Shown one piece after another: positions 1-64,000 of a stretch of 64,000 nt of DNA. Numbering within the stretch: the stretch's first letter is position 1; the number at the start of each line of letters is the position of its first letter. The position numbers and the translations under genes were made by a program. The notes under the pieces were generated by a model, which ran no database searches, had not been told where the DNA came from, and saw nothing but the letters and a program-made list of their open reading frames with translations. This DNA comes from an uncultured Actinomyces sp. (GTDB lineage Bacteria > Actinomycetota > Actinomycetes > Actinomycetales > Actinomycetaceae), in contig URAS01000002.1 in assembly GCA_900545825.1 (NCBI GenBank), positions 91,953-155,952 on the forward strand, written 5' to 3'.

Positions 1-1871
<1,871 letters not shown>

Positions 1872-2804
1872 TTATCGCGCAGCACGCGGCCCTTCGCTAT
1901 CGCGCTGCCACTGGGCCGACAGCTCGGCGATCTCGGCGACCGCCGCGGAGATCGTGTGCAACCGGGTTACCCGCTCCGACATCGGGCACGGCGCGTCACA
2001 GCCGACCAGGTAAATGACCAGGTCATCGACACTTTCGAGCTGTTCGATCGTCTGGCAGATCCCCTCGGGGGCGTCGACGATGATGAGGGCGTGGGCCCGG
2101 TTGTCGGCGAGGCAGTCGCTGATCGCGCCGCCGAGCTTGGCCGGTGAGGTGGACACCACACCCGCGAGGACGCCCTGCCACTGCAGCGCCGCCGCGAGGA
2201 CGTGGCCCGAAATGACCGAGTCCGTGGGCGCGGCGACGACGACCTCGGGTGGCGTACCCTCGGCCGGGCAATACGAGGTGTCGCAGCATCTCACGACCTG
2301 CCGGATCGCCCGAAGGATCGCCGACCTCAGGAGGACTCGCGGGGCGTTGCCGGCGGCCGACAGCTGGGGATGGTCCTCGATTTCGCGCAGCGCCGGGCAG
2401 ATCAGCGTCGTCCACGCGCACACGAGCCCGTCGGTGGCGATCGCCCGGTCGATGATCGAGCGGACGAGGACGTCGTCGGCCGCGTTGACCGCCTGGACGA
2501 GGGCCGGCACGGTGGCCTCGCAGGTGACGTCGACGTCGAGCTCCGACTCCTCGGCCGCGAGCGCCTGGTGGGCCGCGTCGGAAGCCGAGATGCCCTGTTC
2601 CATGAGGTGGCACATCACCTGCAGCCGGGCGACGTCGACCGCGGTGTACCGGCGGTGGGATCCCAGGGTGCGGGCGGAGGGGGCCATGCCGTAGCGCCGC
2701 TCCCACGTGCGCAGGGTGGACGGGGAGACGCCGAGTTTCCGGGCAACCGAGGCCACGGTCAGGGGCACTTCGTCGGCGGAGTGGCCGAGGACGACCTTGG
2801 GCAT
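1872..2804 (-). CDS. MerR-family transcriptional regulator with a C-terminal Rossmann/B12-binding-like domain
   Basis: Internal ATG at 2804 preceded by GGGAGG. The N-terminus (VASVARKLGVSPSTLRTWERRYG) is a MerR helix-turn-helix. The extra N-terminal stretch in the ORF track has no ribosome-binding site and was discarded. Confidence 0.6.
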   Translation of the reverse strand: MPKVVLGHSADEVPLTVASVARKLGVSPSTLRTWERRYGMAPSARTLGSHRRYTAVDVARLQVMCHLMEQGISASDAAHQALAAEESELDVDVTCEATVPALVQAVNAADDVLVRSIIDRAIATDGLVCAWTTLICPALREIEDHPQLSAAGNAPRVLLRSAILRAIRQVVRCCDTSYCPAEGTPPEVVVAAPTDSVISGHVLAAALQWQGVLAGVVSTSPAKLGGAISDCLADNRAHALIIVDAPEGICQTIEQLESVDDLVIYLVGCDAPCPMSERVTRLHTISAAVAEIAELSAQWQRDSEGPRAAR

Positions 2805-2901
2805 GTCATCCTCCCGGATAGGCAATCGGACTGGTTTACACAGCAATAGTGCACCGGTGCGGGCAGATTCTCCACTCGAGACTCGGGGTCTGCACAGGTT
2901 C

Positions 2902-3063
2902 GTGCGCAACTTTCCCAGGGAACATTGAGGAGCGTGGGTCACACTGGACACTGTTGTTCCGAGGAACCGCCACAGTTGCGCACACGTGAGGTGCGCCTAA
3001 CGCGCAAAGTTCGAGAGTATTTTTGCGAAACCCTTGAATAGCTTGTGCACAACTTGCTAGAGT
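2902..3063 (+). promoter_or_regulatory. whiB upstream region: the inverted repeat GTGCGCAACT (2902-2911) / AGTTGCGCAC (2974-2983), a related GTGCACAACTT at 3045-3055, and a -10-like TAGAGT at 3058-3063
   Basis: Read directly from the sequence. TAGAGT matches the actinobacterial TANNNT -10 pattern and lies 38 nt upstream of the whiB ATG. The RBS AAAGGGGAAG follows. Confidence 0.3.
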
Positions 3064-3100
3064 GGTCCCGACGATAAAGACCAGATGAAAGGGGAAGCCC

Positions 3101-3400
3101 ATGACCGATGTTTCTCGTCTGCCCGGCCCGTTGATGGATCTGTGGGAATGGCAGTACCAGGGGGCATGTCGCGACCTCGACACCGAGGTCTTTTTCCACC
3201 CCGAGGGCGAACGTGGCGGCACCCGCCGTCGGCGCGCCGCCGCGGCCAAGGCCGTCTGCGCCACCTGCCCGGTCATCGACCAGTGCCGCGAATACGCCCT
3301 CGCCGCCCACGAGCCGTACGGCGTGTGGGGCGGCATGACCGAAGAGGAGCGCCGCGACTACCTGCAGCACGAACGCCGCTACGTCAGGCGAACCGCGTAA
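3101..3400 (+). CDS. whiB: WhiB-family [4Fe-4S] transcription factor, WhiB3-like
   Basis: 99 aa with four Cys (C23, C53, C56, C62) and the motif GVWGG(M/L)TE(E/S)ER. Sits between guaB and groES as in mycobacterial synteny. Confidence 0.85.
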   Translation: MTDVSRLPGPLMDLWEWQYQGACRDLDTEVFFHPEGERGGTRRRRAAAAKAVCATCPVIDQCREYALAAHEPYGVWGGMTEEERRDYLQHERRYVRRTA

Positions 3401-3426
3401 CGCCGGTCAGTTTTCCCTCACAGCTT

Positions 3427-3461
3427 CCACAGGCGCCAGTCCCTCCAGCTGGCGCCTGTGG
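3427..3461 (+). terminator. Hairpin (12-bp stem CCACAGGCGCCA / TGGCGCCTGTGG) downstream of whiB
   Basis: Perfect inverted repeat with an 11-nt loop, followed by TCTATCC. Confidence 0.4.
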
Positions 3462-3488
3462 TCTATCCACTCCCCTTCCGGATATAGC

Positions 3489-3522
3489 GAAGCGGGGCGC
3501 GCCTGCTGGCACGCCCCGCTTG
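3489..3522 (-). terminator. Hairpin (10-bp stem AAGCGGGGCG / CGCCCCGCTT) immediately downstream of groES; no U-tract
   Basis: Inverted repeat seen in the sequence. It lies in the convergent gap between whiB and groES. Confidence 0.35.
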
Positions 3523-3536
3523 GCTGATCGCGAGTC

Positions 3537-3833
3537 TTAGCGCTCGACCTTCGCGAGGATGTCGCGAGCCGAGAGGATCAGGTACTCGTCCTCGCCGTAC
3601 TTGATCTCGGTGCCACCGTACTTGGAGTAGATGACCGTGTCGCCCTCGGCGACATCCATGGGAACGCGCTTGCCGGAGTCGTCAACGCGGCCGGGGCCGA
3701 CGGCGACGACCTTGCCCTCCTGGGGCTTTTCCTTGGCAGTGTCGGGGATAACGAGGCCGGAGGCCGTCGTCTTCTGGGCCTCGACCTGCTGGATGACCAC
3801 GCGGTCCTCAAGCGGCTTGATGGAGACGGACAT
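3537..3833 (-). CDS. groES: Co-chaperonin GroES (10 kDa)
   Basis: Internal ATG giving [49 protein letters not shown], with the RBS GGGAG upstream. No groEL follows it. Confidence 0.9.
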
Positions 3834-3930
3834 TCCTAGATCTCCCTTTCTTTTTCCACAGTTGTCGTTCTGGAGGATCTTGCCGTCGCGGGTGGCCAAG
3901 ATCAACCTCAAGGAAAACACTAGGCGCATT

Positions 3931-3957
3931 CTGGCACTCGTTCAACCTGAGTGCCAG
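3931..3957. promoter_or_regulatory. CIRCE (HrcA operator) upstream of groES
   Basis: CTGGCACTC-N9-GAGTGCCAG, a perfect 9-bp inverted repeat with a 9-bp spacer, matching the CIRCE architecture TTAGCACTC-N9-GAGTGCTAA. Confidence 0.75.
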
Positions 3958-3996
3958 CTTCAGCGGTGAGCGGAATGAAAGTGCGAGAATGTCGGC

Positions 3997-5214
3997 ATGC
4001 CGAACGCCCTTGATCTTGCGCTCTCCCCCACCGGCCAGCACCTGCTGACGGCGGCATCGTCACTGCCCGAGACCCTGTCCGACCGGCTGGGGCAGCGGCT
4101 GCGCGCGGCCGGATACGAGGCCGACCTCGTGTCGGCCGTCCTCACGCAGGCGCAGCTGCGGCGCGAGGCCGAGGCCAAGCTGGGGCCGGCCGCGCGCGAG
4201 ATGGTGTTCACCCGCGCGGGCCTCGAGCAGGCGACGCGCCTCGTCGTCGCCGCGCACCACGCCCAGCGCTTCCGCGAGGCGGGCATCGAGCGGGTCGCCG
4301 ACCTCGGCTGCGGGCTCGGCATCGAGTCGCTGGCGATGGCCGGCCTGGGGCTGCGGGTCGTCGCCATCGAGAAGGACCCCGCAACCGCCCGCGCCGCCGC
4401 CCACAACCTCCACCCGTTCCCCGAGGCCGAGGTCCGCGTCGGCGACGTCACCGAGATCGACCTCGCCGAGCTGGGGGTCGAGGCGTTTTTCGCCGACCCC
4501 GCCCGCCGCACTGCCGCCGGGCGCGCCCTCTCGCCCGAGCAGTGGTCGCCGCCGCTGAGCACCGTCCTCGACTTCACGGCCCAGCTGCCGGGCGGGATCA
4601 AGGTCGCGCCGGGGATCGACCACGCGCTGGTGCCGCCCGCCTCGCACACCCAGTGGACGAGCGTCGACGGCGAGGTCGTCGAGGCCGCCATCTGGACCGG
4701 CCCTCTGGCGCAGCCGGGGCCGGGGCGCAGCGCCCTCGTCATTCGTTCCGGGCAGGCGCACCGGTTCGTCGTGCCGGACCTGGCCGACGCGTCCGCGCCG
4801 AATCCGCAGGTCGAGGCGGCCTCGCAGCTGGGTGAGTACATCGCCGAGCCCGACGGCGCCCTCATCCGAGCCGGCGGCGTCGCCGCCCTAGCCGAGCGGC
4901 TGGACGCGGCGCCGGTGTTTGCGCAGATCGCCTATCTCACCGGCGACACGCTGGCACCGCGGGAGCTGCGGCCGTTCGTCACCCAGTGGCGGATCCTCGA
5001 GGTCGCCTCGCTGAAGTCGAAGAAACTGCGCGCGGCGTGCCGCGAATGGGGCGCCGGCGAGGTCGTCATCAAGAAGCGCGGGGCGAACATCGACCCGGCC
5101 AAGCTGCGCCGCGAAATCCTGCCCAAGCCGTTCGGCACGGAGAAGATCACGCTGATCTGCACGCGCCTGGGTAACCGGCGCGTCGCCCTGCGCGTGGAAC
5201 CCGTGGGCGCCTAG
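3997..5214 (+). CDS. Class I SAM-dependent methyltransferase with a C-terminal THUMP-like domain
   Basis: 405 aa containing VADLGCGLGIESLAMA (motif I) and VFADPARR. Confidence 0.55.
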   Translation: MPNALDLALSPTGQHLLTAASSLPETLSDRLGQRLRAAGYEADLVSAVLTQAQLRREAEAKLGPAAREMVFTRAGLEQATRLVVAAHHAQRFREAGIERVADLGCGLGIESLAMAGLGLRVVAIEKDPATARAAAHNLHPFPEAEVRVGDVTEIDLAELGVEAFFADPARRTAAGRALSPEQWSPPLSTVLDFTAQLPGGIKVAPGIDHALVPPASHTQWTSVDGEVVEAAIWTGPLAQPGPGRSALVIRSGQAHRFVVPDLADASAPNPQVEAASQLGEYIAEPDGALIRAGGVAALAERLDAAPVFAQIAYLTGDTLAPRELRPFVTQWRILEVASLKSKKLRAACREWGAGEVVIKKRGANIDPAKLRREILPKPFGTEKITLICTRLGNRRVALRVEPVGA

Positions 5215-6263
5215 GCGACCATCGGCTTCGTCAGCGCCATCGACGAGTCGGGGCTGAACGTCGGATCCGACGGCGCGCACCCGGCGCGGACCAGCTCGGA
5301 GCCGATCGCCGCGATTTGGGCGCCGTTGTCGGTGCAGAACCGCAGCGGGGGCAGGCGCACCTCGATGCCCGCGGCCTCGGCGCGCTCGCCGAGCATGCGG
5401 CGCAGCTGCGAATTCGCCGAGAAGCCGCCGCCGACGACGATCGCCGGGCAGTCGTGGTCGAGCGCCGCGCGGACGGCCTTCGCACTCAGCGAGTCGTTGA
5501 CGGCCTCGGAGAAGCCGGCACACACGTCCTCGCGCGGCACGGGCTTGCCCGCCTTTTCCAGGCCCTCGACGTAGCGGGCAACCGCGGTTTTCAGGCCGGA
5601 GAACGAGAAATCGTAGCGGTGGCGCTCTTTGTCTTTGCCGGCGGCCAGGCCGCGCGGGAACCGGATCGCCTTCGGGTCGCCCTCGTTCGCCATCCGGTCG
5701 ACGTGCGGGCCACCGGGATACGGGGTGTTGAGGAGGCGGCCGACCTTGTCGAACGCCTCGCCCGCCGCGTCGTCCAGGGTGCCGCCCAGCTCGACGATGT
5801 CGGTGGCGATGTTGCGGACGAGGACGAGGTTCGAGTGGCCGCCCGACACGATGAGGCCGATGAAGCGTTCCGGCAGCGGCCCGTCATGCAGGGCGTCAAC
5901 GGCCAGGTGCCCGATGACGTGATTGACGCCGTAAAGCGGCTTGTTCAGCGTCGCCGCGAGCGCCTTCGCCGCGGACTGGCCGACCGTCAGCGACCCGACG
6001 AGGCCCGGCCCCGCGGCCACGGCGATCGCGTCGACATCGTGGACGTCGACCCCGGCGGCCTCGACGGCGGCCTCGAGCGTGGGGATGAACGATTCGAGGT
6101 GCGCGCGCGACGCGATTTCCGGGATGATCCCGCCGTAGCGGGCGTGCTGATCCATCGAGGACGCCGTGACGTCCGCCAGCAGCGTGTGGCCTTTGACGAA
6201 GGCGACGCCCGTCTCGTCGCACGTCGACTCGATGCCCATGACCAACGGCTCGCTCATACTCAT
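5211..6263 (-). CDS. tsaD: tRNA N6-adenosine threonylcarbamoyltransferase TsaD (Gcp)
   Basis: Contains GIESTCDET and GGVSANS-like motifs. ATG at 6263 after GGGTGG. Its 3' end overlaps the convergent methyltransferase gene by 4 nt. Confidence 0.88.
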   Translation of the reverse strand: MSMSEPLVMGIESTCDETGVAFVKGHTLLADVTASSMDQHARYGGIIPEIASRAHLESFIPTLEAAVEAAGVDVHDVDAIAVAAGPGLVGSLTVGQSAAKALAATLNKPLYGVNHVIGHLAVDALHDGPLPERFIGLIVSGGHSNLVLVRNIATDIVELGGTLDDAAGEAFDKVGRLLNTPYPGGPHVDRMANEGDPKAIRFPRGLAAGKDKERHRYDFSFSGLKTAVARYVEGLEKAGKPVPREDVCAGFSEAVNDSLSAKAVRAALDHDCPAIVVGGGFSANSQLRRMLGERAEAAGIEVRLPPLRFCTDNGAQIAAIGSELVRAGCAPSDPTFSPDSSMALTKPMVA

Positions 6264-6345
6264 GCGTTCCACCCTAGTACGTTCCGGCCCGCACCCCTCA
6301 TCGCGCGGGGTGCGGGCCGGAATGGTCGAGCAGGTCGGCTGGCGT

Positions 6346-7686
6346 TTACAGGGACAGGCGGTCCTTCACCACACCGGCCAGGCGGTGGGCGACCTCGTCG
6401 GCCTGTTCCTGCGTCGCGGCCTCGACCATGACACGGACCAGCGGCTCGGTGCCCGACGCGCGGAGGACGACGCGGCCGGTGTCGCCCAGCTCGCCCTCGG
6501 CCTGGGCAATCGCGGCCTGCAGCTGGTCGTCGTCGGTGCGGTGCTTGTCGACCTCGGGGACGTTGACGAGCGTCTGCGGCAGGCGCTCGACGAAGCTCGT
6601 GAGGTCGGCCAGCGACCGGCCCGACCGCTTGACGGCGCGGGCGATCATGAGGGCGGTGAGGATGCCGTCGCCCGTCGTCGCGTGGAGGCCGTTGATGACG
6701 TGGCCCGACTGTTCGCCGCCGATGACGTAGCCCGACTTGACCATTTCCTCGAGGACGTAACGGTCGCCGACCGCCGTCTGGACGGTCTTGATGCCCTTGT
6801 CGCGCATGGCGAGGATGAGGCCGAGGTTCGACATGATCGTGACGACCAGCGTGTCGCCGGCGAGGTCGCCCGACTCGTGGAGGTCGAGGGCGAGCATACC
6901 CATGATCTTGTCGCCGTCGACCAGCGTGCCGGACGCGTCGACCGCGAGGCAGCGGTCGGCGTCGCCGTCGAATGCCACGCCGAAGTCGCAGCCGGCCGCG
7001 ACGACCTGGGCCTGCAGCTGCTCCGGGTGGGTGGAGCCGCAACCGTCGTTGATATTGCGCCCGTCGGGCGACGCGTTGATGACGACCGTCTCGGCGCCGG
7101 CCTCGCGCAGCGCCCACGGCCCCAGCTGGCTGGCCGCACCGTTCGCGCAGTCCACGGCGATTTTCAGGCCCGTGAGGTCGGTGCCGCATGCCTTGACGAG
7201 GTGGTCGATGTAGTTGCGCTCGGACTCGGCCGGATCCTCGTCGATCTCGCCGACGTCGGCGCCGGTCGGGCGGTCGAACTCGGTGCCAAGCAGCGCCTCG
7301 ATCTCGTCCTCGACGGCGTCCTCGAGCTTGTAGCCGCCGCGGGCAAAGAACTTGATGCCGTTATCGGGCATCGGATTGTGGGACGCGGAAATCATGACGC
7401 CGAGGTCGACGTCCGATTCTGCGGTCAGGTGGGCGACGCACGGGGTGGTGACGACGCCGATCCGGTTGACGTCAAAACCCGTCGCCGCCAGGCCGGCCGC
7501 GAGGGCATGATCGAGAAACTCGCCGGAAATGCGGGTGTCGCGTCCGATGATCGCACGCGGCTTGCGGCCCTCGACGCCCTGCGCGACCTTGCGGCCGGCG
7601 GCGATCCCCAGCGCCAGTGCGAGTTCGGGAGTGAGGTCCTTGTTCGCCAATCCGCGGACACCGTCGGTGCCAAACAGCCTCGCCAT
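6346..7686 (-). CDS. glmM: Phosphoglucosamine mutase
   Basis: Starts MARLFGTDGVRG at an internal ATG (RBS AAAGGA). Carries the active-site motif SASHNP. The 107-codon upstream extension in the ORF track was rejected. Confidence 0.9.
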   Translation of the reverse strand: MARLFGTDGVRGLANKDLTPELALALGIAAGRKVAQGVEGRKPRAIIGRDTRISGEFLDHALAAGLAATGFDVNRIGVVTTPCVAHLTAESDVDLGVMISASHNPMPDNGIKFFARGGYKLEDAVEDEIEALLGTEFDRPTGADVGEIDEDPAESERNYIDHLVKACGTDLTGLKIAVDCANGAASQLGPWALREAGAETVVINASPDGRNINDGCGSTHPEQLQAQVVAAGCDFGVAFDGDADRCLAVDASGTLVDGDKIMGMLALDLHESGDLAGDTLVVTIMSNLGLILAMRDKGIKTVQTAVGDRYVLEEMVKSGYVIGGEQSGHVINGLHATTGDGILTALMIARAVKRSGRSLADLTSFVERLPQTLVNVPEVDKHRTDDDQLQAAIAQAEGELGDTGRVVLRASGTEPLVRVMVEAATQEQADEVAHRLAGVVKDRLSL

Positions 7687-7756
7687 GAGTGGTCCTTTCG
7701 TCGACAACTCCCCTAGCATAACGCGGCCCGAGGGCGCCTCGACCCGTCTGGCACGC

Positions 7757-7799
7757 AAAAAACCGCAGGCCCACCACGCGGGTGGGCCTGCGGTTTTTT
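7757..7799. terminator. Bidirectional rho-independent terminator downstream of rpsI
   Basis: A6 run, then CCGCAGGCCCACC, loop ACGCG, GGTGGGCCTGCGG, then a T6 run. Confidence 0.8.
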
Positions 7800-7819
7800 G
7801 CGTATGCGGAAGCGAAGCT

Positions 7820-8314
7820 TTAGCGCTTCGAGTACTGCGGCGCCTTGCGGGCCTTCTTGAGGCCGGCCTTCTTGCGCTCGACGGCGCGGGCGTCGCGGGT
7901 GAGGAAACCGGCCTTCTTGAGGGCCGGGCGGTTCGCCTCACGGTCGATCTCGTTGAGCGCGCGGGCCACGCCCAGGCGGACGGCGCCAGCCTGGCCGGAC
8001 ACGCCACCGCCGACGACGCGGACGTTCACGTCGAAACGGTCGGCGAGCTCAAGCAGAACGAGCGGGGACTTGACTTCCTGCTGGAGCAGCTTGTTGGGGA
8101 AGTAGTCCTCGATGGGACGACCATTGATCGTCCACTTGCCCGACCCCGGGACGAGGCGCACACGCGCGATCGCGCGCTTGCGGCGGCCCAGGCCGTAGCC
8201 GGGCTCGATCGCCGACGTGCCGGCGCCCTCAACCGAGGAGTGGGTTTCCGACGTGTAGGAGCTGGGGACGGCGTCCTCGGCAAGCTCCTGGTTCTCCGAA
8301 GTGGTCTCAGCCAC
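7820..8314 (-). CDS. rpsI: 30S ribosomal protein S9
   Basis: GTG start after AAGGAG. C-terminus ...[14 protein letters not shown]. Confidence 0.88.
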
Positions 8315-8345
8315 GGTTCTCCTTAGTTCCTCTCGGCTGCCCGTA

Positions 8346-8792
8346 CTACTGGGCAATCTTGGTCGGGACGTATTCGACAGGCTGCTGCGCAGCGTGCGGG
8401 TGCTCGCTCCCGGCGTAGACGTGGAGCTTCTTGAACTGGGCGCGGCCCAGCTTGGTGTGGGGCAGCATGCCCTTCACAGCCTTCTCGACAGCCCGCTCGG
8501 GGTACTTCTCGAGCAGTTCCGCGTAGGAGACCGACTTGAGGCCACCCGGGTAACCCGAGTGGTGGTAAGCGCGCTTCTGTTCACGCTTCTTGCCCGTGAG
8601 GACCACCTTGTCGGCGTTGATGACGATGACGTAATCGCCCTCGTCCTCGTTAGGCGTGTAGGTCGGCTTGTGCTTCCCACGGAGCAGGTTGGCGACCGTG
8701 GTCGCCAGTCGTCCAAGGACGACATCTTGCGCGTCGATGACGTACCACTGCTTGGCAGAGCGGTCACCGGCTTTCGGCGTATAGGTTCGCAT
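8346..8792 (-). CDS. rplM: 50S ribosomal protein L13
   Basis: Starts [21 protein letters not shown] at an internal ATG after AAGGAA. Confidence 0.88.
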
Positions 8793-9053
8793 TCGCGTAG
8801 CCTTCATTCCTTTTCTCGTTGGCGGAATCCGCCAGGATCTTTTCCGTGTGTGCGCCTTTTGTTTCGCGCCCAGGTGGGAACCGGACGCAGTTTGTGGGCG
8901 CACAACATTTCCACCCTAGAGGTGGCCGGGGCCGAAATCAACGCGGGCCCGGTGTTGACTGGGGCACACTGGGGTGCGCCGAACTCCGGCGCACGCCCCG
9001 CGCCTCCCACCGTCAACGCCGCCTTTTGTGGTCACGTTCATGCAGAGGTACGG

Positions 9054-9935
9054 TCACGCGAGGCCGGTCGGCAGGGTGCGGACGATACGAGCGCGAGCCG
9101 CCTGCGCGGCGTAGTTGGCGGGGTCGGGGTAATCGACGCCCTCGAGAGTGAGGCCCTCGGCCGGCGCCAACGGCACCGCGGAATCGCGCACGCCCGCGGC
9201 GAGGACGTCGCCGACCCAACCGACCGGGCGCGCCCCCTCGCCGACGCGGGTGAGCGCCCCGACCATGAACCGCACCTGCGAGTGGCAGAACGCGTCGGCC
9301 ATCAGCCGAAAGGTGACGAGGCCGTCCTCGCGGGTGACGTCCAGCTGCTTGAGGGTGCGGATCGTCGTCGCACCCTCGCGGGGTTTGGCGAAGGGGAGGA
9401 AGTCGTGCTCGCCCAGCAACGCGGTCGCGGCCTCGGCCATCGCCGCGGTATCGAGCGCGCGCCGGTGAAAGGCGACGTCGTCGCGCGTCGGCGGCCACAC
9501 CCCCGCCGAGTCGGCCAGCCGATAACAGTAATGCCGCCCCAGCGCCGAAAAACGGGCGTCGAAATCGGGCGTCGTCTGCGTCGCGGCGCGGACGACGACG
9601 TCCCAGCGCCCCTCCGACTCGCGCCGCAGCACCCCGTTGAGCCGATCGACGAGGGCGTCGCCGCTCCCGCGATCCGACCGGCCCGGCAGGCGGCCCCACG
9701 CCTCGGCGTCGAGGTCGACGTGCGCGACCTGGGCGGCCGCGTGGACGCCGGCGTCGGTGCGCCCGGCGACCGTCAGCTGCACCGGGGCGCGGACAACAGT
9801 GGCCAGGGCGTCGGCGAGGACGCCCTCGACGGTCCGCAGGCCTGGCTGCGCCGCCCACCCGTGAAACCTCGCGCCGTTGTAGGCGACGTCGAGGCGCACC
9901 CGTACTCGATCCGCCGCCATCAGCTGATCGGTCAC
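9054..9935 (-). CDS. truA: tRNA pseudouridine(38-40) synthase TruA
   Basis: Contains RTDAGVHA (catalytic Asp) and VRLDVAYNGARFHGWA. The GTG at 9935 overlaps the upstream gene's stop codon as GTGA. An alternative ATG lies at 9920. Confidence 0.8.
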   Translation of the reverse strand: MTDQLMAADRVRVRLDVAYNGARFHGWAAQPGLRTVEGVLADALATVVRAPVQLTVAGRTDAGVHAAAQVAHVDLDAEAWGRLPGRSDRGSGDALVDRLNGVLRRESEGRWDVVVRAATQTTPDFDARFSALGRHYCYRLADSAGVWPPTRDDVAFHRRALDTAAMAEAATALLGEHDFLPFAKPREGATTIRTLKQLDVTREDGLVTFRLMADAFCHSQVRFMVGALTRVGEGARPVGWVGDVLAAGVRDSAVPLAPAEGLTLEGVDYPDPANYAAQAARARIVRTLPTGLA

Positions 9936-10699
9936 AGTTCCATTTCCCAGCAGCGCACGCCGCCGCGGATGCCGGCGTCGTTGGGGACGATGACGACCTC
10001 GTCGCCCAGCTGCCGCCGCTGCGCCGCCGTAATGCGCGCGCCGTTGCCGCCGCCGATGTACAGGCGATCCCACAAGAGGGCGGGCCGCAGCGCCTCGACG
10101 ACGCGGCGAACGCGGCGCGACCAGTGGGCGTCACCCAGGCGCAGGCGCTCGTGCTCGCCGATGTAGTCGTCGTAAATGAGGCCCCACCGCACGGGCATCC
10201 GCGAGATCTCCATGTGCGGCGCCAGCCGCCTGCCGTCCCACACCGAGTTCCCCAAGCCCGTGCCCAGGGTGATGATGACCTCGAGGCCCGTGCCGGTGAT
10301 CACGCCGGCGCCGGCGACCTCGGCGTCGTTGAGGACAAGGGTCGGCGCGCCCACCCGCTGCTCAATGGCCCGGCGGATGTCGCAGTGGTGCCACTGCTCG
10401 ACAAGGTCCGGCAGTACGCGGGTACGCGGCCCCGACTTACACACGTAGTGCGGGGTCTGGATGACGACGCCGTGGCGCAGCATCCCTGGCATCCCGACGG
10501 TCACGCGGTCGTAGCGCGGCAGCTGCGACCCGAGGTCCTCGACGATGTCGACGAGCAGGTCGGGCGGCAGCGGATAGGGCGTCGGCGTCCTGGTCGCCGG
10601 GGCCACCATCGTGCCCGAGGCGTCCAATACCGACGCCTTAATCCCGCCGCCACCGCAGTCGACGGCCAACGTTAACAACCCATGCCTATCCGCGCTCAT
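9932..10699 (-). CDS. ROK-family sugar kinase (no HTH domain)
   Basis: Contains LAVDCGGGGIKASV and ITLGTGLG motifs. Internal ATG at 10699. Confidence 0.6.
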   Translation of the reverse strand: MSADRHGLLTLAVDCGGGGIKASVLDASGTMVAPATRTPTPYPLPPDLLVDIVEDLGSQLPRYDRVTVGMPGMLRHGVVIQTPHYVCKSGPRTRVLPDLVEQWHHCDIRRAIEQRVGAPTLVLNDAEVAGAGVITGTGLEVIITLGTGLGNSVWDGRRLAPHMEISRMPVRWGLIYDDYIGEHERLRLGDAHWSRRVRRVVEALRPALLWDRLYIGGGNGARITAAQRRQLGDEVVIVPNDAGIRGGVRCWEMEL

Positions 10700-10807
10700 G
10701 TCCCCATCGTATCCGGCCCCCGAGGGCGCCGAGGCCGCCCGGCCAAACGCGCGAGGGCCGGGCCCCACGTGGGGGTCCGGCCCTCGATGTCTTCGGCTTA
10801 CCGGCGA

Positions 10808-11362
10808 CTACTCGGCGTCCTCGGCGGCCTTCTCCTCGACCGCGTCCGACTCGGTGGCCTCGGGAGCGGTCTCGACGACCTCCTCGACGACCTCGTCGGC
10901 CTTGGGCTCCTCGGCCTTCGGCTCGTCAACCGCGGGCTCCTCGGCCTTGGCGGCGGAAACCTTCGCCTTCTTCTCGACCTTGTCGAAGATCAGCGAGATC
11001 TGGGCCATGGGGGCGTTGTCGCCACGCCGCGGCGGCAGCTTGACGATGCGGGTGTAGCCACCCTCGCGCTCCGGGTCGAGCCGGGGCACGATCTCGTCGA
11101 ACAGCCGGTAGACGGCGTCCTGGCTGCGCTCGGCCTTCGAGACGCGGGTGCCGATCTTGCGGGCAACGAGGCGACGGTTGTGGATGTCGCCCTTGCGCGC
11201 CTTAGTGATCAGCTTCTCGACGTACGGCTGCAGGCGGCGAGCCTTCGTCTCGGTGGTGACGATCGATTCGTGTTCGATGAGCGACTTGGCCAGGTTGGCC
11301 AGGATCTTACGCTCGTGCGCCGGGGACGACCCCAGACGCGGTCCCTTCGTGGGCTTGGGCAT
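10808..11362 (-). CDS. rplQ: 50S ribosomal protein L17 with an acidic C-terminal extension
   Basis: [28 protein letters not shown]... plus an E/A/K-rich tail. Confidence 0.9.
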
Positions 11363-11408
11363 GTCTAGCTCCTACTACTACTTTCCAAAATGGGCCGAAA
11401 CGGCTATC

Positions 11409-12413
11409 TCACTCGTCGCTAAAGTTGACAGAGCTGGACGGCCCCGTCAAAAAGCTGTCGTCGAAGCCGCCAGTTGCCGGGCTGTCTTTCAAGCCCATCC
11501 CCATTTCGGCAAGCTTCTGCTTGATCTCCTCGATCGACTTCGCACCGAAGTTACGAATGTCGAGCAGGTCGGCTTCACTGCGCGCCACGAGCTCGCCCAC
11601 CGTGTTGATGCCCTCGCGGGTCAACGCGTTGAACGACCGCGACTGCAGACCGAGAGACTCGATCGACATCGCGAGGTCCTGGACGAGGTCCTGGTCGGTC
11701 TGCGACGGGCCGATCTCGATGCCCTCGGCTTCGATGTTCAGCTCCTGGCACAGGCCGAACAGCTCGACCAGCGTCTTGCCGGCCGACGCGAGGGCGTCGC
11801 GCGGGGCAATCGCGGGCTTCGTCTGGACGTCGACGATCAGGCGGTCGAAGTCCGTACGCTGGGCGACACGGGTCGCCTCGACCTTGTACGTGACCTTGAG
11901 GACCGGCGAGTAGATCGAGTCGATCGGGATGACCGAGATCTCGGCGTCGGACTGCTTGTTCTGGCCGGCCGAGACGTAGCCGCGGCCACGCTCGACCGTC
12001 AGCTCGATCTCGAGCTTGCCCTTCTCGTTGAGCGTCGCCAGGTGCAGCTCCGGGTTGTGGATCTCGACGCCGGCGGGCGGCGTAATGTCGCCAGCCGTCA
12101 CCTCACCCGGGGTGGCCTTGCGCAGGTACATAACAACCGGCTCGTCGTTTTCGGACGACAAGACGATCTGCTTGATGTTGAGGATGATCTCGGAGACGTC
12201 CTCCGTGACACCGGCGATCGTACGAAACTCGTGCGGGACGCCCTCGATGCGAATCGAGGTGACCGCCGCGCCGGGAATCGACGACAGCAGGGTACGGCGC
12301 AGGGAGTTACCCAGCGTGTACCCAAAACCAGGCTCCAACGGTTCGATGGTGAACCGGGAGCGGTAGTCGCTCAGCACTTCCTCGCTGAGCGTCGGTCGCT
12401 GCGAAATGAGCAC
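11409..12413 (-). CDS. rpoA: DNA-directed RNA polymerase subunit alpha
   Basis: GTG start after [21 protein letters not shown]... is collinear with actinobacterial RpoA. Confidence 0.95.
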
Positions 12414-12464
12414 GTTGTGTCCTTTCTCGCCTTAGCACCCGCCATATGATGCCAGGCGACCATT

Positions 12465-12480
12465 CTGGCCGATCGGCCAG
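12465..12480. repeat. Perfect 16-bp palindrome CTGGCCGATCGGCCAG in the rpsK-rpoA spacer, where rpsD normally sits
   Basis: Read directly from the sequence. The spacer is 146 bp with no ORF. Confidence 0.5.
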
Positions 12481-12559
12481 TCAGGTTGTCGCTAAACCCG
12501 ACTCCCCCACTATGACGGCCTTGGGGGCGCCGGATCGAGGTGGGCGAAACGCCCTGAGA

Positions 12560-12958
12560 TCACACGCGACGACGCTTCGGAGGACGGCAACCGTTGTGAG
12601 CCTGCGGCGTGACGTCCTGAATCGAACCGACCTCGAGGCCCGTGGCCTGGAGGGAGCGGATAGCCGTCTCGCGACCCGAACCCGGGCCCTTGACGAACAC
12701 GTCGACCTTCTTCATGCCGAAGTCCTGCGCGCGCTTGGCGGCGGCCTCGGCGGCCTGCTGCGCGGCGAACGGGGTGGACTTACGCGACCCCTTGTAGCCG
12801 ACCTGACCCGAGGACGACCAGGCGATGACGGCGCCCGACGGGTCGGTGATCGACACGATCGTGTTGTTGAAGGTGGACTTGATGTAGGCGTTGCCGGAGA
12901 CGATGTTCCGGCGAACGGAACGGCGGGGCTTACGAGCGCCCGAACGCGATGCTGCCAT
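12560..12958 (-). CDS. rpsK: 30S ribosomal protein S11
   Basis: ...[34 protein letters not shown]... Confidence 0.92.
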
Positions 12959-13008
12959 AAGTTTTTCTTCTTCCAGTCGTCGATCCGCTTGAAGAGCGGA
13001 CTACAGGG

Positions 13009-13389
13009 TTACTTAGCCTTCTTCTTACCGGCCACCGTGCGCTTGGGGCCCTTGCGGGTGCGCGCGTTGGTCTTCGTCCGCTGACCGCGCACCGGCAGGT
13101 GACGACGGTGACGCAGGCCCTGGTAGCAGCCGATCTCGATCTTGCGGCGGATGTCCGCCTGGATCTCGCGGCGCAAATCGCCCTCGACCTGGAAGTTCGA
13201 CTCGATGTATTCGCGGACCTTGACGAGGTCCTCTTCCGTGATGTCGCGGACGCGAACGTCGGGCGACACGCCGGTGGCCTCGAGGGTCTGCTGGGCGCGG
13301 GTACGACCCACACCGAAGATGTACGTCAGGGCGACCTCAAGACGCTTGTCGCGAGGCAGGTCGACGCCTGCAATACGTGCTGCTGGCAT
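13009..13389 (-). CDS. rpsM: 30S ribosomal protein S13
   Basis: Internal ATG (RBS GGAGAA) giving [26 protein letters not shown]. Confidence 0.9.
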
Positions 13390-13533
13390 TGATGCTTCTC
13401 CAGTTATTCGTTGTTTCGGAGGTCGTGACGTCGCCATCCGCGCAGCAACCACGCGGCCCCGGCCTCCGAACCGGGGGACACAATTTCTTGAGCGGTGACG
13501 TCCTTGCAGCCCCGAAAGGGGCCAGGTCGAACC

Positions 13534-13755
13534 CTACTTGTAGCGGTAGACGATGCGGCCGCGCGACAGATCGTAGGGACTGAGCTCGACGATCACGCGG
13601 TCCTCGGGCAGGATCCGGATGTAGTGCTGACGCATTTTGCCGGAAATGTGGGCCAGAACCTCGTGACCGTTCTTGAGTTCGACGCGGAACGTCGCGTTCT
13701 TCAACGCCTCAACGACCGTGCCCTCGATCTCAATAACGCCGTCTTTCTTTGCCAT
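13534..13755 (-). CDS. infA: Translation initiation factor IF-1
   Basis: [42 protein letters not shown]... Confidence 0.92.
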
Positions 13756-13894
13756 ATGCCTTCCACTCACTTCGAATTCTGGGACGTCGGCGAAGCCGGC
13801 GCGGGCACACCTGAGCCCGCATACGCCCAAATGTCAAGGGTACGGGGCACAGTTGCGTGACGCAAAGTCTGAACCCCTGTTGAATTGCTCACGT

Positions 13895-14746
13895 CTAGGC
13901 AGAAAGCGGCGCGGCATCCACGCCGAAGCGGGCGAGCTCGCTCGCTCCCCAGTCGGGCGCCGTGAGGACACAGATGCCGTTCTCGGTGATGGCGATCTCG
14001 TGTTCCCAGTGGCAGGCCAGCGAGTGATCGCGCGTCTTGACGGTCCACCCGTCCTTCAGCGTCGTCACGGCCGCCGAGCCGCGGGTGAGGATCGGCTCAA
14101 CGCACACGACCATGCCAGGCTTGAGCTTCGCCTGGCGTCCGCGGGCCCGATAGTTGAGGACGTCGGGCGCCTGGTGCATCTCGGTGCCGATGCCGTGGCC
14201 GATAAACTCTTCGACGATGCCCGCGGTGAACCCGACGGATTTCGCCTGTTGTTCGACGACCTCCTCGACGGCTTCGCCGACGCAGGCGATCGTCTTGCCC
14301 GTGGCGAGGGCGGCGATCCCCGCCCACATCGCCTCGTTCGTCACGGCGTCGAGGGCGACGGCGTCGCGCGACGCCGCCTTCCGTCCACCGACGAGGACGC
14401 TGATGCAGGCGTCACCGTGCCACTGCGACCCGGCGCGTTCGACGTAGGCGCCGCAGTCGAAGGAGACGAGGTCGCCCTCGGCGAGGAGGCGCTCGTCCGG
14501 GATCCCGTGGACGACGGTGTCGTTGACCGAGATGCACACGGTCGCCGGGTAGCCGTAATAGCCGAGGAAGTTCGACTTCGCTCCCGCCCGGGCGATGACG
14601 TCGGCCGAGACGGCGTCGAGCTCGAGCAGGCTGACACCCGGCTTCGCCGCCTCGCGCAGCGCCTCGTGGATTTGGGCGACGACGAGGCCGGCCTCGCGCA
14701 TGTACCCCATCTGCTCGCGCGTCTTGTACTGGATCTTCGCCTTCAT
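13895..14746 (-). CDS. map: Methionine aminopeptidase type I
   Basis: Internal ATG after GAGGAG. Metal-binding residues lie in DCGAYVERAGSQWHGD...HGIGTEMHQ...HWEHE. Confidence 0.9.
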   Translation of the reverse strand: MKAKIQYKTREQMGYMREAGLVVAQIHEALREAAKPGVSLLELDAVSADVIARAGAKSNFLGYYGYPATVCISVNDTVVHGIPDERLLAEGDLVSFDCGAYVERAGSQWHGDACISVLVGGRKAASRDAVALDAVTNEAMWAGIAALATGKTIACVGEAVEEVVEQQAKSVGFTAGIVEEFIGHGIGTEMHQAPDVLNYRARGRQAKLKPGMVVCVEPILTRGSAAVTTLKDGWTVKTRDHSLACHWEHEIAITENGICVLTAPDWGASELARFGVDAAPLSA

Positions 14747-14821
14747 GGTCGCTCCTCGCATCCCCTTCCCTATAAACGACGAAGCCGCAGCGGCTTCCCG
14801 CTGCGGCCCGTCACTGCTTGC

Positions 14822-15391
14822 CTATTTCAGCAGCGCCTCGATGCGCTCCCACACCTCGTCGATCGTCCCGTTCCCGTCGACGACCTTGAGCAGGCCGCGG
14901 TCGCGGTAGAAGGCGATGAGGGGAAGCGTTTGCTCCTTGTAGACCTCCATGCGGTGACGAATCACCGGCTCGGTGTCGTCGGCGCGACCCTCGATCGTCG
15001 CCCGCTTGAGCAGCCGGTCGACGAGGTCGTCCTCGTTGACGTCGATCTCGATGACGAGGTCGAGCGCCTTGCCGTCGGCCTCGAGCACGCCGTCCAGGTA
15101 TTCCGCCTGGGCCTGGGTGCGCGGGTAGCCGTCGAGCATAAAGCCGGCAGCGAACCGGTCGGAGTGGAGGGCGTCGGCGACCAGCGAGTTCGTCACCTGG
15201 TCGGGCACGAACTCGCCCTTCTCCATGTAGGACTGGGCGAGCTTGCCCAGCTCGGTGCCGCCCGAGATGTTCTCGCGGAACACCTGGCCCGTCGACAGCG
15301 GAACGATGCCGAGCGTGTCGCACAGGCGACCGGCCTGGGTGCCCTTGCCGGCTCCCGGAGGACCAATAAGCAAAACCCGAGAAATCGTCAT
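14822..15391 (-). CDS. adk: Adenylate kinase
   Basis: MTISRVLLIGPPGAGKGTQA (P-loop). The ATG overlaps the secY stop codon as ATGA. The 415-aa ORF in the track is an upstream read-through artifact. Confidence 0.92.
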   Translation of the reverse strand: MTISRVLLIGPPGAGKGTQAGRLCDTLGIVPLSTGQVFRENISGGTELGKLAQSYMEKGEFVPDQVTNSLVADALHSDRFAAGFMLDGYPRTQAQAEYLDGVLEADGKALDLVIEIDVNEDDLVDRLLKRATIEGRADDTEPVIRHRMEVYKEQTLPLIAFYRDRGLLKVVDGNGTIDEVWERIEALLK

Positions 15392-16683
15392 GAGAGGAAT
15401 CCTTCGTAGTGGTGCTGCTGCAGTTGCGCGTTGATTTGCTGAACCGTCTGGAGGCCGACGCCCACCATGATCAGCAGCGTCGTGCCGCCGAACGGCATGT
15501 CGGTGACGTGAAGCGCGATGAGCGCGAGGATCGGGACCATCGCGACGATCACCAGGTAGATCGCGCCCGCCGTCGTGATGCGCGACGACACGTAGTGGAG
15601 GTAGTCCGCCGTCGGCCGGCCCGCGCGCTTGCCCGGGATGAAGCCGCCGTACTTCTTCATGTTCTCGGCCGTCTCCTCCGGGTTGAAGGTGATCGACGTG
15701 TAGAAGAACGTGAAGAACAGGACGAGGATCGCGTAGATGATGAGGTAGGTCGCCGACGTGTGGTTGAAGTTCCGCTGGACCCACTGGACCCAGCCGTCGG
15801 TCGGCTTGCCGAAGCCCGCGATCATCTGGGGCATCGCCAGCAGCGACGCGGCGAAGATGACGGGGATAACGCCCGACATGTTGATCTTCATGGGGATGTA
15901 CGTCGTCGAACCGCCGTACATGCGGCGCCCAACCATGCGCTTGGCGTACTGGACGGGGATGCGGCGCTGGGCCTGCTCGACGAAGACGATCGCCAGCGTG
16001 ACGAGGAGGACCAGCAAAATGATGAGGATGACGTTGCGGACGCCGTTGTTCGAGCCGCCGATCGACCACAGGGAACCCGGCATGTTGGCGATGATGCCCG
16101 TGAAGATCAACAGCGACATGCCGTTACCGATACCGTGCTCGGTAATCAACTCGGCCAGCCACATGATGAGGCCGGTGCCCGCGGTCATCACGATGATCAT
16201 CATGATGAAGTTCGGGATCGTGTCGTGCGGAATCAGCGGCTTGTCGCTGGGGCAGTTCGGCAGCAGCGCGCCCGAGCGGGCCATCGCCACATACGTCGTC
16301 GACTGCAAGACGCCCAGAGCGATCGTCAGGTAACGTGTGTACTGCGTCATCTTGGCCTGGCCGGCTTGGCCTTCCTTGTGCAGGTCCTCGAACCTGGGGA
16401 TGACGACACGCAGCAGCTGGATGATAATCGACGCCGTAATGTACGGCATGATGCCGAGCGCAAACACCGACATGTGCAAGAGGGCGCCGCCGGAGAACAT
16501 GTTGACGAGCTCCAGCAGGCTCGACTTGTCGTTGTTAGCCAGGCACGCGCTGACGTTCTTCGACGAGATACCGGGAGAGGGAATGTGCGACCCCAGCCGG
16601 TACAGCATCATGATAAACAGCGTGAACAGAAGCTTGCGTCGCAGATCAGGCGTCTTAAATGCCTGCGCAAATACGCTCAGCAC
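15388..16683 (-). CDS. secY: Preprotein translocase subunit SecY
   Basis: 431 aa, polytopic. MLSVFAQAFKTPDLRRKLLFTL... Confidence 0.95.
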   Translation of the reverse strand: MLSVFAQAFKTPDLRRKLLFTLFIMMLYRLGSHIPSPGISSKNVSACLANNDKSSLLELVNMFSGGALLHMSVFALGIMPYITASIIIQLLRVVIPRFEDLHKEGQAGQAKMTQYTRYLTIALGVLQSTTYVAMARSGALLPNCPSDKPLIPHDTIPNFIMMIIVMTAGTGLIMWLAELITEHGIGNGMSLLIFTGIIANMPGSLWSIGGSNNGVRNVILIILLVLLVTLAIVFVEQAQRRIPVQYAKRMVGRRMYGGSTTYIPMKINMSGVIPVIFAASLLAMPQMIAGFGKPTDGWVQWVQRNFNHTSATYLIIYAILVLFFTFFYTSITFNPEETAENMKKYGGFIPGKRAGRPTADYLHYVSSRITTAGAIYLVIVAMVPILALIALHVTDMPFGGTTLLIMVGVGLQTVQQINAQLQQHHYEGFLS

Positions 16684-16788
16684 AGTGTCCTCCAGTCAAA
16701 TTTATTCGTCACGGCGCGAAGGGGGCACACGCCGGGGTGCTGGTCTCAGCGTACACGGCTGAGACAGCGAGTAGAAAACATGGCGAAT

Positions 16789-16815
16789 GGGCGGCACCCG
16801 CCTGGGGTGCCGCCC
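16789..16815 (-). terminator. 11-bp perfect hairpin (GGGCGGCACCC / GGGTGCCGCCC) in the rplO-secY spacer, followed on the minus strand by AUUCGCCAUGUUUUCUAC; possible attenuator or partial terminator
   Basis: Read directly from the sequence. Confidence 0.3.
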
Positions 16816-16825
16816 ATCCTCGCCT

Positions 16826-17290
16826 TTAACGGTCCGTAACGGACCCGCCAGCGGCTTCGATCTTCTGCTTGGCCGAAGCCGAGCACTTGTCCGCGGTCAC
16901 CTGGATCGCGACGGAAATCTCACCCTGGCCGAGGACCTTCACCGGCTGGTTCTTGCGAACCGCACCCTTGGCGACGAGATCCTCGATCGTGACCTGACCG
17001 CCCTCGGGGAACAGCTCGGCGAGCTTGCCCACGTTGACGACCTGGTATTCGACGCGGAACGGGTTCTTGAACCCGCGCAGCTTCGGCAGGCGCATGTGCA
17101 TAGGCATCTGGCCGCCCTCGAACCCGGGCTTGACGTTCTTCCGAGCGCCCGTACCCTTGGTGCCTCGACCCGAGGTCTTACCCTTCGAGCCCTCACCACG
17201 GCCCACGCGGATCCGGTCGCGCTTGGCGCCCGGGGCCGGCTTGAGGTCGTGCAGGCGAACGACCTGCGTTTCCTGAGTCTCCTCTGCCAT
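16826..17290 (-). CDS. rplO: 50S ribosomal protein L15
   Basis: Internal ATG giving MAEETQ...[31 protein letters not shown]. Confidence 0.9.
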
Positions 17291-17291
17291 G

Positions 17292-17474
17292 TCAGTCAAC
17301 CTCCTCGACGGTGACCAGGTGGGAGACCTTGGCGATCTGCCCACGCGTGGCGGCATCGTCGTTCTTGATCACACTCTGGTGGATCTTGTGCAGACCGAGC
17401 GACGCCATGGTCTTGCGCTGGCCGGGCTTGGTGCCCACGAGGCCGCGCGTCATCGTGATCTTGAGATTAGCCAT
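17292..17474 (-). CDS. rpmD: 50S ribosomal protein L30
   Basis: [28 protein letters not shown]... Confidence 0.9.
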
Positions 17475-18163
17475 CAGGCACTCACTCCTTCAGCGGCCTT
17501 GTCGGCCTCGGCCTTCGCGGCCGCATCGCGCTTCGCGGCGAGGCCCTCGGCCTGCGCACGCAGCATCGACTGCGGGGCGACACGCTCCAGCGGGAGGCCA
17601 CGGCGAGCCGCGACGTCCTCGGGGCGCTGCAACATCTTGAGGGCGGCAACGGTGGCCCGCACGATGTTGATCGCGTTGGCCGAACCCAGCGACTTCGACA
17701 GCACGTCGTGGACGCCGGCGCAGTCCATGACCGCACGCACCGGGCCGCCGGCGATAACGCCGGTACCGGGCGAAGCCGGACGCAGGAGGACGACGCCCGC
17801 GGCGTCCTCGCCCTGCACCGGGTGGGTGATGGTGCGCTGGATCATCGGGACGGTGAAGAAGTTCTTATTCGCCTCCTCGACGCCCTTCGAGATGGCCGCG
17901 GGAACTTCCTTGGCCTTGCCGTAGCCAACGCCGACCGTGCCCTCGCCGTCACCGACGACAACCAGCGCGGTGAACGAGAAACGACGGCCGCCCTTGACGA
18001 CCTTGGAGACGCGGTTGATGGTAACCACGCGCTCGATGTACTGGTTTTCCTGCTCGCGACGGTTGTCGCGGCGCCCCCGGCGGTTCTGGTCGCGGCCTCC
18101 ACGGCCGTTGCGCTGCTCGCCGCCCTCGGAGGCGGAGGTGGTGCGGCTGTTTTCGTCAGCCAT
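17474..18163 (-). CDS. rpsE: 30S ribosomal protein S5 with an R/N-rich N-terminal extension
   Basis: ATG after AAGGGA. ...[28 protein letters not shown]... Confidence 0.9.
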
Positions 18164-18195
18164 AATCAATCCCTTACTTCCTCACTCGTGGACGG

Positions 18196-18567
18196 TTAGA
18201 GGCTCAGGCCGCCCTCGCGGGCGCCTTCGGCGACCGCGGCGACTCGACCGTGATACTTGTTGCCGCCGCGGTCAAACACGACGGCGGTGATGCCGGCGGC
18301 CTTGGCGCGCTCGGCGATGCGCTCGCCGACCTTGCGGGCCTGCTCGACCTTCGTGCCCTCCTCACCGCGGTGCGCGGCTTCCAGGGTCGAGGCCGACACG
18401 AGCGTGCGGCCGGCGACGTCGTCGATGACCTGGGCGACCATGTGGCGGTTCGACCGGGTGACGACCAGACGCGGGCGCTCCGGCGTACCGAAAACGCGCT
18501 TGCGAAGACGCAGGTGACGACGGCGACGGGCAACAAACTTGCCTTTGCCTTTGACGGTGTACGACAT
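18196..18567 (-). CDS. rplR: 50S ribosomal protein L18
   Basis: [24 protein letters not shown]... Confidence 0.9.
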
Positions 18568-19103
18568 CACTTACCTGCCTTTCCGGCCTTGCGGCGGATC
18601 TGCTCGTCGGCGTAGCGGACGCCCTTGCCCTTGTAGGGCTCCGGCGGACGAAGCCGGCGGATGCGGGCAGCGGTCTCGCCAACCTTTTCCTTCGAGATGC
18701 CGAGGACCGAGAACTTCAGGGCCGACTCGACCTTGAACTCGATGCCCTCGGGGGCCGGGAAATCGATGCTGTGGGAGTACCCGAGGTGGAACTCGAGGTC
18801 CTTGCCCTTGGCGACAACGCGGTAACCGGTGCCGACGATTTCCATCTTCTTTTCGTAGCCGTCGGTCACGCCGACCACCATGTTGTTGATCAGCGAACGG
18901 ACGAGGCCGTGGAGCGCGCGGTTCTGGCGCTCGTCGCTGTCACGCGTGACCGTGATCTGGCCGTCGGCCAGCTCGAACGACACGCCCTTGGGGAACGTGC
19001 GCGTGAGCTCGCCCTTGGGGCCCTTCACGGTGACGGTTTGGCCGTCAAACTTCACCTCAACCGAGGAGGGAACGACGACCGGGGTTTTGCCGATTCGCGA
19101 CAT
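18567..19103 (-). CDS. rplF: 50S ribosomal protein L6
   Basis: [33 protein letters not shown]... Confidence 0.92.
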
Positions 19104-19121
19104 TTAGGTCTCCTCTCCCTA

Positions 19122-19520
19122 CTACCAGACGAAAGCGACGATTTCGCCGCCGACGCCTCGCTCGGCCGCCTCGCGGTCGGTGAGAAGACCGGACGACGTG
19201 GACATGATGGCCACGCCGAGGCCGCCCATCACCTGGGGCAGTTCGGTGGACTTGGCGTACTTCCTCAGGCCCGGCTTGGACACGCGCTTGAGGCCGGTGA
19301 TGGCCCGCTGGCGCTTCTCGCCGTACTTGAGGTGGAGGGTCAGCGTCTTGCCGACCCGCGCGTCCGTCACCTCGAAGTCCTTGATGTAGCCTTCGCGCTT
19401 GAGCATGTCGGCAAGCGCGACCTTCATCTTGGACGAGGGCATGGAGACGGACTCGTGGTGCGCCGAATTGGCATTGCGCAGACGCGTCAGCATGTCTGCG
19501 ATTGGGTCTGTCATAGTCAT
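19122..19520 (-). CDS. rpsH: 30S ribosomal protein S8
   Basis: [20 protein letters not shown]... Confidence 0.9.
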
Positions 19521-19634
19521 AGTGGGCTGTAGCCCTTCCTCGCCGCGGTTTCGTCGACACCCGAAGTGCCGAGACCTTCGACGTAGTTAGTTACCAGCTG
19601 AACAAGCCACACGATTCACAAGGAACCGCGCGGT

Positions 19635-20192
19635 TTACTGCTCCTTGAACGGGAAGCCGAGGTGGCGCAGCAGCGCGCGGCCTTCCTCGTCCGTCTTGGC
19701 GGTCGTGACGACGGTGATGTCCATGCCGCGGACGCGGTCGATCTTTTCGGGATCGATTTCGTGGAACACCGACTGCTCGGTGAGGCCGAACGTGTAGTTG
19801 CCGCGGCCGTCGAACTGCTTGGGGCTGAGCCCACGGAAGTCACGGATACGGGGCAGGGCCGTCGAGATGAGGCGGTCCAGGAATTCCCACATCCGCGCGC
19901 CACGCAGCGTGACGTGCGTCCCGATCGGCTGGCCGGCACGCAGCTTGAACTGCGCGATCGACTTGCGAGCACGGGTCACGATCGGCTTCTGACCGGTGAT
20001 GGCGGCGAGGTCGCGCTGGGCGCCCTCGATGAGCTTGGAGTCGTGCGACGCCTCGCCCACACCCATGTTGACGACGATCTTCGTCACCGTCGGGATCTGG
20101 TGGACGTTCGTGTAACCGAACTCCTTCTTCAGCTCCTCGGCGATTTCCTTCTGGTAGCGCGCCTTGAGGCGCGGGGTCATCGTCTCGCTCAT
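19635..20192 (-). CDS. rplE: 50S ribosomal protein L5
   Basis: ...[28 protein letters not shown]... Confidence 0.92.
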
Positions 20193-20611
20193 TAGATGTC
20201 CTCCCCCGAACGCTTGGCGTAACGGACACGAACGGTCTTCATGCGGCCGTTACGCTCAACCTGCTCTTCGCGGAAGCCAACACGGGTCGGCTTCTTTTCC
20301 TTCGGGTCAACGAGGGCGACGTTCGAGACGTGAATCGGAGCTTCCTTGTACTCGATACCGCCGGTGATCTGTCCCTGCTGGTTCTGGCCCTGGCGCACGT
20401 GGTGCGTGCGGATGTTGACGCCCTCGACGAGGACCCGCTGCGAATCGCGGTAGACCTCGAGGACGCGACCGCGCTTGCCCTTGTCGCCCGGCTTCAGAGG
20501 CTCGAGCCCCTGTTCCTCGCGACGCTTGTTGCGCTCGGCCAGTTTCTTTTCGTCGCTGGTACGCCCGGCAATGACCTCGACGAGGTCGCCCTTCTTGATC
20601 TTAGCTGCCAT
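20192..20611 (-). CDS. rplX: 50S ribosomal protein L24 with a ~30-aa internal insertion
   Basis: [16 protein letters not shown][[32 protein letters not shown]]RVLEV...[13 protein letters not shown]. The KOW domain and C-terminus are conserved around the insert. Confidence 0.85.
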
Positions 20612-20980
20612 TTAGAGCACCTCCGGGGCCAGCGAGATGATGCGCATGAACCGCTTGTCGCGCAGCTCGCGGCCGATGGGGCCGAAGATACGCGTACCAC
20701 GCGGTTCACCATTCGCCTGCAAAATAACGGCGGCGTTCTCGTCGAAGCGGATGTACGAGCCATCCTTGCGACGGCGCTCCTTCTTGGTGCGCACGACGAC
20801 TGCCTTGACGACGTCACCCTTCTTGACGTTGCCGCCAGGAATGGCGTCCTTCACCGTGGCGACGATCGTGTCGCCAATACCGGCGAAGCGTCGACCGGAA
20901 CCGCCGAGCACGCGGATGCAGAGGATCTCCTTGGCACCCGTGTTGTCGGCGACCTTAAGTCGCGACTCCTGCTGAATCAT
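20612..20980 (-). CDS. rplN: 50S ribosomal protein L14
   Basis: Internal ATG after GGAGAA giving [19 protein letters not shown]... Confidence 0.92.
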
Positions 20981-21281
20981 TCGTTGTTCTCCTGTCGCCT
21001 GCCCGGTTCTCGCTTGCGCGAGCCTGGCCAAACGGTTGTTCTTTCCTGTTGCCCGGTTCTCCGGCTCCCCGAGCTAGCCGGCCTTGCGGCGATGGACAGA
21101 CACAAGCGCTCGTGAGAGGCGCGCCAGGTCTCTGTCCCGACATTTCGGGGCGGAATGCAACTTGACTAGCCTACGCCACTTGCCCTCGAGGGCGAAACCG
21201 CGCCAGAGCGCGAAACCGTGTGCGTTTGCCCACGGTCGGGGTTGGCCGACATGACGTTGGCCACAGCCAACCCGGACGGCG

Positions 21282-21992
21282 CTAGGCCTGGGGAGGCGTC
21301 GGCGAGGGCGCCGCGACCAGCCGATACCCCATGCCCAGCTCGGTGACAAGGTAGGCCGGCGCGTGCGAGTCGTCCTCGAGTTTGGCCCGCAACTGCGACA
21401 GATAGACGCGGGTATACGTCGACTCGCCGACGTATTCCGGGCCCCACACGGCCGTTAAAAGATCGGTGCGCGAGACCAGCTGGTTGGCGTGGCGGGCGAG
21501 GACCTCGAGGACCTTCCACTCGGTGGCCGTGAGTTTGACGACTTCGCCGTCCTTCGTCACCTGGTGGGCGGCGAGGTCGATGTTGACGCGCCCGTCGGCG
21601 GTGACGACCTGGCTGACCTGAGCCGCGTGGGCGGCGCTGCGGCGGACGTTGGCGCGCAGGCGGGCCAGCAGCTCACCCAGCGAGAACGGCTTCGTCACGT
21701 AGTCGTCGGCGCCGCGGTCGAGGGCCTCGATCTTCGAGTGGGCCTCGTGGCGCGCCGAGACGACGATGATCGGGACGTCCGACCAGCCGCGGATCCCGTC
21801 GATGACGGTGAGGCCGTCCATGTCGGGCAGGCCGAGGTCGAGGAGGACGACGTCGGGGTCGGCGTCGGCGGCGGCCTTGAGCGCCCCGGCGGCCGTCGTG
21901 GCGACGACGACCTCAAAGTCGCGGACCTTGAGGTTAATGACGAGGGCGCGGGCGATCGCCTCGTCGTCCTCAACGATGAGCACGGTCGTCAT
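21282..21992 (-). CDS. kdpE: OmpR-family response regulator KdpE
   Basis: Receiver domain (DD...D53-like LLDLGLPDMDG) plus a winged-helix domain. Overlaps the 3' end of kdpD. Confidence 0.88.
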   Translation of the reverse strand: MTTVLIVEDDEAIARALVINLKVRDFEVVVATTAAGALKAAADADPDVVLLDLGLPDMDGLTVIDGIRGWSDVPIIVVSARHEAHSKIEALDRGADDYVTKPFSLGELLARLRANVRRSAAHAAQVSQVVTADGRVNIDLAAHQVTKDGEVVKLTATEWKVLEVLARHANQLVSRTDLLTAVWGPEYVGESTYTRVYLSQLRAKLEDDSHAPAYLVTELGMGYRLVAAPSPTPPQA

Positions 21993-24597
21993 TCGCGGCT
22001 CCTTCCATCGTCGGGACCGGCTGCGCCAGGGGCAGGGTGACGACCATCGTCAATCCACCGCCCGGGGTGTCGTGCGCGTCGAGGCTGGCCCCCGACGCCT
22101 CGGCCAACCCGCGCGCCACCGCCAGGCCTAAGCCGAGGCCGCGGATCGTCTCGCGGTCGTTGAACCGCCGAAACGGCGTGTACATGTCGCGTTTTTGTGC
22201 GTCGGCGAGGCCCGGCCCGTAGTCGACGACCCGCAGCGTCACGCATTCGCGGTTCGCGGCGGCGTCGATGACGCACCGATCGCCCCCGTATTTTGCCACG
22301 TTGTCGACGAGGTTGGTGATGATCCGCTCGAGGAGGCCGGCCTCGGCCTGGACCCGCGGCAGGTCGGGCGGCAGTTTGACGGCCAGGCGGGCGGGTTTCG
22401 CCGAGGGCGGCAGGTGGCGCAGCGCCGACCCGACGACGTCGCCGAGGTCGACCGGCGCGGTCGTCACGTCGAGTTCCTCGGTCTGGATCCGGCCCATCTC
22501 GACGAGGTGCGAGATGATCCGCTCGAGGTTGTCCGCCGACGTCTCGATCGTCTCGAGCAGCTCGTCGTGCAGCTCCGGCGGCAGCTCGACGTCGGTCATC
22601 CGCAGGCTCGACACCGACGCCTTGATGCTGGCGAGCGGGGTCCGCAGGTCGTGCGAGACAGCGTTGAGGAGGGCGGTGCGCACCGAATTAGCGGCCTGGA
22701 GACGGCGGGCGCGCAGGGTGACGGCCTCGAGTTCGCGCTCGTTGAGCATCCGGAGGATCCGCCCGGCGTAGGCGTCGAGGATCTGGCCCTCCCCCAACGT
22801 CAGCGCCCGCCCGCGCAGCCAGAGGGCGTAGCCGCCGCCGATCGGAAGGACGCTCGTCGCCTCGGCGACCGACGCGATCGGGTCGCCGACGTACTCGTCC
22901 GGCTGCCAGGACCCGCCGGCGCCCTCGTCGCCGGTTCCCGCGGCGGGGACCCAGCGGGCGAGGGCGACGCTCGTCTGGCCGAACGTGTGCGAAATCTGGG
23001 TGAGCAGCGCGTCGACGTTGAGGCCCTCGCGGATGACCGTGCCGGCAAGCTCCGACAGCAACAGGGCCTGGCGTTTCGCCCTCCGGGCGTCCTCGGCGCG
23101 CGTCGCCGCCTGGTCGACGAGCATGGCGACCGCCGCGGCGACGACAACGAAAAGGGCGAACGCGACGATCGTCGCGGGGTGCGAAATCTGCAGGCTGTAG
23201 AAGGGCCGCGCAAAGAACCAGTTCGTCAACGCGACCGACAACACGGCCGTCGCCAGCGCCGGCCACAGGCCCCCGATGAGGGCGGCGAAGACGACGCCGG
23301 CGAAGTAGCCGACCGGGGCGAGCGAGAATTCGCTGGCCCCGAACCCCCACAGGCCGACGACGACCGTCGTGAGCAGCGACCACACCCCGCCGACGACGCA
23401 CGCGAGGACGCGCCGCTGCCACGTCATCGCACTGCGCCCTCGCCACCGGACACTGCGCCTGGCCTGGTCACGCTGCGACACGATACACACGTCGATGCTG
23501 CCGGCGCCCGCGATGACGCGCGACGACACACCCGGCCCAAACAGCCGCTCGCGCCACAGCGACCGCGACGCCCCGACGACGATCTGGGTCGCGTTGATCA
23601 TCGTCGCGAACCCGATGATCGCCTGGGGCACGTCGCCGCCGGTCACCGTGTGCCAGGTCCCGCCCAACGACTCGGTGAGCCGACGCAGCTCGGTGAGCCG
23701 GCTCTGGCTGATCCCCGTCAGGCCCGTGTCCGCGGCGACGTACACCGCGTGGAGCTCGCGCCCCTTCATCCGCCCCGCCATCCGCGCGGCACGCCGGATA
23801 AGGACCGGCGAGAAATCCGTCCCCTCGACGGCGACGACCAGGCGCTCGCGGGCGGGCAGGGTCTTGTCGATGTTCTCGTCGGCGCGGTATTTCTCCAGGC
23901 CCTCGTCGACCTTGTCGGCCATCCACAGCAGGGCCAGCTCGCGCAGGGCGATGAGGTTGCCGATCGAGAAATAGTTGGCCAGCGCCGCGTCGACCTGTTC
24001 GGGCCGGTAGATGAGGCCGTCGCGCAGCCTCACCTGGAGGGCGTCGGGGCCGAGGTCGACGAGCTCGACGTCGTCGGCCTCGCGGACCACCCAGTCGGGC
24101 ACGGTCTCGCGCTGCCGCTTCCCCGTGATGTCGAAGACGACATCGTTGAGGGATTCGAGGTGCTGGATGTTGAGCGTCGAGATGACGTCGATACCCGCGT
24201 CGAGGATCTGTTCGATGTCCTGCCACCGCTTGGTGTGGCGCGCCGCGTGGAGGGCGCCCTCGTTGCCCTCGGCGGATTGGGGCTGGTCGGAGTGGGTGAT
24301 CGTGTGGGCCAGCTCGTCGATGAGGACGATGTCGGGTTTGCGGGCGATGATCGCCTCGACGTTGACCTCGCGGATACGGCCGGTGCGATAGCGCACGACC
24401 TTCAGCGGCACGGTAGGCAGCCCCGCGGTGAGGGCGGCGGTCGCGGCGCGCTTGTGGGATTCGACGAGGCCGATCACCACGTCTTTGCCCTGCTCCTGGA
24501 GGTCGTGCGCCTCCAGCAGCATGGCGTACGTCTTGCCCACGCCGGGCGCCGCCCCAAAGAACACCTTGAGGCGGCCGCGGCGCGCCGCCGAACTCAT
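21970..24597 (-). CDS. kdpD: Sensor histidine kinase KdpD
   Basis: 875 aa with the N-terminal KdpD domain (GAAPGVGKTYAML), a USP-like region, four TM helices, the H-box SHDLRTPL and an HATPase domain. Confidence 0.92.
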   Translation of the reverse strand: MSSAARRGRLKVFFGAAPGVGKTYAMLLEAHDLQEQGKDVVIGLVESHKRAATAALTAGLPTVPLKVVRYRTGRIREVNVEAIIARKPDIVLIDELAHTITHSDQPQSAEGNEGALHAARHTKRWQDIEQILDAGIDVISTLNIQHLESLNDVVFDITGKRQRETVPDWVVREADDVELVDLGPDALQVRLRDGLIYRPEQVDAALANYFSIGNLIALRELALLWMADKVDEGLEKYRADENIDKTLPARERLVVAVEGTDFSPVLIRRAARMAGRMKGRELHAVYVAADTGLTGISQSRLTELRRLTESLGGTWHTVTGGDVPQAIIGFATMINATQIVVGASRSLWRERLFGPGVSSRVIAGAGSIDVCIVSQRDQARRSVRWRGRSAMTWQRRVLACVVGGVWSLLTTVVVGLWGFGASEFSLAPVGYFAGVVFAALIGGLWPALATAVLSVALTNWFFARPFYSLQISHPATIVAFALFVVVAAAVAMLVDQAATRAEDARRAKRQALLLSELAGTVIREGLNVDALLTQISHTFGQTSVALARWVPAAGTGDEGAGGSWQPDEYVGDPIASVAEATSVLPIGGGYALWLRGRALTLGEGQILDAYAGRILRMLNERELEAVTLRARRLQAANSVRTALLNAVSHDLRTPLASIKASVSSLRMTDVELPPELHDELLETIETSADNLERIISHLVEMGRIQTEELDVTTAPVDLGDVVGSALRHLPPSAKPARLAVKLPPDLPRVQAEAGLLERIITNLVDNVAKYGGDRCVIDAAANRECVTLRVVDYGPGLADAQKRDMYTPFRRFNDRETIRGLGLGLAVARGLAEASGASLDAHDTPGGGLTMVVTLPLAQPVPTMEGAANDDRAHR

Positions 24598-25199
24598 CGA
24601 GCCTCTCCCCTGCCTTCCCGCATCGCCACCAGATCCGCATTCAACGCCACCACATTAACCCGGGGCATCCCGACGACCCCGAGGGCGGGGGCCTGCGTGT
24701 CACGCTTCACGAGGGCGGCGACCAGGGCACGGTCGAGGTGGTTGGCCCGCGCCACACGTGTGACCTGGGCGTTCGCGGTGGCCGGCGTGATGTCGGGGTC
24801 GATGCCCGAGGCCGATGCCGTGACGGCGTCCGCGCCGACGGCGCCCTCGGGCACCCCATCGGCGGCGGCGAATGCCGCGCGGCGACGACGGACGTCCTCG
24901 CGCCACGCCGGGTCCCCGGGGACCCGATTGCTGGGGCCCGTACCGACGAACCGGTAGCCCGTGGCCGAGGGGCGTCCGTGGAACAGCGTGGGATCGGCCG
25001 AGAAATCCTGCCCGACCAGCGCGGATCCGACCTCGCGGCCGTCGGATGCGATGGCGCGGCCGGTCGCGTGGCCGGGAACTGCCGCCGCCGCGGCGCCGAC
25101 GAGGAGCGGATAGCCGATGCCCGCGACCAGGGTCAGCCCGACGAGGGCGACCAGGCCGGTCACGCAGTAGCGGGCGAAAAGACGAAAAACACCTCGCAT
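24594..25199 (-). CDS. kdpC: K+-transporting ATPase subunit KdpC
   Basis: Internal ATG after AAAGGAGGA. 201 aa starting MRGVFRLFARYCVTGLVALVGL. Confidence 0.85.
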   Translation of the reverse strand: MRGVFRLFARYCVTGLVALVGLTLVAGIGYPLLVGAAAAAVPGHATGRAIASDGREVGSALVGQDFSADPTLFHGRPSATGYRFVGTGPSNRVPGDPAWREDVRRRRAAFAAADGVPEGAVGADAVTASASGIDPDITPATANAQVTRVARANHLDRALVAALVKRDTQAPALGVVGMPRVNVVALNADLVAMREGRGEAR

Positions 25200-25210
25200 G
25201 ACGTCCTCCT

Positions 25211-27241
25211 TTACGACAACGCCGGAATCAGCGTGAGGATGAGATCGATGATTTTGATGCCGACGAACGGCGCGATGAGGCCGCCCAGCCCGTAGATCGC
25301 CAGGTTGCGCCCCAGCAGCTGCTGCGCCCCGCCCGCGCGGTAGGCGACGCCGCGCAGCGCCAGCGGGATGAGGGCGACGATGATGAGGGCGTTGAAGATG
25401 ATCGCCGACAGGATCGCCGAGGACGGGCTGTGGAGGTGCATGATGTTGAGCGCCCGCAGCGCGGGAATCGACGTCATAAACATCGCGGGGATGATCGCGA
25501 AGTACTTGGCGACGTCGTTGGCGATCGAGAACGTCGTCAGCGCCCCGCGGGTGATGAGCAGCTGTTTGCCGATGTGGACGATGTCGATGAGTTTCGTCGG
25601 GTCGGAGTCGAGGTCGATCATGTTGGCGGCCTCTTTCGCCGCCGACGTCCCCGTGTTCATCGCGACACCGACGTCGGCCTGGGCGAGGGCGGGCGCGTCG
25701 TTCGTCCCGTCGCCGGTCATGGCGACCAGCCGGCCGGCCTCCTGTTCGCGCCGGATGAGGGCGAGCTTGTCCTCGGGTTTCGCCTCGGCGAGAAAGTCGT
25801 CGACGCCCGCCTCCGCCGCGATCGCGCGGGCGGTCAGCTGATTGTCGCCGGTGATCATCACCGTGCGGATCCCCATGGCCCGCAGCTGCTCGAAACGCTC
25901 GGCGATGCCCTCCTTGACGATGTCTTTGAGCGCAATGACACCGAGCAGGGACATGTCCTCGCCCCGGCAGTCGGCGACGATGAGGGCGGTGCCGCCCGCC
26001 GAGGCGATCCGGTCGGCCTCGCCCTCGGCCTCGGCGGCGACGGCCGCCCTTCCGCCGGCGGCCGCGAACCGGGCGAGGATCTCTGACGCCGCGCCCTTGA
26101 CGATGCGGTGGCCGTCGCCGAAGTCGATGCCCGACGCCCTCGTGGCCGCCGAGAACGGCATGAAGGTCGCCATCGCGTAGTCCTTTTCGTCGATCGCGGC
26201 GAGGCCGGTCTTTTCGGCGAGGGCGACGATCGAGCGACCCTCGGGCGTCGTGTCCGCGAAGGACGCCAGCTGGGCGGCGTGCGCGAGCTCGCCCTCGGTA
26301 ACGCCGCTGACCGGGCAAAACTCGGTGGCCTGGCGGTCGCCGATCGTGATCGTCCCCGTCTTGTCGAGCAGCAGGGTGTCGACGTCGCCGGCCGCCTCGA
26401 CCGCGCGCCCCGACATCGCGAGGACGTTGTGGGTGACCAGCCGGTCCATGCCGGCGATCCCGATCGCCGACAACAGGGCGCCGATCGTCGTCGGCACCAG
26501 GCAGACCAGCAGGGCGACGAGGACGCTGAGGCTCTGGCCGGCGTGGGCGAAGCGCGCCGCGGGCGCGAGGGTGGCGACGACGAACAGGAAAATGAGGGTG
26601 AGGACGGCGAGGAAGATCGTCAGGGCGATCTCGTTCGGCGTCTTCGCGCGGGCGGCGCCCTCGACGAGGCCGATCATCCGGTCGATGAAGGTCTCGCCCG
26701 GCTTCGACATGACGCGGACGTCGATGGTGTCGGACAGCACGGTCGTGCCGCCCGTGACGGCGCAGCGGTCGCCGCCCGATTCGCGGATGACGGGCGCGGA
26801 CTCGCCGGTGACGGCGGACTCGTCGACGGTCGCGGCGCCGGCGATGACGTCGCCGTCGGCGGGGATGACCTCGCCCGCGCGGACCACGACGACGTCGCCG
26901 AGGGCGAGGTCGGAGGCGCTAACGTCCTCGATGCCGTTCTCGGTCTTGCGGTGGGCGATCGTCGAGACGCGGGTGGCGCGCAGCGATTCGGCCTGGGCCC
27001 GCCCGCGGGCCTCGGCCAGCGCCTCGGCCATGTTGCCGAAGATCACCGTGAGGAACAGCCACACGGTCAGCGAAATCGTCAGCGCACCAGGGTGCATGAT
27101 CGCCGAGACGAGGGTGACGAGGGTGCCGACAAAGACGATGAACATGACGGGCGTGTGGATGAGGAGGCGCGGATCGAGCTTGACCAGCGCCTCCTTCAGC
27201 GCGCCCCGCCACTTGTCGCTCGAGCGGGTCAGTGCAGTCAT
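25211..27241 (-). CDS. kdpB: K+-transporting P-type ATPase subunit KdpB
   Basis: Contains DKTGTIT (phosphorylation site) and TGDN. The ATG overlaps the kdpA stop codon as ATGA. Confidence 0.92.
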
Positions 27242-28902
27242 GACAGTCCTTCCACAACCGGTCCCAGCGCGAGGGCGGGGACGAATGTCAGTCCGGCGAT
27301 GAGGACGGCCACGCCCACCATGACGCCGATAAAGAGGGGACGATGCGTCGGCAGGGTCCCCGCGCTTTCGCTGGCGCGCCCCGCGGTGGCCAGGCGCCCC
27401 GCGAGGGCCAGGACGAAGCAGATGGGGATGAAGCGGCCGCACACCATGGCGAGGCTCGTCGCCACGGCGATCGGCGGGACCTGTGCGTGAAGGCCGCCCA
27501 TGGCCGACCCGTTGTTGTTGCCGGCCGACGCGAAGGCGTAGAGCAGCTCGGAGAAGCCGCCGGCGCCCGGCGCGCTCATCGCCGCCCGCGCCTGGGAGAT
27601 CCCCAGGCACACGGCGGTTCCCACGAGGACGAGGATCGGCGTGATCAGCGTATAGAGGCTGATCAGCGTCATTTCGCGCGGCCCGATCCGTTTGCCCAGG
27701 TATTCGGGGGTGCGCCCGACCATGAGGCCGGCGAGGAACACGGCGATCATCGCGACGATGAGGATGCCGTAGAGGCCGGAGCCGACGCCGCCGGGGGCGA
27801 CCTCGCCGATGAGCATGTTGAGCATGAGGAGGGCGCGCGCTCCCCCGCTGAAGCTCGCGTGCGCCGAGTCGACGGCGCCGGTCGAGGTCAGCGTCGTCGC
27901 CGAGGCAAACAGCGCCGACGGGATGACGCCGAAGCGCACCTCCTTACCCTCCATCATCGCGCCGTTAGTGGCGAAGACGCCGGCGCGCGCGTGCCATTCG
28001 AGCGCCATCGTCGCCGCGGTAGAAGCCACGGCGAGGACGCCCATCGCGGCGAGGATCGCCCAGCCCTGGCGCTTTTGCCCGACCATGATCCCGAATGTCC
28101 TGGGCAGCGCCGTGGGGATGAGGAGGATGAGGATGATCTCGACAAGGTTGGTCCACGCCGTCGGGTTCTCGAACGGGTGCGCCGAGTTCGCACCGAAGTA
28201 CCCGCCACCGTTCGTGCCGAGTTCCTTGATCGCTTCCTGCGAGGCGACGGGCCCGGTGACGAGGGTCTGGTGCGCGCCGGTCAGCGTCGTCACCGTGTGG
28301 GCGCCGGCGAACGAATCGACGACGCCCAGGCAGACGAGGACGAGGGCGGCGACGACCGACAGCGGCAGGAGGATGCGGCCGATCGCCCTCGTGAGGTCGA
28401 CCCAGAAGTTGCCCAGCCCGGGGTGGTGGTCGCGGGTCAGCCCGCGGATGAGGGCGATCGCGACGCACAGCCCGACGGCGGCCGACGCGAAGTTCTGGAC
28501 GGCGATCCCGCCCATCTGCGCGGCGAAGCCCAGGACTTTCTCGCCGGAGTAGGCCTGCCAGTTCGTGTTGGTGACGAACGAGATCGCCGTGTTCGCCGCG
28601 AGCAGCGGGTTCATCGTCGCGCGTCCGCCCCATGGGGCCGGCAGTAGCGACTGCACCCTGACGATGACGTAGAGGACGACGACGCTGACGAACGAAAACG
28701 CGAGGACGGACAGGTAGTAGGTCATCCACCGCTGTTCGGCGTCGGGGTCGACGCCGAGCATCCGGTAGACGCCCCGTTCGACGCGCGTGTGCGCGGGGCT
28801 CGTCATCACGCGCGCGATATACGCGCCCATGGGGCGGTGCGCGAGGCCGAGGACGGCGACGACGAGGACGACCTGGGTGAGGCCGGCAGCGAGGGGGCTC
28901 AC
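27238..28902 (-). CDS. kdpA: K+-transporting ATPase subunit KdpA
   Basis: GTG at 28902 after GGAGGA. 554 aa, polytopic. Starts [32 protein letters not shown]. Confidence 0.9.
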
Positions 28903-28991
28903 GAGAAATCCTCCGGCTTGATCAGGACATACACCATGTAGGCGATGGCGGCGGTAACGAGGACGAGGCCGATGATGGACGAGGCGCTCAC
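28899..28991 (-). CDS. kdpF: KdpF (30 aa)
   Basis: [30 protein letters not shown]. The GTG start overlaps the upstream peptide's stop codon and the stop overlaps the kdpA GTG (two GTGA overlaps). It ends in the KdpF-like PE.F motif. Confidence 0.7.
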   Translation of the reverse strand: MSASSIIGLVLVTAAIAYMVYVLIKPEDFS

Positions 28992-29071
28992 AGGTGATCG
29001 ACCCCCCATCCCAACGCGGCAAGGCCTGCAAAAATAACGGTCACTCCAACAATGGCGAAGACGTCGGCCAT
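28988..29071 (-). CDS. Second small hydrophobic peptide (27 aa, KdpF-like) at the head of the kdp operon
   Basis: MADVFAIVGVTVIFAGLAALGWGVDHL, preceded by a strong RBS (GAAGGGAG plus a 7-nt spacer) and translationally coupled to kdpF. Confidence 0.45.
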   Translation of the reverse strand: MADVFAIVGVTVIFAGLAALGWGVDHL

Positions 29072-29515
29072 CGATAGGCTCCCTTCACTGGTTTAGGGCT
29101 CGGTTGAGCTCCGGGCACCCAGTGAACTCGCCTTCAGCCGTACCTCCGCACCGTCTTAACGCCGCCTTTACGCCTGGCGCGCGATTCTTAACGCCACCTT
29201 GATCCGTCCGTTAGCCACGCCACGTTCCGGCAGGTCCCAGGGACTTCCCCGACGCTCCCCAGGCATACGACGAGGGGCCCGAGTCGTCCTCGCGCCCCTC
29301 TCCCCTGCGTCGCGCCTCCTAGTGGCTGGCGCCGCCGTGAATATACGGTGATGCGCCGGCAATCCCCGTGCACTAAACCGTAGGAAGGCTGGGGGACCAC
29401 GCCCCCGACGCGTGGCCGGCCACCGACACGACGACCGTCGCCAGCGTGACGATCCGCGCCCTCGCGGCCCCGATAACGTTTCTCCCTAGCCTACGTCGCC
29501 CGAGGTGAGGGCGAA
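29072..29515 (-). promoter_or_regulatory. ~440-nt kdp operon leader/promoter region. It holds an AT-rich island (CACCGTATATTCAC on the transcribed strand, a possible -10 or KdpE box) and ACGGGGA-containing segments
   Basis: Non-coding in all six frames once GC-artifact ORFs are removed. Confidence 0.4.
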
Positions 29516-29564
29516 TAAGCACAAAAACCCGTGGGGGCCCAGGCTCAGCCTGGACCCCCACGGG
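29516..29564 (-). terminator. Rho-independent terminator after rpsQ (end of the S10 operon segment)
   Basis: A 15-bp stem (CCGTGGGGGTCCAGG / CCTGGGCCCCCACGG with one mismatch) and loop, followed on the minus strand by UUUUUGUGCUUAUU. Confidence 0.7.
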
Positions 29565-29587
29565 AATGCTTCGATCAGCGAGGAAGA

Positions 29588-29854
29588 CTACTTAGCCTTC
29601 TCGACGATCTCCATGACACGCCACCGCTTGGTCTTCGACAGCGGACGGGTCTCCATGATGCGAACGAGGTCGCCGACGCCACACTCGTTGTTCTCGTCAT
29701 GGGCCTTGACGCGCTTGTTGCGGCGCATGACCTTGCCGTACAGGGCGTGCTTGACGTGATCCTCAAGCTCGACCGTGACGGTCTTGTCCATCTTGTCGCT
29801 CACGACGTAGCCGCGGCGAACCTTGCGGTGATTACGTTCAGTCGTCTCCGCCAT
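29588..29854 (-). CDS. rpsQ: 30S ribosomal protein S17
   Basis: ...[32 protein letters not shown]... Confidence 0.92.
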
Positions 29855-29856
29855 GA

Positions 29857-30090
29857 TTACTCCTTCGGCTCCGGCGCGGTGCGAATGCCCAGCTCGCGCT
29901 CGTGAGCAATCGTGTAGATGCGCGCAATGTCGCGACGCAGGGTCGCCATGCGGCCACGATCTTCACCAGCGCCAGTCGCCAGGGCGAAACGCAGATTGAA
30001 CAGCTCGGTCTTGGCCTTCTCGAGCTCCTGGCGGAGCTGCTCGTCGTCCATGACGTCGAGCTGGGCCGTGGTCAGTCCCTTTTCAGCCAC
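29857..30090 (-). CDS. rpmC: 50S ribosomal protein L29
   Basis: ...[25 protein letters not shown]... Confidence 0.9.
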
Positions 30091-30509
30091 TACTGGTCAC
30101 CACCTTCACGGCTCACGAAACGAGTCTTCATCGGCAGCTTGTACTGCGCGCGACGCATGGCCTCGCGGGCGACGTTCTCGGGAACGCCGGCCAGCTCGAA
30201 CATGATGCGGCCCGGCTTGACGGGGGCAACCCACCATTCCGGCGAGCCCTTACCGGAACCCATGCGGGTTTCGGCCGGCTTCTTGGTCAGCGGGCGGTCC
30301 GGGAAGATGTTGATCCAGACCTTACCGCCACGCTTGATGTAGCGGGTCATCGCGATACGAGCGGCCTCGATCTGACGGTTCGTGACGTAGGCGTGCTCGA
30401 GAGCCTGAATGCCGTAGTCGCCGAACGAGATCTCGGTGCCGCCCTTGGCCATGCCCTTGCGGCCGGGACGGTGCTGCTTGCGGAACTTAGTCCTACGAGG
30501 GATGAGCAT
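30090..30509 (-). CDS. rplP: 50S ribosomal protein L16
   Basis: [24 protein letters not shown]... Confidence 0.93.
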
Positions 30510-30512
30510 GTC

Positions 30513-31376
30513 TCACTCCTCCGATCCGGTGTTCTCGGCTGCGGGGGCCTCGGCCGGAGCCTCAGCCTGGGCAGCCTGGTTCTCGGCGTCGCCCGAGGGC
30601 GCACCCTGGCGGTTACCGCCGCGGTTACCACCGCGACGCTGGTCGCCACCGCGGCCGCGACCGCGGCCCCGACGCTCACCACCGCGGCCACCGCGGCCGC
30701 GCTGAGCGGTCTCGGCGAGCTGGCGGTTGAACTCCGACTCGGTGACGTCACCCTTGTAGATCCACACCTTGACGCCGATGCGGCCATACGTCGTGCGGGC
30801 CTCGTAGAACCCGTAGTCGATGTACGCACGCAGCGTGTGCAGGGGCACGCGGCCCTCGCGGTAGAACTCCGAACGCGACATTTCGGCGCCGCCGAGGCGG
30901 CCCGAGCACTGGACGCGGATACCGTTCGCGCCGGCGCCAAGCGCCGACTGGATCCCGCGCCGCATCGCGCGACGGAACGACACGCGGGCAGCGAGCTGCT
31001 CGGCGATGCCCTGGGCAACCAGCTGGGCGTCGATCTCGGGGCGCTTGACCTCGAGGATGTTCAGCTGAACCTGCTTGCCCGTGAGCTTCTCGAGCTTCGC
31101 GCGGAGCTTGTCGGCCTCGGTGCCGCGGCGACCGATCACGATGCCCGGGCGGGCGGTGTGGAGGTCGACGCGGACCCGGTCGCGGGTGCGCTCGATGTCA
31201 ATCTTCGAAATACCGGCGCGCTCCAGCTGGTCTTCCATCATGTTGCGGATCTTGACGTCTTCCGCAACGAAATCGGAGTACCGCTGACCCTTCTTCGTCG
31301 AATCAGCAAACCAACGAGAACGGTGGTCGGTGGTAATACCCAGCCGGAACCCGGTGGGGCTAACCTTTTGTCCCAT
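30513..31376 (-). CDS. rpsC: 30S ribosomal protein S3 with an RG-rich C-terminal tail
   Basis: [24 protein letters not shown]... KH domain. Confidence 0.93.
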
Positions 31377-31744
31377 TACTCGTTCCCTTCTTCGTGGTCA
31401 TCGGTCGCGACGACGATCGTCACGTGGCTGGTGCGCTTGAGGATGCGGCCGGCGCGCCCCTGGGCGCGCGGACGGAACCGCTTCATCGTCGGACCCTCGT
31501 CAACGTAGGCGGCCTTGATGACCAGATCCTTCGCGTCAACCGAACCGCCGTCGCGGGCGGCCAGATCCTTCGCATTCGCCATTGCCGACTGCAGAACCTT
31601 ACGAACGTCCACGGCGACCCGCTGGGGGGCGAAACGCAGGATGTCGTAGGCCTCGAGAGCACGCTTGCCGCGAATCTCGTTCACGACACGGCGCGTCTTC
31701 TGCGGCGTGGAGCGCACATAGCGCGCTTGCGCCTTGGCTTCCAT
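31376..31744 (-). CDS. rplV: 50S ribosomal protein L22
   Basis: ATG after GAGG giving [26 protein letters not shown]. Confidence 0.9.
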
Positions 31745-31778
31745 CTTTTGCCTCACTTCTTCCAGATACGGGCCACCG

Positions 31779-32060
31779 TCAGCGACGGCGGGCCTTGCGG
31801 TCGTCCTTGTCGTGGCCGCGGTAGGTACGCGTGGGAGCGAACTCGCCGAGCTTGTGGCCGATCATGTTCTCCGTGATGTAGACCGGAACGTGCTTACGGC
31901 CATCGTGCACCGCGATGGTGTGGCCGATGAAGTCCGGCGTGATCATGGAGCGACGCGACCACGTCTTGATAACGCTCTTCTTGTTGGCGTCGTTGAGCGC
32001 ATCCACCTTCTTCATCAGGTGGTCGTCAACGAACGGGCCCTTCTTCAGGCTACGTGGCAT
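31779..32060 (-). CDS. rpsS: 30S ribosomal protein S19
   Basis: [20 protein letters not shown]... Confidence 0.93.
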
Positions 32061-32075
32061 TGCTCAATCCCCCTA

Positions 32076-32912
<837 letters not shown>

Positions 32913-32927
32913 TGTTCACTCCACCCC

Positions 32928-33233
32928 TTAGGCGACCGTCTCGCCGAAAATGTCGATGGTGCCTTCGCGAAGCGAGACGATGGCGCGCTTGGTGTCCTTG
33001 CGCTTGCCGTAGCCCGTGCGGGTACGGACGCGCTTGCCCTGGCGGTTGATCGTGTTGATCTTGTCGACCTTGACGTCGAAGATCGCCTCGATGGCCACGC
33101 GGATCTCGGTCTTGTTCGCGTCGGGAGCAACCTCGAACGTGTACTTACCGTTGTCAATGAGGCCGTACGCCTTTTCCGACACGATGGGCCGGATGATGAC
33201 GTCACGCGGGTTCTTGGATTTTTCCAGGCTCAT
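32928..33233 (-). CDS. rplW: 50S ribosomal protein L23
   Basis: ...[11 protein letters not shown]... Confidence 0.9.
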
Positions 33234-33236
33234 GCT

Positions 33237-33893
33237 TTACGCCTCCTCTTCGGACTTGCGGCCGCGGCCCAGGAAGTCGTCAAGACCCGTCTTGGTGAAC
33301 ACGACGTCTTCAGCGTTCAGAACGTCGTACGTGTTCAGCTGGTCGGCGAACAGCAGGTGAACCTGCGGGAGGTTACGCACCGACAGGCCCTGAATCTGAT
33401 CATCGGTCCGGCCGAGGACGACGAGGACCTTGCGCTGGTCGGCGACACGCTCGAGCGCGACGCGGCCGGCCTTGGTCGACGGCTTCTCGCCACCGATGAA
33501 CGCGGTCACCGCGTGGATGCGGCCGTTGCGGGCGCGATCCGACAGGGCGCTGCGCAGCGCGGCAGCCTTCATCTTCTTGGGGGTCCGCTGCGAGTAGTCG
33601 CGGGGCTTGGGGCCGTGGACAACGCCACCGCCACGCCACTGCGGCGCACGGATCGAGCCCTGGCGGGCGCGACCGGTGCCCTTCTGGCGCCACGGCTTGC
33701 GGCCACCGCCGCGAACCTCGCCACGGGTCTTCGTCGAGTGCGTGCCCTGGCGGGCAGCCGCGAGCTGCGCGACGACGACCTGGTGCATCAGCGGAATGTT
33801 GAGCTCGACGTCGAAAATCTCGGCGGGCAGGTCAACCGACTCGGTGACGTTGCCGTCGACGTCCAACACGTCAATGTTCAGGCTCATGATCAC
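33237..33893 (-). CDS. rplD: 50S ribosomal protein L4
   Basis: ...[29 protein letters not shown]... Start at the GTG at 33893 or the ATG at 33887. Confidence 0.9.
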
Positions 33894-34558
33894 GCACCCT
33901 TCACTGCGGTACGGACCAGCACGATGCCGCCCTTGGGGCCGGGGATGGCGCCCGTGAGCAGGAGGACGCCCTTGTCGACGTCGGCAGCCTGGACCGTAAG
34001 GTTTTGGATGGTACGACGCTGGTTACCCATGCGACCCGCCATACGCAGGCCCTTGAACACGCGGCCAGGCGTGGCGCACGCGCCGATCGAACCCGGCTTG
34101 CGGTGGTTGCGGTGGGCACCGTGCGACGCGGAGACACCGGCGAAGCCGTGACGCTTCATGACGCCGGCGAAGCCCTTGCCCTTGGTCGTACCGGTCACGT
34201 CGACCTTGGCGCCAACCTCGAAGGTGTCGGCCGCCAGCTCCTGGCCGAGCGAGTACTCGCCGGCATCGGAGGTGCGGACCTCGACGAGGTGACGCCTGGG
34301 GGCGACACCGGCCTTCTCGAAGTGGCCAGCCAGAGGCTTCGTGACCTTGCGCTTGTCGATCTCGCCAAACGCAATCTGGATCGCTTCATACCCATCGTTC
34401 TCGACAGTACGAATCTGCGAGACGACGTTCTTATCAACCTGCACGACGGTGATCGGGATGAGCTTACCGTCCTCATCCCAGACCTGCGTCATGCCGAGCT
34501 TGCGGCCGAGAAGTGCCTTAACCGGCACTGCGGCAGCCTGCTTCGTATCTGTGCTCAT
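33890..34558 (-). CDS. rplC: 50S ribosomal protein L3
   Basis: ...[26 protein letters not shown]... Confidence 0.93.
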
Positions 34559-34569
34559 TGCGCAGTTCC

Positions 34570-34878
34570 TCAGAGTTTGATCTCGATGTTGACGTCAGCG
34601 GGCAGGTCGAGGCGCATGAGCGAATCGACTGCCTTGGGCGTCGGGTCGATGATGTCGATCAGCCGCTTGTGCGTACGCATCTCAAAGTGCTCGCGGCTGT
34701 CCTTGTACTTGTGCGGCGACCGAATAACGCAGTACACGTTCTTTTCGGTCGGGAGGGGCACCGGACCCACAACGGTGGCGCCGGCGCGCTGGACCGTATC
34801 CACGATCTTGCGAGCTGAGGAGTCGATGACCTCGTGGTCGTACGACTTCAGCCGGATGCGGATCTTCTGTCCCGCCAT
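34570..34878 (-). CDS. rpsJ: 30S ribosomal protein S10
   Basis: [26 protein letters not shown]... First gene of the S10 operon. A 290-bp leader with small hairpins lies upstream. Confidence 0.93.
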
Positions 34879-35169
34879 GCCGTTCTACCCTTCTTCTTCT
34901 GGTTCTCTTCCCCGGTCCCCGCTTCCGGGCGTGTCGGCAACTGCTGCTGCGCGCGCTCGGATGAACGATCCGGGATGTGGCTGGCTGACGCCGCCCGCCC
35001 GCCAAGAGGGCGGGTGAGCCGCAAGCCCAAACCGTGCCCACGACGGGCACGAAAGGAAACTTACGGAGCCGAGGAACCACTCTAGCAACGCCCGGACAAG
35101 GAAATCTAGTCGAGGTCGTGTGAAGGCTCCCACGTCCCCGCATCCGGGCGTGTCGCGCCGCCCCCCCGC

Positions 35170-36723
35170 TCAGTATCGCTGGACCTCGCCCATGACGCGC
35201 AGCGCAAAAGTCGCGAGTTTCTCCCACGTGTCGAGCGCCATGAACTCCATCGGCTCGCCCGTCGTCACGTCGGAGCGTGACGTGAGCATCGAACGGGTGT
35301 ATTGGGCGACGGCAGGCCACCCGTGGCGGACCCCGGTCCCGGAGTCGCGCCACCCCTGAATCGGCGCGTTCCATGCGCCCCACGTCATGTGGTAGCCGTC
35401 GTTGATCATGACGACGCCGGCGATGATGGCGTGGCTGACCCGGCGGGCCAGGTCCATGTCGGCGGTGAACACCTGGACGCAGTTGCAGTACTGCGACCGT
35501 TGGATCTCTGCCTTGACGACGGCGGAGTCGGTGAAACGCTCGACAACGAGGACCGGCCCGTACGTTTCTTCATCCCACACGAGGGCGTCGTGGGGCACGT
35601 CGGTCAATACGGTTGGCTCGAAGAACCACGGGCCGAGGTCGCTGCGCGTATGCCCTCCCGTGACGACCTGCGCGCCGCACGCGACGGCGTCGGAGACGTG
35701 GAGGGCGGTGCGCTCGAAGCGCTCCTGCGAATAGAGCGACCCCATCGTCACCATGTGGTCGTAGCGGGCCCCGACGACGATGCGCCGCTCGATGAGGGAC
35801 CGCAGTTGGGAGACGAAGGTGTCGTACACGGCGTCGGCGACGTAGACCTTTTCGGTGTGAACCGACGACTGCCCGGCGTTCATGAAGGCCTGCCAGGCGA
35901 CCGAGCGGACCGCGGTTTCCATGTCGGCGTCGGCAAAGACGATCGCCGGGTTCTTCACCGACATGAACGTCGTCGTCCCGACCCCGGCGTCCTGGGCCCG
36001 TTGGACGAGCGAGACGCCGCGCGCCGTGTTCCCGAAGTAGGTGATGTGGTCGAAGAGGTCGATGTGGTCGATCCCCAACTGCCGCGAATGTGAGGGGATG
36101 ACCTGCCACATGGCGGCTGGCACGCCGGCGGCGATCGCCAGCTGGCGGGTGGCTTCGGCGGCCGGATAGGCCTGGTTGGGAACGAATTGAACAATGCCGT
36201 TCCCGGCGACGATCGCGGGGAACACGTCGGCGGCGCCATACGAGAGGCCGTAGTCGCCCAGCGTGAAGAACCCGATGACCCCCATCGGCATGTAGTGCTG
36301 CCACACTGTCGTGACGAGCGGAAGGGCGCCGCAATTCCGCTGGCCACGCGACACTTTGGGGAGGGCCGAGGCGTGCTGGAGCGGCGAGTTGATCATGTCG
36401 GCCCACTGGTCGAACGCGTCGTAGCGCGACGAGCCACAGAACACCTGCACCATGCGGATGATCTTCTCGCGGTGGTGCTGGACCAGCCGGGCGAAGCGGT
36501 TCGCCGAGCGCCACCGCGTCTCACGGGGCAACTCCGCCCACTGGCGCTGCCCCTCGCGAGCCCGCTCGACGGCACGGGCGACGTCGGCCGGGGAGGCTTC
36601 GTTAAAGGTGACGAGCGGCCGACCGGTCCAGATCTCGTCGGCGTGGGTCTGCGGCCCGGAAAACGCTCGGGCGGGCGCGACGAGCGAGTCTAAGAATTCA
36701 AGGGGTATTCCCGTCGACCTCAT
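35170..36723 (-). CDS. ALDH-superfamily protein lacking the canonical catalytic residues (predicted non-catalytic or repurposed), paralog 1
   Basis: 517 aa (ATG after GAGAGGAAG). ALDH-fold landmarks are present (DEETYGPVLVVERF ~ EEIFGPV; ITYFGNTARG ~ FTGSTEVG). However the ELGGKSP general-base box reads FMSVKNP and the FFNQGQCC Cys box reads FMNAGQSSV. Confidence 0.7.
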   Translation of the reverse strand: MRSTGIPLEFLDSLVAPARAFSGPQTHADEIWTGRPLVTFNEASPADVARAVERAREGQRQWAELPRETRWRSANRFARLVQHHREKIIRMVQVFCGSSRYDAFDQWADMINSPLQHASALPKVSRGQRNCGALPLVTTVWQHYMPMGVIGFFTLGDYGLSYGAADVFPAIVAGNGIVQFVPNQAYPAAEATRQLAIAAGVPAAMWQVIPSHSRQLGIDHIDLFDHITYFGNTARGVSLVQRAQDAGVGTTTFMSVKNPAIVFADADMETAVRSVAWQAFMNAGQSSVHTEKVYVADAVYDTFVSQLRSLIERRIVVGARYDHMVTMGSLYSQERFERTALHVSDAVACGAQVVTGGHTRSDLGPWFFEPTVLTDVPHDALVWDEETYGPVLVVERFTDSAVVKAEIQRSQYCNCVQVFTADMDLARRVSHAIIAGVVMINDGYHMTWGAWNAPIQGWRDSGTGVRHGWPAVAQYTRSMLTSRSDVTTGEPMEFMALDTWEKLATFALRVMGEVQRY

Positions 36724-36989
36724 CGTCGCTTCCTCTCTGCCTGGGGGCTGGGCAAATGTGACCCTGATGTTCAGTCAGGGTAGCAAAAGAGGAATACTCA
36801 CATAGCGGATACCGGAACGTGGTCCGGGGCACACGGCCGGACCGACGCCAGGGCCATGGCGAGAGCGACGGGCGGGTAAGGTCATCCTCGCAGGCCACGG
36901 GTAGGGACGCGGCGCGAAGCCGCCGGACAAACCGAGCACTCCCCACCGGACAGTGAGCGCTATCACATGGCGAGGGCGGGCTGGGGTGC

Positions 36990-38543
36990 CTAGTAGGTGT
37001 GGAAGTGGTCGCAGAACCTGAGGATCCTCCACGAGAGCTTCTCCCAGTTTTCCAGGGACATGTTCTCGTGGGGCTCGCCCGTGTAGCCGTACGAGCGCGA
37101 CGTGATCATCGACCGCGTGTATTGGCGCACGGCCGGCCAGCCGTGGCGCACGCCCGTGCCCGAATCACGCCAGCCCTGGACCGGCGCGTTCCATGCGCCC
37201 CACACCGAGTGGTAGCCGTCGTTAATGGCGACGAGGCCCGCGGGAACCGACTTGCTGATGCGCCGCGCCTTGGCGAAGTCGCTGGTGATGAGCTGGAGGC
37301 CCGAGCAGTACTGCGTCTGCCGCAGCTCGTCGAGGACCTCGTCCAGGTCGGTGAACCGTTCGACGATGAGCAGAGGCCCATAGGTTTCCTCGTCCCACGC
37401 GAGGGCGTGGTGGGGGACGTTGGCGAGGATCGTCGGCTCGTGGAACCACGGGCCGATGTCGGGCCTCGCCTTGCCGCCGGTCACGAGGTCGGCCCCGCAC
37501 ACGAGGGCGTCGTCGATGTGGGCGACCAGCCGGTCGAGGCGATCCTGGGAGTACAGCGACCCCATCGTCGCGCGGTGGTCGTAGCGGGCGCCGACGACGA
37601 TGCGCCGTTCGACCAGCGACTTCAGCCGCAGCATGAACTGGTCGTACACCTCCGCGGCAACGTAGACCTTCTCGATGTGGACCAACGACTGCCCGGCGTT
37701 CATGAACGACTGGTAGGCGACGGACCGCACGGCCGTCGCGAGGTCGGCGTCGGCGCACACGACCGACGGGTTGAGGACCGACATGAACATCGACGTCGAC
37801 GCGGAGGCGTCGTGGGCGTCCTGCATGACTGACACGCCCTTGGCCGTGTTGCCGATGTAGGTGATGTGGTCGAACAGCGGGATGTGGTCGATGCCTAGGC
37901 GCCGCGAATGCGACGGCATGACCTACCACATGTCGTTGGGCACGCCGGCCGCGATCGCCAGCTCCCGCATCGCCATCGCCGCGGGATAGGCCTGGTTGGG
38001 GACGAACTGGACGACGCCGTTGCCGGCCACGATGATCGGGAGGACGTCGACCGGGCCGTACGAGATCGGATAGTCGGCCAGCGTAAAGATCGCGATGACG
38101 CCGAGCGGCATGTACTCGCGGCGCACCGTCGAGATCAGCGGGATCGAGCCATAGTGGGTGTCCGGCGCCATGGCGCGCCGCATGGCCTGCGAGAACTGCA
38201 TGGCCGAGTTGTAGGCGTCCTCGAACTGGTCAAACGCGTCGAACCGGGACTGCCCGCCGGTGACCTGGAGGAGGCGGACGAGCCTTTCGCGGTGCCGGGA
38301 GATGAGGCCGGCGTAGCGGCGGACAATCCGCCACCTGGCATCCATCGACAGCTTGAGCCATTCCTGTTGCCCGGCGCGGGCGGCGTCGACGGCCCGCAAC
38401 ACGTCGAGGGGGGCCGCCTCCTGGAATGTCGCCAGCGGTCGGCCCGTCCACACCTGGACCGACGTCGCCTGCTGCCCACCGTACTCCTTAGCCGGCTCGA
38501 CGAGCCGATGGAAGAAGCTGCTGGGGATTCCGGGGGAAATCAT
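36990..38543 (-). pseudogene. ALDH-superfamily paralog 2 (517 codons, same degenerate active site), interrupted by an in-frame TAG at 37923-37925
   Basis: The two ORFs 37923..38543 and 36990..37919 are in the same frame: ...AGVPNDMW*VMPSHSRRLGIDHI versus paralog 1 ...AGVPAAMWQVIPSHSRQLGIDHI (CAG to TAG). The Cys box reads FMNAGQSLVH. Confidence 0.6.
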
Positions 38544-38640
38544 GCGTCAACTCCATTCTGCCGATGGCACCACGCAACACTGCCAACTCATGACGCTGTC
38601 TTCCAGCATCGTACACGCGTCGCGCAGAAGTGCCCACAGG

Positions 38641-38683
38641 AACAGGGGCGGACCTGCTCTGAATGAGCAGGTCCGCCCCTGTT
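38641..38683 (-). terminator. GC-rich 19-bp hairpin downstream of tuf, acting as a U-tract-poor intrinsic terminator; on the plus strand it is followed by TTTT
   Basis: AACAGGGGCGGACCTGCTC-tgaat-GAGCAGGTCCGCCCCTGTT. Confidence 0.55.
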
Positions 38684-38710
38684 TTAGACTAGGTTGACCC
38701 TAGGTGACGA

Positions 38711-39901
38711 TCACAGATCGATCTTCGTCACACGGCCCGAACCGACCGTGCGGCCACCCTCGCGGATAGCGAAGCCGAGGCCGACCTCCATGGCGATCGG
38801 CTGAATGAGCTCAACCGTGATCTCCGTGGTGTCGCCGGGCATAACCATCTGCGTGTCCTCGGGCAGCGTGATAACGCCCGTGACGTCGGTGGTGCGGAAG
38901 TAGAACTGCGGACGGTAGTTCGAGAAGAACGCCTTGTGACGGCCGCCCTCTTCCTTCTTGAGGATGTAGACCTGGCCCTCGAACTTCGTGTGCGTCGTGA
39001 CCGAACCCGGGGCGCAGACAACCTGGCCACGCTCGACCTCTTCGCGCTTGATGCCGCGCAGCAGCAGGCCGGAGTTGTCGCCAGCCTGGCACTCGTCCTG
39101 CGACTTGTGGAAGGTCTCGATGCCGGTGACCGTCGTGTGCTGCGGCTCGCGGATACCGAGGATGTCGACCTCGGAGTTCAGGGCCAGCTTGCCACGCTCG
39201 ATACGGCCGGTGACGACCGTGCCACGACCGGTGATCGTGAAGACGTCCTCGATCGGCATGAGGAACGGCTTGTCGAGGTCGCGCTGCGGCTCCGGGATGT
39301 AGGTGTCGACCGCGTCCATGAGGTCCTCGATCGCCTTCGTCCACTTCGGGTCGCCCTCGAGCGCCTTGAGCGCCGAAACGCGGATAACCGGAGCGTTCTC
39401 GCCGTCGAAGCCCTGGGACGAGAGGAGGTCACGGACCTCTTCCTCGACCAGTTCGAGCATCTCTTCGTCGTCGACCATGTCGGCCTTGTTGAGGGCGACG
39501 AGGATCGCCGGGACGCCCACCTGGCGGGCGAGCAGAACGTGCTCGCGCGTCTGGGCCATCGGGCCGTCGGTGGCGGCGACAACGAGGATCGCGCCGTCCA
39601 TCTGGGCCGCACCGGTGATCATGTTCTTGATGTAGTCGGCGTGGCCGGGGGCGTCAACGTGAGCGTAGTGACGCTTCTCGGTCTCGTACTCGACGTGCGA
39701 AACGTTGATCGTGATGCCACGGTCGCGCTCTTCAGGAGCGTTGTCGACCTGGTCGAACGGGGTGAACTCGTTGAGATCGGGGTACTTGTCGTGAAGCACC
39801 TTGGTGATCGCCGCGGTCAGCGTCGTCTTGCCGTGGTCAACGTGACCGATGGTGCCGACGTTGACGTGCGGCTTGGTGCGTTCAAACTTGGCCTTAGCCA
39901 C
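38711..39901 (-). CDS. tuf: Elongation factor Tu
   Basis: [32 protein letters not shown]... 396 aa. Confidence 0.97.
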
Positions 39902-40035
39902 TGTTGTGTCCTCCTGGACTCGGGTAGTTGTCTCTCGCCTTCAGATCCTAACACCCACTGGCGAGCGATTTCCTACGGGTTTTTGTCTTTCACTTGGGGA
40001 AGAGGGTGAGGTGTGTGTCACCACACCCGTATCAA

Positions 40036-42153
<2,118 letters not shown>

Positions 42154-42198
42154 AAATCGTCCTTAATCTCGAAAGTGGAGAATCGATTTCCGCGACGA

Positions 42199-42669
42199 CT
42201 ACCAGCGGTAGTGCGCGAACGCCTTGTTGGACTCGGCCATCTTGTGCGTGGTCTCGCGACGGCGGACCGCGGCACCCAGGCCGTTGGAGGCATCGAGGAT
42301 CTCGTTCATCAGACGCTCGGTCATCGTCTTCTCGCGGCGCTCGCGCGAGTAGTCGACCAGCCAGCGCAGCGCCAGCGTCGTGGCGCGGGACGGACGAACC
42401 TCAACGGGGATCTGGTAGGTCGCACCACCGACGCGGCGCGAACGCACCTCGAGGGCGGGGCGAATGTTGTCGAGAGCCCGCTTGAGGACGACGACCGGAT
42501 CCTGGTCCGTCTTCTCGCGGACGCCCTCGAGGGCGTTGTAGACGATGCGCTCGGCCAGCGACTTCTTGCCGTCGAGGAGAACGCGGTTGACGAGCTGCGA
42601 GACCAGGGTCGATTCGTAGACCGGGTCGACTGCGAGCGGGCGCTTGGGAGCGGGGCCCTTACGAGGCAT
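42199..42669 (-). CDS. rpsG: 30S ribosomal protein S7
   Basis: [28 protein letters not shown]... Confidence 0.93.
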
Positions 42670-43043
42670 TACTTCTTCTCCTTCTTCGCGCCGTACTTGG
42701 AACGGCCCTGCTGGCGGTCACGCACACCCTGCGTGTCCAGCGAGCCGCGAACGATGTGGAAACGCACACCGGGCAGGTCCTTCACACGACCACCGCGGAC
42801 GAGCACGATCGAGTGCTCCTGGAGGTTGTGGCCCTCGCCGGGAATGTACGCGGTGACCTCGATACCCGAGGACAGACGCACACGCGCGACCTTACGGAGG
42901 GCCGAGTTCGGCTTCTTCGGGGTGGTCGTGTACACGCGCGTGCACACGCCACGACGCTGCGGCGAGCCCTTCAGGGCGCGAGTCTTGGACTTCGCGACCT
43001 TCGAGCTGCGCCCCTTGCGGACGAGCTGCTGAATAGTAGGCAC
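42669..43043 (-). CDS. rpsL: 30S ribosomal protein S12
   Basis: Conserved from (V)[11 protein letters not shown]...[24 protein letters not shown]. The start is called at the GTG at 43043 (124 aa); the ORF track's ATG at 43139 would add an atypical 32-aa extension. Confidence 0.85.
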
Positions 43044-43331
43044 TACTTTTCCGTCTTTCTTTTGACTGCTACCTTCTCGGAACTTTTTGTCCACGCCGAG
43101 CCGATTGGAAGCATTGTGTGGGCCCCTTGAAGCGGGCACACGTCACCGCCAGGGGCCGGCCCGCCTTGAAAAGACGTCCGGAGCTCCGACGGAGGGAGCC
43201 CGCTGCTGCCACCTTGGGCAGCTGAAAAGGGGCCCGCCGACGCGGGCACCGCCGACAACTCTAGGGGGAATGGGCCGGTCGGGTCAATGTGAGGACGCCC
43301 CGGTGTGAGGGGACTCATGTCACACAATCGC

Positions 43332-43400
43332 GAAACGCCCACCCCGTTCGCCATTTCTGCCCGATAACCGGGAATCGATAGCCGATGGGGTGAGCGTTCC
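43332..43400. repeat. Copy C of a ~70-80 bp repeat family bounded by the inverted repeats GAAACGC(Y)CACC ... GGTGAGCGTT(Y)C
   Basis: CGAAACGCCCACC...CATTTCTGCCCGATAACCGGGA...GGGGTGAGCGTTCC. Aligns with copies A and B. Confidence 0.5.
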
Positions 43401-43509
43401 GGGGGTCCGAAGACCCAACACAGGCCAGGGGCGCCAAGGGAATACCGAGATCTCTCGCTCCCTCGTTGGAGGGGATTGTCGCGCCCTCGCCTGCGGTCTG
43501 GGTGGCCTC

Positions 43510-45393
43510 CTAGGCCGGGTAGATCCCCTCGAAGAAGTCGGCGAGCCGCTCGGGTTCACTGAGCGGGACGATCGCCGCGACATACATGTCGGGGCGCACG
43601 GCGATGGCGACGCCGCCGCGGTCGATCTCGCGCTCGGCGAAGATGTCGACGTCCTCGGTAATCCCGAAGACTTTTTCGAGGTTGATGAGCCCCAGCGGCC
43701 CCGTGACCGGCTTAAACAGGTCGGGCACGTCGTTGGGGTCGATGTCGTGGTGATCCTGCTGATAGATGACCTTGACGTCAAAGAGGGCGTCGAGGTCGTC
43801 GCCCTCGCGGCGGGTCGTAAGGATCGGCGAGCGGTCGTTCGACGCCATCCACTCGGCCCACGCGCGCAGCACCGAATCCTTGGCCTCGGCGGGCGCCGAG
43901 TCGGCGAACGCGTAGATCCGCCAGCGCCCGTCGGCCTCGTGGAGATGGCCCAGCTGCTTGGGGTTCGCGTCGCAGCGGCGGCCGACCTCGGCCGACTTGA
44001 AGCGCTTGCCCAGCGGGAAACCCTTGGCGAGGTCGGTCGCCGAGTCGCCGAAGGTGAGGACCGAAGGGCGGTACTGCGTCATGAAGCCGGCCGGGAACTC
44101 CGCGGTCTGGACGTAGAAGTCCTCGATGCTCAAGCCGTCCTCTTCCTTGACCATCATCGACGACCAGCGCGAGTCAAAGTCGATGAGGTCCTGGGCGATC
44201 TGCTGCCGCTCGGCCGTGTAGGTTCCCAGCAGTGAGCCGGGCGCGCGGCCGGTGAGGACATGCCCGAGCTTCCAGCCCAGGTTAAAGGCGTCCTGCATCG
44301 ACACGTTCATCCCCTGCCCCGCCTTCGCCGAGTGCGTGTGGCACGCGTCGCCGGCGATAAAGACGTGCGGGTCGCGGGTGCCGGCCTCCTCGACCGGGAT
44401 CTCGTCGAACCGGTCGGTCACGCGGTGACCCACCTCGTAGACGGACCACCAGGCGACCTCGCGGACGTCGAGCGTGTAAGGCGAGAGGATCGCGTTGGCG
44501 CGGCGGATGATCTCCTCGATCGGGGTCTCGCGCACCTTGTGGTGGTCGGCCTGCGTCTGATCGCCGAGGTCGACGTAGATGCGGGCGAGGTAGCCGCCCT
44601 CGCGGGGAATGTGGAGGATCGAGCCGTGCGTCGACTGGATGATCGCCTTGTTACGAATGTCCGGGAAGTCGGTGTTCGACAGGACGTCCATGACGCCCCA
44701 CGCATGCATCTGTGCCTTGCCCAGGTGGCGGGCACCGATCGCCCGACGCACCCGCGAATGCGCACCATCCCCGCCGAACAGGTACTTCGTCCGCACGGTG
44801 AACTGCTCACCATCGTGGTCGCCACCCACGTGCGCCACCGTCGCCAGCACCGGATACTCGGCGCCCTCGTCAAACTCGAGGTCGACGAACTCGTAGCCGT
44901 AATACGGCTTCAAGCGGGCCGGCGAGTAGCGTTCGGCGCGCTCGCGGAAGTAGTCGAGGATGCGCGCCTGGTTGATGATGAGGTGGGGGAACTCCGAGAT
45001 CCCCATGGGGTCGTCGGGCGTGCGCGTCGTGCGGACGATGTGGTCGGGGTTGTCCGGATCCGGCTTCCAGAAGGACGTCTCGGTGATCCGGTAGGCCTCG
45101 GCTTTGACTTCCTCGGCGAAGCCGAACGCCTGGAACGTCTCGACGCTGCGCTGCTGGACGCCGTCGGCGTGGCCGAGGACCAGACGGCCCTCGCGCTTTT
45201 CAATCATGGCCGTCCGCACCGTCGGGAAGTCCGCCAGCTGCGAGAACATGAGCATTCCCGCGGGGCCGGACCCCACAATGAGGACGTCGAGTTCGGTGGG
45301 CAGGGTGTCGGGGCGTTCCTCGAGGCCGACTCCGGCGGCGGGCTTGACCCGCGGATCCGTCGACACATACCCGTAGTGGTGAAATTGCTGCAT
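43510..45393 (-). CDS. FAD-dependent aromatic ring hydroxylase of the phenol 2-monooxygenase family with a C-terminal thioredoxin-like domain; candidate hydroxyphenylacetate hydroxylase
   Basis: 627 aa with VLIVGSGPAGM (GxGxxG), GDACHTHSAKAGQGMN (the DG/GD motifs of group A flavin monooxygenases) and a ~170-aa C-terminal extension. Confidence 0.7.
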   Translation of the reverse strand: MQQFHHYGYVSTDPRVKPAAGVGLEERPDTLPTELDVLIVGSGPAGMLMFSQLADFPTVRTAMIEKREGRLVLGHADGVQQRSVETFQAFGFAEEVKAEAYRITETSFWKPDPDNPDHIVRTTRTPDDPMGISEFPHLIINQARILDYFRERAERYSPARLKPYYGYEFVDLEFDEGAEYPVLATVAHVGGDHDGEQFTVRTKYLFGGDGAHSRVRRAIGARHLGKAQMHAWGVMDVLSNTDFPDIRNKAIIQSTHGSILHIPREGGYLARIYVDLGDQTQADHHKVRETPIEEIIRRANAILSPYTLDVREVAWWSVYEVGHRVTDRFDEIPVEEAGTRDPHVFIAGDACHTHSAKAGQGMNVSMQDAFNLGWKLGHVLTGRAPGSLLGTYTAERQQIAQDLIDFDSRWSSMMVKEEDGLSIEDFYVQTAEFPAGFMTQYRPSVLTFGDSATDLAKGFPLGKRFKSAEVGRRCDANPKQLGHLHEADGRWRIYAFADSAPAEAKDSVLRAWAEWMASNDRSPILTTRREGDDLDALFDVKVIYQQDHHDIDPNDVPDLFKPVTGPLGLINLEKVFGITEDVDIFAEREIDRGGVAIAVRPDMYVAAIVPLSEPERLADFFEGIYPA

Positions 45394-45561
45394 GGTCGCT
45401 CCTCACAACCTTGTGGGGTGATCTACCAGCACGATCATATATGCTTCCAGATAGGATGCCAAGAGTTTGGGCGACTTTTCCGCAGCCCCTCCCCCGAGAC
45501 GGCGGATCGTGTATGATTTCGGATAGGATTATGTATCCCGTAGCAGACCCAAGGAGGCGTT

Positions 45562-46347
45562 ATGCTCACCGACTCGCAGATCACCCGTATCGCCGATGAC
45601 CTCCTCGAGGCCCATCGCACCCGCACCCCGATCCCCCTGCTCACCAAGCGTTTCGACGGCATGGAGGTCGCCGACTCGTACGCCGTCCAGCGGCTGTGGG
45701 CCCAGCGGACCCGCGACGCCGGGCGCACGCTCGTCGGCCGCAAGATCGGCCTGACGTCGAAGGCCATGCAGGACGCCACGGGCATCACCGAGCCCGACTA
45801 CGGGGTCATTTTCGACGACATGGTCTTCGAGTCGGGCTGCGAGGTCGACTGGGGCCGCTACACCCACCCCCGCATCGAGGTCGAGCTGGCGTTCGTCCTC
45901 GGGAAGGACGTCACCGGGCCCGCGGCGACGGTGTTCGACGTCCTCGACGCGACCGAATGGGTGACGCCGGCGCTCGAGATCCTCGACTCGCGCATCGAGA
46001 TGGAGGGCCGGACGATCGTCGACACGATCGCCGACAACGCGGCGATGGGCGCGATGGTCGTCGGCGGCCGCCCGATGCGGGTCGACCAGCTGGATCTGCG
46101 CTGGGTCGGCGCGATGCTCTACCGCAACCAGACGATCGAGGAGACGGGCGTGGCCGGCGGCGTCCTCGGGCATCCGGCGAACGGCGTCGCGTGGCTGGCG
46201 AACAAGATCGCGCCGCACGGCGACCACCTGCACGCCGGCGAGATCATCCTCGCCGGGTCGTTCACGCGGCCGATGTGGGTCTACGAGGGCGACTCGGTGG
46301 TCGCCGACTACGGGCGAATGGGGACGGTGACATGCCAGTTCAACTGA
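45562..46347 (+). CDS. hpaH: 2-oxo-hept-4-ene-1,7-dioate / 2-keto-4-pentenoate hydratase (MhpD/HpaH family)
   Basis: 261 aa (RBS AAGGAGG) with [14 protein letters not shown] and [12 protein letters not shown] motifs. Confidence 0.8.
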
Positions 46348-47123
46348 GCACTTCTCGCACGCTGATCGCCCACCTGGCCGAGGCGGGGCGCCCGCTGGCC
46401 GGCATGTGGGTGTGTTCGGCCTCGCCGATCGCCGCGGAGATTTGCGCGGGATCCGGCCTCGACTACGTGCTGATCGACGCCGAGCATTCGCCGAATGACC
46501 TCTCGACACTGTTGCCGCAGCTGCACGCGTGCGCGGCGTACCCGGCGACGACGATCGTCAGGGTGCCGTACAACGACGAACGCCTCATCAAGCAGTTCCT
46601 GGACCTCGGTGTCGTTAACCTGTTGGTCCCTATGGTGCACACGGCCGAGCAGGCGCGCGCCGCCGTCGCGCGCGTCACCTATCCGCCGGAGGGCGTGCGC
46701 GGTGTCGGGTCGGCGCTGGCGCGGGCGTCGCGGTGGAATCGCGTGCCGAATTACCTGGCGAGGGCGCGCGAGACGATTTCGCTGATCCTCCAGATCGAGT
46801 CGGGCCAGGCCTGCGAGAACGTCGACGAGATCGCGGCGGTCGAGGGCGTCGACGCCCTCTTCGTGGGGCCGGCGGATTTGGCGGGCGACCTCGGGCTGCT
46901 GGGTCAGGCCGAGGACGAGGCCGTCGTCGAGCGGGTGCTCGCCTGCATCGAGGCGGGCCACCGCGCGGGCAAGCCGGTGGGGACGAACGCGTTTAACCCG
47001 GAGATGGCCAGGCGGTATTTCGAGGCTGGGGCGGACTTCGTCCTCGTGGGGGCGGACGTCACGCTGCTGGCGAGGGCCAGCGAGAAGTTGGCGGACGACT
47101 ACCTGCCGACGCTCGGCGGCTAG
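46332..47123 (+). CDS. hpaI: HpcH/HpaI-family aldolase (4-hydroxy-2-oxoheptanedioate aldolase)
   Basis: 263 aa. The ATG at 46332 overlaps the hydratase gene end by 16 nt. Contains LIDAEHSPND and LQIESGQA. Confidence 0.8.
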   Translation: MPVQLSTSRTLIAHLAEAGRPLAGMWVCSASPIAAEICAGSGLDYVLIDAEHSPNDLSTLLPQLHACAAYPATTIVRVPYNDERLIKQFLDLGVVNLLVPMVHTAEQARAAVARVTYPPEGVRGVGSALARASRWNRVPNYLARARETISLILQIESGQACENVDEIAAVEGVDALFVGPADLAGDLGLLGQAEDEAVVERVLACIEAGHRAGKPVGTNAFNPEMARRYFEAGADFVLVGADVTLLARASEKLADDYLPTLGG

Positions 47124-47139
47124 AGCCGCCCTCTTACGC

Positions 47140-47219
47140 GAAGCGCTCACCTAACGTGTTAAAACTGCCGGATACCGGACAGGATCGACATTTTAGGTGA
47201 GCGTTTCGGTTTTTTCGCG
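47140..47219. repeat. Copy A of the GAAACGCTCACC / GGTGAGCGTTTC repeat family. Here it ends in GGTTTTTT, so it also looks like the intrinsic terminator of the hydratase-aldolase operon
   Basis: GAAGCGCTCACC-TAACGTGTTAAAACTGCCGGATACCGGACAGGATCGACATTTTA-GGTGAGCGTTTC-GGTTTTTTCGCG. Its reverse complement is ~85% identical to copy B. Confidence 0.55.
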
Positions 47220-47223
47220 GAGG

Positions 47224-48657
47224 CTACCGCGGGAGGCCGACGTAGATCGTCTCTTCGAACTCGTCGATGCCCTCGAGGCCACCCTCGCGGCCCAGGCCCG
47301 ACGCTTTGACGCCGCCGAAGGGCGCCGCGGCGTTCGAGATGGTCCCGGAGTTGACGCCGAGCATCCCGACCTCGAGGCGGCGGGCCAGCCGCATGATCCG
47401 GCCGATATCGCGGGTGTGGACGTAGCCGGCGAGGCCGAACTCGGTGTCGTTGGCGTAGCGGACGACCTCGTCCTCGTCGTCGAAGCCGCAGATGGCGGCG
47501 ACGGGGCCGAAGACCTCCTCGCGCATGAGCGGGTTGTCGGGCGCGACGTCGCCGATCACGGTCGGCGGGTAGAAGTAGCCGGCGCCCTCGGGGACCTGGC
47601 CGCCGCAGCGCAGGATGCCGCCCGCGGCGACCGACCGGTCGACGAGGTCGGCGACATGGTCGCGCTGCTTCGCCGAGATAATCGGGCCGACGTCGACGCC
47701 CTCGGCCATCCCGTCGCCGACGGTCATCGCGGCGAACGCGTCGGCCAGGCGCGACGTGAACTCGGCCTGCAGCGACCGGTGGACGTAGAAGCGCGAGGAC
47801 GCGTTGCAGGCCTCGCCCATGTTGCGCATCTTCGTCGCGATCGCGGCGTCGACGGCGAGGGCGAGGTCGGCGTCCTCGAAGACGATAAACGGCGCCAGGC
47901 CGCCCAATTCCATCGAGGTGCGGAGGACGTTTTCGGCGGCCTCGCGCAGCAGGGCCCGCCCGACGCCGGTCGAGCCGGTGAACGAGATCTTCCGCAGCCG
48001 GGGATCGGCGATCATCGGGCCGGTCATCGGCGGCGTGTCCGCGGTCGGGACGACGTTGACGACGCCGGCGGGCAGGCCGATCTGGTCGAACACCTCGGCG
48101 AGCAGGAGCGACGTCAGCGGGGTCGCGTCGGAGGGCTTGAGGACGCACGTGCAGCCGGCCGCGAGCGCCGGCGCGATCTTGCGGGTGGCCATGGCGAGGG
48201 GGAAGTTCCACGGCGTGATGAAGAGGCACGGCCCGACGGGGCGCTTGAGGGTGAGGACGTGGACGCCGCCCTCGGGGGTGGGGTAGCTGGCGCCGTGGGC
48301 GTGGGGCGCGGATTCGGCGAACCAGCGCAAGAATTCGGCGCCGTAGGTGACCTCGGCGTATGCCTGGTCGAGGGGCTTGCCCATCTCGAGGGTCATGCAG
48401 CGGGCGAAGTCGTCGGCGCGGGCGGTGACGGCGTCGAAGGCGCGGGCGAGGTAGTCGGCGCGGACGCGCACGGGGGTCTCGGCCCAGGATTCGGCGGCGC
48501 GGTGGGCGGCGTCGAGGGCGGCCATGCCGTCGGCGGGCGACGCCGAGGCGACCTCGGCGAGGACGTCCTCGGTGGCGGGGTTGACGACGGGGAAGGTCTG
48601 GCCGGTCGCGGACGGCCGCCAGGTGCCGTCGATAAAGAGCGAGGTCGGATAGGACAT
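47224..48657 (-). CDS. NAD(P)+-dependent succinate-semialdehyde dehydrogenase (GabD-like), paralog 1
   Basis: 477 aa from an internal ATG (MSYPTSLFIDGTWRP). Contains MELGGLAP (Glu) and MGEACNASSRF (Cys). The 71-codon upstream extension was rejected. Confidence 0.8.
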   Translation of the reverse strand: MSYPTSLFIDGTWRPSATGQTFPVVNPATEDVLAEVASASPADGMAALDAAHRAAESWAETPVRVRADYLARAFDAVTARADDFARCMTLEMGKPLDQAYAEVTYGAEFLRWFAESAPHAHGASYPTPEGGVHVLTLKRPVGPCLFITPWNFPLAMATRKIAPALAAGCTCVLKPSDATPLTSLLLAEVFDQIGLPAGVVNVVPTADTPPMTGPMIADPRLRKISFTGSTGVGRALLREAAENVLRTSMELGGLAPFIVFEDADLALAVDAAIATKMRNMGEACNASSRFYVHRSLQAEFTSRLADAFAAMTVGDGMAEGVDVGPIISAKQRDHVADLVDRSVAAGGILRCGGQVPEGAGYFYPPTVIGDVAPDNPLMREEVFGPVAAICGFDDEDEVVRYANDTEFGLAGYVHTRDIGRIMRLARRLEVGMLGVNSGTISNAAAPFGGVKASGLGREGGLEGIDEFEETIYVGLPR

Positions 48658-48715
48658 GCGGGGGATCCTTTCGGGCCTGAAGGCTGGGGGGGTCGGCGAC
48701 GGTGCCGAACCTCCC

Positions 48716-48900
48716 ACTAATCGTATATGATTTCCTCGATAACGCGCCAGCCCCCGCGAGCCAACCGCCCCGGCCAGGCCCTTCACGCATCCCGACCACA
48801 CGCAATCCGCCAGAGAGAACTTCGCCGTTCCTCTTGACGCCGCCTGGTCGACCCCGTAGGCTGGAGTCAATCATATACGATTGAATGTATGATTAATCCG
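48716..48900. promoter_or_regulatory. Divergent promoter region carrying the operator-like 12-bp palindromes ATCGTATATGAT (48720-48731) and ATCATATACGAT (48870-48881), plus the half-site GAATGTATGATT
   Basis: AT-rich palindromes in a 70% GC background. The same motif occurs at 45506-45517 and 54102-54113. Confidence 0.5.
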
Positions 48901-48933
48901 AGAGAGACGACGTCGACTCCCACGGGAAGGACT

Positions 48934-50415
48934 GACATGGATCCTGTAACCGCCACCATTGGCCATCGCCCCGGCAAGATTTTCGCCGTTCACCTCTCGT
49001 ACGCCTCGCGCGCCGCGCAGCGCGGCCGCACGCCGGCCAACCCGTCGTACTTCTTTAAGGCGCCCTCGTCGCTGACCGGCTCGGGCACCGTCGCCCGTCC
49101 CGAAGGCTGCGAGCTCGTGGGCTTCGAGGGCGAGGTCGCCGTCGTCATCGGCACGCCCGGGCGCAACATCAGCGTCGAGGACGCGTGGAGCCACGTCGGC
49201 TGGGTGACCGCGGCGAACGACCTCGGCCTCCACGACATGCGGTACGCCGACCGCGGCTCGAACGTCCGCTCGAAGTCGGGCGACGGCTACTCCCCCGTCG
49301 GCCCCACGCTGCTGGATGCGCGTAAACTCGACGAAAAGCGCATCGGCGTCAAGACGTGGCTGGACGGCGCCCTCGTGTCGGACGACAACACGGGCGGGAT
49401 GCTGTTCACGATCTCGACGATGATCGCCGACCTCTCGCGCCTCCTCACCCTGGAGGAGGGCGACATGATCATGACCGGCGTCCCCGCCGGCGCATCGGTC
49501 GCCGAGCCGGGCCAGACGATCGAGGTCGAGGTCTTCAGCCTCGACGATCCCAGCCTGACGACGGGCCGCCTGCGCACCGAGGTCGTCTCCGCTCCCCCGC
49601 TGGCCAAGGTCGGCCACGCCCCGAAGGTCGATGACGCCCAGCGTTCGGACGCGTGGGGCTACCCGATCGGCACGGTCAAGGCCGAGGCCGACCGTCGCGC
49701 CCCGCTGGACCCCGAGGTCCGCCGCCGCCTCGAGAACGTCGGCGTCGGCACCCTGTCGGTGCAGCTGCGCAAGCGCGGCTACAACGAGGCGATCATCGAC
49801 GGCGTCAAGCCGCTCACCCCGGGCACACGCCTTATTGGTCCGGCCCGCACACTGCGCTACGTGCCGTTCCGCAAGGACCTGTTTGCCCAGCTCGGTGGCG
49901 GATTCAACCACCAGAAGCAGGTCGTCGACTCGCTGCGCGAAGGCGACGTCCTCGTCATGGATGCGCGCGGCTGCACCGAGGCCGGCACGCTGGGCGACAT
50001 CCTCGCCCTACGCGCGAAGACGCTGGGAGCGGCGGGCATCGTCACCGACGGCGCGGCCCGCGACTCGGCGGAGGTCGAGCGCGTCGGCCTGCCGGTGTTC
50101 ACGAACGGCCGCCACCCGGCCGTCCTCGGGCGCCGGCACGTGCCGTACGAGCACGACGTGACGATCGCCTGCGGCGGCGCCACGGTATGCGTCGGCGACA
50201 TCATCGTCGGCGACGACGACGGCGCCATCGTCATCCCCCGCGACCTGCTCAACGAGGTCCTCGCCGACGCCGAAGCCCAAGAACACCGCGAGCGCTTTAT
50301 CGCCGAACAGGTCGCGGCCGGCGAGAGCCTCGACGGGCTGTTCCCCGTGGCAAGCGACCACTGGAAGGAACGCTTCGCCGAGTGGGAGAAGGACCACCCC
50401 GCCCCGACTGCGTAA
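48934..50415 (+). CDS. Fusion protein: an N-terminal fumarylacetoacetate-hydrolase (FAH/HpaG-like) domain plus a C-terminal RraA-like (HMG/CHA aldolase / oxaloacetate decarboxylase family) domain
   Basis: 493 aa (RBS GGAAGGA). N-terminal domain: GFEGEVAVVIG...MIMTGVPAG. C-terminal domain: VLVMDARGCTEAGTLGDILALRAKTLGAAGIVTDGAARD. Confidence 0.65.
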   Translation, partial: DMDPVTATIGHRPGKIFAVHLSYASRAAQRGRTPANPSYFFKAPSSLTGSGTVARPEGCELVGFEGEVAVVIGTPGRNISVEDAWSHVGWVTAANDLGLHDMRYADRGSNVRSKSGDGYSPVGPTLLDARKLDEKRIGVKTWLDGALVSDDNTGGMLFTISTMIADLSRLLTLEEGDMIMTGVPAGASVAEPGQTIEVEVFSLDDPSLTTGRLRTEVVSAPPLAKVGHAPKVDDAQRSDAWGYPIGTVKAEADRRAPLDPEVRRRLENVGVGTLSVQLRKRGYNEAIIDGVKPLTPGTRLIGPARTLRYVPFRKDLFAQLGGGFNHQKQVVDSLREGDVLVMDARGCTEAGTLGDILALRAKTLGAAGIVTDGAARDSAEVERVGLPVFTNGRHPAVLGRRHVPYEHDVTIACGGATVCVGDIIVGDDDGAIVIPRDLLNEVLADAEAQEHRERFIAEQVAAGESLDGLFPVASDHWKERFAEWEKDHPAPTA

Positions 50416-50499
50416 CCCCGCAGGCGTCACTCCGCCCGACATCCCGGCGCCCAGCGCCCCGACACTTGTTGATTGTTCCGACTGACTGAAGGAGACCCC

Positions 50500-52032
50500 A
50501 TGACCGACGCAACCGGGTTGTTGCCGGATCACATCCAGCACTACATTGGCGGCCAATTCGTCGATTCGGCCGACGGCGACATGTTCGACGTCCTCGATCC
50601 GACGACGAACGAGGCCTACATCCAGTGCGCCTCCGGGAAGGCCGCCGACGTCGATGCCGCCGTTGCCGCCGCCCGCAAGGCGTTCGACGAGGGCCCGTGG
50701 CCCACGATGCAGCCGCGCGAGCGCGCCCGCATCCTCTACCGGATCGCCGACGAGGTCGAGAAGGTCCACTCCGAGCTGGCGGCGCTGGAGAGCCGCGACT
50801 CGGGTCTGCCGATCCGCCAGGCGAAGGGCCAGGCGAACCGCGCGGCCGAGAATTTCCGGTTCTTCGCCGACCTCATCGTTGCCCAGCGCGACGACACGTA
50901 CAAGATGCCGGGCCGCCAGATTAACTACGTCAACCGCAAGCCGAAGGGCGTCGCGGGCCTCATCACGCCGTGGAACACGCCGTTCATGCAGGAGTCGTGG
51001 AAGCTCGCGCCGGCCCTGGCGTCGGGCTGCACCCTGGTCCTCAAGCCCGCCGAGTTTACGCCCGCGTCGGCGTCGCTGTGGGCGGGCATCATGGAGCGCG
51101 CCGGCGTCCCCGAGGGCGTCTTTAACCTCGTCAACGGCTTCGGCGAGACGGCGGGCGACGCCCTCGTCAAGCACGAGGACGTCAACCTCATCTCGTTCAC
51201 CGGCGAGGCCGGCACGGGCCGCGTGATCTTCGCGAACTGCGCGCCGACGATGAAGGCGATGTCGATGGAGCTGGGCGGCAAGTCCCCGGCCGTCATCTTC
51301 GCCGACGCCGACTTCGAGGCCGCCCTCGACTCGACGTTGTTCGGCGTGTTTTCGCTCAACGGCGAACGCTGCACGGCGTCCTCGCGCATCCTCGTCGAGC
51401 GCCCGATTTACGACCGCTTCGTCGAGGCGTACGCCGAGCGCGCGAAGAAGATCAAGGTCGGCGTCCCGTCGGATCCCGACACCGAGATCGGCGCCCTCGT
51501 CCACCCCGAGCACTACGACAAGGTGACGAGCTACGTCGAGATCGGCAAGAAAGAGGCGCGCCTGGTCGCCGGCGGTGAGCGGCCCGCGGGCTTCGAGAAG
51601 GGCAACTACCTCGAGGCGACGGTGTTCGCCGACGTCGACCGCGACGCGCGGATCTTCCAGGAGGAAATCTTCGGCCCCGTCGTCTGCATCACCCCGTTCG
51701 ACACCGACGAGGAGGCCCTCGAGCTCGCCAACTGCGTCGAGTACGGCCTCGCCGCCTACGTGTGGACGAAGGACGTCACCCGCGCCCACCTGTTCGCGCA
51801 CGGGATCGAGGCCGGCATGGTGTGGGTGAACTCCCACAACGTCCGCGACCTGCGCACCCCGTTCGGTGGGGTCAAGGCCTCCGGCCTCGGCCACGAGGGC
51901 GGCTACCGCTCCCTCGACTTCTATTCCGACCAGCAAGCTATCCACATTCGCCTGGGCGACGTGCACACCACTCGCTTTGGCGCCACCGGTTACGCCGATA
52001 ACGACCTCGGCCTGGGCGGACCTTCCGCGTAA
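50500..52032 (+). CDS. hpaE: 5-carboxymethyl-2-hydroxymuconate semialdehyde dehydrogenase (HpaE / XylG family ALDH)
   Basis: 510 aa (RBS GAAGGAGA) with MELGGKSPAVIF, LNGERCTASSR (Cys) and EEIFGPV. Confidence 0.82.
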   Translation: MTDATGLLPDHIQHYIGGQFVDSADGDMFDVLDPTTNEAYIQCASGKAADVDAAVAAARKAFDEGPWPTMQPRERARILYRIADEVEKVHSELAALESRDSGLPIRQAKGQANRAAENFRFFADLIVAQRDDTYKMPGRQINYVNRKPKGVAGLITPWNTPFMQESWKLAPALASGCTLVLKPAEFTPASASLWAGIMERAGVPEGVFNLVNGFGETAGDALVKHEDVNLISFTGEAGTGRVIFANCAPTMKAMSMELGGKSPAVIFADADFEAALDSTLFGVFSLNGERCTASSRILVERPIYDRFVEAYAERAKKIKVGVPSDPDTEIGALVHPEHYDKVTSYVEIGKKEARLVAGGERPAGFEKGNYLEATVFADVDRDARIFQEEIFGPVVCITPFDTDEEALELANCVEYGLAAYVWTKDVTRAHLFAHGIEAGMVWVNSHNVRDLRTPFGGVKASGLGHEGGYRSLDFYSDQQAIHIRLGDVHTTRFGATGYADNDLGLGGPSA

Positions 52033-52121
52033 CCCCTCCGCGCGGCGTGGGCGGCCCGTCCACGCCGCGGCCTACACAGGCAATGCCCGATTACCGATGT
52101 CACAGCCAAAGGAGACTGATC

Positions 52122-53201
52122 ATGCACGAAATCGATCCCATCGCCACCCCGACCGCGCCTGCCCCGGACATCCTCCGATGCGCCTACATGGAAGTCATCG
52201 TGTCGGACCTTGCACGGTCGCGTGAGTTCTACGTCGACACGCTCGGCCTCGTCGTCACCAAGGAGACCGAGGACGCCCTCTACCTGCGGACCTTCGACGA
52301 GTTCATCCACCACAACCTCGTCCTCCGCGTTGGCCCGACGCCGGCGGTCGCCGCGTTTGCGTTCCGCGTCCGCAGCCCCGAAGAGGTCGACAAGGCCGAG
52401 GCCTACTACAAGGAGCTGGGCTGCCGCACCGAACGGCGCAAGGACGGCTTCGTCGACGGCATCGGCGACGCCGTGCGCGTCGAGGACCCGCTGGGCTTCC
52501 CCTACGAGTTCTTCTTCGAGTGCGAGCACGTGCCGCGCATGTGCTGGGACTACGACAAGCAGTCGGCCGGCGCCCTCGTCCGCCTCGACCACTTCAACCA
52601 GGTGTTCCCCGACGTCGTCAACGGCTCGAAGTACCTGGAAGACCTGGGCTTCAAGCGGACCGAGGACATCAAGGACGACAAGGACGTCACCTACGCCGCG
52701 TGGTTCGCGCGCAAGCACACCGTCCACGACACGGCGCTGACCGGCGGCGACGGCCCGAGGATGCACCACATCGCGTTCGCGACGCACGAGAAGCACAACA
52801 TCCTCTACATTTGCGACAAGCTGGGCGCCCTGCGCCAGTCCGACGCGATCGAGCGCGGCCCGGGGCGTCACGGCGTCTCGAACGCGTTCTACCTGTACCT
52901 GCGCGACCCCGACGGGCACCGCGTCGAAATCTACACGCAGGACTACTACACGGGTGACCCCGACAACCCGACGATCACGTGGGACGTCCACGACAACCAG
53001 CGGCGTGACTGGTGGGGCCACCAGGTCGTCCCGTCGTGGTACCGCGACGCCTCGCTGGTCCTCGACCTCGACGGCAATCCGCAGCCGCTCATCGCCCGCC
53101 AGGAACCGAAGGAGCTGGACGTGACGATCGGCGCCGACGGCTTCTCGTACACCCGCAAGGGCGACGAGGAGAAGGGCTACAAGGTCGGGTCGCAGCTGTA
53201 G
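52122..53201 (+). CDS. hpaD: Homoprotocatechuate (3,4-dihydroxyphenylacetate) 2,3-dioxygenase, a type I extradiol dioxygenase
   Basis: 359 aa (RBS AAAGGAGA). Two VOC modules with His/Glu metal ligands (HHIAF...; E in DPDGHRVEIY). Confidence 0.8.
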   Translation: MHEIDPIATPTAPAPDILRCAYMEVIVSDLARSREFYVDTLGLVVTKETEDALYLRTFDEFIHHNLVLRVGPTPAVAAFAFRVRSPEEVDKAEAYYKELGCRTERRKDGFVDGIGDAVRVEDPLGFPYEFFFECEHVPRMCWDYDKQSAGALVRLDHFNQVFPDVVNGSKYLEDLGFKRTEDIKDDKDVTYAAWFARKHTVHDTALTGGDGPRMHHIAFATHEKHNILYICDKLGALRQSDAIERGPGRHGVSNAFYLYLRDPDGHRVEIYTQDYYTGDPDNPTITWDVHDNQRRDWWGHQVVPSWYRDASLVLDLDGNPQPLIARQEPKELDVTIGADGFSYTRKGDEEKGYKVGSQL

Positions 53202-53303
53202 ACCAGCCCACGTTGTGGCACCCGGGCGGCGGCGGCCGGTCCCCATCCCGTTATGCTGGGACCGGCGCCGCTACCGGGCGGCGTCGCGATCAAGGAGGCT
53301 GAG

Positions 53304-53960
53304 ATGGCCGAGGGCATGTCCAAGTCGGAACGCGTCTACATGAAGCTGCGCGAGGGGATCCTCCAGGGCAAATACACGCCCGGCTACCGTTTCGTCCTCG
53401 ACCGGATCGCCCGCGAGGAGGGCGTGTCGCCCGTACCCGTACGCGAGGCCGTGCGACTCCTCGAGGCCGAAGGGCTCGTCACGTTCCAACGCAACGTCGG
53501 CGCCGTCGTCTCGGCGATCGACAAGCACGTCTACGCCGAAACGATGGAGACCGTCGCCGTCCTCGAGGGCTATGCCACCGCGCTGGCCGCGGCACACATC
53601 ACCGAGGACGACCTCGCCGAAGCCCAGAACGTCAACGACCGGATGCGGCATCGGCTGACCTCGGCGTTTGACCCGCGCGAGGTGACGCTCCTCAACAAGC
53701 AGTTCCACCGGATCATTACCTCGGCGTGTCCCAACCAGCGCATGCTCGACATCCTCGAGCGTGAATGGGACCGCATCACCTTTATTCGACGCAGCCAGTT
53801 TGCGTTCGACCCCGTCCACTCGATCCGTTCCGTCGACGAGCACGACGCCATCATCCAGGCGATGCGCGAGCGCGACGCCGACCAGATCGAGCAGCTGGCC
53901 CGGCAGCACAAAATGCGGACGCTGCGCCAGTACCTGGCCACCGACCACTCCCAGGCGTAA
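53304..53960 (+). CDS. GntR-family transcriptional regulator (FadR/FCD subfamily), the likely regulator of the cluster
   Basis: 218 aa (RBS AAGGAGG). N-terminal winged helix-turn-helix (RIAREEGVSPVPVREAVRLLE) plus an FCD domain. Confidence 0.8.
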   Translation: MAEGMSKSERVYMKLREGILQGKYTPGYRFVLDRIAREEGVSPVPVREAVRLLEAEGLVTFQRNVGAVVSAIDKHVYAETMETVAVLEGYATALAAAHITEDDLAEAQNVNDRMRHRLTSAFDPREVTLLNKQFHRIITSACPNQRMLDILEREWDRITFIRRSQFAFDPVHSIRSVDEHDAIIQAMRERDADQIEQLARQHKMRTLRQYLATDHSQA

Positions 53961-54072
53961 CCGCCGGCGTCACCCCCTGCGTCACCCCGGCAGGCGGGCG
54001 GTCGGTCGCGGCGATGCCCTGCGCGGCGCTGTTGTCGCGCGCGAGGGCGCCGCGGTTTTTCCTCGTTATCTC

Positions 54073-54150
54073 TTGACACCGTGGCGTACGTCACGGTTAT
54101 AATCGTATACGATCGCGTTTATGGTCGCATATGTGACTCACGTTCACCGC
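54073..54150 (+). promoter_or_regulatory. Near-consensus promoter of the MFS gene (TTGACA at 54073-54078, 19 nt, TATAAT at 54098-54103) overlapped by three operator-like palindromes
   Basis: CCGTGGCGTACGTCACGG sits between the -35 and -10 boxes. ATCGTATACGAT (54102-54113) overlaps the -10. CTCACGTTCAC (54138-54148) matches the GTCACGTTCAC motif of the 60-63 kb inverted repeats. Confidence 0.5.
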
Positions 54151-54161
54151 TGATAGGAGCC

Positions 54162-55604
54162 ACCATGACCCACCAGTCGACCCCCTCCCCCGCCAGCTCC
54201 CAGCTGGTCCTTAACCCCCACAACCGTGAAGACCGCAGAGTCGCGGTCGCCACCCTCGTCGGCACGACCGTCGAGTGGTACGACTTCTTCATCTACTCCA
54301 ACGCCGTCGCCCTCGTGTTCGGTCCCCTGTTCTTCGAGCCGCTGGCCAAGGAAAACACCGTGCTGGCCCAGCTCATCGGGTTCGCGACCGTGGGCATCAG
54401 CTTCTTCTTCCGCCCGCTGGGCGCCATGGTCGCCGGCCACCTGGGCGACAAGATCGGCCGCAAGGCGATGATGGTGGCGACGCTGCTGCTCATGGGTGGC
54501 GCGACCGTCCTCGTCGGCTGCCTGCCGACGTACGCGTCGATCGGGATGGCCGCGCCGTTCCTCCTCATCGCCCTCCGTATCCTCCAGGGCTTCGCGGCCG
54601 GCGGCGAGTGGGGCGGCGCCGCCCTCATGGCGGTCGAGCACGCGCCGGCGAAGCGCCGCGGCTGGTTCGGCGGGTTCCCGCAGGTCGGCGTGCCTCTGGG
54701 CATGCTGACGGCGACGGCGGTCCTCGCGATCGTCCACGTCATCTCGCGCGACCAGTTCACGACGTGGGGCTGGCGGATCCCGTTCCTCCTGTCGGTCGTC
54801 CTCATCATCGTCGGCATGCTCATCCGCCTCAAGGTGTCGGAATCGCCGATCTTCGAGGAGGTCCGCAACGAGGAAGACCAGCTGCGCCTGCCGATCGTCC
54901 AGCTGTTCCGGTTCAACGGCAAGCAGGTCGTCCTCGGCGCCCTCGCGTTCATGGGCAACGGCGTCGCCGGATACATGGTGACCGGCGGCTACATCCTCGC
55001 CTACACGTCCGGGCCCGGCGGCCTGGGGGTCAGCGCCGAGCACATGCTCACGCTCATCACGATCGCGTCGGCGCTGTGGGTCTGCTCGACCCTGTTCGCC
55101 GCGTGGATTTCCGACCGGATCGGGCGCGTGCGGACGTTCCAGATCGGCTTCGTCCTCCAGCTGCTGTGGGTGTTCCCCCTGTTCATGTTCGTTGACCGCG
55201 GCCAGATCGGCCTCATCGCCCTCGGCATGCTGCCGCTGACGCTGGGCCTGGGCCTGACCTACGGCCCGCAGTCGGCGATGTTCGCCGAGATGTTCCCGGC
55301 CCGCGTCCGCTACTCCGGCGCCGGCATGGCGTACGCGATCGGCGCGATCCTCGGTGGCGCGTTCGCGCCGATGATCGCCACGTGGCTGAGGGCGACGTTC
55401 CACACGTCGATGGCGGTGTCGACCTACCTGTTCATCTTCACGGCGATCGGCATGGTCGGCGTGTCCCTGATCAAGGACCGGACGGGCAAGCCGCTGGGCC
55501 GCGACGCGAACGACATCCCCGGCAACGCCGAGCTCGAGGCGGCCGTCACGGCGCACTCGGTCTCCGGTACGAAGGCGACGTTCGAGCGCGGCGCCGGCTG
55601 GTAA
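54162..55604 (+). CDS. MFS transporter of the metabolite:H+ symporter family; probable aromatic acid permease
   Basis: 480 aa with 12 TM segments, the signature GHLGDKIGRK and GGEWGGAALMAVEHAP. Confidence 0.8.
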   Translation, partial: TMTHQSTPSPASSQLVLNPHNREDRRVAVATLVGTTVEWYDFFIYSNAVALVFGPLFFEPLAKENTVLAQLIGFATVGISFFFRPLGAMVAGHLGDKIGRKAMMVATLLLMGGATVLVGCLPTYASIGMAAPFLLIALRILQGFAAGGEWGGAALMAVEHAPAKRRGWFGGFPQVGVPLGMLTATAVLAIVHVISRDQFTTWGWRIPFLLSVVLIIVGMLIRLKVSESPIFEEVRNEEDQLRLPIVQLFRFNGKQVVLGALAFMGNGVAGYMVTGGYILAYTSGPGGLGVSAEHMLTLITIASALWVCSTLFAAWISDRIGRVRTFQIGFVLQLLWVFPLFMFVDRGQIGLIALGMLPLTLGLGLTYGPQSAMFAEMFPARVRYSGAGMAYAIGAILGGAFAPMIATWLRATFHTSMAVSTYLFIFTAIGMVGVSLIKDRTGKPLGRDANDIPGNAELEAAVTAHSVSGTKATFERGAGW

Positions 55605-55645
55605 ACGGCTGGTTGCCGGTGCTGGCGAGACCCCCGTACTGACCC

Positions 55646-55715
55646 GGCGCGGATGGGGAGGACGGCGTCGCAGGCTTCGAAGTCTGCCTGCCGAGACGAC
55701 CTCCCCATTCGCGCC
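55646..55715. repeat. Copy D1 of a second repeat: a 16-bp imperfect inverted repeat GGCGCGGATGGGGAGG ... CCTCCCCATTCGCGCC closing a ~38-nt variable loop
   Basis: The outer arms are identical to D2 at 57598-57665 and the interior differs. Confidence 0.5.
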
Positions 55716-55735
55716 GCAAGGCACCCTCCACCCCC

Positions 55736-55846
55736 GAAACGCTCACCCAAAACCGGAAACGCTCACCTCAATTGTCATTTCTGTCCGCTATCCGGCAGAT
55801 CTAACACGTTAGGTGAGCGTTTCGCTCGGACGGTGAGCGTTTCGCC
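55736..55846. repeat. Copy B of the GAAACGCTCACC / GGTGAGCGTTTC family, with both terminal repeats duplicated in tandem
   Basis: GAAACGCTCACC x2 ... TGTCCGCTATCCGGCAGATCTAACACGTTA-GGTGAGCGTTTC x2. Lies in the convergent MFS/fhs spacer. Confidence 0.55.
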
Positions 55847-55855
55847 GCGAGGGCG

Positions 55856-57526
55856 CTACGAGAGGCCGATGACCTCGCCGTTGACCAAGTCCATGTCGAG
55901 GGCGCGCGGGTGCTTGGGCAGGCCCGGCATCGTGAGGATCTTGCCGGTCAGGCAGACGATGAAGCCGGCACCGAGGCTGGGGCGCAGCTCGCGGACGGTG
56001 ATCGTGAAGCCCTCGGGGGCGCCCATGACCTTGGGGTCGTCGGTGAACGACGCCGGCGTCTTGGCCACGCACACGGGCAGGCGGTCGTAGCCCAGCTCCT
56101 CCAGACGGGCCAGCTGCGCCTGCGCCTCGTCGGTGAGGACGACACCGTCGGCGCCGTAGCAGCGGCGGGCGACGGCGTTGAGCTTGTCGAGCAGCGAGTC
56201 CTCGTCGGCGTAGCAGCGATTCGGCACCACCGGGTCGCCCTCGGTGGCGGCGGCGATGACGGCGTCGGCAAGAGCGGCCCCACCCTCGCTGCCCTTGGCG
56301 AAAACCTCGCAGGGCGCGGCCGTCACGCCGGCCTCGCGGCAGAAGTCGCTGATCACAGCCAGTTCGGCGTCGGTGTCGGTGGCGAAGCGGTTGACCGCGA
56401 CGACGCAGCGCATCCCGAACGCCTGGAGGCTTTCCAGGTGCCGCGCGAGGTTCGCGGCGCCGCGGCGGACGGCCTCGACGTCCTCGGTGCCGAGGTCGGC
56501 CTCGGCGACACCGCCGTGCATCTTGAGGGCGCGCACCGTCGCGACGACGACCGTGCACGAGGGACGCAGGCCACCGAAGGCCGAGACGATGTCGAGGAAC
56601 TTTTCGGCGCCCAGGTCGGCACCGAAGCCGGCCTCGGTGACGACGAAATCTGCGAGCTTCAGCGCCGTCTTGGTCGCGATCAGCGAGGACGCGCCGTGGG
56701 CGATGTTGGCGAAGGGGCCACCGTGGACGAACGCCGGGGTGTGCTCGAGGGTCTGGACGAGGTTCGGCTTGACCGCATCCTTGAGGATCATCGCGAGAGC
56801 GCCCTCAATACCGAGGTCGTGGACGGTCAGCGGCTGGCCCGAACGGGTGTAGCCGACGAGGACGCGGCCCAGGCGCGCCTTGAGGTCGTCGGCGTCGGAC
56901 GCCAGGCAGAGGATCGCCATGATTTCGCTGGCCACGGTGATGTCAAAGCCGTCCTCGCGGATGTCGCGGTCCTTGCGGACGCCGCGGCCGACGGTCAGCT
57001 GGCGCAGCGCGCGGTCGTTGACGTCGATGCAGCGGCGGACGGCGACGGTGTCGGGGTCGAGGTCCCACTCGTTACCCCAGTACAGCGTGTTGTCGATGCA
57101 CGCACACATGAGGTTGTTCGCCGCGGTGATCGCGTGCATGTCGCCGGTGAAGTGGAGGTTGATGTCGTCCATCGGGACAACCTGGGCGTAGCCGCCGCCG
57201 GCCGCGCCGCCCTTGCGGCCGAAGACCGGGCCCATCGAGGGCTCGCGCAGGCACGCGACCGCGCGCTTACCGGCCGCGGCGAGCGAGTCGGCGAGGCCGA
57301 CCGTCACCGTCGACTTGCCTTCGCCGGCGCTGGTCGGCGAAATGGCCGTGACCAGGACCAATCGGCCGTCCTCCTGGTCGGCGACGCGACCCATGAGGGC
57401 GGTGGAGACCTTGGCTTTCGTCGTGCCGTAGAGTTCGAGGTCGCCCTCGTCGATCCCCAGCTTCTGCCCGATGGCGCGGATGTCGTCCAGTTCGGCCGCA
57501 CGCGCGATCTCAATGTCCGTGAGCAT
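55856..57526 (-). CDS. fhs: Formate--tetrahydrofolate ligase
   Basis: 556 aa. MLTDIEIARAAELDDIRAIGQKLGI...PTSAGEGKSTVTVGL (P-loop). Confidence 0.93.
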   Translation of the reverse strand: MLTDIEIARAAELDDIRAIGQKLGIDEGDLELYGTTKAKVSTALMGRVADQEDGRLVLVTAISPTSAGEGKSTVTVGLADSLAAAGKRAVACLREPSMGPVFGRKGGAAGGGYAQVVPMDDINLHFTGDMHAITAANNLMCACIDNTLYWGNEWDLDPDTVAVRRCIDVNDRALRQLTVGRGVRKDRDIREDGFDITVASEIMAILCLASDADDLKARLGRVLVGYTRSGQPLTVHDLGIEGALAMILKDAVKPNLVQTLEHTPAFVHGGPFANIAHGASSLIATKTALKLADFVVTEAGFGADLGAEKFLDIVSAFGGLRPSCTVVVATVRALKMHGGVAEADLGTEDVEAVRRGAANLARHLESLQAFGMRCVVAVNRFATDTDAELAVISDFCREAGVTAAPCEVFAKGSEGGAALADAVIAAATEGDPVVPNRCYADEDSLLDKLNAVARRCYGADGVVLTDEAQAQLARLEELGYDRLPVCVAKTPASFTDDPKVMGAPEGFTITVRELRPSLGAGFIVCLTGKILTMPGLPKHPRALDMDLVNGEVIGLS

Positions 57527-57597
57527 CTATTCCCCTTTGTCGTGTCACCTGGCCGGTTTCAGGTTACCGCCGCGGGCACGGGACCGACGAAAACCCC

Positions 57598-57665
57598 GGC
57601 GCGGATGGGGAGGTTACCCAGCAGGTTTCGGGGTCGTCTGCACAGGTGACCTCCCCATTCGCGCC
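57598..57665. repeat. Copy D2 of the GGCGCGGATGGGGAGG / CCTCCCCATTCGCGCC hairpin repeat, sitting in the fhs 5' leader ~70 nt upstream of the ATG
   Basis: See D1. Confidence 0.5.
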
Positions 57666-57721
57666 CACCGCAACCCCAGACAAAGCCTCGCCGCAAGCAA
57701 CCCCACGCGCCCTCCCCGGGG

Positions 57722-58522
57722 CTAATTCAGCACGGACAGCGCGGCCTGGTCGGTGCATTTCGCCAGTCGGCGCCGCAGCGCGTCCTCGGGCAGCTCGCCG
57801 ACCGCGGCGACGACGACGAGGTTCCCGGCTTTCCCACCGCCCTCGCCGCGCAGGACCCGCCCCGGCCCGACGAGGGCGACGGAGTCGAAGTGCCGCTTGG
57901 CGACGTCAACCTCGGCGCGGGACGGCCCCAAACCGGCCGCGCAGTTGGCGACGACGAGGCCGGTCGCCGGGTCGACGGCCCGGCGAGCCAGACTCCAGAA
58001 TCCTTCGCCGAGCAACGCCCCGGGCACCGCGCCGGCGGCGAATGCGTCGCGGACGACGACGCGGCAGGCGCCCTCGCGTGCACCGGCCAGCGCCTCGGCG
58101 CCGTCTTGGACGCGCAGCGACAGTGCGGGTTTGCGGGGCAGGGCGAACCAGCGCCGGGCCGCGGCCACCATGTCGGGGTCGATTTCCGCTGTCACCTGCC
58201 GCGATCCGCGGTACCGGGCCGCCCACGCCCGAGGCAGCGCGCAGCCGGCGCCGCCCAGGTGGAGGGCGACGTCGCCCTCGGCCAGTCCTCCGGCGGCCGC
58301 AACGACCGCGTCCATCCACTGCATGTATCCGAACGTCAGGTGCGTCGGGTCGGAAAGGTCGAGGGCGGACGACGGCCGCTGGTCGATGAGGACCGTGGCG
58401 ATCGTCCCGTCGACGCGCACCTCGATGCGGCCGCACGCGGCGTCGATCGGGGCATAGTCGCCGGTTGCGTCGCGGCGGCGGGCGCGTCCCACGGGCAGCT
58501 CCTCGCGTATGGTTGGTCTCAT
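57722..58522 (-). CDS. Spermidine-synthase-like protein (polyamine aminopropyltransferase / SAM-methyltransferase fold)
   Basis: 266 aa from an internal ATG. VALHLGGAGCALPRAW...VTAEIDPDMV resembles the spermidine synthase core. The start is uncertain. Confidence 0.5.
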   Translation of the reverse strand: MRPTIREELPVGRARRRDATGDYAPIDAACGRIEVRVDGTIATVLIDQRPSSALDLSDPTHLTFGYMQWMDAVVAAAGGLAEGDVALHLGGAGCALPRAWAARYRGSRQVTAEIDPDMVAAARRWFALPRKPALSLRVQDGAEALAGAREGACRVVVRDAFAAGAVPGALLGEGFWSLARRAVDPATGLVVANCAAGLGPSRAEVDVAKRHFDSVALVGPGRVLRGEGGGKAGNLVVVAAVGELPEDALRRRLAKCTDQAALSVLN

Positions 58523-60257
58523 GACTACAGCCCATCCTACGGAGCCCACCGCGCTCGACCAGCGCGCCGACCGTTTCCACGACGACATGCTCGCCCTCTC
58601 GCCGATCGGCCAGACCTTCGCGGGCCTCCACGACAACGACGCGACCTGGGACGATATGTCGCCCGCCGGCTACGACGCCGCGACGGACGCGATCCGCCAG
58701 ATGCTTGCCGACGTCGACGCCCTCGAGCAGCAGGAAGGCGGCTTTACCGGCAACGACGCCGTCACCGCGGCCGCGCTGCGTGAGCGGCTGGGCCTGGAGC
58801 TGCAGCTGGACGAGCGCAACGAGTACCTCGGTGACCTCAACAACATCGCCTCGCCGTTCCAGTCGCTGCGCGACGTGTTTGGCCTGATGCCGACCGATTC
58901 GCCCCAGGCGCGCGACAACATCCGCGCCCGCATCGCCGCGATGCCGACCGCGCTGGCGGGGATCCGCGAGAGCCTCGACGCCGCCCGGTCGCGCGGACGC
59001 GTCGCCGCCGCCCGCCAGGTCGAGCTCGTGGCCCAGCAGGCCGACGACTTCGCGAAGGCCGGCGGCTACCTCGACGACCTCGCGACGCCCGAAAAGGGCG
59101 AGGACGAGGGCGCCTGGGCCGCTGCCGCCACCGACGCCAAGGCGGCGTTGGCCGAGTTTTCGGCGTGGCTGCGCAAGGATCTGGCGCCGGACGCGCCCGA
59201 GGCCGACGGCGTGGGCCGCGAGCGCTACGAGCTGTTCTCGCAGCAGTTCGTCGGCGCGAAGGTCGACCTCGCCGACGCGTATTCGTGGGCGTTGGAGCAG
59301 CTGGGCGACCTCATCGTCGAGCAGCAACGCCTGGCCGAGCAGCTGTACGGCGCGGGGACCACCGTGCCCGAGGCGCTGGAGAAGCTCAACGCCGATCCCG
59401 CGCGGCAACTGATCGGCACCGACGCGCTGCGCGAGTGGATGCAAGGCTGGGCCAACCGGGCGTTGAGCGAGGTCGGGCGCGATTTGATCGACATCGACCC
59501 GCGCGTGGCGACCATCGACTGCGTCATCGACCCGGCGGGCACCGGCGGCATCTACTACCTGCCGCCGGCCGAGGACTTCTCGCGGCCGGGCCGCATGTGC
59601 TGGGCCGTCCCCGAGGGCGAGGACACGTTCCACACGTGGCAGGAGCTGACGACCGTCTTCCACGAGGGCGTCCCAGGCCACCACCTGCAGATCGGCGCGG
59701 CGATGTGCGCGGGGCTCAACAAGTGGCGCGCACAGGACTGCTGGCTGAGTGGGCACGGCGAGGGCTGGGCGCTGTACGCCGAGTCGCTGATGACCGAGCT
59801 GGGGTATGAGTCCGAGCCGGGCGAGCGGATCGGCTACCTCGACTCGCAGCGGTTGCGGCTGGCACGCGTCGTCCTCGATATCGGCGTCCACCTGGGCCTG
59901 CCCGTCCCGCCCGAGGGCCCGTGGAGCGCGGGCCTGCGCACGTCGGGCACGTGGGATGCCCAGTTCGCGTGGGATTTCTTGAAGGCGAACGTCGCGATGG
60001 CCGACGGGTTCTTGCGGTTCGAGTGCGACCGGTACCTCGGCTGGCCGGGGCAGGCGCCCTCGTATGCGCTGGGCCAGCGGTTCTGGCGGCAGCTGCGCGG
60101 CGACTACCTGCAGGCGGCGGGCGCCCCGCGCGACCTGCCGGTCCGCCGCGCCGACGGGACGATCGACCCGCTGCAGCGCGAATTCCACACCCGCGCCCTC
60201 GCCCTCGGGTCGTTGCCGCTGGACGTGCTGCGGGAGGCGCTGCTGCCCCGCCCGTGA
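58521..60257 (+). CDS. DUF885-family protein (HExxPGHH motif, putative metallopeptidase-like)
   Basis: ~578 aa with HEGVPGHHLQ. Start at the ATG at 58521 (MTTAHP); an alternative ATG lies at 58509. Confidence 0.55.
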   Translation: MTTAHPTEPTALDQRADRFHDDMLALSPIGQTFAGLHDNDATWDDMSPAGYDAATDAIRQMLADVDALEQQEGGFTGNDAVTAAALRERLGLELQLDERNEYLGDLNNIASPFQSLRDVFGLMPTDSPQARDNIRARIAAMPTALAGIRESLDAARSRGRVAAARQVELVAQQADDFAKAGGYLDDLATPEKGEDEGAWAAAATDAKAALAEFSAWLRKDLAPDAPEADGVGRERYELFSQQFVGAKVDLADAYSWALEQLGDLIVEQQRLAEQLYGAGTTVPEALEKLNADPARQLIGTDALREWMQGWANRALSEVGRDLIDIDPRVATIDCVIDPAGTGGIYYLPPAEDFSRPGRMCWAVPEGEDTFHTWQELTTVFHEGVPGHHLQIGAAMCAGLNKWRAQDCWLSGHGEGWALYAESLMTELGYESEPGERIGYLDSQRLRLARVVLDIGVHLGLPVPPEGPWSAGLRTSGTWDAQFAWDFLKANVAMADGFLRFECDRYLGWPGQAPSYALGQRFWRQLRGDYLQAAGAPRDLPVRRADGTIDPLQREFHTRALALGSLPLDVLREALLPRP

Positions 60258-60336
60258 ACGTGATCCTTTCGTCCGTTTTCATCACGCCCATGGGCCTCAA
60301 GCGGTGAACGTGACCTTTTTGATCACGTTCACCGCG
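60252..60336. repeat. IR-L: an ~85-bp low-GC block with two palindromes (CGTGATC...N16...ATCACG and GCGGTGAACGTGACC-TTTTT-GATCACGTTCACCGC) in the promoter of hydratase-2. It is the inverted copy of 62930-63013
   Basis: The reverse complement of 62977-63013 is CCGTGAACGTGACCCTTTCGTCCGCTTTCATCACGTT versus 60252-60288 CCGTGAACGTGATCCTTTCGTCCGTTTTCATCACGCC. Confidence 0.6.
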
Positions 60337-60409
60337 AGGGCGCCGGAGCGCGCGACGCGGCCGGAATTCCCGCGTAAGGTGGGGAGGCATCACGACGCAA
60401 GGAGGCGCC

Positions 60410-61195
60410 ATGCTCACCGACGACCAGATTTCCGCTGCCGCAGCCGACCTCGCCGAGGCCGCCGACACGCACCAGCTTGCTACGCCGCTGACCAGGCGGT
60501 TTACCGACATGACCATCCCGGACGCCTATGCGATTCAGCGCGCCCGGGTCAAGGAGCGCGAGGCCGCCGGCGAGCGCGTCGCCGGGCACAAGGTCGGCGT
60601 GACGTCGCGGCCCCTCCAGCGGTCGCTGGGCCTCGAGGCGCCGATTTTCGGCACGATCTTCGCCGATGACGTCCGCGATTCGGGGGCGTCGTTCGATTGG
60701 TCGCTGTTGCACGGCCCGCGCCTGGAGGTCGAGTTGGCGTTCATGATCGCCGAAGACCTGGTCGGCCCCAGCATCAGCCCCGCCGCCGCCCTTGCAGCGA
60801 CCGAGTACGTGCGCGCCGCCCTCGAGGTCGTCGACACGCGTGTGAGCCCCGACGGGTCGACGATGGTCGACGCCGTCGCCGACAACTCGAGCCTGGGCGC
60901 GATCGTCCTCGGCGAGGAAGAGGTGCGGCCCGACCTCCTCAACCTGCGCTGGTCAGGGGCGATGCTCTACCGCAACGACGAGCTGGTCGGCACCGGCCTG
61001 TCCGCGGGCGCCCTCGGGAACCCCGCGAACTCGCTCGCCTGGCTGGCGAACACGCTGCCGACCTACGGCGACCACCTGCGCGCCGGCGAGGTCGTCATGA
61101 CCGGGGCGTTCATCGCTCCCCTGCCGGTCGAGCAGGGTGACCACATTCGCGTCAACTACGGCCACCTCGGCGAGGTCACCTGCGCCTTCGCGTAA
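60410..61195 (+). CDS. 2-keto-4-pentenoate / 2-oxo-hept-4-ene-1,7-dioate hydratase, paralog 2
   Basis: 261 aa (RBS AAGGAGG), ~45% identical to the hydratase at 45562. PRLEVELAFMIAED; GEVVMTGAFIAP. Confidence 0.8.
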   Translation: MLTDDQISAAAADLAEAADTHQLATPLTRRFTDMTIPDAYAIQRARVKEREAAGERVAGHKVGVTSRPLQRSLGLEAPIFGTIFADDVRDSGASFDWSLLHGPRLEVELAFMIAEDLVGPSISPAAALAATEYVRAALEVVDTRVSPDGSTMVDAVADNSSLGAIVLGEEEVRPDLLNLRWSGAMLYRNDELVGTGLSAGALGNPANSLAWLANTLPTYGDHLRAGEVVMTGAFIAPLPVEQGDHIRVNYGHLGEVTCAFA

Positions 61196-61348
61196 CGCGT
61201 CGGGAGCGCGCGCGTCGTCCTCGAACATGAGCCCCAAATGTGAGTTTTTTCGGTGCGTAGCCGCCGGTTACGCACCGAAAAAACGCACAGAAAGGCGTAA
61301 GAGCGCAAGGGGATTACCCCCGAAACGTCACCTGCGCGGACTGCGCCC

Positions 61349-62812
61349 CTACCGCGGGATGCCGACGTACACGGTCTCGAGGAACTCGTCGATGCCAGTG
61401 TGGCCGCCCTCGCGTCCCAGGCCCGACGCCTTAACGCCGCCGAAGGGCGCAGCGGCATTCGACACGGTCTGCGAATTCAGCCCGATCATGCCGACCTCCA
61501 GGCGGTCGACCAGCCGGAAAATCCGCGCGGCATCGTTCGTGTAGACGTACCCGGCGAGGCCGTACGGCGTGTCGTTGGCCCACTCGAGCACCTGATCCTC
61601 GTCGTCGAACGCGAGGACGGGCGCGACCGGGCCGAAGACCTCCTCGTGCATGAGCGGGTCGTCGGGCCCGGACACGCGGATAACCGTGGGCTCGAAGAAG
61701 AAGCCGTCCCGGTCGATCCGGTGCCCGCCCGTGACGACCTCGCTGCCCGCGGCGACCGAACGGTCCACCAAATCAGCGACCGAATTGAGCTGCTTCTCGG
61801 AGATGATCGGGCCGACGTCGACGCCGTCCTCGAGGCCGTCGCCGACGGTCTGCGCCGCCATCTTGTCGGCGAAACGGCGCGTGAATTCGTCGACCAGCGA
61901 GCTGTGGATGAAGAAGCGGTCGGCGGCGTTGCAGGCCTCGCCCATGTTGCGCATCTTCGTCGCCATCGCCGCGTCGACGGCGAGGTCGAGGTCGGCGTCG
62001 GCAAACACGATGAACGGCGCCAGGCCGCCCAGCTCCATCGACGTGCGCAAGACGTTGTCGGCCGCCTGCTTGAGCAGCGCGCTGCCGACCCCCGTCGACC
62101 CGGTAAACGACACCTTGCGCAGGCGCGGATCCGCCATCAACGGCCCCGTGACCTGCCTGGTCGACGCCGTGGGGACGACGTTGACGACGCCCGCAGGCAC
62201 GCCGACCTGCCGAAGGACGTCAATGAACAGCAGCGACGTCAGCGGCGTGTCGTGCGACGGCTTGAGGACGCACGTGCACCCGGCCGCGAGCGCCGGCGCG
62301 ATCTTGCGGGTCGACATGGCCAGCGGGAAGTTCCACGGCGTGATGAACAGGCACGGGCCGACCGGGCGCTGATGGGTGATGACGTGGATGGCGCCCTCGG
62401 GCGTGGGGTAGGCGTCGCCGGAAATATGGGCGGCGACCTCGCTAAACCAGCGGAGGAACTCGGCGCCATAGACGACCTCGCCGCGCGCCTGGTCCAGCGG
62501 CTTTCCCATTTCCAGGGTCATAAGGGCGGCGAAGTCGTCGGTCAGTTCGATGACGCGGTCGTAGGCGGCGGCCAGCAGGCTGGCGCGGGTGCGGGAGGGC
62601 GTTTCGGCCCACGCGCGCTGGGCGGCGCAGGCGGCGTCGAGGGCGGCCGCACCGTCGGCCTCGGTGCCGTCGGCGACCTGGGCGAGGACCTGCCCGGTTG
62701 CCGGATTGAGGACGTCAAAGGTTGCACCACCTGCGGCGTCGCGCCATTCTCCATTGACGAACACCTGGGTGGGGATACGGCTGATGAGGGCGTCGACGTC
62801 TACTGTGGCCAC
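61349..62812 (-). CDS. Succinate-semialdehyde dehydrogenase (GabD-like), paralog 2
   Basis: 487 aa from the GTG at 62812 (RBS AAGGAG plus a 7-nt spacer), ~65% identical to the SSADH at 47224. MELGGLAP; MGEACNAADRF. Confidence 0.8.
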   Translation of the reverse strand: MATVDVDALISRIPTQVFVNGEWRDAAGGATFDVLNPATGQVLAQVADGTEADGAAALDAACAAQRAWAETPSRTRASLLAAAYDRVIELTDDFAALMTLEMGKPLDQARGEVVYGAEFLRWFSEVAAHISGDAYPTPEGAIHVITHQRPVGPCLFITPWNFPLAMSTRKIAPALAAGCTCVLKPSHDTPLTSLLFIDVLRQVGVPAGVVNVVPTASTRQVTGPLMADPRLRKVSFTGSTGVGSALLKQAADNVLRTSMELGGLAPFIVFADADLDLAVDAAMATKMRNMGEACNAADRFFIHSSLVDEFTRRFADKMAAQTVGDGLEDGVDVGPIISEKQLNSVADLVDRSVAAGSEVVTGGHRIDRDGFFFEPTVIRVSGPDDPLMHEEVFGPVAPVLAFDDEDQVLEWANDTPYGLAGYVYTNDAARIFRLVDRLEVGMIGLNSQTVSNAAAPFGGVKASGLGREGGHTGIDEFLETVYVGIPR

Positions 62813-62929
62813 GGTTTCGCTCCTTCGCGATCGGTCGGCCCCCGCACACGCGCCAGGGCCGGCGGAATTGTCCGTTTTTCTCAGCCTAACGCCGGGGCCC
62901 AACTTCGGCACCCGCAGGCGCTACCCCCA

Positions 62930-63013
62930 CAGTGAACGTGACGTGAAAAGGTCACGTTCACGGATTGACGCGCGTTAACGTGATGAAAGCGGACGAAAGG
63001 GTCACGTTCACGG
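62930..63013. repeat. IR-R: the inverted copy of IR-L (GTGAACGTGAC-GTGAAAAG-GTCACGTTCAC and CGTGAT...GTCACGTTCACGG). It sits in the promoter of SSADH-2 and overlaps the glycerate kinase stop codon
   Basis: See IR-L. Confidence 0.6.
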
Positions 63014-64000
63014 GGCCAGGCCGAGCGTCGCCAGCCGCATGATCGTCGCGGCGGTGCGGGTGAGGTTCTCGGCGCCGTCGGCGAGGGCGTCCTCCAGGGT
63101 GACGACGCCGGGGACGATGGGGACGAGCGCGGTCGCACCGCGGCCCAGGAGGGCGTCGGCGCCGGGCCTCACCGACCCGCCGACGAGGACGCAGGGGACG
63201 CCGGCCTCGCGGGCCAGCTCGGCGACACCCGCCGGCGTCTTACCGTCGAGCGTCTGGCGGTCTAATGCGCCCTCACCTGCGATAACAAGGTCGGCGTCGG
63301 CGAGAATTTCGCGCAGCCCCACGGCGTCGGCGACGATCTGGACGCCCGGCCGCAGCGTCGCGCCGAGGGCGAGTAGCGCCCACCCCAGCCCGCCGGCCGC
63401 CCCGGCCCCGGGCGCGTCGGCCAGGCCCGCCGCCCGCGGCAGCGCTGCGGCGACGGCCCGCTCGACGCGCCGGGCGCCCTCGTCGAGAAACCGCACGTCA
63501 TCGCCGGTTGCGCCCTTCTGCGGGCCGAACACGGCCGCGGCGCCCTGGTCGCCCAGCAGCGGATTCGTCACGTCGGACGCGCCGGTCAGCGTGACCGACC
63601 CCAGCCGCGGATCCAGGCCGGACGTGTCGACGCGCGCGAGGCCAGCCAGCCTGGCCGGCGTCGGCTCGAGCCGCGCGCCCGCGCCATCGAGGAACCGCAC
63701 GCCGAGCGCCTCGAGCATCCCCGCGCCGGCGTCCGACGTCGCCGACCCGCCAAGCCCCACGAGGACGTCGCGCGCCCCCGCATCCAACGCGGCCCGAATC
63801 AGCTGCCCGACACCCTGCGACGACGCGGCGCGAATGTCGCGCTTGCCCGGGTCGATCACCCCCAGGCCGACCGCCGCGGCGACCTCGACGATCGCCCGCT
63901 CGCCCGCGATCGCGAACTCCGCGGTGACCGGCCGCCCGAGGGCGTCGACGACCTCCACGCTTCGCAGCCTGGCGCCGAGGCTGGCGGCAACCGCCCTCGT
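63008..64000 (-). CDS. Glycerate kinase (GarK/GlxK family), C-terminal ~330 aa; the N-terminus lies beyond the window end
   Basis: ...GLGGSATSDAGAGMLEALG...LVIAGEGALDRQTLDGKTPAGVA... Confidence 0.8.
   Translation of the reverse strand, partial: TRAVAASLGARLRSVEVVDALGRPVTAEFAIAGERAIVEVAAAVGLGVIDPGKRDIRAASSQGVGQLIRAALDAGARDVLVGLGGSATSDAGAGMLEALGVRFLDGAGARLEPTPARLAGLARVDTSGLDPRLGSVTLTGASDVTNPLLGDQGAAAVFGPQKGATGDDVRFLDEGARRVERAVAAALPRAAGLADAPGAGAAGGLGWALLALGATLRPGVQIVADAVGLREILADADLVIAGEGALDRQTLDGKTPAGVAELAREAGVPCVLVGGSVRPGADALLGRGATALVPIVPGVVTLEDALADGAENLTRTAATIMRLATLGLAP

Follow-up and report, generated by a model that had tools for sequence, protein, structure and literature searches.

The two inverted blocks that enclose a hydratase gene and an aldehyde dehydrogenase (ALDH) gene in the analysed stretch of 64,000 nucleotides (the window) very probably belong to a family of small, composite palindromic repeats, REP-dimer/BIME-like or MITE-like, whose copies are dispersed in the genome of one uncultured Actinomycetaceae species and lie strictly between genes. 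The best reading of this REP/BIME-like or MITE-like family is that it is new.

The preliminary description placed inverted blocks of ~85 bp at 60252-63013, and these are indeed present. An inverted-repeat search of the window found two arms of 69 nt (60251-60319 and 62946-63014) with 86% complementarity, and an nhmmer profile sets the limits of the whole blocks, B1 and B2, at ~83 nt each (Table 1). The predicted RNA fold of B1 has z-scores of -6.25 (+ strand) and -6.88 (- strand). Allowing at most one mismatch, the window contains nine occurrences of the 11-mer GTGAACGTGAC, where 1.63 would be expected; 0 of 100 shuffles reach nine, and the 11-mer is not enriched in coding DNA. Six of the nine occurrences lie in B1 and B2; the three outside the blocks, each with one mismatch, are compatible with chance, as 1.63 are expected. 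A related half-site had been reported in the MFS transporter promoter at 54138-54148. It is found, one position to the left and with one mismatch, at a frequency compatible with chance, and the nhmmer profile does not report it.

Table 1. Coordinates of the repeat copies and neighbouring features (window positions unless a contig is named).
Feature	Position	Strand	Description
B1	60251..60333	+	full copy, unit A then unit B; nhmmer E=8.8e-24; between DUF885 stop and hydratase-2 start
B1 arm h1	60254-60264		GTGAACGTGAT
B1 arm h2	60281-60291		ATCACGCCCAT; degenerate
B1 arm h3	60304-60314		GTGAACGTGAC
B1 arm h4	60322-60332		ATCACGTTCAC
B2	62931..63015	-	full copy, orientation opposite to B1; nhmmer E=9.8e-24; between glycerate kinase stop and ALDH-2 start
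B2 unit B arms	62932-62942 and 62951-62961		+ strand coordinates
B2 unit A arms	62974-62984 and 63001-63011		+ strand coordinates; 62974-62984 is GTTAACGTGAT, the degenerate second arm
11-mer GTGAACGTGAG	54137..54147	-	MFS 5' region, 1 mismatch; relic or chance
Solo unit-B-like relic	9009..9041	+	weak, degenerate; 13 nt 3' of truA stop; E=0.03-0.07, borderline
DUF885 gene	58521..60257	+	stop TGA 60255-60257 is the first TGA of B1 arm h1
Hydratase 2 (HpaH/MhpD-family FAA hydrolase)	60410..61195	+	between blocks, outside repeat
Separate hairpin	61239..61289		25-nt arms, 92% complementary; flanked by T and A runs; between convergent hydratase-2/ALDH-2
ALDH 2 (SSADH-like)	61349..62812	-	between blocks, outside repeat
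Glycerate kinase	63008..64000	-	cut by window end; start at L001 13735
L090 full copies	4271-4351, 9033-9114, 9416-9498, 9813-9894, 18374-18455, 19200-19281
L090 solo units	7917-7955 and 11220-11256
L093 copies	1937-2020, 3207-3288, 4860-4942		partial copy at 140-187

The element has a core of ~83 nt and reaches up to ~105 nt if its C-rich and G-rich flanks, which are loosely conserved, are counted. Each block is a head-to-tail tandem pair of one palindromic unit, A then B. Unit A (~38 nt) reads CGTGAACGTGAY-N16/17-RTCACGTTCAY, and unit B (29-32 nt), which is found alone as well, reads CGTGAACGTGAC-N6-8-RTCACGTTCAC. Only one of the two palindromes with 5-8-nt spacers previously described per block stands, namely that of unit B (60304-60332 in B1 and 62932-62961 in B2), in which 6-8 nt separate the 11-mer arms; the spacer of unit A is 16-17 nt. 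The CGTGAACGTGA arms are nearly invariant across copies. In an alignment of 15 copies, the boundaries are sharp, from CCGTGAACG... to ...CGTTCACGG, arms h1, h3 and h4 hardly vary, and the differences in loops, linker and flanks fall into subfamilies. Identity over the whole element, spacers included, is 84-93%. In all 15 copies, h1 is complementary to h4 along 11-12 nt (helix 1, alignment columns 16-26 and 86-96), and strong hairpins are predicted (z -2.7 to -7.4). Covariation tests supported neither a tandem-hairpin nor a nested topology beyond sequence invariance, and no compensatory changes occur; this arm invariance would also fit selected protein-binding sites. The left flank of the copies is always CC(C/G) and the right one is variable (TAT, GCG, CGC, GAG and others). 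No direct repeats, and thus no target-site duplications, flank the copies, and their ends carry no GTAG or CGTC tag.

An Rfam scan of 59800-63400 returned nothing at the blocks and chance-level matches elsewhere only, a scan for promoter and terminator consensus sequences found no sites and no U-tract in the blocks, and literature searches with the arm strings and for REP in Actinomycetaceae/Actinobacteria gave nothing relevant. Several known elements were considered and rejected. Integron attC sites (R'' RYYYAAC, R' GTTRRRY, in a co-oriented array adjacent to intI) share only the AAC/GTT core with the ends GGTGAAC/GTTCACC; the copies here have mixed orientations, housekeeping genes and one tRNA gene lie between them, and no integrase is among the gene calls. 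For parS, the Rex operator, CRP/FNR sites, the LexA box and DNA uptake sequences, spacing or consensus is mismatched, judging from the sequence, and the 11-mer shows no enrichment in coding DNA.

The block is not confined to this pair. A third copy, B3, lies outside the window, ~150 nt past its end (L001 13746-13833, corresponding to window positions 64155-64242), between glycerate kinase and an aldo-keto reductase (AKR) gene. It forms a direct repeat with B2 (93% identity over 68 nt) and an inverted repeat with B1 (87 nt, 84%). A whole-block pattern scan of metagenome contigs revealed further copies in other contexts, and larger loci of that genome (L090 and L093) added more: at least 12 full and 4-5 half-size copies beyond the three at the DUF885-AKR locus. 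Altogether, 15 full copies and 4-5 solo or partial ones, all intergenic, were counted in ~135 kb sampled from several contigs of one species, a part of its genome. Exact-protein look-up assigned the copy-bearing contigs to the same species (MAG accession series MDU0968xxx/MDU0970xxx), including the OKBA/OKKH contigs, whose best full-length MetK match is 84% identical. Three of the ten metagenome matches (L075, L078 and L083) were discarded as unrelated hexamer tandem repeats. A scan of a genome collection with GTGAACGTGA-N4-30-TCACGTTCAC gave 66 matches in scattered unrelated phyla, many of them (GTGAAC)n hexamer arrays, and none from Actinomycetaceae, the source species not being part of this collection; blastn of the block against plasmids gave no match.

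Contig L090 is 84% coding by the sum of its gene calls, yet 8/8 of its copies fall in the remaining 16%. The genes adjoining the copies are functionally unrelated: cysS/purL, metK, tRNA-Leu (on both sides), PTS EIIC, gdhA, and fucosidase, nitroreductase, helicase and ABC-transporter genes. Local clusters of three copies are found at the metK, PTS and DUF885-AKR loci. Within the 81 kb around the blocks, nhmmer detected only three clustered copies and one doubtful relic; copy density is therefore uneven.

The copies show a marked relation to stop codons. The overlap of the right-hand repeat (B2) with the glycerate kinase stop, noted before, was confirmed (TCA at 63008-63010 of the + strand); this stop is the first TGA of B2 arm h1. 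The left-hand repeat (B1) overlaps a stop too, that of DUF885, in the same CCG-TGA register. The DUF885 protein is not truncated, since its Pfam match is complete up to position 531 of 532. Including a helicase gene (L082) and an ORF (L080), the stop codon lies inside the first TGA of the element in four independent genes. In about two thirds of the full copies, end A faces the 3' end of a gene; others, such as B3 and those at 9033, 9813 and 18374 of L090, are found upstream of a gene or separate two divergent ones. The opposite orientations of B1 and B2 arise because both sit, with the same polarity, on the stop of one of two convergent flanking genes (DUF885 on the + strand, glycerate kinase on the - strand). 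As a result, they face each other around the hydratase/ALDH pair and mimic terminal inverted repeats around 2.7 kb.

Two intergenic regions of a syntenic relative (L085, MetK 82% identical) represent empty sites. The cysS/purL gap measures 4 nt in the relative (cysS-TAG-gtgg-CTA-purL) vs 110 nt with the element in L090, and the metK/mscS gap 44 nt vs 123 nt, the longer one holding a solo unit. Strains of the species showed no presence/absence differences, and the local gene arrangement is identical in ~23 assemblies. The SSADH loci of related species hold orthologs of ALDH 1, from the homoprotocatechuate (hpa) cluster, and not of ALDH 2; they are uninformative on a 2.7-kb insertion.

The genes between the blocks had been described as paralogs of those at 45.5-48.7 kb. 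They are related, though only loosely: hydratase 2 shares 46% identity with HpaH (45562-46347) and ALDH 2 70% with the ALDH of the hpa cluster (47224-48657, - strand). The hairpin that separates them has no relation to the repeat family and, from its sequence, is a probable bidirectional terminator. Contig L002 begins within B1.

A duplicated operator driving both promoters, as proposed in the preliminary description, does not hold up. It is most improbable that one transcription factor acts through the blocks to control jointly the promoters of the hydratase, ALDH, glycerate kinase and aldo-keto reductase genes, even though a block lies upstream of 4/4 local transcription units, the arms are sequence-invariant rather than co-varying, and the centre of unit B is placed ~69-70 nt upstream of the transcription starts at both B1 and B2 (inferred from TANNNT hexamers at 60375-60380 and 62883-62888). 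The same element occurs between cysS and purL, where two stops converge and there is no promoter, 5 nt past the metK stop, around tRNA-Leu and by unrelated genes. Its spacers vary within both units, and the high identity of whole elements, spacers included, points to copying rather than to convergent selection of sites. An operator of a regulon would be found at promoters of linked genes and be conserved at orthologs; the element is absent from the relatives' loci, including their hpa clusters. Moreover, another motif, ATCRTATAYGAT, is the candidate for the local GntR regulator; it has five sites in the window's hpa cluster vs 0.12 expected and none near the blocks, and is plausibly the operator of that regulator. 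It is also very unlikely that the blocks, rather than being selfish DNA, are maintained by host selection as hairpin terminators or as stabilisers of the 3' UTR. The orientation of end A toward gene 3' ends, the four overlapped stop codons and the very stable predicted folds would agree with such a role, but the blocks have no U-tract or terminator-like site and no compensatory covariation, several copies are upstream of genes or between divergent ones, and the solo unit after metK is trailed by a separate canonical hairpin.

The earlier suggestion of mobile DNA is right in spirit, the insertable unit apparently being the 83-nt block and not the 2.7-kb segment. For the latter to be a non-autonomous, MITE-like element carrying hydratase and ALDH, with B1 and B2 as its terminal inverted repeats, is highly doubtful. 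Exactly two genes are bounded by inverted copies, hydratase 2 looks foreign or fast-evolving (homologs outside the species are all at most 46% identical), and ALDH 2 is a paralog of the hpa-cluster SSADH. However, the target-site duplications sought just outside 60252 and 63013 are absent, only the two metabolic genes and no transposase lie inside, B3 bounds glycerate kinase likewise, and the arrangement does not differ among the assemblies of the species. Furthermore, every block has inverted termini of its own and is by itself a complete element, and its orientation tracks the stop codons of the flanking genes. We give equally little credence to the palindromes being cores of a tyrosine recombinase (Xer/dif-like), with the genes between them as exchangeable units similar to dif modules. 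The 11-6/8-11 arm-spacer-arm geometry of unit B is suggestive, and two contigs of one locus (L079 and L084) diverge exactly within a copy. The h2 variant TCACGTTAACG agrees at 7/11 positions with the E. coli XerD arm, and is a lead only. In the pdif modules of Acinetobacter plasmids, one or two genes are bounded by inverted XerC/XerD sites of arm-spacer-arm form, an arrangement that the two genes here may resemble. Unlike those modules, the element is chromosomal, follows housekeeping genes and surrounds a tRNA gene, has a variable spacer and two palindromes per block, and gives no sign of module exchange. The sampled loci contain no recombinase gene, and the junction between L079 and L084 may be chimeric through assembly; both contigs end in sequencing adapter.

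The dispersed repeat family shares many traits with the REP/BIME/REPIN elements of Proteobacteria. These are extragenic, often past stops, occur as singletons, dimers and clusters, include heterodimers with unequal loops and form lineage-specific subfamilies (PMC3733652, PMC3116915). Similarly, the units of the element are short imperfect palindromes of ~30-38 nt that form stem-loops, its dispersed copies are strictly extragenic and often directly past stop codons, it is present as singletons, dimers (20-100 nt pitch) and local clusters, its heterodimers have unequal loop lengths, and it is lineage-specific and subfamily-structured. In contrast, one end of most described REP families bears a tag, GTAG or CGTC (PMC3733652), which the element lacks, and its units are arranged head-to-tail, not head-to-head or tail-to-tail. 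Its host is an actinobacterium; in high-G+C Gram-positives (Actinobacteridae) only classical IS200-type Y1 transposases (subclass 1.1) are reported, and not the REP-associated type (PMC6006769). The DNA sampled showed no RAYT gene. Like MITEs, for example the Correia elements of Neisseria, the element is non-coding, ~80-110 nt long, ends in 12-14 nt terminal inverted repeats (CCGTGAACGTGA / TCACGTTCACGG), and is dispersed in intergenic DNA with filled and empty sites between related genomes. Unlike MITEs, its terminal repeat is duplicated internally and no parent insertion sequence was found; target-site duplications are absent, and it is therefore not a classical MITE.

Copies were probably inserted into intergenic DNA, often at or a few nt from a stop codon. 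The 10-11-mers, which are nearly invariant, would be what the mobilising agent recognises, probably in the form of single-strand hairpins or of terminal inverted repeats. No mobilising enzyme was found in the ~135 kb sampled, and no Y1_Tnp domain among the gene calls of the sampled loci. Once in place, the stable hairpins may act at the 3' ends of DUF885 and glycerate kinase as a terminator, an insulator or an mRNA stabiliser, and a hairpin starting at the stop codon could affect translation termination. A bolder reading, which we consider unlikely, sees in the family a novel class of small element from Actinomycetaceae, mobile or recombinogenic, that would target stop codons and whose invariant CGTGAACGTGA arms (11 / 6-8 / 11) would be sites for an unrecognised DNA enzyme. 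That enzyme would be either a tyrosine recombinase or a single-strand transposase of a new type, and the element could then shuffle or invert genes between copies, such as the hydratase/ALDH pair.

For annotation, the cassette and the shared operator are removed from this locus as false leads, and ATCRTATAYGAT is retained as an operator-like motif of the hpa cluster. Such repeats fragment short-read assemblies and can seed chimeric contigs. In a phylum without reported REP-associated transposases, the family raises a concrete question, namely what copies the element. An uncultured actinobacterium gains a well-delimited REP/BIME-like family, with unusually invariant arms, which recurrently provides the stop codon of the upstream gene.

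The two blocks around the hydratase 2 and ALDH 2 genes, B1 and B2, are ordinary copies within a family of small palindromic repeats that this species carries. Their inverted arrangement, reported in the preliminary description, was recovered in a repeat search of the window as arms of 69 nt (60251-60319 and 62946-63014) that are 86% complementary. Nine matches to the 11-mer GTGAACGTGAC with at most one mismatch are found in the window (1.63 expected), six of them inside the two blocks. The block edges are sharp, with CCGTGAACGTGA at the start and TCACGTTCAC at the end, and no similarity is seen outside. Each block had been described as carrying two short-spacer palindromes, which is correct for one of them: unit B has 11-nt arms (h3 and h4) and a spacer of 6-8 nt, but unit A, one per block, is of the long-spacer type, with 16-17 nt between its arms (h1 and h2) and a degenerate second arm. 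The overlap of B2 with the glycerate kinase stop codon, also described, is confirmed, and B1 overlaps the DUF885 stop (TGA, 60255-60257) in a CCG-TGA register identical to that of the glycerate kinase stop in B2.

Genes, repeat blocks, palindrome sites and element arms (positions in the window)
Feature	Position	Strand	Remark
FAD monooxygenase	43510-45393	-	
HpaH	45562-46347	+	
HpaI	to 47123	+	
ALDH 1	47224-48657	-	
FAA-hydrolase/RraA fusion	48889-50415	+	
ALDH	50473-52032	+	
Extradiol dioxygenase	52047-53201	+	
GntR/FCD regulator	53253-53960	+	
MFS transporter	54081-55604	+	
Formate-THF ligase	55856-57526	-	
DUF885	58521-60257	+	
B1	60251-60333	+	
Hydratase 2	60410-61195	+	
ALDH 2	61349-62812	-	
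B2	62931-63015	-	
Glycerate kinase	63008 onward	-	
ATCRTATAYGAT sites	45434-45445, 45506-45517, 48720-48731, 48870-48881, 54102-54113		intergenic/promoter regions of the hpa cluster, 5/5
Arm h1			CGTGAACGTGA, invariant
Arm h2			ATCACGTTCAY, outer half degenerate
Arm h3			CGTGAACGTGAC, almost invariant
Arm h4			TCACGTTCAC, almost invariant

The gene map, of DNA that comes from an uncultured Actinomycetaceae MAG, is based on third-codon-position GC and profile searches. The proposed paralogy with the genes at 45.5-48.7 kb is loose, with identities of 70% for ALDH 2 (to ALDH 1) and 46% for hydratase 2 (to HpaH). Among 5.8 billion proteins, all homologs of hydratase 2 outside its own species have at most 45% identity, whereas its neighbor ALDH 2 has many at 60-70%. 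Between these convergent genes, a hairpin at 61239-61289 (25-nt arms, 92% complementary) is flanked by Ts on one side and by As on the other, and resembles an intrinsic terminator that acts in both directions; a simple terminator scan did not pick it up. Downstream of fumC and roughly 4-5 kb before the window begins, one assembly has no called gene over ~1.5 kb (L089 15236-16742), and in a second assembly the calls there amount to just three ORFs of 35-38 codons.

A third copy, B3, is located ~150 nt beyond the window end, between the starts of the glycerate kinase and an aldo-keto reductase (13746-13833 of L001, the public contig holding the window; window = L001 + 50409). B3 repeats B2 in direct orientation, at 93% over 68 nt, and B1 in inverted orientation, at 84% over 87 nt. 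The element thus occupies three successive intergenic regions, and the glycerate kinase gene is bounded no less than the hydratase/ALDH pair. When metagenome contigs were searched with a pattern for the entire block, seven were found to carry it within otherwise unrelated DNA. By exact look-up, the MetK and PTS EIIC proteins of those contigs fall in clusters that share the MAG accession series of the window; the contigs are, as judged from these sequences, other loci of the same species. Full-size loci around both genes were scanned with an nhmmer profile built from the copies, giving six full and two solo unit-B copies in the 21-kb metK locus and three full copies and a partial one in the 13-kb PTS EIIC locus. 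Three short contigs (L080, L081 and L082) represent further loci with the element. The adjoining genes are diverse: cysS, purL, purF, a LacI regulator, tRNA-Leu(CAG), metK, an ABM monooxygenase, a nitroreductase, an alpha-fucosidase, an HTH_11 regulator, PTS EIIC, an AAA_16 protein, gdhA, an MrfA-like helicase, a Schlafen-domain protein, an MFS transporter, lipB and an ABC ATPase.

All copies found are intergenic, including 8/8 in the metK locus, 84% of which is coding by gene calls. Their density is uneven, with local clustering: apart from B1, B2 and B3, which form one such cluster, the 81 kb around the blocks (the window, 10 kb to its left and 7 kb to its right) contain just a doubtful relic (9009-9041). 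A short-read contig present in eight samples begins within B1 (L002 1-30), which fits assembly breakage at a repeat. Tandem arrays of the GTGAAC hexamer and its CGTGAA variants are present in unrelated organisms (L075, L078, L083 and several genome loci, among them Desulfobacterales L006, L028 and L050); they were rejected as relatives of the element, the pattern matching by chance of composition.

In about two thirds of the full copies, end A (CCGTGAACGTGA) faces a gene 3' end. The first TGA of the element is the stop codon of four independent genes, namely DUF885, glycerate kinase, the L082 helicase and an ORF of L080. As the profiles of DUF885 and glycerate kinase are matched up to their last positions, these two proteins are not truncated. 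Their orientation accounts for that of the blocks: with DUF885 (+) and glycerate kinase (-) converging on the hydratase/ALDH pair, each with a copy on its own stop codon, B1 and B2 lie inverted.

In a syntenic relative (L085; MetK 82% identical), the order TGT-cysS-purL-purF-metK-mscS-msrB is kept, and no element copy was found in the locus. There, 4 nt separate the stop codons of cysS and purL (TAG gtgg CTA), versus 110 nt in the source species, of which the element makes up 81 nt. Likewise, the metK-mscS spacer measures 44 nt in the relative versus 123 nt in the source species, where a solo unit lies 10 nt 3' of the metK stop codon. The element was not found in the hpa (homoprotocatechuate) clusters of relatives (L071-L074), and the exact unit-B palindrome had no Actinomycetaceae match among 185,579 species representatives, a collection without the source species. 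The family is specific to this lineage, the differences at orthologous sites being insertions of the element or its clean loss. The purF-metK interval is just 142 nt long in the relative (L085 9859-10000); in the source species (L090 8963-10000) it additionally includes a LacI-family gene, tRNA-Leu(CAG) and three copies of the element. In both species, a TAGGCT or TAGGGT hexamer precedes the mscS ATG by 6-7 nt (L090 11318-11341; L085 11244-11259), which suggests that transcripts in this lineage may be leaderless, with TANNNT serving as the -10 element. The hexamer also occurs in the window at 48856-48861, after a TTGACG -35 element at 48834.

In an alignment of 15 full copies, variation is structured by subfamily and is found in the A loop, the inter-unit linker, the B loop and the flanks. 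The linker GTTAACGCGCGTMAATCC is common to B2, B3 and the L082 copy, the CAGAAAGGTCAC A-unit to three copies, and TTTAAG loops with a TATSCGGGCG right flank to the three PTS-locus copies. C-rich sequence (CCCRCC) usually borders the element on the left, and G-rich sequence on the right. Strong folds are predicted on both strands (z -2.7 to -7.4), either as tandem hairpins or as a nested h1:h4/h2:h3 hairpin. Pair counts gave invariance and no compensation for either topology; one pair is suggestive (position 11 of h1 and of h4, U-A in 10 copies and C-G in three). We infer a constraint on the sequence of the arms, for which recognition by the agent that copies the element would be the simplest reason.

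The preliminary description offered two explanations for the blocks. Palindromes acting as a shared operator are at odds with one copy located between convergent stops and others next to a tRNA gene, on both its sides, or following metK, with relatives devoid of the element, and with an identity that covers the whole element, spacers included. A 2.7-kb cassette with terminal inverted repeats fails as well: the segment has no target duplication and no transposase inside, its arrangement is invariant across ~23 assemblies, and there is the third copy. A likely candidate operator of the local GntR/FCD regulator is the 12-nt palindrome ATCRTATAYGAT, with five sites in the window against 0.12 expected, one of them directly 3' of an MFS-gene promoter (TTGACA-N17-TATAAT); no site lies near B1 or B2.

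The element is possibly a recombination site, in view of its 11/6-8/11 unit geometry and of two contigs that diverge within one copy, although the spacer length is variable. These contigs (L079 753-873 and L084 1919-2039) are 98% identical at the metK/tRNA-Leu locus and have different flanks from inside unit A onwards. Illumina adapter sequence is present at the ends of both, and the divergence stems either from copies having recombined within a strain or from chimeric assembly. The preferred interpretation is a repeat family of the REP-dimer/BIME-like or MITE-like kind, with differences from each. The GTAG/CGTC tag expected of REP (PMC3733652) is missing from the element. A RAYT gene, the REP-associated transposase, would also be expected, but none was seen in the DNA sampled; RAYT-type transposases have not been reported in high-G+C Gram-positives (PMC6006769). 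A MITE is expected to show a target-site duplication, but none is present at the element copies. The element family is previously undescribed, a new family within a known kind.
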